Source: Eledone cirrhosa (Eukaryota). Taken from it: DNA of 64,000 bases. Both the position numbers and the translations under genes were made by a program. Location of the stretch: NCBI GenBank assembly GCA_964016885.1, contig OZ024748.1, positions 8,308,001 through 8,372,000 on the forward strand. Direction: 5' to 3'. Below the pieces are notes generated by a model. It had not been told where the DNA came from. It saw only the letters and a list, made by a program, of their open reading frames with translations, and ran no database searches. Positions 1 to 64,000 of this stretch are shown here, piece by piece (position 1 is the first letter of the stretch; each line of letters begins with the position of its first letter).

Positions 1-13966: not shown

Positions 13967-14949
13967 ACAAGGGCTGAAACACCCCACCTGCCGAATAAGA
14001 TAGGGAAAACCCCACTTATATAGGTAGATGTACCTCTTTTCTTTTCCTCTATGTTTTCTTCTTCCCTTTGTCACCTCCTATTACTTCTTTCCACCACCGA
14101 CCTTCTTCCTCGTTCGTTTCTTTGTTTTTTTCCCTTTCGCCTACCCCGAGGCAGCCCATCGGGCCTTTTTAGTCTCAGTACCCCCACCCCAGTAACGTAT
14201 AGATAGCATTGGCCGATTACGCTATACTAACTATTCATAGCAGCTGTGTTAGACCCCAGAGATGTTGTATTAATTTTTAATACCCAATTCTAAAATTTCA
14301 ATAATTCTCATCTAGCAACTCATTCTATAGCATTGGCCGACATAGCAGAACCAACTAAATATAGCAGCTGTGTTAGACTCCTTAGTTGTTGTTTTATTTC
14401 ACTTCTCACTTTCCAATCTTACATTCTGATATATCTTTCTCTCATTTTTTATTATATTTTTTCATTGTCTCCTAATCTCATTTGATTTAGCAATTCTATA
14501 ACGTCCCTCCTCTATTTTCCCAAGAAACCTTTTTCCGCCTACCTCCTCTGGCCTACTTTCATACACATTCCTTAGAATTTGCCGTGTAGATTTCACCTTC
14601 AACGCTTGACCGGCTCTACCCACTCCCCTATCGTTCTACAGGCAAGTTAAGCCACCCCACCCCGCACCCACTGCCATGATAGACTTTTCTGTGTCTGCTA
14701 CAAATTTTGACCAATCCTCTTGACAACTACAATCTTCCCATATAAGGAAGTACGCCTTGAAAAGTTCGGCTATTTATTTACCAGACTAAAAAAAACTCTT
14801 ACTTTAGTCCAGAAATTGCCGTCGAAACGGCTTGAGCTCTGCCGTCGGGGTTATACTTTCTCCTATATATATACATACATACAAACATATATATATATAC
14901 ATATACCTACCCAGACCGCAATTGAGAAATGTAGACTTTAAGCATTAAA

Positions 14950-15200
14950 TTAAACTATGGATTGACAAAAGGTTCCTACAAGGAATGTGCCAGTTGTTCG
15001 GCCAACGGAACAACCTGTAAGTGACTGAGCATTCCACAGACACGTGTACCCATAAGGTAATTCTCAGGGAGATTCAGTGTGACTCGGTCTGTGACAAGGT
15101 TGGTCTTTTGACTCACAGATATAACACCTTGTTGCCAGCTGAGTGAAGTGGAGCAAGATGACAAAGTGTCTTACTCAAGGAAACAATGCGCTGCCAGAGA
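14950..15200. mobile_element. Probable SINE-like interspersed repeat
   Basis: Minus strand CCTTGAGTAAGACACTTTG...CACTCAGCTGGCAAC, resembling a SINE central domain; not verified. Confidence 0.4.
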
Positions 15201-15356
15201 TCACAGAACTTTCTAGCCACAAAGCCACAGACATTCGCATTGTTAAAGGAAGGATAACTTTTCTGTTTCTGTATATTATACCGTTGTGATGCGGAAATTA
15301 CAGTTGAACAACATACCCTGACAGGCAAACACAAAGGTACCACATCTATTGTTAGT

Positions 15357-15602
15357 CTAGGGCGGGTAAAATTCCCGAGATCCATGGATGAGTTCTCTCC
15401 AGCGGTCTCTGTCCCTCATAATCGCTGCCATGTCCTGCATCTCCAAGAGACCAGTGTCTGTCCTTAGGACATCAACATATGTTAACCTCGGTCTCCCTCT
15501 TCTACTGTGTCCATGCAGGGGCTCCCACAGGAGCACTGAGTGCAGTGTCAACTCTGGATGTCGGTGAGCATGTCCAGCTAACCTCAGTCTCCTCTGTGCC
15601 AC
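15357..15602 (-). mobile_element. 5'-truncated RTE-like LINE 3' fragment
   Basis: QRRLRLAGHAHRH...VLLWEP...RRGRPRLTYVDVL...MRDRDRWR is the typical C-terminus of RTE-group ORFs. Confidence 0.75.
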
Positions 15603-15790
15603 TCTTGAGCTGACTATAGTTAGGTAAAAACAACAATACCACTTCTATTGATAGTATACCATTTTTTGACATTATTTCTCTTACCAGTTTCATTAACAGA
15701 GTATCTTGGCTACAGAACTCTATAAAATGGAACATCATGTTTTGAAACTTCATCAGTTATTCAGAAATGCTGATTGTGGTGTAAAAGTTG

Positions 15791-16192
15791 ACAAAATACA
15801 GCACAAGATTACTTGCACATAGCTCTGTATTCTGTACAAAATACAGCACAAGATTACTTGCACATAGCTCTGTATTCTGTACAAAATACAGCACATGATT
15901 ACTTGCACATAGTTCTGTATTCTGTACAAAATACAGCACAAGATTACTTGCACATAGCTCTGTATTCTGTACAAAATACAGCACAAGATTACTTGCACAT
16001 AGTTCTGTATTCTGTACAAAATACTGCACAAGATTACTTGCACATAGCTCTGTATTCTGTACAAAATACAGCACAAGATTACTTGCACATAGCTCTGTAT
16101 TCTGTACAAAATACAGCACAAGATTACTTGCACGTAGCTCTGTATTCTGTACAAAATACTGCACAAGATTACTTGCACATGGCTCTGTATTC
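15791..16192. repeat. 45-bp minisatellite, ~9 copies
   Basis: ACAAAATACAGCACAAGATTACTTGCACATAGCTCTGTATTCTGT. Confidence 0.95.
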
Positions 16193-16329
16193 TTTACACA
16201 AACATGTTCACAATATCAAAGAACATCTTTATTTTTTCTGTCTCGGTTATCAACTATTTCTTAAAAACAAAGATTGAACAATGAGTTTCTCAATATAGTA
16301 ATGATATTTTCATTTAGAGAATTAAATGT

Positions 16330-16492
16330 AACATGTGTTACTTAACTTTTATAGAGAGAAAGGAATGCTACATGTTATAACGTTTACAGAGAGAAAGGAA
16401 TACTACATGTGTTACTTAACTTTTATAGAGAGGAAGGAATGCTACATGTAGAACATTTTATAGAGAGGAAGAAATGCTACATGTAGAAACAT
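16330..16492. repeat. Imperfect ~35-40 bp tandem repeat, ~4 copies
   Basis: TTTTATAGAGAG(A/G)AAGGAATGCTACATGT recurs. Confidence 0.7.
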
Positions 16493-16606
16493 GTAAAAAA
16501 AAAGAATAATAAACGCGAAATAAAAGAAATAGTAAAATAGAGAAGAGGAAGAAACATTTTTGTGGGAGAAAAAACACGTTTTATGTTAGCCATTTTGAAG
16601 ATATTT

Positions 16607-16806
16607 ATGTGTGTGTATGTGTGCGTGTGTGTGTATGTGTTTGTGTGTGTGTGTGTACGTGTGTGTATGTGTTTGTGTGTACGTGTGTGTGTATATGTTT
16701 GTGTGTGTGTTTGAGTCTGTGTGAGTATGCGTTTGTGTGTGTGTGTTTGAGTGTGTGTGAGTATGCGTTTGTGTGTGTGAGTGTGTGTATGTGTGTGTGT
16801 ATGTGT
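16607..16806. repeat. Imperfect (TG)n microsatellite
   Basis: Direct inspection. Confidence 0.9.
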
Positions 16807-17200
16807 AATAAAAGTTTAACTAATTCATAGATCAAGAGTTCAATCCAAGGTAATTATTTGTTGTGATGTTTAATCTCGCTGTCGAGAATTGGACTAATTT
16901 CTTCCGGAGGGAACTTTCCTGCGATGGACATCTCGAATCAATGTTTAAAATGTCTATCATTTTTATCTAATGGCAAACACAAACAAACAACAAAGAAAAC
17001 CAACAGTTTGTTCATATTCTGGCGATTTCTATACCCTAAGTGCTTATATTTCTGTTCATTCAGGCACAAACCCTGAAATACGCAATTTGACATTAAAATA
17101 TTTACCAGAGTAAAATCAATAGAAGATTCTTAATAGATACAGAAGCTAGTTGGTAAATTAGAAAATAAAGCAGAAAATAGCAACTTAGATGAATTTTGAT

Positions 17201-17202
<2 letters not shown>

Positions 17203-17253
<51 letters not shown>

Positions 17254-17268
17254 ATCTATTTGTATATA

Positions 17269-17307
<39 letters not shown>

Positions 17308-17799
17308 ATATACATGTATGCATATATAGATATGTATGTATATATATGTATGTATATATTTATATGTATGTATGTATATATATATATATATGTGTATATA
17401 TATGTATATGTGTATATATATATGCATATATATATGAATATATCTATATATATGTGTGTATATATGTGAATATATATATGTGTATATGTGTGTGTATATA
17501 TATATGTGTATATGTATATATATGTGTATATGTATGTGTATATGTATGTGTATATGTATGTGTATATGCATATATATATATGTATATATATGTATATACA
17601 TATGTATATATGTATGTATGTATATATATACATATATATATGCATAAATGTATATATGTATGTATATGTATATGTATATATGTATGCATATTATATATGT
17701 ATGTATATATGTATGTATATATATATGTATATACATATGTATATATATGTGAATATATATACACACACGCACACACATACACGCACACACACACATACC

Positions 17800-17845
<46 letters not shown>
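17203..17845. repeat. (TA)n/(TATG)n compound microsatellite
   Basis: Direct inspection. Confidence 0.9.
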
Positions 17846-17846
<1 letters not shown>

Positions 17847-18354
17847 ACAGTTTGTAAAGCTAAGAGAAAATGAAATTTTATCCGAAAATAATAGCTATGT
17901 GAATTTAAGCGAAGACACATTTTAAAAGCCTCATATTTTCAACTTTTGCTCTGAAGCCCTGCAGCGGAAAGAAATGCTAAAGAATTAAAAATCAACGTGT
18001 GTTGGGCGGAGTATTACAGTATTACAGACGACTAGCAAGAATACAACCTCTTTGAAAAGATGCCAGAGAAAATAATTTAAAAAAGTCTTTGAAAAATATT
18101 AAAGATGGAAAAGTTTTAAAGCAATAAATGAAAAAGAATTCTCCCCTTCCTAGTCCCCAAAAAGCTCAAGAAATAACTATGATATAATAAAAAATGTCAG
18201 GGGTGAGCATCAAAGAGGAGGAAGCAGTGTGTAGCTGCTTATGTTAGATTGAAATAATATAAATAAGGGTGACACTTTTGTCAGAAATTACCTAATTTTA
18301 ATACATACACTCACACGGATAAATACATGTACATGTACACACATAAATACTGTG

Positions 18355-18630
<276 letters not shown>

Positions 18631-18932
18631 AAAGTGCTTGTACGTTTCCTATTATGATTCTTTTCAAAATTAGATACGGAAAGATCGAGAAAAATTTAAT
18701 GTGAGTGAGTAAAATATAGTCTTTTTATAAAGTTATTATTGGAAAATTAAAAAGAAAGAAGGAAAAGAAGACAAGAGAACGGTATTAAAATGGAAGCTAA
18801 ATCTCCAAATAAAAAATTTAAAACGTTTCTATACGAAGTAGCAGAAATGAATGATAAATCTAGGGGAGAGAGAAAGAGAGAGAAGGGCTGGGAGAAAGAA
18901 AGATAGGGGAGAGAGGGTGTGGGTGAGAAATA

Positions 18933-19008
<76 letters not shown>
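18933..19008. repeat. (GA)n microsatellite
   Basis: Direct inspection. Confidence 0.95.
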
Positions 19009-19011
<3 letters not shown>

Positions 19012-19048
19012 AAAAGGGGAGGTAAAAACTGGCAAGAAGAAAACTAAA

Positions 19049-19071
19049 CGGAAGTAGGAAAAAATGGCGGC
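19049..19071 (+). promoter_or_regulatory. Promoter-like motif pair: ETS-like CGGAAGT and YY1-like AAAATGGCGGC downstream of (GA)n
   Basis: Motif matches by eye only. Confidence 0.3.
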
Positions 19072-19911
19072 TTCGTTGAGAGACGATGATTAGGAATTTG
19101 TGAAAAGTTGCCTTTTATCCTCGACTAATTTTTTTTTTGTACATTCTCCTATGTATGAACATTAAAGCTAGATGTTAGTGAAGGAGTAATTCATTTTCCC
19201 AACTTATTCAACGAAATTCTTTTCTTGCATCAAAACTTTTCAGTTCTGTCTTGCATCTTTCCACCCCCCCTTATCATTGCAGCTTCCTTCCTTGCAATGT
19301 TTCTATTAAGAGGTGTCAGATTTTATTCTTACTTATTGTTTCTTTCCACTAATATTTTATCTTGATATATTCACCTTGTTCACCCTGACTCATTTATATA
19401 AACCTACCAGCTAAATATATCTAATCACTGTCTCCTTATAACATTTCTCTATTTTGTGACACAGGGAGATAAACTTATTCTAATTATTCCGAGGAGAATT
19501 ATTACAAATATATGTTAACAACCCTTTGTTATGATTCCCCCTCGTTTCAGCATTCATTTCTGATATTTTCCACAGATTAAATAAATCATTTAGAGGAAAG
19601 TTATTAATTATATTAGAAGAAAATATTATGCAAATCTTGAAACTATATATCATTCAACTAGGCATTATTGTATCAAACTATACCTCCAAGAAATATATTG
19701 AACTTATATAATAAATAGTATATATTAAAAAGTGATGCTATTCTTTAGCAGTAAGGTAATTTAATAGATTTGATAGCGATTTATCGATAATGAAATCCAG
19801 TATGATTCATATGTATATGATGACTTTAATATTGGTTTCGATTTACATTAATATAAATTTATTTCTGGTTAACCAGGCAATAATTTGTCTGAATTCCAAG
19901 CCAGATTTTCA

Positions 19912-20320
19912 ATATATAATATAATATAATATAATATAATATAATATAATATAATATAATATAATATATCATAATATAATATATTATATTATAATATAAT
20001 ATAATATATTATAATATAATATAATATATTATATTATAATATAATATAATATATTATATTATATTATAATATATTATATTATACTATAATATATTATAAT
20101 ATAATATAGTATAGTATCGTATAGTATAGTATAATCTAATATAGTATAGTATAATATAATATAATATAGTATAATATAATGTAATATACTATAATATAAT
20201 ATATTATATTATAATATATAGTATAGTATAGTATAGTATAATCTAATATAGTATAGTATAATATATTATAATATAGTATAATATAATGTAATAAAATGTA
20301 ATATAATATAATATAATATA
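19912..20320. repeat. (ATAAT)n/(ATAGT)n pentanucleotide microsatellite
   Basis: Direct inspection. Confidence 0.92.
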
Positions 20321-20499
20321 ATTGTTTCTACTTTTGGCACAAGGCCAGCAATTACCCAGTGCATTACTGGTACTTTATTTTATCGACCCCGTAAGGATGA
20401 AAGGCAAAGTAAACCTCGGCGGGATTTGAACTCAGAATGGCAAGGACCGTAACTCTATGCGCCAAAGCATGGCGTCCGACCCTCTACCGATACTGCCAA
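20317..20499 (-). mobile_element. tRNA-derived SINE with Nin/Deu-like central domain; an extra 3' fragment follows at ~20507-20567
   Basis: Minus strand TGGCAGTATCGG (A box), GAGTTCAAATCC (B box), GCCTTTCATCCTTACGGGGTCGATAAAATAAAGTACCAG, ending CCTTGTGCCAAAAGTAGAAACAATTATT. Confidence 0.75.
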
Positions 20500-20757
20500 T
20501 GTAATATAATTGTTTCTACTTTAGGCACAAGGCCAGCAAATACCCAGTGCATTACTGGTACTTTATAATAGTAATGGTCGTTTAAGGTGTGTAAATAAAT
20601 ATACTTTGTTCTTGTTTTGATACCAAAACCTGTCGATATTTCTCTGTTATATTGAATTTTTTTTTTAGTTCCTCAAAAAAAGAAGCAACAGTTTTTTAAC
20701 CAAAGAACATGATAACGTAATTGCATTTCAAACGGCAACGACTATATAACAATACAT

Positions 20758-21010
20758 GATGAACCTTTGAATTTTATTGTTGGCATAGCCGATGGCTTAA
20801 GACGGTCGCTTGACTAAACGTCAACGACTGTAGAAAAAATGTGATGAACCTTTGAATTGTATTGCTAATATAACCGCTGGTTTAAGACGGTCGCTTGATA
20901 ATCATTGTGTCTCAGGTTCGGTTCCATTGTGTGTTATATTGAAGAAGTGTCATTTACAATAACCTCGGATCGATAAATGTTTTTGGAGTGAAACGTATTT
21001 GGAAGCCTGT
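20758..21010 (+). mobile_element. Degenerate SINE-like head with a partial local duplication
   Basis: GATGAACCTTTGAATT...TTAAGACGGTCGCTTGA twice, then B-box-like GGTTCGGTTCC. Confidence 0.4.
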
Positions 21011-21126
21011 TGTATAGAGGGGCATCTTTAGGTTGTTCCGTTAATCAAATAACAGGAATTCTACACTCATCGTAGATATAGACGGAAGTCCATTACATTG
21101 CTAGCATTATTGTTCTAATTAAAGGG

Positions 21127-21346
21127 TTGGCAGTATTGGTAGAGCGTCGGACAACATGCTTAGCAGCATAGAGTTATGGCTTTTTACGTTCTGAGTTCAA
21201 ATCCCACCAAAGTTAGCTTTGCCTTTCATCCTTACGTACTGGGGTCGATAAAATAAAGCACCAATCACTGACTGCGGTCGATTTAATTGACTTTCTCTTC
21301 TCATAAAATTGCTGGCCTTGTGCCTAAATCAGAAACCATTATTATT
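21127..21346 (+). mobile_element. tRNA-derived SINE, same family as 20317-20499, with (ATT)3 tail
   Basis: TGGCAGTATTGG, GAGTTCAAATCC, GCCTTTCATCC...GGGGTCGATAAAATAAAG, 3' end CCTTGTGCCTAAATCAGAAACCATTATTATT. Confidence 0.8.
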
Positions 21347-21347
21347 T

Positions 21348-21583
21348 CACAGTAATGTACTGGGTAATTGCTGGCCTTGTGCCTAAAGTAGAAACCATTA
21401 TTATTTCACAGTAATGTACTGGGTAATTGCTGGCCTTGTGCCTAAAGTAGAAACCATTATTATTTCACAGTAATGTACTGGGTAATTGCTGGCCTTGTGC
21501 CTAAAGTAGAAACCATTATTATTTCACAGTAATGTACTGGGTAATTGCTGGCCTTGTGCCTAAAGTAGAAACAATTATTATTT
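21348..21583 (+). repeat. Four tandem 59-bp copies of the SINE 3' end
   Basis: CACAGTAATGTACTGGGTAATTGCTGGCCTTGTGCCTAAAGTAGAAAC(C/A)ATTATTATTT x4. Confidence 0.92.
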
Positions 21584-21733
21584 CAAATCCTGCTGAGGTT
21601 AACTTTGCCTTTCATGCTTTCGGGGTCGATAAAATAAAATACCAGTAACGCACTGTGGTTGATTTAATCGACTTTTCCCTCCCTACCAAAAAATTGCTGG
21701 CCTTGTGCCTAAATCAAAAACCATTATTGTTGT
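21582..21733 (+). mobile_element. 5'-truncated SINE copy starting at the B box
   Basis: TTCAAATCC...GCCTTTCATGCTTTCGGGGTCGATAAAAT...CCTTGTGCCTAAATCAAAAACCATTATT. Confidence 0.75.
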
Positions 21734-22349
21734 AATTAAGGCTGGAATATACTGAAGTCACGTTCTGTCTTAATTTTGTTTGTTGAAGATTCTAAAATAT
21801 TGCTGTAACATTTTGAAATCTAACCAGGTGTTTTTGAAATATAATTTTAATAAAGAAGCTACAACTTGTAAAGCTTTAAACATTTAAAAAAATAAAATAA
21901 CTACTCGCCTCTTTGCTGACTTTGGATGAAATGTTAACAATTGCTGGGCAGCTGACTTCTAGAATACTACATGTTATATGTTATCGTTCGGATGTTAACA
22001 GGCGTCTCTCATGGAAATACTAGTGTTCCCTCATCAATAATATTTTCACATATAGGGCTATTAACATGCAACTTCGACGTCGCATGCGCGATCTGTTTCA
22101 AAAGAGACCTTGAAAATATCTTCCACTGTAAACACAACTTAGTCATTATTACCACCGGGTCACAGCTATTAAACACAACAAAAACGCACACTTTTATATT
22201 AATGAAAAGTATCTACTTGAAGGGTGGTAACTTGATAGAGTAGTTAGAACATAGGATAGAATACCTTGTGGTATTTCTTTCAGCTCTCTGCTTTCTCAGT
22301 TCAATCCCACCGAGGTCAAATTTATTCACTCACACCCAAGTTATATAGT

Positions 22350-23043
22350 AGCACTACACGTCTTTACTATATCACACTACACTACACTGTTAAACACTAC
22401 ACTACACCACACTACACTGTTAAACACAACACTACACCACACTACACTGTTATACACTACACTGTAGTACACTGTAGTGCACTACACTACACCACATTAC
22501 ACTGTTATATACTACACTACGTTACACTACACTACACTAGGCTACACTACACTACACTACACTGTAGTACACTACACTACTTTGTATCACATTACATCAC
22601 ACTACACCACACTACACTGTTATACATTACACTACGCTACATTACGCTACCCTACACTACACTGTTATACACTACACTAAACTGTCATACACTACACTAC
22701 ATTACACTACACTACACTGTAGTATACTACACTACATTGTATTACATCACATCACACTACACTACACTGTAGTACACTACACTACATTGTAATATATTAC
22801 ATCCCACTACACTACACTGTAGTACACTACATTACATTGTATTACATTACATCACACTACACTACACTGTAGTATACTACACTACACTACACTATAGTAC
22901 ACTACACTACACAACACTACATTACACCATAGTACGCTACACTACACTACACTACATCACACTACATTAGACTGTACTACACTACACCACATTTCATGAA
23001 ACTACACACTGCAGTATGCTATACAGCATTACACTACACTACA
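22350..23043. repeat. Imperfect (ACACT)n pentanucleotide repeat
   Basis: ACTACACTAC units with variants. Confidence 0.92.
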
Positions 23044-23155
23044 TGAGGCTCTGGTAAATAACACATGAAATGCTATCGAACCTGGAACTTAATGATTGCG
23101 AAACGTACGATTTAACCATTTCGCGACTGCTGCGTTCATATATAACAGTTAGGTG

Positions 23156-23192
<37 letters not shown>

Positions 23193-23196
23193 TTTC

Positions 23197-23202
23197 TTTA
23201 TT
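23197..23202 (-). terminator. Polyadenylation-signal-like AATAAA just before the (ATT)n tail (present in every copy)
   Basis: Minus strand reads GGTTAATAAAGAAATC(ATT)n. Confidence 0.6.
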
Positions 23203-23452
23203 AACCACAAGGGTTTACATAAAGTAGACATTAAGGACAGTGCAGGACAATGCAGGACGGTACAAATGGGCATTTCTGCGTGTAAAAAAACAAAAACAGA
23301 GGATGTAACAAAAATAACAATGAAAATAACAATGAAAAATTCCCCAATAGGGGGGAGACTTCGGAGGGACATTTGTGGAGAAAGCCCAGTAAAAAGCCAC
23401 AATGACCCTGACCACCAAGGCAAGTGCCCTCTCCCAGTTTTCCACCTTTAGT

Positions 23453-26400
23453 TTACAGATATATACTCAGAGTCGGCCCATTCACTCGGGCCATTCTTGC
23501 TTCTCTCACCCATCTTTCAACAAAATGCTGGGAAGAGAGCACTTCCTTCTCTACTCTGATTTTCCTTTTCAAATGAAATTTGAAAAAGTCAATCAGAGCA
23601 TCACCGAAGAGGTAAGTGCTCGTCTTCAGCCCTTTCAAACGTGTCCACCATACTATCTCTTTCGCCATGGCCACCAGACAGATAAAAACTGCCTGCCCTT
23701 CCCGGCTAAAGGAGGAGGGCGGGGCAATCCTCACGATAGACTCAGATGATAGCTGGATCCGTCCTAAACGCGACAGCAGGTGTTCGACATAAACCCACAA
23801 GTCAGCAATTTTCGGACACTGGACGAGTGCGTGCAGGACGGTTTCGTCGCCCTGCGCGCATCTCGGACATGCCCGGCTGACGGCACCTCCATGCCTGTAG
23901 AGTTTATCCCGAACTGGCAAGGCTCCTCGGTAGCACTGCCAGGCCAGAGATTTCTGGAAGTTGTCCATAGGCCCTGGCCCGAAGGTTCTTCCGAAGAGAT
24001 TGGCTAGTTGATTTTCGTCGACGCCTAGAGTTTCCCCAAGTACGTCGTCGCTCTTCCCCTCCACTAATCCTCTATAGAACGCCGAGGTGGAGTTTCCACC
24101 GATCACATTGCCCGATTGGTCGAGGGCTGTGAGCGCCTGAAGACATTCCAGTCTCCAGGCGCTCCCTCTCGGTCTTCGCTTGACCCAGGACTGCAGCTCC
24201 GTCAAGGAAACGAGCTGGGGAAAAACGCGTCTAGCAAACGGCGACCACACCTGATCACCGTCGAGGAAGAGGTGGAGATGTCGTAGCCTGAGCGCGTGCC
24301 TGCGCATCATCAGCCACGGCATGCCCAGCCCTCCACGTAGCGGGTGTTGACAACAGATGGACCGCCTGACCATCGGAGCACGTCCCTTCCACAAAAAGCG
24401 AAAGAGCAAACGCTCCAGCGCAGTCAGGCGAGGCTTAGGACAAGGTACGACGGTTAGGCGGTAGCAGATGACAGACGCGATGTACGCGTTAGCCACCTCC
24501 GCTCGACCTTTCAGGGATAGCTTCCTCTCCGCCCATTTCTGGGTGAGAGAAGCCACCCTGCTCGTCACCTCGTCCCAGTTTTTGTCCGTCTGGAGGTCCG
24601 GACCGAACCAGACCCCTAGCAATTTAACCGGTCCGTCCGTCCAGCGCCCGACGACGCTGTTGGACGGCATGGACCTGCCTCTCCAGGTGCCGAGCTGCAG
24701 GCCCACTGACTTTTCCTGGTTGATCATTGCTCCTGTCACCGCTTCGTATTCTCTTAGTGTAGTGCCGATCGCCTCGATGTGTTTGGCGTTCGACACCACT
24801 ACGGTGACATCGTCCGCATATGCTGACACGGATCTTCCGCATCCTAGTTCGCGCGGGACTCCCCTCAACGTCTCCAGTTTGTGCAGTAATGGCTCGAGAG
24901 TCAATACGTACAAGAGGGACGAGAGGGGACATCCTTGGCGGACCGAGCGCATGATGTTGAACGGTTCCGACAGGTGACCGTTCACTCTCACCACAGAGCA
25001 GATGTCGCTGTGCATGGCAGCGATCCAGCCTCTGAAGACGGGCCCAAAGCCAGCCGCCCTCAGGACTGCCGCTAGGTAACGATGGTCGACCCTATCGAAA
25101 GCTTTCGACTGATCTAAATTGATCAAGGACCCACCCGTGCCAGGTTCCCTAGCTACCCTCTCTACGATGTATCGCATGAGGTGGAGGTTGTCGTGGATGG
25201 ATCTGTCGGGAATGGCGCATGTCTGCGCCTCTCCCACCAGACCACCAACGACAAGCGCCAACCTCTTTGCTAGCACCTTGGCCAAAATCTTAAACTCTGT
25301 GTTTAGCAGAGTTATGGGCCGGAAATTGTCTATGTTATCCCCCTTGTTCGGATCCTTTCTCAGCAGTGCCACCGCTCCTCGGCTCACAGAACTGGGAATT
25401 CTCCCGTTCTGTTGCCAGTTGCAGTAGACGTCCGCCAAGAGGCCTCCGAACAAGTCTGGCATCTGTACGTAAAGTTCATAGGGCAGACCATCCAAACCAG
25501 GCGATTTACCCCTTGTGCAGCCAGTCATTGCCTCCCTTACTTCAGCGGCTGTTATCGGCTTTTCGCAACACTTCGCCTCAGTGGCCGAGAGCCGCGGCAG
25601 TCCGTCGAGGTAGACACTAAAGTCCATCCCTCTACCCGGCCCCCCGCTGCCCCCGAACAGCTGAGCGAAGTGTCGCTGAAAAGCTTCACACATTTGCCCG
25701 GGATCGAGTAGCATGCGCCCGTCGTGGTCCACCAAAGACCGGATCGTGGCTTTGTTGCCACGACGCGCCTCCGCCACTCGGGCCCATTGAACGGCTTTCG
25801 TCCCCTCGTGTCTGAGAGCACGCACCCTAGCTCTGACAACGCAGCCTTCGTGCTTTGCATTGAAGAATTGGTCAAGGGCCAATTTCGCCGCAAGCACGTC
25901 GGTCGCAATGCCTTTGCTAAGCGCCTCGTCTAATTTTCTAACTAGTTCTCCCTCTGCTCTATTTTTCTCTATTGCTAAAGCCTTACTAAACCTAATCGAT
26001 TCTATTCTAATCGCTCTTTTCAGAGCAAACCACCACTTGTTGTTGACGATGGCCCCCGTCAACGCCCGCTTAACTAGTTCGCTAATCCGGTCTCTGTAGG
26101 CCTTGCGCGCTGGTAAGGACGCGTTTAGCTTCCAGTAGCCGGGTCCTCGTCTATGAAGCCTATCTAAGTCAAGCACACAGATCACGAATTTGTGGTCCGT
26201 GTAGCTGACTATCTTGAATTGTGGACAGCCTATGCTAGACCTATCTATTTCCCTACAAAATACTCTATCTAGATATGATCTGGATGACCCTATGCGGTTT
26301 GTCCAAGTCCACATTGGCACATTCGGGAAATCCAATCGGTACCTGTCAGACAGTTCAAAACGCCTGAGCAGGTTGGTGAGGCTCTTGCACCCTCCACCCC

Positions 26401-26872
26401 TATCCGCTAATCCCACACAGTCCCAGCGTGCATCTAAGATCCCGTTCCAGTCGCCCACTAACACTAAAGAGCGCGACGTTCCAAGAAAGGTCTCCAGACG
26501 CCGGAAGAAATCAGGCCGCCCTGCTCCTGTCGGGGCATAGACGGCCACTAGCCTGAAAGCTTGCCCGTCTCCGCTGGTCACGTCCAGCACCACCAGCTTA
26601 CCCTCTGGGTCCAGGAAGATGGCCCGTATGGCGAGATCCAAACCTCTCCGAAAAAGCACAGCAACTCCTCCACCCGATCCAGGACGGCTGGGAGATGCGT
26701 ACACATCGTAGCCGCCGAAGATCGGTGCGAAGGCCCGTGCTTCGGAGATTCTGGTCTCGCTGATGGCCACTACATCTATGTTTAGTGACCTGAGGTCGTT
26801 GAGCAGGTGACCCTGCTTCCATGACGACCCCAAGCCACGCGCATTTATGCTGCCTATTCTGAGTGAGGTCAT
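23453..26872 (-). CDS. LINE ORF2 (APE endonuclease + reverse transcriptase + C-terminal Cys/His zinc finger), 1139 aa, copy 1
   Basis: EN motifs GSINARG, ISET, VYAP, GDWN, SYLDR, TDH; RT motifs KSPGLDG, FRPITLLN, LDQSKAFDRVDH, RQGCPLS, YADD; C-terminal CPRC..ETVLHALVQC; GPGYWKLN linker typical of L1/Tx1. Confidence 0.96.
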   Translation of the reverse strand: MTSLRIGSINARGLGSSWKQGHLLNDLRSLNIDVVAISETRISEARAFAPIFGGYDVYASPSRPGSGGGVAVLFRRGLDLAIRAIFLDPEGKLVVLDVTSGDGQAFRLVAVYAPTGAGRPDFFRRLETFLGTSRSLVLVGDWNGILDARWDCVGLADRGGGCKSLTNLLRRFELSDRYRLDFPNVPMWTWTNRIGSSRSYLDRVFCREIDRSSIGCPQFKIVSYTDHKFVICVLDLDRLHRRGPGYWKLNASLPARKAYRDRISELVKRALTGAIVNNKWWFALKRAIRIESIRFSKALAIEKNRAEGELVRKLDEALSKGIATDVLAAKLALDQFFNAKHEGCVVRARVRALRHEGTKAVQWARVAEARRGNKATIRSLVDHDGRMLLDPGQMCEAFQRHFAQLFGGSGGPGRGMDFSVYLDGLPRLSATEAKCCEKPITAAEVREAMTGCTRGKSPGLDGLPYELYVQMPDLFGGLLADVYCNWQQNGRIPSSVSRGAVALLRKDPNKGDNIDNFRPITLLNTEFKILAKVLAKRLALVVGGLVGEAQTCAIPDRSIHDNLHLMRYIVERVAREPGTGGSLINLDQSKAFDRVDHRYLAAVLRAAGFGPVFRGWIAAMHSDICSVVRVNGHLSEPFNIMRSVRQGCPLSSLLYVLTLEPLLHKLETLRGVPRELGCGRSVSAYADDVTVVVSNAKHIEAIGTTLREYEAVTGAMINQEKSVGLQLGTWRGRSMPSNSVVGRWTDGPVKLLGVWFGPDLQTDKNWDEVTSRVASLTQKWAERKLSLKGRAEVANAYIASVICYRLTVVPCPKPRLTALERLLFRFLWKGRAPMVRRSICCQHPLRGGLGMPWLMMRRHALRLRHLHLFLDGDQVWSPFARRVFPQLVSLTELQSWVKRRPRGSAWRLECLQALTALDQSGNVIGGNSTSAFYRGLVEGKSDDVLGETLGVDENQLANLFGRTFGPGPMDNFQKSLAWQCYRGALPVRDKLYRHGGAVSRACPRCAQGDETVLHALVQCPKIADLWVYVEHLLSRLGRIQLSSESIVRIAPPSSFSREGQAVFICLVAMAKEIVWWTRLKGLKTSTYLFGDALIDFFKFHLKRKIRVEKEVLSSQHFVERWVREARMARVNGPTLSIYL

Positions 26873-26907
26873 GTTTAAAATAGAGTGGAAAAGATGGGAA
26901 AGACCAC

Positions 26908-29007
26908 TTACCGTATTTTTGGTAGAGGAGGGATGGTTTTTACATCCCTTTTCACTTGATCGTCTGGTGAAGGGACCGTTGAATCGTCCCTTCGGCTGGT
27001 CGTCGGCTCTTCTAAGAGAATGTCTGAATATACTCTTCGATTAATGGTTCCTCCTAGGTCCCTGAAATCACCAACTGCGTTGGGGAATTTCGTTTTAATG
27101 TTTGTGTATTGTTTCTGTGCTATTTTTAGCAGTCTTATGTTAGTTGGCGTTTTGATTGGTGCTGGTATTATGTAGTCCTGTTGTGAAATGTCTGTGTGTT
27201 CAATTATGTAAGTCATTAGTTTCTTGTTGTGTGTGTTTATTGCCGTGCATTTGTTTTTCTGGGGGTGGGGTGTGGTTCTGCTATTTTCTTGTCGTTGTTG
27301 CTGGGTGTGTGTGTTTTGTTGTTGTGTTTGCGATGTTGGTGCTTGTGGTGGTGGTGTTGAAGGTGTTGTTGGCGGTGGGGTTGTCGCCGGTGGTGATGGT
27401 GGTGCTGGTGTGGGTGGTGATGGTGTTGGTGGTGTTGCTGCTGTGGGTCTCTTTGCAGTAGACTTTACCCTTTTCTCATTTCTTTCCTCCCTTTTCAAAG
27501 GCGACGATGCGCTGCTTCTGCGTTTGTGCCTTCTTGAGACCTTTTGCCATCCCTCTCCCACCTCACACTCCATGTCTGATTCTGTAAGGTCGGGGAGGGG
27601 TACCAGCTCCACTCTTTCACTTGTTGTTGTTGGTGATGTTTGCACTGGAGTCTCTGTTGCAGCTGCATTTGGTATTGCTGTTGTTGTTGTTAATATTTCC
27701 ACTGCTGCTGCTGTCTTTGATTTCCGTGGAGTGGGTATGGGTGCCACGGACCTATCGTTCCTGGTTGCCGCTTGTCCTGTTGCTGGTAGCCGTGGAACCG
27801 GATTCGGGAGGAGGGGGGTTTTCTCCTTTCTCAGGGTCTTCTCGTTGCAGAAGGCCCTGAGGTGAGTCTTCGATCCACAGCGAAAGCATTTCGGGCGTTT
27901 GCCCTCAACACTTATGGGCAGTTGAGTGCCGTTATCGAAGTCTATCACATCCGGGATAGCTTCGATGCACTCCTGGTTGGTTTGTATTAGCATCTCAATG
28001 GAGGAGCCGACCCAATCTTCTCTTACTTTTTTCTGTACTTGCAGTACAGTTGTTTTGTCCTCGATTCCGACGAGGACAGACGCGGCCAGCCAAGAAGGGG
28101 TCATTCCGGGGGGGACGTGGGTCAGTTTGACCCTCACAATTTTTTGCCCGCAGTAGGAGGGCACCAACACCATTTCCTCGCTCCTTAGGGTCACTACTGA
28201 TTGGGCCTTTGCCTCCTGGGGTGTGGCAAAAAGTACGTCTACGGTGGCGTATTTTTTGCCTCGGGTGATGTGCGTTTTCCTCTGCCACACAGACCCCAAG
28301 GCTTTTTGTATTTGGGCCTCTGTGGCTCTTTCCACCCTACGGGATTTTGTACTTACTGTACGGTACGTGACCGTACAGTGCTCTTGGGTTTCGAAAAAAT
28401 TTTTCGCTGCCTTGCAGATTGCTCGGTGTCCGTTCTTTGTCACCATCTTCTTCGCTTCCTCTAATTCCTCATTTGTTATGAGGATTGTTTCCAGGTTTTT
28501 CGCAATACCTGCAAATGAGATTGGTTTTTCTCTGCTGTTGTTGTTGTCGTCAGAGCTGCTGGTACTTTTGTTGTTGCTGCAGGTACTACGACTACTGCCT
28601 CCGCCGCTGTTGCTGTGGTTGTTGTTGGTGTTGCTGCTGCTAATGGTGTTGTTGTTTATGCTGCTGGTGATGCTGTTGCGGCTGCTACTGTTGTTTTCAT
28701 TGTCACTGTTGCTGTTGTTATTACGGCTGCTACTGCTATTATTCCTGACGTCAGACGAATGAACTGGGTTTTCGTATTTCCCGCACACCTGTTTCGTCGC
28801 TGTCGTCGTCGTCGTGGAGAAACCTTGCACGCTTTGCACGAGACTTTTCTTTTCTTTCGTCGCTTGCGAAAGAGAAGGTAGGGAGAGAGACACATTTAAA
28901 GAAGGGAGGGAGAGAGACAATCTTCTCTCTCCTGTAGTGATGATTGAGGAAGAAGAAGACGGAATGAGTGGGAGTGACGTATGAAATTTTTTTTTTTTGG
29001 TAGCCAT
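26908..29007 (-). CDS. LINE ORF1 (gag-like nucleic-acid-binding protein), 699 aa from first ATG, copy 1
   Basis: CCHC knuckle CFRCGSKTHLRAFC (C-X2-C-X4-H-X4-C); N/S-rich N-terminus, Pro/Thr-rich C-terminal part, basic RRHKRR; first ATG (AACATGG) at 29007, whereas the ORF-track start at 29040 is a TTG. Confidence 0.9.
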   Translation of the reverse strand: MATKKKKFHTSLPLIPSSSSSIITTGERRLSLSLPSLNVSLSLPSLSQATKEKKSLVQSVQGFSTTTTTATKQVCGKYENPVHSSDVRNNSSSSRNNNSNSDNENNSSSRNSITSSINNNTISSSNTNNNHSNSGGGSSRSTCSNNKSTSSSDDNNNSREKPISFAGIAKNLETILITNEELEEAKKMVTKNGHRAICKAAKNFFETQEHCTVTYRTVSTKSRRVERATEAQIQKALGSVWQRKTHITRGKKYATVDVLFATPQEAKAQSVVTLRSEEMVLVPSYCGQKIVRVKLTHVPPGMTPSWLAASVLVGIEDKTTVLQVQKKVREDWVGSSIEMLIQTNQECIEAIPDVIDFDNGTQLPISVEGKRPKCFRCGSKTHLRAFCNEKTLRKEKTPLLPNPVPRLPATGQAATRNDRSVAPIPTPRKSKTAAAVEILTTTTAIPNAAATETPVQTSPTTTSERVELVPLPDLTESDMECEVGEGWQKVSRRHKRRSSASSPLKREERNEKRVKSTAKRPTAATPPTPSPPTPAPPSPPATTPPPTTPSTPPPQAPTSQTQQQNTHTQQQRQENSRTTPHPQKNKCTAINTHNKKLMTYIIEHTDISQQDYIIPAPIKTPTNIRLLKIAQKQYTNIKTKFPNAVGDFRDLGGTINRRVYSDILLEEPTTSRRDDSTVPSPDDQVKRDVKTIPPLPKIR

Positions 29008-29220
29008 GTTTTTTTGTTTAAAATGAAATTTTGGGTACAAAACCCCAATAACTGGCTATTTAACCCCGAAGGGCCAAATAACGGACAGAAAGACCCCTCT
29101 CACGAGGAGGAGGGTGTCTTTATCAACAATTTGGTTCAAGTTTTAAACAATTTACAATTGTTTTAACGGTTAAAAATTACTATACCTTACAGAGCCGAGC
29201 CTCCGTCAACCATGGCATTC
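29008..29220 (-). promoter_or_regulatory. LINE 5'UTR (213 nt; probable internal promoter / structured leader); same position in all six copies
   Basis: Lies between the element 5' end and the ORF1 ATG; multiple stem-loops including a cUUCGg-capped one; short uORF MVDGGSAL (29213-29187). Confidence 0.6.
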
Positions 29221-29252
<32 letters not shown>

Positions 29253-29512
29253 TTTCTTTATTAACCACAAGGGTTTACATAAAGTAGACATTAAGGACAG
29301 TGCAGGACAATGCAGGACGGTACAAATGGGCATTTCTGCGTGTAAAAAAACAAAAACAGAGGATGTAACAAAAATAACAATGAAAATAACAATGAAAAAT
29401 TCCCCAATAGGGGGGAGACTTCGGAGGGACATTTGTGGAGAAAGCCCAGTAAAAAGCCACAATGACCCTGACCACCAAGGCAAGTGCCCTCTCCCAGTTT
29501 TCCACCTTTAGT

Positions 29513-32500
29513 TTACAGATATATACTCAGAGTCGGCCCATTCACTCGGGCCATTCTTGCTTCTCTCACCCATCTTTCAACAAAATGCTGGGAAGAGAGC
29601 ACTTCCCTCTCTACTCTGATTTTCCTTTTCAAATGAAATTTGAAAAAGTCAATCAGAGCATCACCGAAGAGGTAAGTGCTCGTCTTCAGCCCTTTCAAAC
29701 GTGTCCACCATACTATCTCTTTCGCCATGGCCACCAGACAGATAAAAACTGCCTGCCCTTCCCGGCTAAAGGAGGAGGGCGGGGCAATCCTCACGATGGA
29801 CCCAGATGATAGCTGGATCCGTCCTAAACGCGACAGCAGGTGTTCGACATAAACCCACAAGTCAGCAATTTTCGGACACTGGACGAGTGCGTGCAGGACG
29901 GTTTCGTCGCCCTGCGCGCATCTCGGACATGCCCGGCTGACGGCACCTCCATGCCTGTAGAGTTTATCCCGAACTGGCAAGGCTCCTCGGTAGCACTGCC
30001 AGGCCAGAGATTTCTGGAAGTTGTCCATAGGCCCTGGCCCGAAAGTTCTTCCGAAGAGATTGGCTAGTTGATTTTCGTCGACGCCTAGAGTTTCCCCAAG
30101 TACGTCGTCGCTCTTCCCCTCCACTAATCCTCTATAGAACGCCGAGGTGGAGTTTCCACCGATCACATTGCCCGATTGGTCGAGGGCTGTGAGCGCCTGA
30201 AGACATTCCAGTCTCCAGGCGCTCCCTCTCGGTCTTCGCTTGACCCAGGACTGCAGCTCCGTCAAGGAAACGAGCTGGGGAAAAACGCGTCTAGCAAACG
30301 GCGACCACACCTGATCACCGTCGAGGAAGAGGTGGAGATGTCGTAGCCTGAGCGCGTGCCTGCGCATCATCAGCCACGGCATGCCCAGCCCTCCACGTAG
30401 CGGGTGTTGACAACAGATGGACCGCCTGACCATCGGAGCACGTCCCTTCCACAAAAAGCGAAAGAGCAAACGCTCCAGCGCAGTCAGGCGAGGCTTAGGA
30501 CAAGGTACGACGGTTAGGCGGTAGCAGATGACAGACGCGATGTACGCGTTAGCCACCTCCGCTCGACCTTTCAGGGATAGCTTCCTCTCCGCCCATTTCT
30601 GGGTGAGAGAAGCCACCCTGCTCGTCACCTCGTCCCAGTTTTTGTCCGTCTGGAGGTCCGGACCGAACCAGACCCCTAGCAATTTAACCGGTCCGTCCGT
30701 CCAGCGCCCGACGACGCTGTTGGACGGCATGGACCTGCCTCTCCAGGTGCCGAGCTGCAGGCCCACTGACTTTTCCTGGTTGATCATTGCTCCTGTCACC
30801 GCTTCGTATTCTCTTAGTGTAGTGCCGATCGCCTCGATGTGTTTGGCGTTCGACACCACTACGGTGACATCGTCCGCATATGCTGACACGGATCTTCCGC
30901 ATCCTAGTTCGCGCGGGACTCCCCTCAACGTCTCCAGTTTGTGCAGTAATGGCTCGAGAGTCAATACGTACAAGAGGGACGAGAGGGGACATCCTTGGCG
31001 GACCGAGCGCATGATGTTGAACGGTTCCGACAGGTGACCGTTCACTCTCACCACAGAGCAGATGTCGCTGTGCATGGCAGCGATCCAGCCTCTGAAGACG
31101 GGCCCAAAGCCAGCCGCCCTCAGGACTGCCGCTAGGTAACGATGGTCGACCCTATCGAAAGCTTTCGACTGATCTAAATTGATCAAGGACCCACCCGTGC
31201 CAGGTTCCCTAGCTACCCTCTCTACGATGTATCGCATGAGGTGGAGGTTGTCGTGGATGGATCTGTCGGGAATGGCGCATGTCTGCGCCTCTCCCACCAG
31301 ACCACCAACGACAAGCGCCAACCTCTTTGCTAGCACCTTGGCCAAAATCTTAAACTCTGTGTTTAGCAGAGTTATGGGCCGGAAATTGTCTATGTTATCC
31401 CCCTTGTTCGGATCCTTTCTCAGCAGTGCCACCGCTCCTCGGCTCACAGAACTGGGAATTCTCCCGTTCTGTTGCCAGTTGCAGTAGACGTCCGCCAAGA
31501 GGCCTCCGAACAAGTCTGGCATCTGTACGTAAAGTTCATAGGGCAGACCATCCAAACCAGGCGATTTACCCCTTGTGCAGCCAGTCATTGCCTCCCGTAC
31601 TTCAGCGGCTGTTATCGGCTTTTCGCAACACCTCGCCTCAGTGGCCGAGAGCCGCGGCAGCCCGTCGAGGTAGACACTAAAGTCCATCCCTCTACCCGGC
31701 CCCCCGCTGCCCCCGAACAGCTGAGCGAAGTGTCGCTGAAAAGCTTCACACATTTGCCCGGGATCGAGTAGCATGCGCCCGTCGTGGTCCACCAAAGACC
31801 GGATCGTGGCTTTGTTGCCACGACGCGCCTCCGCCACTCGGGCCCATTGAACGGCTTTCGTCCCCTCGTGTCTGAGAGCACGCACCCTAGCTCTGACAAC
31901 GCAGCCTTCGTGCTTTGCATTGAAGAATTGGTCAAGGGCCAATTTCGCCGCAAGCACGTCGGTCGCAATGCCTTTGCTAAGCGCCTCGTCTAATTTTCTA
32001 ACTAGTTCTCCCTCTGCTCTATTTTTCTCTATTGCTAAAGCCTTACTAAACCTAATCGATTCTATTCTAATCGCTCTTTTCAGAGCAAACCACCACTTGT
32101 TGTTGACGATGGCCCCCGTCAACGCCCGCTTAACTAGTTCGCTAATCCGGTCTCTGTAGGCCTTGCGCGCTGGTAAGGACGCGTTTAGCTTCCAGTAGCC
32201 GGGTCCTCGTCTATGAAGCCTATCTAAGTCAAGCACACAGATCACGAATTTGTGGTCCGTGTAGCTGACTATCTTGAATTGTGGACAGCCTATGCTAGAC
32301 CTATCTATTTCCCTACAAAATACTCTATCTAGATATGATCTGGATGACCCTATGCGGTTTGTCCAAGTCCACATTGGCACATTCGGGAAATCCAATCGGT
32401 ACCTGTCAGACAGTTCAAAACGCCTGAGCAGGTTGGTGAGGCTCTTGCACCCTCCACCCCTATCCGCTAATCCCACACAGTCCCAGCGTGCATCTAAGAT

Positions 32501-32932
32501 CCCGTTCCAGTCGCCCACTAACACTAAAGAGCGCGACGTTCCAAGAAAGGTCTCCAGACGCCGGAAGAAATCAGGCCGCCCTGCTCCTGTCGGGGCATAG
32601 ACGGCCACTAGCCTGAAAGCTTGCCCGTCTCCGCTGGTCACGTCCAGCACCACCAGCTTACCCTCTGGGTCCAGGAAGATGGCCCGTATGGCGAGATCCA
32701 AACCTCTCCGAAAAAGTACAGCAACTCCTCCACCGGATCCAGGACGGCTGGGAGATGCGTACACATCGTAGCCGCCGAAGATCGGTGCGAAGGCCCGTGC
32801 TTCGGAGATTCTGGTCTCGCTGATGGCCACTACATCTATGTTTAGTGACCTGAGGTCGTTGAGCAGGTGACCCTGCTTCCATGACGACCCCAAGCCACGC
32901 GCATTTATGCTGCCTATTCTGAGTGAGGTCAT
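29513..32932 (-). CDS. LINE ORF2 (EN-RT-ZnF), copy 2
   Basis: Intact 1139 aa; same motifs as copy 1. Confidence 0.96.
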   Translation of the reverse strand: MTSLRIGSINARGLGSSWKQGHLLNDLRSLNIDVVAISETRISEARAFAPIFGGYDVYASPSRPGSGGGVAVLFRRGLDLAIRAIFLDPEGKLVVLDVTSGDGQAFRLVAVYAPTGAGRPDFFRRLETFLGTSRSLVLVGDWNGILDARWDCVGLADRGGGCKSLTNLLRRFELSDRYRLDFPNVPMWTWTNRIGSSRSYLDRVFCREIDRSSIGCPQFKIVSYTDHKFVICVLDLDRLHRRGPGYWKLNASLPARKAYRDRISELVKRALTGAIVNNKWWFALKRAIRIESIRFSKALAIEKNRAEGELVRKLDEALSKGIATDVLAAKLALDQFFNAKHEGCVVRARVRALRHEGTKAVQWARVAEARRGNKATIRSLVDHDGRMLLDPGQMCEAFQRHFAQLFGGSGGPGRGMDFSVYLDGLPRLSATEARCCEKPITAAEVREAMTGCTRGKSPGLDGLPYELYVQMPDLFGGLLADVYCNWQQNGRIPSSVSRGAVALLRKDPNKGDNIDNFRPITLLNTEFKILAKVLAKRLALVVGGLVGEAQTCAIPDRSIHDNLHLMRYIVERVAREPGTGGSLINLDQSKAFDRVDHRYLAAVLRAAGFGPVFRGWIAAMHSDICSVVRVNGHLSEPFNIMRSVRQGCPLSSLLYVLTLEPLLHKLETLRGVPRELGCGRSVSAYADDVTVVVSNAKHIEAIGTTLREYEAVTGAMINQEKSVGLQLGTWRGRSMPSNSVVGRWTDGPVKLLGVWFGPDLQTDKNWDEVTSRVASLTQKWAERKLSLKGRAEVANAYIASVICYRLTVVPCPKPRLTALERLLFRFLWKGRAPMVRRSICCQHPLRGGLGMPWLMMRRHALRLRHLHLFLDGDQVWSPFARRVFPQLVSLTELQSWVKRRPRGSAWRLECLQALTALDQSGNVIGGNSTSAFYRGLVEGKSDDVLGETLGVDENQLANLFGRTFGPGPMDNFQKSLAWQCYRGALPVRDKLYRHGGAVSRACPRCAQGDETVLHALVQCPKIADLWVYVEHLLSRLGRIQLSSGSIVRIAPPSSFSREGQAVFICLVAMAKEIVWWTRLKGLKTSTYLFGDALIDFFKFHLKRKIRVEREVLSSQHFVERWVREARMARVNGPTLSIYL

Positions 32933-32967
32933 GTTTAAAATAGAGTGGAAAAGATGGGAAAGACCAC

Positions 32968-35067
32968 TTACCGTACTTTTGGTAGAGGAGGGATGGTTTT
33001 TACATCCCTTTTCACTTGATCGTCTGGTGAAGGGACCGTTGAATCGTCCCTTCGGCTGGTCGTCGGCTCTTCTAAGAGAATGTCTGAGTATACTCTTCGA
33101 TTGATGGTTCCTCCTAGGTCCCTGAAATCACCAACTGCGTTGGGGAATTTCGTTTTAATATTTGTGTATTGTTTCTGTGCTATTTTTAGCAGTCTTATGT
33201 TAGTTGGCGTTTTGATTGGTGCTGGTATTATGTAGTCCTGTTGTGAAATGTCTGTGTGTTCAATTATGTAAGTCATTAGTTTCTTGTTGTGTGTATTTAT
33301 TGCCGTGCATTTGTTTTTCTGGGGGTGGGGTGTGGTTCTACTATTTTCTTGTCGTTGTTGCTGGGTGTGTGTGTTTTGTTGTTGTGTTTGCGATGTTGGT
33401 GCTTGTGGTGGTGGTGTTGAAGGTGTTGTTGGCGGTGGGGTTGTCGCCGGTGGTGATGGTGGCGCTAGTGTGGGTGGTGATGGTGTTGGTGTTGTTGCTG
33501 CTGTGGGTCTCTTTGCAGTAGACTTTACCCTTTTCTCATTTCTTTCCTCCCTTTTCAAAGGCGACGATGCGCTGCTTCTGCGTTTGTGCCTTCTTGAGAC
33601 CTTTTGCCATCCCTCTCCCACCTCACACTCCATGTCTGATTCTGTAAGGTCGGGGAGGGGTACCAGCTCCACTCTTTCACTTGTTGTTGTTGGTGATGTT
33701 TGCACTGGAGTCTCTGTTGCAGCTGCATTTGGTATTGCTGTTGTTGTTGTTAATATTTCCACTGCTGCTGCTGTCTTTGATTTCCGTGGAGTGGGTATGG
33801 GTGCCACGGACCTATCGTTCCTGGTTGCCGCTTGTCCTGTTGCTGGTAGCCGTGGAACCGGATTCGGGAGGAGGGGGGTTTTCTCCTTTCTCAGGGTCTT
33901 CTCGTTGCAGAAGGCCCTGAGGTGAGTCTTCGATCCACAGCGAAAGCATTTCGGGCGTTTGCCCTCAACACTTATGGGCAGTTGAGTGCCGTTATCGAAG
34001 TCTATCACATCCGGGATAGCTTCGATGCACTCCTGGTTGGTTTGTATTAGCATCTCAATGGAGGAGCCGACCCAATCTTCTCTTACTTTTTTCTGTACTT
34101 GCAGTACAGTTGTTTTGTCCTCGATTCCGACGAGGACAGACGCGGCCAGCCAAGAAGGGGTCATTCCGGGGGGGACGTGGGTCAGTTTGACCCTCACAAT
34201 TTTTTGCCCGCAGTAGGAGGGCACCAACACCATTTCCTCGCTCCTTAGGGTCACTACTGATTGGGCCTTTGCCTCCTGGGGTGTGGCAAAAAGTACGTCT
34301 ACGGTGGCGTATTTTTTGCCTCGGGTGATGTGCGTTTTCCTCTGCCACACAGACCCCAAGGCTTTTTGTATTTGGGCCTCTGTGGCTCTTTCCACCCTAC
34401 GGGATTTTGTACTTACTGTACGGTACGTGACCGTACAGTGCTCTTGGGTTTCGAAAAAATTTTTCGCTGCCTTGCAGATTGCTCGGTGTCCGTTCTTTGT
34501 CACCATCTTCTTCGCTTCCTCTAATTCCTCATTTGTTATGAGGATTGTTTCCAGGTTTTTCGCAATACCTGCAAATGAGATTGGTTTTTCTCTGCTGTTG
34601 TTGTTGTCGTCAGAGCTGCTGGTACTTTTGTTGTTGCTGCAGGTACTACGACTACTGCCTCCGCCGCTGTTGCTGTGGTTGTTGTTGGTGTTGCTGCTGC
34701 TAATGGTGTTGTTGTTTATGCTGCTGGTGATGCTGTTGCGGCTGCTACTGTTGTTTTCATTGTCACTGTTGCTGTTGTTATTACGGCTGCTACTGCTATT
34801 ATTCCTGACGTCAGACGAATGAACTGGGTTTTCGTATTTCCCGCACACCTGTTTCGTCGCTGTCGTCGTCGTCGTGGAGAAACCTTGCACGCTTTGCACG
34901 AGACTTTTCTTTTCTTTCGTCGCTTGCGAAAGAGAAGGTAGGGAGAGAGACACATTTAAAGAAGGGAGGGAGAGAGACAATCTTCTCTCTCCTGTAGTGA
35001 TGATTGAGGAAGAAGAAGACGGAATGAGTGGGAGTGACGTATGAAATTTTTTTTTTTTGGTAGCCAT
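32968..35067 (-). CDS. LINE ORF1, copy 2
   Basis: Intact; CCHC knuckle; several private substitutions near the C-terminus (ends PKVR). Confidence 0.9.
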   Translation of the reverse strand: MATKKKKFHTSLPLIPSSSSSIITTGERRLSLSLPSLNVSLSLPSLSQATKEKKSLVQSVQGFSTTTTTATKQVCGKYENPVHSSDVRNNSSSSRNNNSNSDNENNSSSRNSITSSINNNTISSSNTNNNHSNSGGGSSRSTCSNNKSTSSSDDNNNSREKPISFAGIAKNLETILITNEELEEAKKMVTKNGHRAICKAAKNFFETQEHCTVTYRTVSTKSRRVERATEAQIQKALGSVWQRKTHITRGKKYATVDVLFATPQEAKAQSVVTLRSEEMVLVPSYCGQKIVRVKLTHVPPGMTPSWLAASVLVGIEDKTTVLQVQKKVREDWVGSSIEMLIQTNQECIEAIPDVIDFDNGTQLPISVEGKRPKCFRCGSKTHLRAFCNEKTLRKEKTPLLPNPVPRLPATGQAATRNDRSVAPIPTPRKSKTAAAVEILTTTTAIPNAAATETPVQTSPTTTSERVELVPLPDLTESDMECEVGEGWQKVSRRHKRRSSASSPLKREERNEKRVKSTAKRPTAATTPTPSPPTLAPPSPPATTPPPTTPSTPPPQAPTSQTQQQNTHTQQQRQENSRTTPHPQKNKCTAINTHNKKLMTYIIEHTDISQQDYIIPAPIKTPTNIRLLKIAQKQYTNIKTKFPNAVGDFRDLGGTINRRVYSDILLEEPTTSRRDDSTVPSPDDQVKRDVKTIPPLPKVR

Positions 35068-35280
35068 GTTTTTTTGTTTAAAATGAAATTTTGGGTACAA
35101 AACCCCAATAACTGGCTATTTAACCCCGAAGGGCCAAATAACGGACAGAAAGACCCCTCTCACGAGGAGGAGGGTGTCTTTATCAACAATTTGGTTCAAG
35201 TTTTAAACAATTTACAATTGTTTTAACGGTTAAAAATTACTATACCTTACAGAGCCGAGCCTCCGTCAACCATGGCATTC

Positions 35281-35330
<50 letters not shown>

Positions 35331-35591
35331 TTTCTTTATTAACCACAAGGGTTTACATAAAGTAGACATTAAGGACAGTGCAGGACAATGCAGGACGGTA
35401 CAAATGGGCATTTCTGCGTGTAAAAAAAACAAAAATAGAGGATGTAACAAAAATAACAATGAAAATAACAATGAAAAATTCCCCAATAGGGGGGAGACTT
35501 CGGAGGGACATTTGTGGAGAAAGCCCAGTAAAAAGCCACAATGACCCTGACCACCAAGGCAAGTGCCCTCTCCCAGTTTTCCACCTTTAGT

Positions 35592-38500
35592 TTACAGATA
35601 TATACTCAGAGTCGGCCCATTCACTCGGGCCATTCTTGCTTCTCTCACCCATCTTTCAACAAAATGCTGGGAAGAGAGCACTTCCTTCTCTACTCTGATT
35701 TTCCTTTTCAAATGAAATTTGAAAAAGTCAATCAGAGCATCACCGAAGAGGTAAGTGCTCGTCTTCAGCCCTTTCAAACGTGTCCACCATACTATCTCTT
35801 TCGCCATGGCCACCAGACAGATAAAAACTGCCTGCCCTTCCCGGCTAAAGGAGGAGGGCGGGGCAATCCTCACGATAGACTCAGATGATAGCTGGATCCG
35901 TCCTAAACGCGACAGCAGGTGTTCGACATAAACCCACAAGTCAGCAATTTTCGGACACTGGACGAGTGCGTGCAGGACGGTTTCGTCGCCCTGCGCGCAT
36001 CTCGGACATGCCCGGCTGACGGCACCTCCATGCCTGTAGAGTTTATCCCGAACTGGCAAGGCTCCTCGGTAGCACTGCCAGGCCAGAGATTTCTGGAAGT
36101 TGTCCATAGGCCCTGGCCCGAAGGTTCTTCCGAAGAGATTGGCTAGTTGATTTTCGTCGACGCCTAGAGTTTCCCCAAGTACGTCGTCGCTCTTCCCCTC
36201 CACTAATCCTCTATAGAACGCCGAGGTGGAGTTTCCACCGATCACATTGCCCGATTGGTCGAGGGCTGTGAGCGCCTGAAGACATTCCAGTCTCCAGGCG
36301 CTCCCTCTCGGTCTTCGCTTGACCCAGGACTGCAGCTCCGTCAAGGAAACGAGCTGGGGAAAAACGCGTCTAGCAAACGGCGACCACACCTGATCACCGT
36401 CGAGGAAGAGGTGGAGATGTCGTAGCCTGAGCGCGTGCCTGCGCATCATCAGCCACGGCATGCCCAGCCCTCCACGTAGCGGGTGTTGACAACAGATGGA
36501 CCGCCTGACCATCGGAGCACGTCCCTTCCACAAAAAGCGAAAGAGCAAACGCTCCAGCGCAGTCAGGCGAGGCTTAGGACAAGGTACGACGGTTAGGCGG
36601 TAGCAGATGACAGACGCGATGTACGCGTTAGCCACCTCCGCTCGACCTTTCAGGGATAGCTTCCTCTCCGCCCATTTCTGGGTGAGAGAAGCCACCCTGC
36701 TCGTCACCTCGTCCCAGTTTTTGTCCGTCTGGAGGTCCGGACCGAACCAGACCCCTAGCAATTTAACCGGTCCGTCCGTCCAGCGCCCGACGACGCTGTT
36801 GGACGGCATGGACCTGCCTCTCCAGGTGCCGAGCTGCAGGCCCACTGACTTTTCCTGGTTGATCATTGCTCCTGTCACCGCTTCGTATTCTCTTAGTGTA
36901 GTGCCGATCGCCTCGATGTGTTTGGCGTTCGACACCACTACGGTGACATCGTCCGCATATGCTGACACGGATCTTCCGCATCCTAGTTCGCGCGGGACTC
37001 CCCTCAACGTCTCCAGTTTGTGCAGTAATGGCTCGAGAGTCAATACGTACAAGAGGGACGAGAGGGGACATCCTTGGCGGACCGAGCGCATGATGTTGAA
37101 CGGTTCCGACAGGTGACCGTTCACTCTCACCACAGAGCAGATGTCGCTGTGCATGGCAGCGATCCAGCCTCTGAAGACGGGCCCAAAGCCAGCCGCCCTC
37201 AGGACTGCCGCTAGGTAACGATGGTCGACCCTATCGAAAGCTTTCGACTGATCTAAATTGATCAAGGACCCACCCGTGCCAGGTTCCCTAGCTACCCTCT
37301 CTACGATGTATCGCATGAGGTGGAGGTTGTCGTGGATGGATCTGTCGGGAATGGCGCATGTCTGCGCCTCTCCCACCAGACCACCAACGACAAGCGCCAA
37401 CCTCTTTGCTAGCACCTTGGCCAAAATCTTAAACTCTGTGTTTAGCAGAGTTATGGGCCGGAAATTGTCTATGTTATCCCCCTTGTTCGGATCCTTTCTC
37501 AGCAGTGCCACCGCTCCTCGGCTCACAGAACTGGGAATTCTCCCGTTCTGTTGCCAGTTGCAGTAGACGTCCGCCAAGAGGCCTCCGAACAAGTCTGGCA
37601 TCTGTACGTAAAGTTCATAGGGCAGACCATCCAAACCAGGCGATTTACCCCTTGTGCAGCCAGTCATTGCCTCCCTTACTTCAGCGGCTGTTATCGGCTT
37701 TTCGCAACACTTCGCCTCAGTGGCCGAGAGCCGCGGCAGTCCGTCGAGGTAGACACTAAAGTCCATCCCTCTACCCGGCCCCCCGCTGCCCCCGAACAGC
37801 TGAGCGAAGTGTCGCTGAAAAGCTTCACACATTTGCCCGGGATCGAGTAGCATGCGCCCGTCGTGGTCCACCAAAGACCGGATCGTGGCTTTGTTGCCAC
37901 GACGCGCCTCCGCCACTCGGGCCCATTGAACGGCTTTCGTCCCCTCGTGTCTGAGAGCACGCACCCTAGCTCTGACAACGCAGCCTTCGTGCTTTGCATT
38001 GAAGAATTGGTCAAGGGCCAATTTCGCCGCAAGCACGTCGGTCGCAATGCCTTTGCTAAGCGCCTCGTCTAATTTTCTAACTAGTTCTCCCTCTGCTCTA
38101 TTTTTCTCTATTGCTAAAGCCTTACTAAACCTAATCGATTCTATTCTAATCGCTCTTTTCAGAGCAAACCACCACTTGTTGTTGACGATGGCCCCCGTCA
38201 ACGCCCGCTTAACTAGTTCGCTAATCCGGTCTCTGTAGGCCTTGCGCGCTGGTAAGGACGCGTTTAGCTTCCAGTAGCCGGGTCCTCGTCTATGAAGCCT
38301 ATCTAAGTCAAGCACACAGATCACGAATTTGTGGTCCGTGTAGCTGACTATCTTGAATTGTGGACAGCCTATGCTAGACCTATCTATTTCCCTACAAAAT
38401 ACTCTATCTAGATATGATCTGGATGACCCTATGCGGTTTGTCCAAGTCCACATTGGCACATTCGGGAAATCCAATCGGTACCTGTCAGACAGTTCAAAAC

Positions 38501-39011
38501 GCCTGAGCAGGTTGGTGAGGCTCTTGCACCCTCCACCCCTATCCGCTAATCCCACACAGTCCCAGCGTGCATCTAAGATCCCGTTCCAGTCGCCCACTAA
38601 CACTAAAGAGCGCGACGTTCCAAGAAAGGTCTCCAGACGCCGGAAGAAATCAGGCCGCCCTGCTCCTGTCGGGGCATAGGCGGCCACTAGCCTGAAAGCT
38701 TGCCCGTCTCCGCTGGTCACGTCCAGCACCACCAGCTTACCCTCTGGGTCCAGGAAGATGGCCCGTATGGCGAGATCCAAACCTCTCCGAAAAAGCACAG
38801 CAACTCCTCCACCCGATCCAGGACGGCTGGGAGATGCGTACACATCGTAGCCGCCGAAGATCGGTGCGAAGGCCCGTGCTTCGGAGATTCTGGTCTCGCT
38901 GATGGCCACTACATCTATGTTTAGTGACCTGAGGTCGTTGAGCAGGTGACCCTGCTTCCATGACGACCCCAAGCCACGCGCATTTATGCTGCCTATTCTG
39001 AGTGAGGTCAT
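35592..39011 (-). CDS. LINE ORF2 (EN-RT-ZnF), copy 3
   Basis: Intact 1139 aa; private VYAP->AYAP change. Confidence 0.96.
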   Translation of the reverse strand: MTSLRIGSINARGLGSSWKQGHLLNDLRSLNIDVVAISETRISEARAFAPIFGGYDVYASPSRPGSGGGVAVLFRRGLDLAIRAIFLDPEGKLVVLDVTSGDGQAFRLVAAYAPTGAGRPDFFRRLETFLGTSRSLVLVGDWNGILDARWDCVGLADRGGGCKSLTNLLRRFELSDRYRLDFPNVPMWTWTNRIGSSRSYLDRVFCREIDRSSIGCPQFKIVSYTDHKFVICVLDLDRLHRRGPGYWKLNASLPARKAYRDRISELVKRALTGAIVNNKWWFALKRAIRIESIRFSKALAIEKNRAEGELVRKLDEALSKGIATDVLAAKLALDQFFNAKHEGCVVRARVRALRHEGTKAVQWARVAEARRGNKATIRSLVDHDGRMLLDPGQMCEAFQRHFAQLFGGSGGPGRGMDFSVYLDGLPRLSATEAKCCEKPITAAEVREAMTGCTRGKSPGLDGLPYELYVQMPDLFGGLLADVYCNWQQNGRIPSSVSRGAVALLRKDPNKGDNIDNFRPITLLNTEFKILAKVLAKRLALVVGGLVGEAQTCAIPDRSIHDNLHLMRYIVERVAREPGTGGSLINLDQSKAFDRVDHRYLAAVLRAAGFGPVFRGWIAAMHSDICSVVRVNGHLSEPFNIMRSVRQGCPLSSLLYVLTLEPLLHKLETLRGVPRELGCGRSVSAYADDVTVVVSNAKHIEAIGTTLREYEAVTGAMINQEKSVGLQLGTWRGRSMPSNSVVGRWTDGPVKLLGVWFGPDLQTDKNWDEVTSRVASLTQKWAERKLSLKGRAEVANAYIASVICYRLTVVPCPKPRLTALERLLFRFLWKGRAPMVRRSICCQHPLRGGLGMPWLMMRRHALRLRHLHLFLDGDQVWSPFARRVFPQLVSLTELQSWVKRRPRGSAWRLECLQALTALDQSGNVIGGNSTSAFYRGLVEGKSDDVLGETLGVDENQLANLFGRTFGPGPMDNFQKSLAWQCYRGALPVRDKLYRHGGAVSRACPRCAQGDETVLHALVQCPKIADLWVYVEHLLSRLGRIQLSSESIVRIAPPSSFSREGQAVFICLVAMAKEIVWWTRLKGLKTSTYLFGDALIDFFKFHLKRKIRVEKEVLSSQHFVERWVREARMARVNGPTLSIYL

Positions 39012-39046
39012 GTTTAAAATAGAGTGGAAAAGATGGGAAAGACCAC

Positions 39047-41146
39047 TTACCGTATTTTTGGTAGAGGAGGGATGGTTTTTACATCCCTTTTCACTTGATC
39101 GTCTGGTGAAGGGACCGTTGAATCGTCCCTTCGGCTGGTCGTCGGCTCTTCTAAGAGAATGTCTGAATATACTCTTCGATTAATGGTTCCTCCTAGGTCC
39201 CTGAAATCACCAACTGCGTTGGGGAATTTCGTTTTAATGTTTGTGTATTGTTTCTGTGCTATTTTTAGCAGTCTTATGTTAGTTGGCGTTTTGATTGGTG
39301 CTGGTATTATGTAGTCCTGTTGTGAAATGTCTGTGTGTTCAATTATGTAAGTCATTAGTTTCTTGTTGTGTGTGTTTATTGCCGTGCATTTGTTTTTCTG
39401 GGGGTGGGGTGTGGTTCTGCTATTTTCTTGTCGTTGTTGCTGGGTGTGTGTGTTTTGTTGTTGTGTTTGCGATGTTGGTGCTTGTGGTGGTGGTGTTGAA
39501 GGTGTTGTTGGCGGTGGGGTTGTCGCCGGTGGTGATGGTGGTGCTGGTGTGGGTGGTGATGGTGTTGGTGGTGTTGCTGCTGTGGGTCTCTTTGCAGTAG
39601 ACTTTACCCTTTTCTCATTTCTTTCCTCCCTTTTCAAAGGCGACGATGCGCTGCTTCTGCGTTTGTGCCTTCTTGAGACCTTTTGCCATCCCTCTCCCAC
39701 CTCACACTCCATGTCTGATTCTGTAAGGTCGGGGAGGGGTACCAGCTCCACTCTTTCACTTGTTGTTGTTGGTGATGTTTGCACTGGAGTCTCTGTTGCA
39801 GCTGCATTTGGTATTGCTGTTGTTGTTGTTAATATTTCCACTGCTGCTGCTGTCTTTGATTTCCGTGGAGTGGGTATGGGTGCCACGGACCTATCGTTCC
39901 TGGTTGCCGCTTGTCCTGTTGCTGGTAGCCGTGGAACCGGATTCGGGAGGAGGGGGGTTTTCTCCTTTCTCAGGGTCTTCTCGTTGCAGAAGGCCCTGAG
40001 GTGAGTCTTCGATCCACAGCGAAAGCATTTCGGGCGTTTGCCCTCAACACTTATGGGCAGTTGAGTGCCGTTATCGAAGTCTATCACATCCGGGATAGCT
40101 TCGATGCACTCCTGGTTGGTTTGGATTAGCATCTCAATGGAGGAGCCGACCCAATCTTCTCTTACTTTTTTCTGTACTTGCAGTACAGTTGTTTTGTCCT
40201 CGATTCCGACGAGGACAGACGCGGCCAGCCAAGAAGGGGTCATTCCGGGGGGGACGTGGGTCAGTTTGACCCTCACAATTTTTTGCCCGCAGTAGGAGGG
40301 CACCAACACCATTTCCTCGCTCCTTAGGGTCACTACTGATTGGGCCTTTGCCTCCTGGGGTGTGGCAAAAAGTACGTCTACGGTGGCGTATTTTTTGCCT
40401 CGGGTGATGTGCGTTTTCCTCTGCCACACAGACCCCAAGGCTTTTTGTATTTGGGCCTCTGTGGCTCTTTCCACCCTACGGGATTTTGTACTTACTGTAC
40501 GGTACGTGACCGTACAGTGCTCTTGGGTTTCGAAAAAATTTTTCGCTGCCTTGCAGATTGCTCGGTGTCCGTTCTTTGTCACCATCTTCTTCGCTTCCTC
40601 TAATTCCTCATTTGTTATGAGGATTGTTTCCAGGTTTTTCGCAATACCTGCAAATGAGATTGGTTTTTCTCTGCTGTTGTTGTTGTCGTCAGAGCTGCTG
40701 GTACTTTTGTTGTTGCTGCAGGTACTACGACTACTGCCTCCGCCGCTGTTGCTGTGGTTGTTGTTGGTGTTGCTGCTGCTAATGCTGTTGTTGTTTATGC
40801 TGCTGGTGATGCTGTTGCGGCTGCTACTGTTGTTTTCATTGTCACTGTTGCTGTTGTTATTACGGCTGCTACTGCTATTATTCCTGACGTCAGACGAATG
40901 AATTGGGTTTTCGTATTTCCCGCACACCTGTTTCGTCGCTGTCGTCGTCGTCGTGGAGAAACCTTGCACGCTTTGCACGAGACTTTTCTTTTCTTTCGTC
41001 GCTTGCGAAAGAGAAGGTAGGGAGAGAGACACATTTAAAGAAGGGAGGGAGAGAGACAATCTTCTCTCTCCTGTAGTGATGATTGAGGAAGAAGAAGACG
41101 GAATGAGTGGGAGTGACGTATGAAATTTTTTTTTTTTGGTAGCCAT
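39047..41146 (-). CDS. LINE ORF1, copy 3
   Basis: Intact; CCHC knuckle. Confidence 0.9.
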   Translation of the reverse strand: MATKKKKFHTSLPLIPSSSSSIITTGERRLSLSLPSLNVSLSLPSLSQATKEKKSLVQSVQGFSTTTTTATKQVCGKYENPIHSSDVRNNSSSSRNNNSNSDNENNSSSRNSITSSINNNSISSSNTNNNHSNSGGGSSRSTCSNNKSTSSSDDNNNSREKPISFAGIAKNLETILITNEELEEAKKMVTKNGHRAICKAAKNFFETQEHCTVTYRTVSTKSRRVERATEAQIQKALGSVWQRKTHITRGKKYATVDVLFATPQEAKAQSVVTLRSEEMVLVPSYCGQKIVRVKLTHVPPGMTPSWLAASVLVGIEDKTTVLQVQKKVREDWVGSSIEMLIQTNQECIEAIPDVIDFDNGTQLPISVEGKRPKCFRCGSKTHLRAFCNEKTLRKEKTPLLPNPVPRLPATGQAATRNDRSVAPIPTPRKSKTAAAVEILTTTTAIPNAAATETPVQTSPTTTSERVELVPLPDLTESDMECEVGEGWQKVSRRHKRRSSASSPLKREERNEKRVKSTAKRPTAATPPTPSPPTPAPPSPPATTPPPTTPSTPPPQAPTSQTQQQNTHTQQQRQENSRTTPHPQKNKCTAINTHNKKLMTYIIEHTDISQQDYIIPAPIKTPTNIRLLKIAQKQYTNIKTKFPNAVGDFRDLGGTINRRVYSDILLEEPTTSRRDDSTVPSPDDQVKRDVKTIPPLPKIR

Positions 41147-41359
41147 GTTGTTTTGTTTAAAATGAAATTTTGGGTACAAAACCCCAATAACTGGCTATTT
41201 AACCCCGAAGGGCCAAATAACGGACAGAAAGACCCCTCTCACGAGGAGGAGGGTGTCTTTATCAACAATTTGGTTCAAGTTTTAAACAATTTACAATTGT
41301 TTTAACGGTTAAAAATTACTATACCTTACAGAGCCGAGCCTCCGTCAACCATGGCATTC

Positions 41360-41397
<38 letters not shown>

Positions 41398-41657
41398 TTT
41401 CTTTATTAACCACAAGGGTTTACATAAAGTAGACATTAAGGACAGTGCAGGACAATGCAGGACGGTACAAATGGGCATTTCTGCGTGTAAAAAAACAAAA
41501 ACAGAGGATGTAACAAAAATAACAATGAAAATAACAATGAAAAATTCCCCAATAGGGGGGAGACTTCGGAGGGACATTTGTGGAGAAAGCCCAGTAAAAA
41601 GCCACAATGACCCTGACCACCAAGGCAAGTGCCCTCTCCCAGTTTTCCACCTTTAGT

Positions 41658-44600
41658 TTACAGATATATACTCAGAGTCGGCCCATTCACTCGGGCCATT
41701 CTTGCTTCTCTCACCCATCTTTCAACAAAATGCTGGGAAGAGAGCACTTCCCTCTCTACTCTGATTTTCCTTTTCAAATGAAATTTGAAAAAGTCAATCA
41801 GAGCATCACCGAAGAGGTAAGTGCTCGTCTTCAGCCCTTTCAAACGTGTCCACCATACTATCTCTTTCGCCATGGCCACCAGACAGATAAAAACTGCCTG
41901 CCCTTCCCGGCTAAAGGAGGAGGGCGGGGCAATCCTCACGATGGACTCAGATGATAGCTGGATCCGTCCTAAACGCGACAGCAGGTGTTCGACATAAACC
42001 CACAAGTCAGCAATTTTCGGACACTGGACGAGTGCGTGCAGGACGGTTTCGTCGCCCTGCGCGCATCTCGGACATGCCCGGCTGACGGCACCTCCATGCC
42101 TGTAGAGTTTATCCCGAACTGGCAAGGCTCCTCGGTAGCACTGCCAGGCCAGAGATTTCTGGAAGTTGTCCATAGGCCCTGGCCCGAAAGTTCTTCCGAA
42201 GAGATTGGCTAGTTGATTTTCGTCGACGCCTAGAGTTTCCCCAAGTACGTCGTCGCTCTTCCCCTCCACTAATCCTCTATAGAACGCCGAGGTGGAGTTT
42301 CCACCGATCACATTGCCCGATTGGTCGAGGGCTGTGAGCGCCTGAAGACATTCCAGTCTCCAGGCGCTCCCTCTCGGTCTTCGCTTGACCCAGGACTGCA
42401 GCTCCGTCAAGGAAACGAGCTGGGGAAAAACGCGTCTAGCAAACGGCGACCACACCTGATCACCGTCGAGGAAGAGGTGGAGATGTCGTAGCCTGAGCGC
42501 GTGCCTGCGCATCATCAGCCACGGCATGCCCAGCCCTCCACGTAGCGGGTGTTGACAACAGATGGACCGCCTGACCATCGGAGCACGTCCCTTCCACAAA
42601 AAGCGAAAGAGCAAACGTTCCAGCGCAGTCAGGCGAGGCTTAGGACAAGGTACGACGGTTAGGCGGTAGCAGATGACAGACGCGATGTACGCGTTAGCCA
42701 CCTCCGCTCGACCTTTCAGGGATAGCTTCCTCTCCGCCCATTTCTGGGTGAGAGAAGCCACCCTGCTCGTCACCTCGTCCCAGTTTTTGTCCGTCTGGAG
42801 GTCCGGACCGAACCAGACCCCTAGCAATTTAACCGGTCCGTCCGTCCAGCGCCCGACGACGCTGTTGGACGGCATGGACCTGCCTCTCCAGGTGCCGAGC
42901 TGCAGGCCCACTGACTTTTCCTGGTTGATCATTGCTCCTGTCACCGCTTCGTATTCTCTTAGTGTAGTGCCGATCGCCTCGATGTGTTTGGCGTTCGACA
43001 CCACTACGGTGACATCGTCCGCATATGCTGACACGGATCTTCCGCATCCTAGTTCGCGCGGGACTCCCCTCAACGTCTCCAGTTTGTGCAGTAATGGCTC
43101 GAGAGTCAATACGTACAAGAGGGACGAGAGGGGACATCCTTGGCGGACCGAGCGCATGATGTTGAACGGTTCCGACAGGTGACCGTTCACTCTCACCACA
43201 GAGCAGATGTCGCTGTGCATGGCAGCGATCCAGCCTCTGAAGACGGGCCCAAAGCCAGCCGCCCTCAGGACTGCCGCTAGGTAACGATGGTCGACCCTAT
43301 CGAAAGCTTTCGACTGATCTAAATTGATCAAGGACCCACCCGTGCCAGGTTCCCTAGCTACCCTCTCTACGATGTATCGCATGAGGTGGAGGTTGTCGTG
43401 GATGGATCTGTCGGGAATGGCGCATGTCTGCGCCTCTCCCACCAGACCACCAACGACAAGCGCCAACCTCTTTGCTAGCACCTTGGCCAAAATCTTAAAC
43501 TCTGTGTTTAGCAGAGTTATGGGCCGGAAATTGTCTATGTTATCCCCCTTGTTCGGATCCTTTCTCAGCAGTGCCACCGCTCCTCGGCTCACAGAACTGG
43601 GAATTCTCCCGTTCTGTTGCCAGTTGCAGTAGACGTCCGCCAAGAGGCCTCCGAACAAGTCTGGCATCTGTACGTAAAGTTCATAGGGCAGACCATCCAA
43701 ACCAGGCGATTTACCCTTTGTGCAGCCAGTCATTGCCTCCCGTACTTCAGCGGCTGTTATCGGCTTTTCGCAACACCTCGCCTCAGTGGCCGAGAGCCGC
43801 GGCAGCCCGTCGAGGTAGACACTAAAGTCCATCCCTCTACCCGGCCCCCCGCTGCCCCCGAACAGCTGAGCGAAGTGTCGCTGAAAAGCTTCACACATTT
43901 GCCCGGGATCGAGTAGCATGCGCCCGTCGTGGTCCACCAAAGACCGGATCGTGGCTTTGTTGCCACGACGCGCCTCCGCCACTCGGGCCCATTGAACGGC
44001 TTTCGTCCCCTCGTGTCTGAGAGCACGCACCCTAGCTCTGACAACGCAGCCTTCGTGCTTTGCATTGAAGAATTGGTCAAGGGCCAATTTCGCCGCAAGC
44101 ACGTCGGTCGCAATGCCTTTGCTAAGCGCCTCGTCTAATTTTCTAACTAGTTCTCCCTCTGCTCTATTTTTCTCTATTGCTAAAGCCTTACTAAACCTAA
44201 TCGATTCTATTCTAATCGCTCTTTTCAGAGCAAACCACCACTTGTTGTTGACGATGGCCCCCGTCAACGCCCGCTTAACTAGTTCGCTAATCCGGTCTCT
44301 GTAGGCCTTGCGCGCTGGTAAGGACGCGTTTAGCTTCCAGTAGCCGGGTCCTCGTCTATGAAGCCTATCTAAGTCAAGCACACAGATCACGAATTTGTGG
44401 TCCGTGTAGCTGACTATCTTGAATTGTGGACAGCCTATGCTAGACCTATCTATTTCCCTACAAAATACTCTATCTAGATATGATCTGGATGACCCTATGC
44501 GGTTTGTCCAAGTCCACATTGGCACATTCGGGAAATCCAATCGGTACCTGTCAGACAGTTCAAAACGCCTGAGCAGGTTGGTGAGGCTCTTGCACCCTCC

Positions 44601-45077
44601 ACCCCTATCCGCTAATCCCACACAGTCCCAGCGTGCATCTAAGATCCCGTTCCAGTCGCCCACTAACACTAAAGAGCGCGACGTTCCAAGAAAGGTCTCC
44701 AGACGCCGGAAGAAATCAGGCCGCCCTGCTCCTGTCGGGGCATAGACGGCCACTAGCCTGAAAGCTTGCCCGTCTCCGCTGGTCACGTCCAGCACCACCA
44801 GCTTACCCTCTGGGTCCAGGAAGATGGCCCGTATGGCGAGATCCAAACCTCTCCGAAAAAGCACAGCAACTCCTCCACCCGATCCAGGACGGCTGGGAGA
44901 TGCGTACACATCGTAGCCGCCGAAGATCGGTGCGAAGGCCCGTGCTTCGGAGATTCTGGTCTCGCTGATGGCCACTACATCTATGTTTAGTGACCTGAGG
45001 TCGTTGAGCAGGTGACCCTGCTTCCATGACGACCCCAAGCCACGCGCATTTATGCTGCCTATTCTGAGTGAGGTCAT
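41658..45077 (-). CDS. LINE ORF2 (EN-RT-ZnF), copy 4
   Basis: Intact 1139 aa; private GCTRG->GCTKG change. Confidence 0.96.
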   Translation of the reverse strand: MTSLRIGSINARGLGSSWKQGHLLNDLRSLNIDVVAISETRISEARAFAPIFGGYDVYASPSRPGSGGGVAVLFRRGLDLAIRAIFLDPEGKLVVLDVTSGDGQAFRLVAVYAPTGAGRPDFFRRLETFLGTSRSLVLVGDWNGILDARWDCVGLADRGGGCKSLTNLLRRFELSDRYRLDFPNVPMWTWTNRIGSSRSYLDRVFCREIDRSSIGCPQFKIVSYTDHKFVICVLDLDRLHRRGPGYWKLNASLPARKAYRDRISELVKRALTGAIVNNKWWFALKRAIRIESIRFSKALAIEKNRAEGELVRKLDEALSKGIATDVLAAKLALDQFFNAKHEGCVVRARVRALRHEGTKAVQWARVAEARRGNKATIRSLVDHDGRMLLDPGQMCEAFQRHFAQLFGGSGGPGRGMDFSVYLDGLPRLSATEARCCEKPITAAEVREAMTGCTKGKSPGLDGLPYELYVQMPDLFGGLLADVYCNWQQNGRIPSSVSRGAVALLRKDPNKGDNIDNFRPITLLNTEFKILAKVLAKRLALVVGGLVGEAQTCAIPDRSIHDNLHLMRYIVERVAREPGTGGSLINLDQSKAFDRVDHRYLAAVLRAAGFGPVFRGWIAAMHSDICSVVRVNGHLSEPFNIMRSVRQGCPLSSLLYVLTLEPLLHKLETLRGVPRELGCGRSVSAYADDVTVVVSNAKHIEAIGTTLREYEAVTGAMINQEKSVGLQLGTWRGRSMPSNSVVGRWTDGPVKLLGVWFGPDLQTDKNWDEVTSRVASLTQKWAERKLSLKGRAEVANAYIASVICYRLTVVPCPKPRLTALERLLFRFLWKGRAPMVRRSICCQHPLRGGLGMPWLMMRRHALRLRHLHLFLDGDQVWSPFARRVFPQLVSLTELQSWVKRRPRGSAWRLECLQALTALDQSGNVIGGNSTSAFYRGLVEGKSDDVLGETLGVDENQLANLFGRTFGPGPMDNFQKSLAWQCYRGALPVRDKLYRHGGAVSRACPRCAQGDETVLHALVQCPKIADLWVYVEHLLSRLGRIQLSSESIVRIAPPSSFSREGQAVFICLVAMAKEIVWWTRLKGLKTSTYLFGDALIDFFKFHLKRKIRVEREVLSSQHFVERWVREARMARVNGPTLSIYL

Positions 45078-45112
45078 GTTTAAAATAGAGTGGAAAAGAT
45101 GGGAAAGACCAC

Positions 45113-47212
45113 TTACCGTATTTTTGGTAGAGGAGGGATGGTTTTTACATCCCTTTTCACTTGATCGTCTGGTGAAGGGACCGTTGAATCGTCCCTTCGG
45201 CTGGTCGTCGGCTCTTCTAAGAGAATGTCTGAATATACTCTTCGATTAATGGTTCCTCCTAGGTCCCTGAAATCACCAACTGCGTTGGGGAATTTCGTTT
45301 TAATGTTTGTGTATTGTTTCTGTGCTATTTTTAGCAGTCTTATGTTAGTTGGCGTTTTGATTGGTGCTGGTATTATGTAGTCCTGTTGTGAAATGTCTGT
45401 GTGTTCAATTATGTAAGTCATTAGTTTCTTGTTGTGTGTGTTTATTGCCGTGCATTTGTTTTTCTGGGGGTGGGGTGTGGTTCTGCTATTTTCTTGTCGT
45501 TGTTGCTGGGTGTGTGTGTTTTGTTGTTGTGTTTGCGATGTTGGTGCTTGTGGTGGTGGTGTTGAAGGTGTTGTTGGCGGTGGGGTTGTCGCCGGTGGTG
45601 ATGGTGGTGCTGGTGTGGGTGGTGATGGTGTTGGTGGTGTTGCTGCTGTGGGTCTCTTTGCAGTAGACTTTACCCTTTTCTCATTTCTTTCCTCCCTTTT
45701 CAAAGGCGACGATGCGCTGCTTCTGCGTTTGTGCCTTCTTGAGACCTTTTGCCATCCCTCTCCCACCTCACACTCCATGTCTGATTCTGTAAGGTCGGGG
45801 AGGGGTACCAGCTCCACTCTTTCACTTGTTGTTGTTGGTGATGTTTGCACTGGAGTCTCTGTTGCAGCTGCATTTGGTATTGCTGTTGTTGTTGTTAATA
45901 TTTCCACTGCTGCTGCTGTCTTTGATTTCCGTGGAGTGGGTATGGGTGCCACGGACCTATCGTTCCTGGTTGCCGCTTGTCCTGTTGCTGGTAGCCGTGG
46001 AACCGGATTCGGGAGGAGGGGGGTTTTCTCCTTTCTCAGGGTCTTCTCGTTGCAGAAGGCCCTGAGGTGAGTCTTCGATCCACAGCGAAAGCATTTCGGG
46101 CGTTTGCCCTCAACACTTATGGGCAGTTGAGTGCCGTTATCGAAGTCTATCACATCCGGGATAGCTTCGATGCACTCCTGGTTGGTTTGGATTAGCATCT
46201 CAATGGAGGAGCCGACCCAATCTTCTCTTACTTTTTTCTGTACTTGCAGTACAGTTGTTTTGTCCTCGATTCCGACGAGGACAGACGCGGCCAGCCAAGA
46301 AGGGGTCATTCCGGGGGGGACGTGGGTCAGTTTGACCCTCACAATTTTTTGCCCGCAGTAGGAGGGCACCAACACCATTTCCTCGCTCCTTAGGGTCACT
46401 ACTGATTGGGCCTTTGCCTCCTGGGGTGTGGCAAAAAGTACGTCTACGGTGGCGTATTTTTTGCCTCGGGTGATGTGCGTTTTCCTCTGCCACACAGACC
46501 CCAAGGCTTTTTGTATTTGGGCCTCTGTGGCTCTTTCCACCCTACGGGATTTTGTACTTACTGTACGGTACGTGACCGTACAGTGCTCTTGGGTTTCGAA
46601 AAAATTTTTCGCTGCCTTGCAGATTGCTCGGTGTCCGTTCTTTGTCACCATCTTCTTCGCTTCCTCTAATTCCTCATTTGTTATGAGGATTGTTTCCAGG
46701 TTTTTCGCAATACCTGCAAATGAGATTGGTTTTTCTCTGCTGTTGTTGTTGTCGTCAGAGCTGCTGGTACTTTTGTTGTTGCTGCAGGTACTACGACTAC
46801 TGCCTCCGCCGCTGTTGCTGTGGTTGTTGTTGGTGTTGCTGCTGCTAATGCTGTTGTTGTTTATGCTGCTGGTGATGCTGTTGCGGCTGCTACTGTTGTT
46901 TTCATTGTCACTGTTGCTGTTGTTATTACGGCTGCTACTGCTATTATTCCTGACGTCAGACGAATGAATTGGGTTTTCGTATTTCCCGCACACCTGTTTC
47001 GTCGCTGTCGTCGTCGTCGTGGAGAAACCTTGCACGCTTTGCACGAGACTTTTCTTTTCTTTCGTCGCTTGCGAAAGAGAAGGTAGGGAGAGAGACACAT
47101 TTAAAGAAGGGAGGGAGAGAGACAATCTTCTCTCTCCTGTAGTGATGATTGAGGAAGAAGAAGACGGAATGAGTGGGAGTGACGTATGAAATTTTTTTTT
47201 TTTGGTAGCCAT
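45113..47212 (-). CDS. LINE ORF1, copy 4
   Basis: Intact; CCHC knuckle. Confidence 0.9.
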   Translation of the reverse strand: MATKKKKFHTSLPLIPSSSSSIITTGERRLSLSLPSLNVSLSLPSLSQATKEKKSLVQSVQGFSTTTTTATKQVCGKYENPIHSSDVRNNSSSSRNNNSNSDNENNSSSRNSITSSINNNSISSSNTNNNHSNSGGGSSRSTCSNNKSTSSSDDNNNSREKPISFAGIAKNLETILITNEELEEAKKMVTKNGHRAICKAAKNFFETQEHCTVTYRTVSTKSRRVERATEAQIQKALGSVWQRKTHITRGKKYATVDVLFATPQEAKAQSVVTLRSEEMVLVPSYCGQKIVRVKLTHVPPGMTPSWLAASVLVGIEDKTTVLQVQKKVREDWVGSSIEMLIQTNQECIEAIPDVIDFDNGTQLPISVEGKRPKCFRCGSKTHLRAFCNEKTLRKEKTPLLPNPVPRLPATGQAATRNDRSVAPIPTPRKSKTAAAVEILTTTTAIPNAAATETPVQTSPTTTSERVELVPLPDLTESDMECEVGEGWQKVSRRHKRRSSASSPLKREERNEKRVKSTAKRPTAATPPTPSPPTPAPPSPPATTPPPTTPSTPPPQAPTSQTQQQNTHTQQQRQENSRTTPHPQKNKCTAINTHNKKLMTYIIEHTDISQQDYIIPAPIKTPTNIRLLKIAQKQYTNIKTKFPNAVGDFRDLGGTINRRVYSDILLEEPTTSRRDDSTVPSPDDQVKRDVKTIPPLPKIR

Positions 47213-47425
47213 GTTGTTTTGTTTAAAATGAAATTTTGGGTACAAAACCCCAATAACTGGCTATTTAACCCCGAAGGGCCAAATAACGGACAGAAAGACC
47301 CCTCTCACGAGGAGGAGGGTGTCTTTATCAACAATTTGGTTCAAGTTTTAAACAATTTACAATTGTTTTAACGGTTAAAAATTACTATACCTTACAGAGC
47401 CGAGCCTCCGTCAACCATGGCATTC

Positions 47426-47463
<38 letters not shown>

Positions 47464-47742
47464 TGATGAGAATAATAATGATTTCTTTATTAACCACAAG
47501 GGTTTACATAAAGTAGACATTAAGGACAGTGCAGGACAATGCAGGACGGTACAAATGGGCATTTCTGCGTGTAAAAAAAACAAAAACAGAGGATGTAACA
47601 AAAATAACAATGAAAATAACAATGAAAAATTCCCCAATAGGGGGGAGACTTCGGAGGGACATTTGTGGAGAAAGCCCAGTAAAAAGCCACAATGACCCTG
47701 ACCACCAAGGCAAGTGCCCTCTCCCAGTTTTCCACCTTTAGT

Positions 47743-50700
47743 TTACAGATATATACTCAGAGTCGGCCCATTCACTCGGGCCATTCTTGCTTCTCTCACC
47801 CATCTTTCAACAAAATGCTGGGAAGAGAGCACTTCCCTCTCTACTCTGATTTTCCTTTTCAAATGAAATTTGAAAAAGTCAATCAGAGCATCACCGAAGA
47901 GGTAAGTGCTCGTCTTCAGCCCTTTCAAACGTGTCCACCATACTATCTCTTTCGCCATGGCCACCAGACAGATAAAAACTGCCTGCCCTTCCCGGCTAAA
48001 GGAGGAGGGCGGGGCAATCCTCACGATGGACTCAGATGATAGCTGGATCCGTCCTAAACGCGACAGCAGGTGTTCGACATAAACCCACAAGTCAGCAATT
48101 TTCGGACACTGGACGAGTGCGTGCAGGACGGTTTCGTCGCCCTGCGCGCATCTCGGACATGCCCGGCTGACGGCACCTCCATGCCTGTAGAGTTTATCCC
48201 GAACTGGCAAGGCTCCTCGGTAGCACTGCCAGGCCAGAGATTTCTGGAAGTTGTCCATAGGCCCCGGCCCGAAAGTTCTTCCGAAGAGATTGGCTAGTTG
48301 ATTTTCGTCGACGCCTAGAGTTTCCCCAAGTACGTCGTCGCTCTTCCCCTCCACTAATCCTCTATAGAACGCCGAGGTGGAGTTTCCACCGATCACATTG
48401 CCCGATTGGCCGAGGGCTGTGAGCGCCTGAAGACATTCCAGTCTCCAGGCGCTCCCTCTCGGTCTTCGCTTGACCCAGGACTGCAGCTCCGTCAAGGAAA
48501 CGAGCTGGGGAAAAACGCGTCTAGCAAACGGCGACCACACCTGATCACCGTCGAGGAAGAGGTGGAGATGTCGTAGCCTGAGCGCGTGCCTGCGCATCAT
48601 CAGCCACGGCATGCCCAGCCCTCCACGTAGCGGGTGTTGACAACAGATGGACCGCCTGACCATCGGAGCACGTCCCTTCCACAAAAAGCGAAAGAGCAAA
48701 CGCTCCAGCGCAGTCAGGCGAGGCTTAGGACAAGGTACGACGGTTAGGCGGTAGCAGATGACAGACGCGATGTACGCGTTAGCCACCTCCGCTCGACCTT
48801 TCAGGGATAGCTTCCTCTCCGCCCATTTCTGGGTGAGAGAAGCCACCCTGCTCGTCACCTCGTCCCAGTTTTTGTCCGTCTGGAGGTCCGGACCGAACCA
48901 GACCCCTAGCAATTTAACCGGTCCGTCCGTCCAGCGCCCGACGACGCTGTTGGACGGCATGGACCTGCCTCTCCAGGTGCCGAGCTGCAGGCCCACTGAC
49001 TTTTCCTGGTTGATCATTGCTCCTGTCACCGCTTCGTATTCTCTTAGTGTAGTGCCGATCGCCTCGATGTGTTTGGCGTTCGACACCACTACGGTGACAT
49101 CGTCCGCATATGCTGACACGGATCTTCCGCATCCTAGTTCGCGCGGGACTCCCCTCAACGTCTCCAGTTTGTGCAGTAATGGCTCGAGAGTCAATACGTA
49201 CAAGAGGGACGAGAGGGGACATCCTTGGCGGACCGAGCGCATGATGTTGAACGGTTCCGACAGGTGACCGTTCACTCTCACCACAGAGCAGATGTCGCTG
49301 TGCATGGCAGCGATCCAGCCTCTGAAGACGGGCCCAAAGCCAGCCGCCCTCAGGACTGCCGCTAGGTAACGATGGTCGACCCTATCGAAAGCTTTCGACT
49401 GATCTAAATTGATCAAGGACCCACCCGTGCCAGGTTCCCTAGCTACCCTCTCTACGATGTATCGCATGAGGTGGAGGTTGTCGTGGATGGATCTGTCGGG
49501 AATGGCGCATGTCTGCGCCTCTCCCACCAGACCACCAACGACAAGCGCCAACCTCTTTGCTAGCACCTTGGCCAAAATCTTAAACTCTGTGTTTAGCAGA
49601 GTTATGGGCCGGAAATTGTCTATGTTATCCCCCTTGTTCGGATCCTTTCTCAGCAGTGCCACCGCTCCTCGGCTCACAGAACTGGGAATTCTCCCGTTCT
49701 GTTGCCAGTTGCAGTAGACGTCCGCCAAGAGGCCTCCGAACAAGTCTGGCATCTGTACGTAAAGTTCATAGGGCAGACCATCCAAACCAGGCGATTTACC
49801 CCTTGTGCAGCCAGTCATTGCCTCCCTTACTTCAGCGGCTGTTATCGGCTTTTCGCAACACTTCGCCTCAGTGGCCGAGAGCCGCGGCAGTCCGTCGAGG
49901 TAGACACTAAAGTCCATCCCTCTACCCGGCCCCCCGCTGCCCCCGAACAGCTGAGCGAAGTGTCGCTGAAAAGCTTCACACATTTGCCCGGGATCGAGTA
50001 GCATGCGCCCGTCGTGGTCCACCAAAGACCGGATCGTGGCTTTGTTGCCACGACGCGCCTCCGCCACTCGGGCCCATTGAACGGCTTTCGTCCCCTCGTG
50101 TCTGAGAGCACGCACCCTAGCTCTGACAACGCAGCCTTCGTGCTTTGCATTGAAGAATTGGTCAAGGGCCAATTTCGCCGCAAGCACGTCGGTCGCAATG
50201 CCTTTGCTAAGCGCCTCGTCTAATTTTCTAACTAGTTCTCCCTCTGCTCTATTTTTCTCTATTGCTAAAGCCTTACTAAACCTAATCGATTCTATTCTAA
50301 TCGCTCTTTTCAGAGCAAACCACCACTTGTTGTTGACGATGGCCCCCGTCAACGCCCGCTTAACTAGTTCGCTAATCCGGTCTCTGTAGGCCTTGCGCGC
50401 TGGTAAGGACGCGTTTAGCTTCCAGTAGCCGGGTCCTCGTCTATGAAGCCTATCTAAGTCAAGCACACAGATCACGAATTTGTGGTCCGTGTAGCTGACT
50501 ATCTTGAATTGTGGACAGCCTATGCTAGACCTATCTATTTCCCTACAAAATACTCTATCTAGATATGATCTGGATGACCCTATGCGGTTTGTCCAAGTCC
50601 ACATTGGCACATTCGGGAAATCCAATCGGTACCTGTCAGACAGTTCAAAACGCCTGAGCAGGTTGGTGAGGCTCTTGCACCCTCCACCCCTATCCGCTAA

Positions 50701-51162
50701 TCCCACACAGTCCCAGCGTGCATCTAAGATCCCGTTCCAGTCGCCCACTAACACTAAAGAGCGCGACGTTCCAAGAAAGGTCTCCAGACGCCGGAAGAAA
50801 TCAGGCCGCCCTGCTCCTGTCGGGGCATAGACGGCCACTAGCCTGAAAGCTTGCCCGTCTCCGCTGGTCACGTCCAGCACCACCAGCTTACCCTCTGGGT
50901 CCAGGAAGATGGCCCGTATGGCGAGATCCAAACCTCTCCGAAAAAGCACAGCAACTCCTCCACCCGATCCAGGACGGCTGGGAGATGCGTACACATCGTA
51001 GCCGCCGAAGATCGGTGCGAAGGCCCGTGCTTCGGAGATTCTGGTCTCGCTGATGGCCACTACATCTATGTTTAGTGACCTGAGGTCGTTGAGCAGGTGA
51101 CCCTGCTTCCATGACGACCCCAAGCCACGCGCATTTATGCTGCCTATTCTGAGTGAGGTCAT
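47743..51162 (-). CDS. LINE ORF2 (EN-RT-ZnF), copy 5
   Basis: Intact 1139 aa; private ALDQ->ALGQ change. Confidence 0.96.
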   Translation of the reverse strand: MTSLRIGSINARGLGSSWKQGHLLNDLRSLNIDVVAISETRISEARAFAPIFGGYDVYASPSRPGSGGGVAVLFRRGLDLAIRAIFLDPEGKLVVLDVTSGDGQAFRLVAVYAPTGAGRPDFFRRLETFLGTSRSLVLVGDWNGILDARWDCVGLADRGGGCKSLTNLLRRFELSDRYRLDFPNVPMWTWTNRIGSSRSYLDRVFCREIDRSSIGCPQFKIVSYTDHKFVICVLDLDRLHRRGPGYWKLNASLPARKAYRDRISELVKRALTGAIVNNKWWFALKRAIRIESIRFSKALAIEKNRAEGELVRKLDEALSKGIATDVLAAKLALDQFFNAKHEGCVVRARVRALRHEGTKAVQWARVAEARRGNKATIRSLVDHDGRMLLDPGQMCEAFQRHFAQLFGGSGGPGRGMDFSVYLDGLPRLSATEAKCCEKPITAAEVREAMTGCTRGKSPGLDGLPYELYVQMPDLFGGLLADVYCNWQQNGRIPSSVSRGAVALLRKDPNKGDNIDNFRPITLLNTEFKILAKVLAKRLALVVGGLVGEAQTCAIPDRSIHDNLHLMRYIVERVAREPGTGGSLINLDQSKAFDRVDHRYLAAVLRAAGFGPVFRGWIAAMHSDICSVVRVNGHLSEPFNIMRSVRQGCPLSSLLYVLTLEPLLHKLETLRGVPRELGCGRSVSAYADDVTVVVSNAKHIEAIGTTLREYEAVTGAMINQEKSVGLQLGTWRGRSMPSNSVVGRWTDGPVKLLGVWFGPDLQTDKNWDEVTSRVASLTQKWAERKLSLKGRAEVANAYIASVICYRLTVVPCPKPRLTALERLLFRFLWKGRAPMVRRSICCQHPLRGGLGMPWLMMRRHALRLRHLHLFLDGDQVWSPFARRVFPQLVSLTELQSWVKRRPRGSAWRLECLQALTALGQSGNVIGGNSTSAFYRGLVEGKSDDVLGETLGVDENQLANLFGRTFGPGPMDNFQKSLAWQCYRGALPVRDKLYRHGGAVSRACPRCAQGDETVLHALVQCPKIADLWVYVEHLLSRLGRIQLSSESIVRIAPPSSFSREGQAVFICLVAMAKEIVWWTRLKGLKTSTYLFGDALIDFFKFHLKRKIRVEREVLSSQHFVERWVREARMARVNGPTLSIYL

Positions 51163-51197
51163 GTTTAAAATAGAGTGGAAAAGATGGGAAAGACCAC

Positions 51198-53297
51198 TTA
51201 CCGTATTTTTGGTAGAGGAGGGATGGTTTTTACATCCCTTTTCACTTGATCGTCTGGTGAAGGGACCGTTGAATCGTCCCTTCGGCTGGTCGTCGGCTCT
51301 TCTAAGAGAATGTCTGAATATACTCTTCGATTAATGGTTCCTCCTAGGTCCCTGAAATCACCAACTGCGTTGGGGAATTTCGTTTTAATGTTTGTGTATT
51401 GTTTCTGTGCTATTTTTAGCAGTCTTATGTTAGTTGGCGTTTTGATTGGTGCTGGTATTATGTAGTCCTGTTGTGAAATGTCTGTGTGTTCAATTATGTA
51501 AGTCATTAGTTTCTTGTTGTGTGTGTTTATTGCCGTGCATTTGTTTTTCTGGGGGTGGGGTGTGGTTCTGCTATTTTCTTGTCGTTGTTGCTGGGTGTGT
51601 GTGTTTTGTTGTTGTGTTTGCGATGTTGGTGCTTGTGGTGGTGGTGTTGAAGGTGTTGTTGGCGGTGGGGTTGTCGCCGGTGGTGATGGTGGTGCTGGTG
51701 TGGGTGGTGATGGTGTTGGTGGTGTTGCTGCTGTGGGTCTCTTTGCAGTAGACTTTACCCTTTTCTCATTTCTTTCCTCCCTTTTCAAAGGCGACGATGC
51801 GCTGCTTCTGCGTTTGTGCCTTCTTGAGACCTTTTGCCATCCCTCTCCCACCTCACACTCCATGTCTGATTCTGTAAGGTCGGGGAGGGGTACCAGCTCC
51901 ACTCTTTCACTTGTTGTTGTTGGTGATGTTTGCACTGGAGTCTCTGTTGCAGCTGCATTTGGTATTGCTGTTGTTGTTGTTAATATTTCCACTGCTGCTG
52001 CTGTCTTTGATTTCCGTGGAGTGGGTATGGGTGCCACGGACCTATCGTTCCTGGTTGCCGCTTGTCCTGTTGCTGGTAGCCGTGGAACCGGATTCGGGAG
52101 GAGGGGGGTTTTCTCCTTTCTCAGGGTCTTCTCGTTGCAGAAGGCCCTGAGGTGAGTCTTCGATCCACAGCGAAAGCATTTCGGGCGTTTGCCCTCAACA
52201 CTTATGGGCAGTTGAGTGCCGTTATCGAAGTCTATCACATCCGGGATAGCTTCGATGCACTCCTGGTTGGTTTGGATTAGCATCTCAATGGAGGAGCCGA
52301 CCCAATCTTCTCTTACTTTTTTCTGTACTTGCAGTACAGTTGTTTTGTCCTCGATTCCGACGAGGACAGACGCGGCCAGCCAAGAAGGGGTCATTCCGGG
52401 GGGGACGTGGGTCAGTTTGACCCTCACAATTTTTTGCCCGCAGTAGGAGGGCACCAACACCATTTCCTCGCTCCTTAGGGTCACTACTGATTGGGCCTTT
52501 GCCTCCTGGGGTGTGGCAAAAAGTACGTCTACGGTGGCGTATTTTTTGCCTCGGGTGATGTGCGTTTTCCTCTGCCACACAGACCCCAAGGCTTTTTGTA
52601 TTTGGGCCTCTGTGGCTCTTTCCACCCTACGGGATTTTGTACTTACTGTACGGTACGTGACCGTACAGTGCTCTTGGGTTTCGAAAAAATTTTTCGCTGC
52701 CTTGCAGATTGCTCGGTGTCCGTTCTTTGTCACCATCTTCTTCGCTTCCTCTAATTCCTCATTTGTTATGAGGATTGTTTCCAGGTTTTTCGCAATACCT
52801 GCAAATGAGATTGGTTTTTCTCTGCTGTTGTTGTTGTCGTCAGAGCTGCTGGTACTTTTGTTGTTGCTGCAGGTACTACGACTACTGCCTCCGCCGCTGT
52901 TGCTGTGGTTGTTGTTGGTGTTGCTGCTGCTAATGCTGTTGTTGTTTATGCTGCTGGTGATGCTGTTGCGGCTGCTACTGTTGTTTTCATTGTCACTGTT
53001 GCAGTTGTTATTACGGCTGCTACTGCTATTATTCCTGACGTCAGACGAATGAACTGGGTTTTCGTATTTCCCGCACACCTGTTTCGTCGCTGTCGTCGTC
53101 GTCGTGGAGAAACCTTGCACGCTTTGCACGAGACTTTTCTTTTCTTTCGTCGCTTGCGAAAGAGAAGGTAGGGAGAGAGACACATTTAAAGAAGGGAGGG
53201 AGAGAGACAATCTTCTCTCTCCTGTAGTGATGATTGAGGAAGAAGAAGACGGAATGAGTGGGAGTGACGTATGAAATTTTTTTTTTTTGGTAGCCAT
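51198..53297 (-). CDS. LINE ORF1, copy 5
   Basis: Intact; CCHC knuckle. Confidence 0.9.
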   Translation of the reverse strand: MATKKKKFHTSLPLIPSSSSSIITTGERRLSLSLPSLNVSLSLPSLSQATKEKKSLVQSVQGFSTTTTTATKQVCGKYENPVHSSDVRNNSSSSRNNNCNSDNENNSSSRNSITSSINNNSISSSNTNNNHSNSGGGSSRSTCSNNKSTSSSDDNNNSREKPISFAGIAKNLETILITNEELEEAKKMVTKNGHRAICKAAKNFFETQEHCTVTYRTVSTKSRRVERATEAQIQKALGSVWQRKTHITRGKKYATVDVLFATPQEAKAQSVVTLRSEEMVLVPSYCGQKIVRVKLTHVPPGMTPSWLAASVLVGIEDKTTVLQVQKKVREDWVGSSIEMLIQTNQECIEAIPDVIDFDNGTQLPISVEGKRPKCFRCGSKTHLRAFCNEKTLRKEKTPLLPNPVPRLPATGQAATRNDRSVAPIPTPRKSKTAAAVEILTTTTAIPNAAATETPVQTSPTTTSERVELVPLPDLTESDMECEVGEGWQKVSRRHKRRSSASSPLKREERNEKRVKSTAKRPTAATPPTPSPPTPAPPSPPATTPPPTTPSTPPPQAPTSQTQQQNTHTQQQRQENSRTTPHPQKNKCTAINTHNKKLMTYIIEHTDISQQDYIIPAPIKTPTNIRLLKIAQKQYTNIKTKFPNAVGDFRDLGGTINRRVYSDILLEEPTTSRRDDSTVPSPDDQVKRDVKTIPPLPKIR

Positions 53298-53510
53298 GTT
53301 GTTTTGTTTAAAATGAAATTTTGGGTACAAAACCCCAATAACTGGCTATTTAACCCCGAAGGGCCAAATAACGGACAGAAAGACCCCTCTCACGAGGAGG
53401 AGGGTGTCTTTATCAACAATTTGGTTCAAGTTTTAAACAATTTACAATTGTTTTAACGGTTAAAAATTACTATACCTTACAGAGCCGAGCCTCCGTCAAC
53501 CATGGCATTC

Positions 53511-53548
<38 letters not shown>

Positions 53549-53808
53549 TTTCTTTATTAACCACAAGGGTTTACATAAAGTAGACATTAAGGACAGTGCA
53601 GGACAATGCAGGACGGTACAAATGGGCATTTCTGCGTGTAAAAAAACAAAAACAGAGGATGTAACAAAAATAACAATGAAAATAACAATGAAAAATTCCC
53701 CAATAGGGGGGAGACTTCGGAGGGACATTTGTGGAGAAAGCCCAGTAAAAAGCCACAATGACCCTGACCACCAAGGCAAGTGCCCTCTCCCAGTTTTCCA
53801 CCTTTAGT

Positions 53809-56800
53809 TTACAGATATATACTCAGAGTCGGCCCATTCACTCGGGCCATTCTTGCTTCTCTCACCCATCTTTCAACAAAATGCTGGGAAGAGAGCACTT
53901 CCTTTTCTACTCTGATTTTCCTTTTCAAATGAAATTTGAAAAAGTCAATCAGAGCATCACCGAAGAGGTAAGTGCTCGTCTTCAGCCCTTTCAAACGTGT
54001 CCACCATACTATCTCTTTCGCCATGGCCACCAGACAGATAAAAACTGCCTGCCCTTCCCGGCTAAAGGAGGAGGGCGGGGCAATCCTCACGATAGACTCA
54101 GATGATAGCTGGATCCGTCCTAAACGCGACAGCAGGTGTTCGACATAAACCCACAAGTCAGCAATTTTCGGACACTGGACGAGTGCGTGCAGGACGGTTT
54201 CGTCGCCCTGCGCGCATCTCGGACATGCCCGGCTGACGGCACCTCCATGCCTGTAGAGTTTATCCCGAACTGGCAAGGCTCCTCGGTAGCACTGCCAGGC
54301 CAGAGATTTCTGGAAGTTGTCCATAGGCCCCGGCCCGAAAGTTCTTCCGAAGAGATTGGCTAGTTGATTTTCGTCGACGCCTAGAGTTTCCCCAAGTACG
54401 TCGTCGCTCTTCCCCTCCACTAATCCTCTATAGAACGCCGAGGTGGAGTTTCCACCGATCACATTGCCCGATTGGTCGAGGGCTGTGAGCGCCTGAAGAC
54501 ATTCCAGTCTCCAGGCGCTCCCTCTCGGTCTTCGCTTGACCCAGGACTGCAGCTCCGTCAAGGAAACGAGCTGGGGAAAAACGCGTCTAGCAAACGGCGA
54601 CCACACCTGATCACCTTCGAGGAAGAGGTGGAGATGTCGTAGCCTGAGCGCGTGCCTGCGCATCATCAGCCACGGCATGCCCAGCCCTCCACGTAGCGGG
54701 TGTTGACAACAGATGGACCGCCTGACCATCGGAGCACGTCCCTTCCACAAAAAGCGAAAGAGCAAACGCTCCAGCGCAGTCAGGCGAGGCTTAGGACAAG
54801 GTACGACGGTTAGGCGGTAGCAGATGACAGACGCGATGTACGCGTTAGCCACCTCCGCTCGACCTTTCAGGGATAGCTTCCTCTCCGCCCATTTCTGGGT
54901 GAGAGAAGCCACCCTGCTCGTCACCTCGTCCCAGTTTTTGTCCGTCTGGAGGTCCGGACCGAACCAGACCCCTAGCAATTTAACCGGTCCGTCCGTCCAG
55001 CGCCCGACGACGCTGTTGGACGGCATGGACCTGCCTCTCCAGGTGCCGAGCTGCAGGCCCACTGACTTTTCCTGGTTGATCATTGCTCCTGTCACCGCTT
55101 CGTATTCTCTTAGTGTAGTGCCGATCGCCTCGATGTGTTTGGCGTTCGACACCACTACGGTGACATCGTCCGCATATGCTGACACGGATCTTCCGCATCC
55201 TAGTTCGCGCGGGACTCCCCTCAACGTCTCCAGTTTGTGCAGTAATGGCTCGAGAGTCAATACGTACAAGAGGGACGAGAGGGGACATCCTTGGCGGACC
55301 GAGCGCATGATGTTGAACGGTTCCGACAGGTGACCGTTCACTCTCACCACAGAGCAGATGTCGCTGTGCATGGCAGCGATCCAGCCTCTGAAAGCGGGCC
55401 CAAAGCCAGCCGCCCTCAGGACTGCCGCTAGGTAACGATGGTCGACCCTATCGAAAGCTTTCGACTGATCTAAATTGATCAAGGACCCACCCGTGCCAGG
55501 TTCCCTAGCTACCCTCTCTACGATGTATCGCATGAGGTGGAGGTTGTCGTGGATGGATCTGTCGGGAATGGCGCATGTCTGCGCCTCTCCCACCAGACCA
55601 CCAACGACAAGCGCCAACCTCTTTGCTAGCACCTTGGCCAAAATCTTAAACTCTGTGTTTAGCAGAGTTATGGGCCGGAAATTGTCTATGTTATCCCCCT
55701 TGTTCGGATCCTTTCTCAGCAGTGCCACCGCTCCTCGGCTCACAGAACTGGGAATTCTCCCGTTCTGTTGCCAGTTGCAGTAGACGTCCGCCAAGAGGCC
55801 TCCGAACAAGTCTGGCATCTGTACGTAAAGTTCATAGGGCAGACCATCCAAACCAGGCGATTTACCCCTTGTGCAGCCAGTCATTGCCTCCCGTACTTCA
55901 GCGGCTGTTATCGGCTTTTCGCAACACCTCGCCTCAGTGGCCGAGAGCCGCGGCAGCCCGTCGAGGTAGACACTAAAGTCCATCCCTCTACCCGGCCCCC
56001 CGCTGCCCCCGAACAGCTGAGCGAAGTGTCGCTGAAAAGCTTCACACATTTGCCCGGGATCGAGTAGCATGCGCCCGTCGTGGTCCACCAAAGACCGGAT
56101 CGTGGCTTTGTTGCCACGACGCGCCTCCGCCACTCGGGCCCATTGAACGGCTTTCGTCCCCTCGTGTCTGAGAGCACGCACCCTAGCTCTGACAACGCAG
56201 CCTTCGTGCTTTGCATTGAAGAATTGGTCAAGGGCCAATTTCGCCGCAAGCACGTCGGTCGCAATGCCTTTGCTAAGCGCCTCGTCTAATTTTCTAACTA
56301 GTTCTCCCTCTGCTCTATTTTTCTCTATTGCTAAAGCCTTACTAAACCTAATCGATTCTATTCTAATCGCTCTTTTCAGAGCAAACCACCACTTGTTGTT
56401 GACGATGGCCCCCGTCAACGCCCGCTTAACTAGTTCGCTAATCCGGTCTCTGTAGGCCTTGCGCGCTGGTAAGGACGCGTTTAGCTTCCAGTAGCCGGGT
56501 CCTCGTCTATGAAGCCTATCTAAGTCAAGCACACAGATCACGAATTTGTGGTCCGTGTAGCTGACTATCTTGAATTGTGGACAGCCTATGCTAGACCTAT
56601 CTATTTCCCTACAAAATACTCTATCTAGATATGATCTGGATGACCCTATGCGGTTTGTCCAAGTCCACATTGGCACATTCGGGAAATCCAATCGGTACCT
56701 GTCAGACAGTTCAAAACGCCTGAGCAGGTTGGTGAGGCTCTTGCACCCTCCACCCCTATCCGCTAATCCCACACAGTCCCAGCGTGCATCTAAGATCCCG

Positions 56801-57228
56801 TTCCAGTCGCCCACTAACACTAAAGAGCGCGACGTTCCAAGAAAGGTCTCCAGACGCCGGAAGAAATCAGGCCGCCCTGCTCCTGTCGGGGCATAGACGG
56901 CCACTAGCCTGAAAGCTTGCCCGTCTCCGCTGGTCACGTCCAGCACCACCAGCTTACCCTCTGGGTCCAGGAAGATGGCCCGTATGGCGAGATCCAAACC
57001 TCTCCGAAAAAGCACAGCAACTCCTCCACCCGATCCAGGACGGCTGGGAGATGCGTACACATCGTAGCCGCCGAAGATCGGTGCGAAGGCCCGTGCTTCG
57101 GAGATTCTGGTCTCGCTGATGGCCACTACATCTATGTTTAGTGACCTGAGGTCGTTGAGCAGGTGACCCTGCTTCCATGACGACCCCAAGCCACGCGCAT
57201 TTATGCTGCCTATTCTGAGTGAGGTCAT
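53809..57228 (-). CDS. LINE ORF2 (EN-RT-ZnF), copy 6
   Basis: Intact 1139 aa; private GPVF->GPAF and FLDG->FLEG changes. Confidence 0.96.
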   Translation of the reverse strand: MTSLRIGSINARGLGSSWKQGHLLNDLRSLNIDVVAISETRISEARAFAPIFGGYDVYASPSRPGSGGGVAVLFRRGLDLAIRAIFLDPEGKLVVLDVTSGDGQAFRLVAVYAPTGAGRPDFFRRLETFLGTSRSLVLVGDWNGILDARWDCVGLADRGGGCKSLTNLLRRFELSDRYRLDFPNVPMWTWTNRIGSSRSYLDRVFCREIDRSSIGCPQFKIVSYTDHKFVICVLDLDRLHRRGPGYWKLNASLPARKAYRDRISELVKRALTGAIVNNKWWFALKRAIRIESIRFSKALAIEKNRAEGELVRKLDEALSKGIATDVLAAKLALDQFFNAKHEGCVVRARVRALRHEGTKAVQWARVAEARRGNKATIRSLVDHDGRMLLDPGQMCEAFQRHFAQLFGGSGGPGRGMDFSVYLDGLPRLSATEARCCEKPITAAEVREAMTGCTRGKSPGLDGLPYELYVQMPDLFGGLLADVYCNWQQNGRIPSSVSRGAVALLRKDPNKGDNIDNFRPITLLNTEFKILAKVLAKRLALVVGGLVGEAQTCAIPDRSIHDNLHLMRYIVERVAREPGTGGSLINLDQSKAFDRVDHRYLAAVLRAAGFGPAFRGWIAAMHSDICSVVRVNGHLSEPFNIMRSVRQGCPLSSLLYVLTLEPLLHKLETLRGVPRELGCGRSVSAYADDVTVVVSNAKHIEAIGTTLREYEAVTGAMINQEKSVGLQLGTWRGRSMPSNSVVGRWTDGPVKLLGVWFGPDLQTDKNWDEVTSRVASLTQKWAERKLSLKGRAEVANAYIASVICYRLTVVPCPKPRLTALERLLFRFLWKGRAPMVRRSICCQHPLRGGLGMPWLMMRRHALRLRHLHLFLEGDQVWSPFARRVFPQLVSLTELQSWVKRRPRGSAWRLECLQALTALDQSGNVIGGNSTSAFYRGLVEGKSDDVLGETLGVDENQLANLFGRTFGPGPMDNFQKSLAWQCYRGALPVRDKLYRHGGAVSRACPRCAQGDETVLHALVQCPKIADLWVYVEHLLSRLGRIQLSSESIVRIAPPSSFSREGQAVFICLVAMAKEIVWWTRLKGLKTSTYLFGDALIDFFKFHLKRKIRVEKEVLSSQHFVERWVREARMARVNGPTLSIYL

Positions 57229-57263
57229 GTTTAAAATAGAGTGGAAAAGATGGGAAAGACCAC

Positions 57264-59363
57264 TTACCGTATTTTTGGTAGAGGAGGGATGGTTTTTACA
57301 TCCCTTTTCACTTGATCGTCTGGTGAAGGGACCGTTGAATCGTCCCTTCGGCTGGTCGTCGGCTCTTCTAAGAGAATGTCTGAATATACTCTTCGATTAA
57401 TGGTTCCTCCTAGGTCCCTGAAATCACCAACTGCGTTGGGGAATTTCGTTTTAATGTTTGTGTATTGTTTCTGTGCTATTTTTAGCAGTCTTATGTTAGT
57501 TGGCGTTTTGATTGGTGCTGGTATTATGTAGTCCTGTTGTGAAATGTCTGTGTGTTCAATTATGTAAGTCATTAGTTTCTTGTTGTGTGTGTTTATTGCC
57601 GTGCATTTGTTTTTCTGGGGGTGGGGTGTGGTTCTGCTATTTTCTTGTCGTTGTTGCTGGGTGTGTGTGTTTTGTTGTTGTGTTTGCGATGTTGGTGCTT
57701 GTGGTGGTGGTGTTGAAGGTGTTGTTGGCGGTGGGGTTGTCGCCGGTGGTGATGGTGGTGCTGGTGTGGGTGGTGATGGTGTTGGTGGTGTTGCTGCTGT
57801 GGGTCTCTTTGCAGTAGACTTTACCCTTTTCTCATTTCTTTCCTCCCTTTTCAAAGGCGACGATGCGCTGCTTCTGCGTTTGTGCCTTCTTGAGACCTTT
57901 TGCCATCCCTCTCCCACCTCACACTCCATGTCTGATTCTGTAAGGTCGGGGAGGGGTACCAGCTCCACTCTTTCACTTGTTGTTGTTGGTGATGTTTGCA
58001 CTGGAGTCTCTGTTGCAGCTGCATTTGGTATTGCTGTTGTTGTTGTTAATATTTCCACTGCTGCTGCTGTCTTTGATTTCCGTGGAGTGGGTATGGGTGC
58101 CACGGACCTATCGTTCCTGGTTGCCGCTTGTCCTGTTGCTGGTAGCCGTGGAACCGGATTCGGGAGGAGGGGGGTTTTCTCCTTTCTCAGGGTCTTCTCG
58201 TTGCAGAAGGCCCTGAGGTGAGTCTTCGATCCACAGCGAAAGCATTTCGGGCGTTTGCCCTCAACACTTATGGGCAGTTGAGTGCCGTTATCGAAGTCTA
58301 TCACATCCGGGATAGCTTCGATGCACTCCTGGTTGGTTTGGATTAGCATCTCAATGGAGGAGCCGACCCAATCTTCTCTTACTTTTTTCTGTACTTGCAG
58401 TACAGTTGTTTTGTCCTCGATTCCGACGAGGACAGACGCGGCCAGCCAAGAAGGGGTCATTCCGGGGGGGACGTGGGTCAGTTTGACCCTCACAATTTTT
58501 TGCCCGCAGTAGGAGGGCACCAACACCATTTCCTCGCTCCTTAGGGTCACTACTGATTGGGCCTTTGCCTCCTGGGGTGTGGCAAAAAGTACGTCTACGG
58601 TGGCGTATTTTTTGCCTCGGGTGATGTGCGTTTTCCTCTGCCACACAGACCCCAAGGCTTTTTGTATTTGGGCCTCTGTGGCTCTTTCCACCCTACGGGA
58701 TTTTGTACTTACTGTACGGTACGTGACCGTACAGTGCTCTTGGGTTTCGAAAAAATTTTTCGCTGCCTTGCAGATTGCTCGGTGTCCGTTCTTTGTCACC
58801 ATCTTCTTCGCTTCCTCTAATTCCTCATTTGTTATGAGGATTGTTTCCAGGTTTTTCGCAATACCTGCAAATGAGATTGGTTTTTCTCTGCTGTTGTTGT
58901 TGTCGTCAGAGCTGCTGGTACTTTTGTTGTTGCTGCAGGTACTACGACTACTGCCTCCGCCGCTGTTGCTGTGGTTGTTGTTGGTGTTGCTGCTGCTAAT
59001 GCTGTTGTTGTTTATGCTGCTGGTGATGCTGTTGCGGCTGCTACTGTTGTTTTCATTGTCACTGTTGCTGTTGTTATTACGGCTGCTACTGCTATTATTC
59101 CTGACGTCAGACGAATGAATTGGGTTTTCGTATTTCCCGCACACCTGTTTCGTCGCTGTCGTCGTCGTCGTGGAGAAACCTTGCACGCTTTGCACGAGAC
59201 TTTTCTTTTCTTTCGTCGCTTGCGAAAGAGAAGGTAGGGAGAGAGACACATTTAAAGAAGGGAGGGAGAGAGACAATCTTCTCTCTCCTGTAGTGATGAT
59301 TGAGGAAGAAGAAGACGGAATGAGTGGGAGTGACGTATGAAATTTTTTTTTTTTGGTAGCCAT
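57264..59363 (-). CDS. LINE ORF1, copy 6
   Basis: Intact; CCHC knuckle. Confidence 0.9.
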   Translation of the reverse strand: MATKKKKFHTSLPLIPSSSSSIITTGERRLSLSLPSLNVSLSLPSLSQATKEKKSLVQSVQGFSTTTTTATKQVCGKYENPIHSSDVRNNSSSSRNNNSNSDNENNSSSRNSITSSINNNSISSSNTNNNHSNSGGGSSRSTCSNNKSTSSSDDNNNSREKPISFAGIAKNLETILITNEELEEAKKMVTKNGHRAICKAAKNFFETQEHCTVTYRTVSTKSRRVERATEAQIQKALGSVWQRKTHITRGKKYATVDVLFATPQEAKAQSVVTLRSEEMVLVPSYCGQKIVRVKLTHVPPGMTPSWLAASVLVGIEDKTTVLQVQKKVREDWVGSSIEMLIQTNQECIEAIPDVIDFDNGTQLPISVEGKRPKCFRCGSKTHLRAFCNEKTLRKEKTPLLPNPVPRLPATGQAATRNDRSVAPIPTPRKSKTAAAVEILTTTTAIPNAAATETPVQTSPTTTSERVELVPLPDLTESDMECEVGEGWQKVSRRHKRRSSASSPLKREERNEKRVKSTAKRPTAATPPTPSPPTPAPPSPPATTPPPTTPSTPPPQAPTSQTQQQNTHTQQQRQENSRTTPHPQKNKCTAINTHNKKLMTYIIEHTDISQQDYIIPAPIKTPTNIRLLKIAQKQYTNIKTKFPNAVGDFRDLGGTINRRVYSDILLEEPTTSRRDDSTVPSPDDQVKRDVKTIPPLPKIR

Positions 59364-59576
59364 GTTGTTTTGTTTAAAATGAAATTTTGGGTACAAAACC
59401 CCAATAACTGGCTATTTAACCCCGAAGGGCCAAATAACGGACAGAAAGACCCCTCTCACGAGGAGGAGGGTGTCTTTATCAACAATTTGGTTCAAGTTTT
59501 AAACAATTTACAATTGTTTTAACGGTTAAAAATTACTATACCTTACAGAGCCGAGCCTCCGTCAACCATGGCATTC

Positions 59577-59614
<38 letters not shown>

Positions 59615-59785
59615 TGATGAGAATAATAATAATAAAAACAGGCAAAACTGTGTGAAACAAATAAAGAGATTAACAAAGGGTGTATGAAGAAGAGACATTA
59701 CTGAGGGTTGAAAGAGGAGAGAAACTGTAGAATTGATGGAGGGGGAGGGGAGAAGAAGAAAAAATGACGAGGTTAAAGAATATCA

Positions 59786-59883
59786 AAGAAAAGAAAAGAA
59801 AAGAAAAGAAAAGAAAAGAAAAGAAAAGAAAAGAAAAGAAAAGAAAAGAAAAGAAAAGAAAAGAAAAGAAAAGAAAAGAAAAG

Positions 59884-59908
<25 letters not shown>
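59786..59908. repeat. (AAAAG)n microsatellite
   Basis: Direct inspection. Confidence 0.95.
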
Positions 59909-59914
<6 letters not shown>

Positions 59915-60131
59915 TATAAAGAAATTAAGCATAAAAAGTGTAATAAACAACAAAAAATGGAGAAGAATTAGAAGACAAAATCCGAAGAAGAATGATTGTA
60001 AAAAAATGGTAAAAAAAGGAAAAATAGAAGAAATTGAAGGAATAAAATAAGAAAAATAAGTTGGAATGACAAGAAGAAAAAATATGAAGAAAAAATATTG
60101 TAGAGATATGTAACGTGTGTTGTAACATTGA

Positions 60132-60379
60132 TATGTGTGTGTTTGTGTGTGTAGGAGTGTGTGTACGTGTAAGTGTGAGTGTGTTTACATGTGTGTTTAC
60201 GTGTGTGTGTATGTGTGTGTAAGTGTGAGTGTGTTTAGGTGTGTGTGTGTGTGTGTACGTGTGTGTAAGTGTAAGTGTATTTACGTGTGTGCATGTGTAT
60301 GGGTGACAGTTCGTGTGAGTGTGTGTGTGTGTGTGTGAGTGTTTGAGCGCATCACGCAAGCATTCCTGTGTGTGTGTGT

Positions 60380-60476
<97 letters not shown>
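60132..60476. repeat. (TG)n followed by (CA)n microsatellite
   Basis: Direct inspection. Confidence 0.9.
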
Positions 60477-60477
<1 letters not shown>

Positions 60478-60734
60478 CCATATATGGTAGTGCACCAACG
60501 CCAGAAAAAATAGCAGCATTACAATTAATATTTTGTTATTAGTTCAATCATTAAGTGGGAATATTTAAATCGATTTCTTCCTATGTCTGATCCTAATCGA
60601 TAAATAATGAACAATTTATGGGAGACGTCTCGTTCATTGATAATCCCTAATATATTTACAATGGTAGAGATTACTTATCTTTTGACCCCAATGGTGCAAC
60701 CCCAAACCGCCGTGCCGTAGGTCTTGAGCTCACC

Positions 60735-60895
60735 CCTCTTCCCCCTCTCTTCTGTGACCCTAGAGCCCACCACCCTCCCACTTCCCTCTCTCTTCTGTGA
60801 CCCTAGAGCCCACCCCTCCCTCTTCTCCCTCCCATTCTCCTGTGACCCTAGAGCCCCCCTCTCCCTCCTCTCTTCTGTGACCCTAGAGCCCTTGC
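60735..60895. repeat. Imperfect ~40-45 bp repeat, 4 copies
   Basis: CTGTGACCCTAGAGCCC x4 separated by pyrimidine tracts. Confidence 0.85.
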
Positions 60896-61046
60896 TTGCC
60901 CTTCCCTTCCCTTCATTTTCCGTCTCTAAATATCTGTAGTGTTGTTATTTGAAATAAAATTGTTTACGATTTTGAAATTTTTATTACTAAAACCTGTTTA
61001 GCTGAGAAATGTAGATTGTTGATAAGTTGATATAAACTTCACAGAC

Positions 61047-62075
61047 CGGGCTGTATGAGATATGGCTCATCATCAGGTGGGCTGCATGAGATATGGCTCA
61101 TCATCAGGTGGGCTGCATGAGATATGGCTCATCATCAGGCGGGCTGCATGAGATATTGCTCATCATCAGGCGGGCTGCATGAGATATTGCTCATCATCAG
61201 GCGGGCTGTATGAGATATTGCTCATCATCAGGCGGGCTGTATGAGATATGGCTCATCATCAGGAGGGCTGTATGAGATATGGCTCATCATCAGGCGGGCT
61301 GCATGAGATATGGCTCATCATCAGGCGGGCCACATGAGATATGGCTCATCATCAGGTGGGTTGCATGAGATATGGCTCATCATCAGGCGGGCTGTATGAG
61401 ATATGGCTCATCATCAGGCGGGCTGCATGAGATATGGCTCATCATCAGGCGGGCTGTATGAGATATGGCTCATCATCAGGCGGGCTGTATGAGATATTGC
61501 TCATCATCAGGCGGGCTGTATGAGATATGGTTCATCATCAGGCGGGCTGTATGAGATATGGCTCATCATCAGGTGGGCTGCATGAGATATGGCTCATCAT
61601 CAGGTGGGTTGCATGAGATATGGCTCATCATCAGGCGGGCTGTATGAGATATGGCTCATCATCAGGCGGGCTGTATGAGATATGGCTCATCATCAGGCGG
61701 GCTGTATGAGATATTGCTCATCATCAGGCGGGCTGTATGAGATATGGCTCATCATCAGGCGGGCTGCATGAGATATGGCTCATCATCAGGCGGGCCGCAT
61801 GAGATATGGCTCATCATCAGGCGGGCTGTATGAGATATTGCTCATCATCAGGCGGGCTGTATGAGATATGGCTCATCATCAGGCGGGCTGCATGAGATAT
61901 GGCTCATCATCAGGCGGGCTGTATGAGATATGGCTCATCATCAGGCGGGCCGCATGAGATATGGCTCATCATCAGGCGGGCTGTATGAGATATTGCTCAT
62001 CATCAGGCGGGCTGTATGAGATATTGCTCATCATCAGGTGGGCTGCATGAGATATGGCTCATCATCAGGCGGGCC
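61047..62075. repeat. 31-bp minisatellite, ~33 copies
   Basis: GGGCTG(C/T)ATGAGATAT(G/T)GCTCATCATCAGG(C/T). Confidence 0.96.
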
Positions 62076-62277
62076 TCAAGCGCTAATTTACATTCGTGCT
62101 GCCCACATTAAAAAAAGGGCGGTAACTCAGGTTGTTTTGATTTGTTTCTTCAGAATTCGTACACGTTGTTTTCCTCGATCGTAAAAATGATAGAAAGATA
62201 AATTACGACTGAAAAGTTAGGGTAAAAAAAATCAGAAAGTTTTCACTTAGGTGACCTAGGTGAGTCATTCAGGAAGC

Positions 62278-62310
62278 TTCGCGGGCCGCAGGTTGCCAAT
62301 GACTGCTCTA
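62278..62310 (-). mobile_element. Possible hAT-type DNA transposon terminus
   Basis: Minus strand TAGAG-CAGTCATTGGCAACCTGCGGCCCGCG resembles hAT/Charlie-type ends; partner end not identified. Confidence 0.4.
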
Positions 62311-62599
62311 TACCATATACTATAGAGGATATGTTTAAATGACAATATTTGTAGCAATATGCAGTATATGGTAGAGATTACTTATCGTTTGACCCTTAAC
62401 TCTTTATAAAGTTGTAGGGACGCCGTAGGGACAGACACTATTTCTTGGCCTATTTTTAAACCTGGCGGAGTCCAGTTCCTCTCCATGATATTTCTTCCAA
62501 TGAAGAAGAGAGAGAGAGAGAGAGAGAGAGAGAATGTAAAGGAATAATGGACCCCAGTATTGGACTGGTACTTTTTTAGCTTCCTCGAAAGGACAAAAA

Positions 62600-62697
62600 G
62601 GATAAAATAAAATACCAGTAACGTATTGGGGACGATTTAATCGACTTTACCCTCCCCCCAAATTTCTGGCCTTGTGCCTAAATTATAAATCATTATT
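62600..62697 (+). mobile_element. 3' half of the same SINE family, preceded by an inverted degenerate central-domain fragment (~62550-62600)
   Basis: GATAAAATAAAATACCAG...GATTTAATCGAC...CTGGCCTTGTGCCTAAATTATAAATCATTATT. Confidence 0.7.
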
Positions 62698-64000
62698 GTT
62701 TTCTAACTTGAAGTTTCTATTCTTCGTAGTTCTACTTAAAGTCACATTGCTTGGTTTGATTACCTGAATAACTTTCCACAGGTTTCCCTAATTTCTATGA
62801 TGTAAATATAAAGAGAAATGACCAACTTTATCTTATAAACGAAACCTTTAAAGAATTCAACAAGAGACACCTTTCGCTGCTTTGTAGCTGCCCTTATTTT
62901 TCACATTTCCAAATATTATTTATGTTTCTTTTGCGTACTGTTGGCCTCCTCTATTCATTTATTTTATCCCTCTCTATCTTGTTTTTGTTTCTTAACTGTA
63001 AAGGGCACTAGATACCTCCACTAGACAGTCAATGCTTACCAGTTCCATACGGAAGTTTTAAATTGATTCAATATATAAACAAATATACTAATACAGTATT
63101 TGTCGATAAATTCAACGGATTTAATTCAGAGAAATTCTTCCTTCAATGCCAAACAGACACAAACATATTTTTCCATGAAACATTTTCTTTATGAAGCATT
63201 GAAGAAAGTTAAATATGATTTACCTAGTGTCAGCCAACAACTCCGCCAGTTGAGAACAATCGATATATTCTCTTGCATCTAATCGTTAATAATATCAGGT
63301 TTTTGAACATTCATTTCCCAACGACCAACTTTTAAGTCGAACCCATTATTATCACTCTAATATAATATATATATTTTTTCTGTGTTCTCACACAATCAAG
63401 TTGTAGACCTTTAGCGAACAATGCGACGAAATGCTAACACACTAGCTTTTCTTGGAATCTTTCTTAAATTTCATCTTACGTTATGTATCATCTGCAGGAA
63501 TTAATGAAAGAAACCTTCTGCAAAGTAAGAGAGAAAAAGAAAAAAAGACTTCTTCAGCTAAAGAGTCTCATAGAAGTTAATGACGAAAACGAATAATATA
63601 AAAAAAAAAAAAAGATAAAAAAGTAAAAAAATAAAAATGAATATAAGGAAAATACAACAGCAACAACAGCAACAACAACATCAGCAACAAAAGACTAGAA
63701 AAACAGACTAACTTCAAAGTGTAATTTACTTCGTATAGAAATCATCAAATATTTCCGTTAAGAAGTGCCTTTTTCTTGTGTGTCTTTTTACATTTACCAG
63801 TATAAGGAATCCTGAAAATCTATCATTAATTTCTAGCAAAAATCATTTTCACTTGTTCTTTCAAATCCTTATTTCACTCAGCTGACATCTTTTTCTTCTC
63901 TTTCTTTCTTTCGTTTTTGTTTCATTTCTCTTCCTTTTTCTTCTTTTTTTGTCCATTGATATAAGAGACGGCTAAGATAAAGATTTAGAGAAAAACACGT

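Follow-up and report, generated by a model that had tools for sequence, protein, structure and literature searches.

The locus analyzed here, a 64,000-nucleotide window of Eledone cirrhosa contig OZ024748.1, carries a tandem array of LINEs and several SINE copies with similar 3' ends, raising the question of which enzyme mobilized the SINE. We favor the reading, at a probability of roughly 0.65 and with one LINE family compared, that the SINE, which shares the last 22 nt and the ATT surroundings of the Tx1 LINE, was copied by the ORF2 protein of that lineage. The matching 22-nt end, a common predicted hairpin, and the ATT-repeat sites together suggest that the SINE borrows the enzyme of this LINE or of a close relative, and the window probably holds a Tx1-SINE pair with a hairpin tail in common.

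Structure and Classification of the LINE Array

The array consists of six copies.

23191..29220, minus strand: Tx1-type LINE copy U1, full length, 6030 bp
26908-29055, minus strand: ORF1 of U1, stop-to-stop
23453-26872, minus strand: ORF2 of U1, 1139 aa, with endonuclease, RT, and zf-RVT
29251..59576, minus strand: LINE copies U2-U6, five more intact copies, head to tail (U2 29251-35280; U3 35329-41359; U4 41396-47425; U5 47480-53510; U6 53547-59576)

The copies are spaced by (ATT)10-16 and differ pairwise at 7-25 of 6031 columns (>99.5% alike). A single collapsed assembly repeat was ruled out because each copy has private differences and the spacers vary in length. The LINE has two ORFs, and ORF2 showed domain matches to PF03372 (APE endonuclease), PF00078 (RT), and PF13966 (C-terminal zinc-binding). 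As the preliminary description had proposed, the element is Tx1-like: ORF2 scored 327 bits against Xenopus Tx1 ORF2 (29% over 980 columns) and lower against LINE-1 ORF2p (181 bits) and R2 (79 bits), pairwise scores that appear to place it with the Tx1 type rather than with mammalian L1 or the RLE clades. ORF2-related loci were absent from the viral contigs, and none of nine candidates was upheld in prokaryote genomes.

The SINE Family

Five SINE copies and one derived minisatellite were identified.

21123..21346, plus strand: SINE copy A, near full length, with A and B boxes, a Nin-like core, the shared tail, and (ATT)3
21585..21722, plus strand: SINE copy B, truncated on its 5' side at the B box
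20323..20499, minus strand: SINE copy C, an internally deleted form
20511..20566, minus strand: SINE fragment D, 3' end only, immediately upstream of copy C
62601..62697, plus strand: SINE copy E, 5'-truncated, with shared tail and (ATT)2
21307..21585, plus strand: 59-bp minisatellite, 4.7 copies, the unit combining (ATT)3 with a SINE 3' end that carries an internal deletion

The SINE is approximately 215 nt long and non-coding. A- and B-box-like matches were detected in copies A and C. Pol III boxes, short length, high copy number, a simple-repeat tail, and a target duplication make the element a SINE of the tRNA-derived type, and together with the Nin-like core they agree with the earlier tRNA/Nin-like assignment. 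This core is probably Nin/Deu-like. ARAGORN returned no tRNA genes in the window, and of the 106 Rfam matches at E<=1, none reached gathering score or fell on a SINE copy.

Between 30 and 33 of 37 core positions were common with SINE-like repeats in metagenome contigs, whose heads and tails differed; four of 17 loci were scored, all picked by the Nin-like motif itself. None of the 17 metagenome loci from this motif scan came from the window's SINE family by head or tail, and their best match to the LINE or SINE 22-mer was 11-14/22. A scan of viral contigs with the tail motif yielded two loci, both without the Nin core, which were set aside as chance. In the public run X2, 68,218 contigs aligned to copy A, indicating a very abundant family, and seven contigs did so in run X5. 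Across the X2 contigs, which were selected by likeness to copy A, the tail (21313-21345) had no alternative letter at 15% or more, while the body had many variants. According to these contigs, the shared tail is the main form of the SINE family.

A Shared 22-nt Terminus

23191..23212, minus strand: LINE terminal 22 nt in common with the SINE

The LINE end (23212-23191, minus strand) reads as first described and is the same in all six copies. CCTTGTG stands in the same register at SINE ends on the plus strand (21316; 21375, 21434, 21493, and 21552 in the 59-bp repeats; 21701; 62670) and on the minus strand (20344 and 20532). Matches to the last 22 nt of the LINE, counted for seven of the nine SINE ends, numbered 16 for copy A, the first 59-bp unit, and copy E, 15 for the fourth unit, copy B, and fragment D, and 14 for copy C. 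The in-register agreement of 16/22 reported for two SINE end types was thus reproduced in copy A and the first repeat unit. Similarity ends at 22 nt, because the next 38 nt upstream match at just 8-12 positions, and a likeness past this point or within the SINE body was ruled out. Further occurrences of CCTTGTG, at 22264 and within ORF2, were rejected as tail copies since they had no AGAAA/ATT end.

The match was evaluated with an end-anchored score, the mean of copies A, B, C, and E with the ATT tail left out. This score was equalled at one of 64,651 other window positions, in none of 100,000 mononucleotide shuffles, in 23 of 50,000 dinucleotide shuffles, and in 43 of 30,000 when a register freedom of +/-3 was granted. 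The match count over the last 22 nt was equalled in none of 200,000 shuffles and in 81 of 200,000 with the A-rich half shuffled separately. The preliminary description had left the significance of the 22-nt match to shuffled controls, and the match surpassed these anchored nulls at p of about 4e-4 to 1.4e-3.

These figures bear on an alternative in which another LINE clade (RTE, Dong-R4, or CR1/L2) using ATT/TAA repeats drives the SINE, and the Tx1 match reflects chance, favored by A-rich ends and by occupation of the same microsatellite niche. When three SINE copies stripped of the tail were compared with the whole LINE by unanchored BLASTN (word 6, E<=5), the terminal match was not reported; with the ATT tail kept, it appeared at E=0.012 in the window. 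It also counts against the pairing that the common stretch spans just 22 nt, one half being rich in A, and that the window was chosen from many by a reader seeking such matches. The nulls above, however, keep composition and put the Tx1 match at 1.4e-3 or below, and we regard a driver from another clade as unlikely, although the composition of the O. vulgaris genome and the SINE flanks, considered below, lend it some weight.

A Predicted Hairpin in the LINE and SINE Ends

23203..23215, minus strand: predicted LINE hairpin with a 4-bp stem and a CUUGU loop that begins 21 nt from the end
21314..21324, plus strand: predicted hairpin of SINE copy A, with a 3-bp stem and likewise a CUUGU loop at 21 nt from the end

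The inner three pairs of the LINE hairpin had predicted probabilities of 0.82-0.90, the pairs of copy A 0.80-0.87, and the inner pairs over the LINE and SINE copies A, B, E, and R1 0.80-0.98; the hairpin of copy C was weak (0.38-0.64). Two stem positions vary between LINE and SINE with pairing kept in both (C-G versus G-C and A-U versus G-C), suggesting constraint in both lines. Such compensation, together with an identical loop, also speaks against a driver from another clade. Shifting the pairing partners by 1-3 columns abolished the compensation, which would arise by chance in 7.9% of cases (Watson-Crick) or 17.9% (G-U allowed) for two pairs in two lineages, the structure having been derived from the same sequences in which compensation was scored. 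The cis recognition motif had been written in linear form, as CCTTGTG-N2-TAA-N3-AGAAA-N-C. Its terminal match stands, but the motif is better read as a predicted stem-loop, in which the N2 mismatches beside CCTTGTG would be stem bases pairing with upstream bases.

In zebrafish L2 recognition is specific for the loop, and the stem is exchangeable (PMC4176376); maize L1/SINE pairs have compensated stems (PMC3747384). By analogy with L2 and plant L1 biology, the SINE tail may have been acquired through a template switch, and the loop would be read by sequence and the stem by shape. The ORF2 protein of the Tx1 lineage would recognize the predicted 3' hairpin, with CUUGU as its loop, and cut DNA rich in ATT, where reverse transcription would then be primed.

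Alternatively, the Tx1 protein might mobilize the SINE through (ATT)n and target pairing alone, a relaxed type in which the 22 nt are a template-switch relic and the hairpin is incidental. Drift at 6-8 of the 22 letters by which LINE and SINE ends differ would fit this reading, as would folding energies no better than those of shuffles (LINE z -1.58; SINE ends between +0.55 and -0.79) and the case of crocodilian SINEU-1, for which no LINE with a common 3' terminus was found (PMC4494074). However, the differences adjoining the loop retain pairing, and the tail stays uniform beside a variable body in the X2 contigs (picked, as noted, by likeness to copy A); we consider the relaxed type highly improbable.

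(ATT)n Sites and Target Duplications

23156..23190, minus strand: (ATT)11 at the array 3' flank
59577..59633, minus strand: interrupted (ATT)n at the array 5' flank, outside the 5'-most LINE
21105..21122, plus strand: target-site duplication, left copy, 18 bp, 17/18 identical, with copy A, the repeats, and copy B enclosed as a block
21722..21739, plus strand: target-site duplication, right copy, starting at the SINE's last C plus ATT run

At this one locus, ATT repeats lie at both array flanks and at all LINE junctions, and 14 of the 16 ATT/AAT-type runs of at least three units in the whole window sit at LINE or SINE ends. An 18-bp interrupted ATT part of the 5' flank (59613-59630) is repeated exactly at 47462-47479, after U5, and is thereby duplicated around U6 plus U5. 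The SINE 3' ends share the (ATT)n tail as claimed, the local tails having only 2-3 ATT units (two in E and B) and copies C and D leading into an (ATATT)n tract. The 18-bp duplication around the A-B block was rivalled in one of 2,000 shuffles and by none of approximately 4,000 random 35-mers. An 11-bp ATT-starting stretch before the head of copy C reappears in the (ATATT)n tract past its end. No duplication was found around D or E (565 and 382 of 2,000 shuffles were equal), and clear duplications are present in two of four SINE cases.

In run X2, the loose 3' ends of the SINE, past 21346, were (ATT)n in 1,273 contigs. The loose 5' ends (1,368 contigs) had a consensus T at 19/19 upstream places with no ATT phase, the agreement of the consensus being 0.51 over 30 letters; this T-rich consensus fits mixed-phase ATT and also other T-rich targets. 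SINE tails led back to SINE heads in at least 55 contigs, which fall in four of the 15 joint rows listed (422 joint rows lie beyond the list); this is a raw count without chance control, taken without regard to the intervening letters, and points to tail-to-head tandems. (ATT)n is thus likely, at least partly, an insertion target as well as a tail. The earlier view of (ATT)n as a borrowed tail stands in that the tail is shared and probably falls short in treating the repeat as tail only.

The same flanks bear on a driver from another clade. Dong elements have TAA on the sense strand, the strand opposite to that of the window's ATT, which we count against such a driver. In its favor, Dong in molluscs targets (TAA)n (PMC7998251), octopus RTE-2_OV has a microsatellite end (PMC9115989), and a T stretch lies upstream of RTE insertions (PMC6007223), the SINE 5' flanks being likewise T-rich. 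The RTE T stretch, however, precedes the duplication by about 10 nt (PMC6007223), and the T-rich letters of the SINE abut its head; moreover, the A-B block duplication has no T run at the upstream place. Duplications measure 7-18 bp for the L1 clade and 7-15 bp for RTE, which places the 18-bp SINE duplication (n=1) inside the first range and above the second (PMC6007223).

Relative Ages and the Candidate Driver

SINE copies were 77-86% alike in nine of ten pairs (95% for the C/D pair) and, judged by this divergence, are much older than the window's LINE copies. The driver of the local SINE copies may therefore have been an ancestor or sister of the window's Tx1 family, a tentative choice to which we give slightly less than even odds; the window's family itself is, from the same ages, an unlikely driver. 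The proposal that this Tx1 family or a relative drives the SINE is accordingly retained for a relative and becomes unlikely for the exact family, which looks too young for the local SINE copies.

Genome composition favors other clades: in O. vulgaris, L1-Tx1 accounts for 56 Mb (80 families) and is outweighed by RTE at 106 Mb, Dong-R4 at 93 Mb, and CR1 at 62 Mb; tRNA-Deu SINEs make up 61 Mb (PMC13282606). The partners of Deu/Nin SINEs in a 2013 table are CR1, L2, Crack, or RSg-1, none of them Tx1 (PMC3747384).

The age difference would also suit a reversed direction, in which a Tx1 copy acquired the 3' end of the abundant SINE, either through 3' transduction or by recombining within an ATT run, the shared end then saying nothing of the driver. 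The SINE is older and very numerous, and both elements lie in ATT runs, where tandem neighbours form. We hold this to be very unlikely: the LINE 3' UTR has no trace of the SINE body, similarity being limited to 22 nt, the compensated stem changes hint at constraint in both lines, and the SINE would still require an ATT-cutting enzyme. Copying of the SINE by the Tx1 lineage remains our preferred reading.

Comparison with Known SINE/LINE Pairs

SINE/LINE pairs with a common tail are well known. Target specificity is frequent among Tx1 elements, in some cases for microsatellites, and Tx1 was proposed to mobilize crocodilian SINEU from shared targets, not from a tail (Kojima 2015, PMC4494074). SINEU/Tx1-Mar thus resembles the present pair in its proposed Tx1-clade driver and common target preference. 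It differs in its snRNA heads, poly(A) tails, Mariner target, and, for SINEU-1, in that no LINE sharing the 3' terminus was found, whereas the window's SINE is tRNA-like/Nin-like, shares a 22-nt end other than poly(A) together with a predicted hairpin, and has microsatellites as its likely target. Kibi and Koshi are likewise Tx1-clade families inserted in simple repeats, but their targets, among crocodilian relatives, are (TC)n, (TTC)n, and (TTCC)n/(TTTC)n (PMC4494074). The literature searched yielded no Tx1 element that targets (ATT)n.

Eel UnaSINE/UnaL2 and zebrafish ZfL2 have a similar 3' stem-loop with a specific loop, an exchangeable stem, and a terminal short repeat; they belong to the L2 clade and their mechanism has been assayed, whereas the window's LINE is Tx1-like and known from sequence alone (PMC4176376). 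Maize/sorghum ZmSINE2/3-LINE1-1_ZM and Chlamydomonas SINEX-3_CR-L1-1_CR are pairs in which a tRNA SINE shares an L1-group 3' end, the monocot pair also having a compensated hairpin, but their shared region is longer (about 80 nt in Chlamydomonas versus 22 nt here) and they end in poly(A)/poly(T) (PMC3747384). The 2013 table of that paper lists neither a Tx1 partner nor any L1-group partner from animals, L1-group pairs being confined to monocots and a green alga.

Octopus tRNA-Deu/Nin-DC SINEs, a main octopus SINE class, combine a tRNA head with a Nin/Deu-like core, as the window's SINE appears to do, and the texts consulted (PMC8967140, PMC13282606, and PMC4824008) give no partner LINE for these families. 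In the literature searched, no paper was listed that assigns a Tx1 LINE to octopus SINEs or to Deu/Nin SINEs. We give even odds to a wider reading, in which one of the dominant octopus SINE families spread via the captured 3' hairpin of an (ATT)n-specific Tx1 and inherited its microsatellite targeting, making a stringent animal L1-group pair. If true, a Tx1 pair whose hairpin is compensated would reveal that an L1-group lineage of animals recognizes RNA stringently and bear on the proposal of ancestral stringency; it would also identify what powers a major SINE class of octopuses and account for SINE stacking in ATT runs and for minisatellite seeding. An (ATT)n-specific endonuclease, if true, would widen the known Tx1 target range, and the six intact LINE copies provide a source of ORF2 ready for assay.

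Tx1-type LINE array

Six LINE copies of 6030-6031 bp each formed a head-to-tail array in minus-strand orientation, running from 59576 to 23191, and differed pairwise by 7-25 letters; ORF1 and ORF2 were open in all six. ORF2 contained endonuclease, RT, and zf-RVT domains. Because it scored 327 bits against Xenopus Tx1 ORF2, compared with 181 bits against LINE-1 ORF2p and 79 bits against R2, the element is Tx1-like by similarity scores rather than by tree placement. The top named ORF2 match was from Argonauta hians (69%), which points to an octopod as the likely host. A large group of unnamed relatives (P0003-P0066; 38-48% identity; clusters of 385 and 732 members), nearly all from ENA, was nearer than any Tx1 from fish or frogs.

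The differences among the copies (numbered U1-U6 from 23191 upward) formed a mosaic: 12 were private to U2, three united U1 and U2, and three sites in alignment columns 3620-3684 alternated between U1/U3/U5 and U2/U4/U6. This pattern suggests conversion or unequal exchange in addition to separate insertions. Parts of the LINE were present in public runs of 16 organism labels, with at least half of its words in 11 runs representing 8 labels.

SINE family

21123-21346, plus strand: SINE copy A
21585-21722, plus strand: SINE copy B
20323-20499, minus strand: SINE copy C
20511-20566, minus strand: SINE copy D
62601-62697, plus strand: SINE copy E
21307-21585, plus strand: minisatellite of 59-bp repeats

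The five copies and the 59-bp repeat aligned as one family with a full form and an internally deleted form. A- and B-box-like motifs were present in copies A and C. The central core, presumably Nin/Deu (a name we assume partly from reports of octopus tRNA-Deu SINEs), recurred with different heads and tails in SINE-like repeats of metagenome contigs, as would be expected for a conserved domain. These metagenome repeats (L001-L017) had GC-richer heads and tails, several ended near a CTTTACCTTT-like stretch, and they probably came from animal hosts of the sampled material. Two papers describe tRNA-Deu SINEs as a main octopus SINE class (PMC8967140; PMC13282606).

In the public run X2, which contained 87% of the LINE's sampled words, 68,218 contigs were placed on copy A. 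Alternative letters in the tail (21313-21345) all stayed below 15%, and the 3' loose ends were (ATT)n. The 5' loose ends extended the head by a few letters relative to copy A; in the flank before it, T was the majority letter and no ATT phase was seen. Tail-to-head SINE joints were found in at least 55 contigs, which make up 4 of the 15 joint rows listed. In contrast, run X5 contained 84% of the LINE words, yet just 7 of its contigs aligned to the SINE. Trace host DNA, RNA, or a LINE common to several species could account for the distribution across runs. Two raw-read runs gave no SINE alignments. SINE ends also seeded tandem repeats: the 59-bp minisatellite derives from the deleted form of the SINE end, and the tail of copy C continues into an (ATATT)n tract (19914-20322). 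The internal deletion from 21263 to 21307 was also present in 9 X2 contigs.

Shared 3' terminus

The LINE and SINE end sequences quoted in the preliminary description were found in the window as given, and the ungapped alignment it proposed held: the last 22 nt of the LINE matched seven SINE ends at 16, 16, 15, 15, 16, 14, and 15 positions, in register with the first ATT. In the 38 nt upstream, identity fell to the background level (8-12/38). An end-anchored score was calculated without the ATT tail as the mean over four SINE copies. Once the SINE regions and the five duplicate LINE copies were excluded, 64,651 other positions of the window remained, and 1 of them reached this score. None of 100,000 mononucleotide shuffles and 23 of 50,000 dinucleotide shuffles scored as high, so the anchored match withstood shuffled controls; 43 of 30,000 did so when a register slip of 3 was allowed. 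With the A-rich half shuffled apart, the match count was equalled in 81 of 200,000 shuffles. The match depends on anchoring, since BLASTN did not report it when SINEs stripped of their tails were compared with the LINE without an anchor. The shared end is a real feature.

Predicted 3' hairpin

Both ends were predicted to fold around an identical CUUGU loop, whose first base lies 21 nt from the end, with a common loop-closing C-G pair. For the next two stem pairs, the LINE has C-G followed by A-U, whereas each of the six aligned SINE ends has G-C at both; since all are paired, the two central mismatches of the linear recognition motif proposed earlier are predicted stem bases altered on both sides. 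The motif's sequence is present, and it is probably better read as a stem-loop than as a linear signal. Inner-pair probabilities were 0.80-0.98 in the LINE, copies A, B, and E, and the 59-bp repeat end, and 0.38-0.64 in copy C. The chance of both LINE positions pairing was 7.9% (17.9% counting G-U), and 14 of 500 column shuffles equalled the observed pairing counts, a figure reflecting one LINE row only. The folding energy of whole ends showed no improvement over shuffles. The fold suggests, rather than proves, a conserved, compensated hairpin at both ends.

(ATT)n as likely insertion target

(ATT)n was present at all five LINE junctions, beyond the last copy, and ahead of the first. Within the 5' flank, an interrupted ATT stretch of 18 bp (59613-59630) was repeated exactly after U5 (47462-47479), enclosing U6 and U5, as expected from target duplication; unequal crossing-over could also produce it. 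Because ATT occupies all junctions and both flanks and this stretch is duplicated, (ATT)n at this single locus is likely the target, new LINE copies landing in the run beside an older copy. Fourteen of the 16 ATT/AAT-type runs of at least 3 units in the window lay at a LINE or SINE end.

The SINE block from A through the repeats to B was likewise enclosed by an 18-bp duplication (17/18 identical; 1/2,000 shuffles) starting at the SINE's last C plus ATT. Its length equals that of the repeat around U6 and U5. Copy C had an 11-bp duplication within the (ATATT)n tract (5/2,000 shuffles); none was found around copies D and E.

Proposed partner and mechanism

We consider it reasonably probable (about 0.65), partly by analogy, that the SINE was mobilised by ORF2 of a Tx1 lineage via the predicted hairpin and an ATT-rich target. 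SINE RNA, transcribed from its internal promoter, would display the LINE-type 3' hairpin and ATT run; ORF2 would bind this end, nick ATT-rich DNA, and prime reverse transcription at the nick. Insertion would leave a duplication of ~18 bp, and copies would pile up, one in the tail of another. For binding, the model is zebrafish L2, whose loop is recognised specifically while the stem is exchangeable (PMC4176376).

A different ATT/TAA-using LINE clade is the main alternative driver, though a less likely one: Dong has a (TAA)n target in molluscs (PMC7998251), and RTE, Dong-R4, and CR1 outweigh Tx1 in O. vulgaris (PMC13282606). A Tx1 lineage is the probable partner. The preliminary description had named this Tx1 family or a relative. 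Because the SINE copies were 77-86% identical (9 of 10 pairs) and the LINE copies >99.5%, the local SINE copies were likely made by an ancestor or sister family; O. vulgaris is credited with 80 L1-Tx1 families (PMC13282606).

SINEU/Tx1-Mar offers a Tx1 precedent argued from common targets, but SINEU has poly(A) tails, and no LINE sharing the SINEU-1 3' terminus was found (PMC4494074). In a 2013 pair table, L1-group partners were confined to maize/sorghum and Chlamydomonas, and Tx1 was absent (PMC3747384). Passages on bivalve SINE partners name CR1-Zenon, CR1, L2, and Nimb without mentioning Tx1 (PMC11481361; PMC4758252). Our literature search listed no report of this pair; it may already be on record in Repbase Reports or in subscription papers, including a 1994 octopus SINE paper, which lay beyond that search.

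Other repeats in the window

A degenerate fragment at 22255-22325, similar to a SINE head and carrying a B-box-like motif, resembled, by eye, an alternative head in X2 loose ends before 21190; BLAST did not link it to other SINE copies. An inverted piece weakly similar to the SINE core (62545-62600; 72% over 32 nt, E 0.21) adjoined the 5'-truncated copy E, and may represent either a 5' inversion or an older copy in opposite-strand orientation. A second, older tRNA-like family (66-70% identity over 59-72 nt) carried B-box-like motifs, and one copy lay ~25 bp past the 3' ATT run of the LINE array. Six minisatellites were also present, most with internal identity >95%.

20870-21020, plus strand: second tRNA-like family
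23040-23135, minus strand: second tRNA-like family
2510-2570, plus strand: second tRNA-like family
3227-3321, minus strand: second tRNA-like family
5689-6117: minisatellite, period 48 bp
7282-7779: minisatellite, period 20 bp
9217-9443: minisatellite, period 41 bp
9568-11947: minisatellite, period 65 bp
15791-16198: minisatellite, period 45 bp
61047-62074: minisatellite, period 31 bp

Follow-up and report, generated by a model that had tools for sequence, protein, structure and literature searches.

Arrays of an (ATT)n-targeting L1-group retrotransposon in Eledone cirrhosa, and their probable growth by completion of new copies on resident ones

The window analysed here, a 64-kb stretch of the Eledone cirrhosa genome, contains six head-to-tail copies of a LINE on the minus strand, each 6,030-6,031 bp in length, and in all six both ORF1 (699 aa) and ORF2 (1139 aa) are uninterrupted. 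The copies, the tracts between them and the host sequence on either side are as follows.

23158..23190, no strand: host tract (AAT)11 at the 3' end of the array, preceded by GTTAGGTGAT (left flank GTTAGGTGAT(AAT)11)
23191..29220, minus: LINE copy c1, 6,030 bp, 3'-most in the array
23453..26872, minus: ORF2 of c1, 1139 aa, with APE endonuclease, RT and C-terminal zf-RVT (from Pfam, PDB and residues)
26908..29007, minus: ORF1 of c1 (699 aa), zinc knuckle CX2CX4HX4C at aa 374
29221..29250, no strand: spacer c1/c2, (AAT)10
29251..35280, minus: copy c2, with 0 substitutions relative to c1 at element positions 1-1788, then 18
35281..35328, no strand: spacer c2/c3, (AAT)16
35329..41359, minus: copy c3, identical at positions 3500-6030 to copies on contigs C1 and C2
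41360..41395, no strand: spacer c3/c4, (AAT)12
41396..47425, minus: copy c4, matching c3 exactly through element position 2679
47426..47479, no strand: spacer c4/c5, 54 bp, (AAT)12 GATGATGAG (AAT)3, an exact duplicate of host flank 59577-59630
47480..53510, minus: copy c5, without the variant at element position 457
53511..53546, no strand: spacer c5/c6, pure (AAT)12
53547..59576, minus: copy c6, 5'-most, matching c4 exactly through element position 3708
59577..59633, no strand: host target tract (AAT)12 GATGATGAG (AAT)4, at the head of the array

All six copies share the base-exact 5' end ...CCATGGCATTC|AAT, and (AAT)n adjoins the 3' end of each, none of which carries poly(A); on both counts the initial annotation of this DNA had read the window correctly. 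The empty site that it reconstructed, a host sequence followed by (AAT)nGATGATGAG(AAT)4, also fits the left flank and the outer tract, with n not fixed. Two observations go beyond that annotation, namely that spacer 47426-47479 repeats a host motif and that neighbouring copies are chimeric with common 5' parts. An assembly artefact was ruled out, as the differences among copies are structured and shared and the flanks are unique; independent read runs contain the element 5' region at high depth and the host flank with 0 differences (run X2).

Copy c1, which is probably the first insertion of the window array, differs by 1 substitution from copies on contig C2 and by 6-18 from its own array neighbours. 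The 5' end of c3 is not common to c2, and the variant at element position 457 is found only in c3, c4 and c6. Copy c5 misfits a simple single-unit addition and a dimer step is needed to accommodate it: c5 is likely to be the 3' unit in a dimer cDNA that arose by read-through, and the c5/c6 spacer is likely to have been brought along from a donor array.

Pfam searches of ORF2 place PF03372 and PF00078 above cut-off, with the APE endonuclease N-terminal and the RT after it, and PF13966 at aa 974-1026, while no Pfam match to RNase H was obtained. The APE catalytic residues (N10, E39, Y112, D141, N143, D202) are present together with an SYTDH motif, and a C-terminal Cys/His motif, CX2CX8HX4C, lies at aa 1002. 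This is the layout of the L1/Tx1 group, with a C-terminal zf-RVT and with neither RNase H nor a C-terminal restriction-like endonuclease. The best PDB match is human L1 ORF2p (E 2.7e-52, aa 5-854), whereas the R2 match (E 1e-21) covers the RT part alone, placing ORF2 nearer to L1 than to R2 in a comparison with no full CR1, RTE or jockey ORF2 among the matches. An endonuclease-only search scored L1 and Tx1L loop-graft constructs alike, and ESM Atlas matches fell in RT, EN and zf-RVT clusters that carry no clade names. In ORF1, Pfam detected no significant family, and the zinc knuckle at aa 374 reads CFRCGSKTHLRAFC, a gag-like CCHC motif; such a knuckle in ORF1 is a feature of the Tx1 clade. 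Judged by its predicted proteins, the element is an L1-group (L1/Tx1) non-LTR retrotransposon, and it may belong to the Tx1 clade, a candidate placement made from unnamed homologues and with no named Tx1 references in the comparison. Membership of the Dong/R4 clade was rejected on account of the two ORFs and N-terminal APE domain of the Eledone LINE: that clade has a single ORF and a C-terminal restriction-like endonuclease, and Dong itself is an R4-clade element of this endonuclease type. The family is young.

The flanks of genomic copies, which the initial annotation had proposed to score for (AAT)n, extend the window pattern to the whole genome. Collecting 5' ends as exact 21-mer matches and taking (AAT)4 as the next bases for our criterion, we find that 1,627 of 1,687 (96.4%) adjoin at least 4 AAT units at the same base; reversed-pattern controls in the same genome search gave 0. 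Only 3 of the 1,687 have a next base other than A, and all 3 are still on ATT tracts with a different last base. There are 473 head-to-tail junctions in the genome. A sister family with the same ORF2 has 2,098 of its 2,308 5' ends on AAT, and the two sister families, which have swapped 5'UTR/ORF1, together account for ~4,000 exact 5' heads. Among 42 3' ends, found by pattern search and sampled in genome order, 36 have at least 2 ATT downstream; 20 belong to full-length copies, all with ATT upstream, while the upstream flanks of the 22 truncated or rearranged copies comprise a clear ATT tract (8), a single ATT (4), a CTT tract (2) or other sequence (8). Phase is fixed, in that the 5' end is always ATT|G and the 3' end GAAATC|ATT or a close variant. 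More than 20% of flanks with one repeat type has been used as the criterion for a target-specific LINE (PMC4494074), a share that is exceeded here. The LINE occupies (ATT)n/(AAT)n tracts almost exclusively, in one orientation, throughout the genome, and its endonuclease is likely to nick the AAT strand. On the opposite strand, these tracts also house a Dong-like element with a single ORF, and two unrelated endonucleases appear, from these insertion sites, to share one microsatellite target.

On the model put forward in the initial annotation, the (ATT)n tail is supplied by the element itself and each new copy enters the tail of the one before, giving a self-propagating array. Besides the lack of poly(A) in the window, tracts are longer downstream than upstream of copies (median 15 vs 8 ATT units) and one junction in array B2 has 9 non-target bases, (ATT)2AAT, and we regard a small contribution of the element's own tail as possible. 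However, all 18 short interrupted spacers (7 arrays) copy the host flank at the 5' (head) side of their array and match its 3' flank over at most 9 bases. The duplicated target in spacers measures 24-59 bp, and longer exact duplicates are found in array B4 (243 bp) and array A6 (885 bp), while insertions into empty tracts show short duplications, of ~11-16 bp in the two truncated copies that could be read. Moreover, 4 of 41 full-length copies have a pure run of only 0-1 ATT units downstream, so a long tail is not obligatory, and with at least 26,354 host (AAT)8 tract starts in the genome a self-made target is unneeded. Compared with their flanks in this way, the spacers are mainly duplicated target. 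That the tail recreates the target is for the most part mistaken, and insertion into tails is a very improbable account of the arrays; what stands of self-propagation is repeated independent insertion in the same orientation, as the closeness of c1 to copies elsewhere indicates.

A second line of evidence comes from how sequence is shared between neighbours, in arrays that were chosen and not random (some via 100%-identity matches, B1 and B2 for their interrupted spacers). In 17 of 19 arrays the 5' rank is closer than the 3' rank (Wilcoxon p=1.3e-4, one value per array), the two without this bias being A5 and B4. Over 43 adjacent pairs, the nearest relative of the upstream copy's 3' half lies outside the array in 32, inside in 6 and is tied in 5, while the corresponding figures for its 5' part are 7, 21 and 15. 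Rare shared variants, counted with array A12 excluded, number 53 in positions 1-2000 and 11 in 2001-6030, where unlinked pairs would be expected to share 3.8 and 4.5. Prefixes are shared in 20 of 37 pairs and suffixes in 2 of 28, the latter equalling background. Shared ORF2 variants among 56 intact copies comprise 34 synonymous and 17 nonsynonymous changes. The upstream copy of A12 carries the 5' 1.2 kb of an old resident (3 differences, vs at least 87 to others) joined to a younger 3' half (35 vs 117 differences to the nearest others). A 2.1-kb fragment in array B1 is identical to its resident over positions 1-1409, then switches haplotype, ends at ~2116 and joins a 51-bp target duplicate; ending inside the element, it has a junction that no donor ATT tail can have guided.

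Unequal sister or homolog exchange, or ectopic recombination, could in principle expand such arrays without reverse transcription after the first insertion. Tandem expansion of R1 and hobo has been ascribed to unequal exchange (PMC5932611), which could also make the 4 of 43 adjacent pairs with <5 differences, and the exact identity of A5_1 and A5_3. It nevertheless predicts that a copy shares 3' sequence with its upstream neighbour as often as 5' sequence with its downstream one, and only the latter is seen; nor does it accord with the many 3' halves closest to other loci, or with the new segment of the B1 fragment stopping inside the element. As the main route it is contradicted and, overall, improbable, but it may account for a minority of units.

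Somewhat less improbable, though still unlikely, is a standard double insertion in which the second nick always falls at the edge of the tract; every full-length newcomer would duplicate the tract, and 5' sharing would arise later through gene conversion between neighbours. Tandems separated by target duplications are known for R1 (PMC5932611) and SINEU-3 (PMC4494074), and some pairs have almost no 5' sequence in common. Several pairs (A2_3/4, A5, A6_2/3) differ already at position 7-26, so that homology there amounts at most to the tract and a few bases, a point against completion on a resident copy. Yet gene conversion should neither stay confined to the 5' side nor start at base 1, as the prefix and suffix counts would require, and a fixed nick cannot yield duplications of 243-885 bp. 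Duplication of whole tracts is also unlike the negative correlation between upstream and downstream tract lengths at isolated sites (rho -0.31, n=41).

We consider it probable, at roughly 70%, that a new copy is primed in ATT ahead of a resident and that its cDNA is completed by pairing with the resident's 5' region. The upstream copy takes its 3' part from lineages at other loci and has the 5' part of the downstream resident, and the DNA from the 3' junction to the resident's head is duplicated. By analogy with L1-type biology, a bottom-strand nick and target-primed reverse transcription would begin at ATT upstream of the resident, perhaps aided by pairing of AUU at the 3' end of the RNA with AAT. 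The cDNA, often unfinished, would then anneal to or jump onto the resident copy, and the duplication would span the first nick, the spacer and the entry into the resident, each event yielding a full-length chimera and one extra target tract. Two units may on occasion be added in a single event from read-through array RNAs, as proposed for c6+c5 of the window and for array B4. The chemistry of insertion in this model is a proposal from genome sequence. A variant in which the RT switches to a nascent RNA, running from upstream host DNA through the resident, would give the same chimeras and duplications, and the dimer cases do imply read-through; but it requires upstream host transcription at many loci, including 243-885 bp of microsatellite-rich DNA, and we give it very little weight.

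With completion on residents as the preferred reading, it is rather more plausible than not that resident copies serve as landing pads, that homology stands in for the second-strand nick and turns truncated cDNAs into full-length chimeras, and that retrotransposition by itself makes arrays grow and reshuffles their 5' and 3' halves, within a niche shared with the opposite-strand Dong-like element. The element would then illustrate how a dispersed LINE can become a tandem array with no need of unequal exchange, array growth being a source of recombination among copies, and resident completion may explain the unusually high full-length share of the sampled 3' ends (20/42). The nuclease responsible for the second-strand break in LINE insertion has been described as unknown (PMC4859970). 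First nick and switch point are both recorded at hundreds of natural junctions here, with interrupted tracts and SNP haplotypes as the markers, so that the question of how LINE cDNA 5' ends are joined and the second strand broken can be tested on a large scale within a single genome before turning to cells. An APE endonuclease with ~96% microsatellite fidelity, as predicted from insertion sites, would also be a candidate for targeted insertion.

A literature search, with Repbase and subscription journals outside its reach, returned neither an L1/Tx1 element that targets ATT nor LINE arrays completed on residents, although an ATT-targeting Tx1 may already be catalogued, for example in Repbase or the supplements of PMC4494074 (a list of Tx1 targets). 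The closest solved structure is human LINE-1 ORF2p (PDB 9k6g, 8uw3), which has the same layout of EN, RT and C-terminal Cys motif; L1 differs from the Eledone LINE in its promiscuous target (TTTT/AA) and poly(A) tail, and makes 4-20-bp target duplications (PMC4859970). Among microsatellite-targeting Tx1-clade LINEs, Kibi on (TC)n, Koshi on (TTC)n and crocodilian Tx1 on (TTCC)n/(TTTC)n (PMC4494074; PMC3812793) are likewise APE-type with a strict preference for a single microsatellite, whereas the Eledone element targets (ATT)n, with ~4,000 heads in two sister families, and forms long arrays with resident-derived 5' parts, of which the available portions of those papers gave no description. Dong targets TAA repeats (PMC3812793), the same trinucleotide microsatellite as the Eledone LINE, and Dong-R4 is reported to have been recently active in Octopus vulgaris (PMC13282606).

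Head-to-tail copies with duplicated target between them, produced by repeated insertion, are a likeness with the Drosophila R1 array, with its 33-nt rDNA duplications, and jockey dimers (PMC5932611), and with tandem SINEU-3 around a target duplication (PMC4494074). Most non-LTR dimers are, however, described there as 5'-truncated and expansion is put down to unequal exchange (PMC5932611; PMC4494074), whereas the Eledone arrays are mostly full-length. Judging by the junctions compared here, the Eledone arrays seem to grow by insertion and with a 5' bias. Chimeric L1 insertions, in which cDNA pairs with an endogenous L1 and target is duplicated or deleted, were reportedly described by Gilbert et al. 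2005 and Symer et al. 2002, and are said to be rare accidents in cultured cells. They resemble the Eledone LINE in that the 5' junction of the cDNA would be resolved through homology or repair and be accompanied by a large duplication, and L1-linked tandem duplications of 1-10 kb have been interpreted as large target duplications (bioRxiv 10.1101/2024.12.14.628481). In the Eledone genome, resident completion seems to be used routinely in the germline, since the target preference puts new cDNAs beside homologous residents.

The array in the window consists of six LINE copies of 6,030-6,031 bp (c1, the 3'-most, to c6, the 5'-most), which lie head-to-tail on the minus strand between positions 23191 and 59576, differ pairwise by 7-25 alignment columns, and all retain intact ORF1 (699 aa) and ORF2 (1139 aa). 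Each 5' end reads ...CCATGGCATTC|AAT, and all 3' ends adjoin (AAT)n with poly(A) absent, such that the common junction on AAT described in the initial annotation is real in the six copies examined. The spacers that separate the copies are as follows.

Window spacers, in order: (AAT)10; (AAT)16; (AAT)12; (AAT)12 GATGATGAG (AAT)3; (AAT)12

In the genome as a whole (3.0 Gb), there are 1,687 exact matches to the 21-base 5' end, and 1,627 of these heads (element 5' ends) are directly followed by at least four AAT units, bearing out the ATT/AAT targeting first proposed from the window alone. The next base is not A in three of the 1,687, all still on ATT tracts. From the 40 best matches 30 loci were retrieved, all with (ATT)n directly upstream, and in 14 of them the 3' end of another copy lies above that tract; genome-wide, the 3' 26-mer occurs 7,591 times and direct tail-tract-head junctions number 473. 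A sample of 42 3' ends from contig C1, taken in genome order (four edge-cut repeat rows dropped), includes 36 with at least two ATT units downstream. Twenty of the 42 belong to full-length copies (11 of the window-type LINE and 9 of a sister family, two of these being reference copies), every one with ATT upstream, and the 22 truncated or rearranged copies follow a clear ATT tract (8), a single ATT (4), a CTT tract (2) or other sequence (8); two of the truncated copies have duplications of the usual kind (about 11 bp and 16 bp). At the genomic level, ATT targeting by this LINE is essentially settled.

ORF2 matches the Pfam domains Exo_endo_phos, RVT_1 and zf-RVT, all above cut-off, its sequence includes the APE catalytic residues, among solved structures it is closest to human L1 ORF2p (E 2.7e-52; R2, 1e-21), and ORF1 carries a CCHC knuckle; on these sequence features the LINE is assigned to the L1/Tx1 group. 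Membership of Tx1 itself is likely, judging from architecture and target specificity; the homologs carried no clade names. The search also returned an Octopus sinensis protein embedding a short similar stretch (5% of query, 64% identical), which suggests an octopod host. The sister family has an ORF2 about 95% identical, a different 5'UTR and a different ORF1 (49% aa); 2,098 of its 2,308 exact heads sit on (AAT)4, and mixed arrays contain both families. More distantly related is a third element (EN 66% aa), which likewise begins on ATT (L054). The same tracts are occupied, on the opposite strand, by a single-ORF element which we take to be Dong/R4-like, in which no match to an APE domain was found (L143, L148); it ends in (AAT)n, and its 3'-end motifs adjoin ATT tracts 27 times in the fetched loci. 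In 13 instances an ATT tract leads into a recurring sequence of non-coding appearance that starts ACAGTTGCATTTATC (L040, L059, L107, and L130-L131 in array A6), probably one end of a further repeat in this niche. A SINE-like repeat supplies ATT tracts used by the LINE, and may be mobilised by its ORF2 or have a common target with it; the 59-bp 3' end of this repeat forms 4.7 tandem repeats at window 21307-21585.

L044, about 693-6603, reverse strand: sister family example with replaced 5'UTR/ORF1
L143:3149-6574, + strand, also L148:4502-7716: single-ORF RT element, 1141 aa, with CCHC and PD..D-like C-terminus
Window 20320-20560 and 21120-21730, also L134-L137 (array A7): SINE-like repeat ending ...GAAAC(C/A)ATTATT
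Window 5689-11947 and 61047-62074: minisatellites of the host, with units of 48 bp (9 copies), 20 bp (25), 41 bp (5.5), 65 bp (37) and 31 bp (33)

The initial annotation proposed that each copy brings its own (ATT)n tail, into which the next would insert. It had missed that the fourth window spacer is an exact 54-bp duplicate of the host flank at 59577. Across seven arrays (window, A1, A7, A9, B1, B2 and L051/52), each of the 18 short interrupted spacers corresponds to host sequence on the upstream side of its array; the match spans the entire spacer (24-59 bp) in 17 and 41 of 50 bp in the remaining one. Matches to the 3' flank extend over at most 9 bases, which argues against an origin from the element's own tail. 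The right end of a spacer is always the first base of the resident (the older copy already in the tract), while left ends are variable. Array choice was not random, A1-A5 coming from 100%-identity hits and the others from coordinate lists, with B1 and B2 chosen for interrupted spacers before their flanks were seen. Longer stretches of host DNA are duplicated in B4 (243 bp) and A6 (885 bp); two other long spacers match upstream host less well (39 bp in A7, where the SINE-like repeat lies inside the array adjoining duplicated target, and 21 bp in the first spacer of A6). At 41 full-length copies the median pure ATT run is 8 units above the element and 15 below it, the two lengths being negatively correlated (rho -0.31, p 0.049), and 4 of the 41 have only 0-1 units below. 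This pattern is consistent with an existing tract being split, and leaves scope for a limited contribution from added tails. In the main, the spacers are duplicated target.

Neighbouring copies are related in an asymmetric manner. The alignment comprised 100 full-length copies, 68 of them taken from array regions and 32 from elsewhere in the genome. Of 43 directly adjacent pairs, 4 show under 5 differences; in the others the first kilobase places the downstream neighbour well ahead of outsiders in closeness (mean rank 0.16) and the last kilobase does not (0.49). In 17 of 19 arrays the rank is lower at the 5' end than at the 3' end (p 1.3e-4, each array contributing a single value). Exceptional identical prefixes occur in 20 of 37 pairs versus suffixes in 2 of 28, the pairs not being independent. 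Growth by unequal exchange could explain the identical units A5_1 = A5_3 and B4_2 = B4_3 and part of A1, yet it predicts symmetric sharing, whereas sharing is 5'-only, and local 3' halves, whereas the closest match to the upstream copy's 3' half is an outside copy in 32 of 43 pairs (inside 6, ties 5); it accounts at most for those few units. The 5' part of the upstream copy is nearest to an inside copy in 21 pairs (outside 7, ties 15). The direction of chimera formation is indicated by A12, in which the upstream copy joins the old resident's 5' end to a younger 3' half. Nature has recorded successive insertions best in array B1, which is made up of blocks whose switch points range from below 290 to above 5,100, and most of whose junctions carry a duplicate of a 51-bp interrupted target; its outermost unit comprises resident bases 1-1409, another haplotype to about 2116, and then the 51-bp duplicate.

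G000:C1:441.086-441.143 Mb (L184-L191): B1 array, nine copies and a 2.1-kb 5' fragment

Within the window, c2 is identical to c1 up to position 1788, c4 to c3 up to 2679 and c6 to c4 up to 3708; c1 is one substitution from copies on another contig. A variant at element position 457 is present in c3, c4 and c6 and in 0 of 94 other aligned copies. Given that c5 does not carry it and has a pure (AAT)n spacer above, c6 and c5 would most simply be one read-through cDNA finished on c4; B4 has the same pattern. Separately, the interrupted ATT/GTT tracts that house arrays A4, B1 and B4 (L123-L124, L184-L191, L195-L205 region) and the truncated copy L068 are related to one another, and the three arrays all terminate with a T-run and share the repeat downstream, which suggests an insertion hotspot inside another repeat family.

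The ATT target, the polarity, the head-side duplication and the 5'-only sharing between neighbours are direct observations. To explain them we propose, with a probability of roughly 0.7, that insertion on the head side with resident-assisted completion replaces the own-tail mechanism. The AAT strand would be nicked in the tract ahead of a resident, reverse transcription would be primed from that nick, and the cDNA end would anneal or template-jump onto the resident, whereby all DNA from nick to switch point would be duplicated. Against resident-assisted completion, the 5' bias is absent in two arrays, and several adjacent pairs already differ within the first 7-26 bases. An independent run contains both element and host flank, the repeat itself not being resolved.

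Our literature search found no arrays of resident-completed LINEs. Chimeric L1 elements have reportedly been made with endogenous copies in cell-culture work. Neither did the search find an ATT-targeting APE element, although Repbase and the supplements of PMC4494074, which lay outside it, may list one. Tx1 elements on microsatellites are already known (Kibi, Koshi and crocodilian elements on TTCC/TTTC; PMC4494074; PMC3812793), and Dong targets TAA (PMC3812793). In Octopus vulgaris, recently active L1-Tx1 and Dong-R4 families have been counted, the accessible text of that report containing no target analysis (PMC13282606), and double insertion around a target duplication is known to give tandems (PMC5932611).
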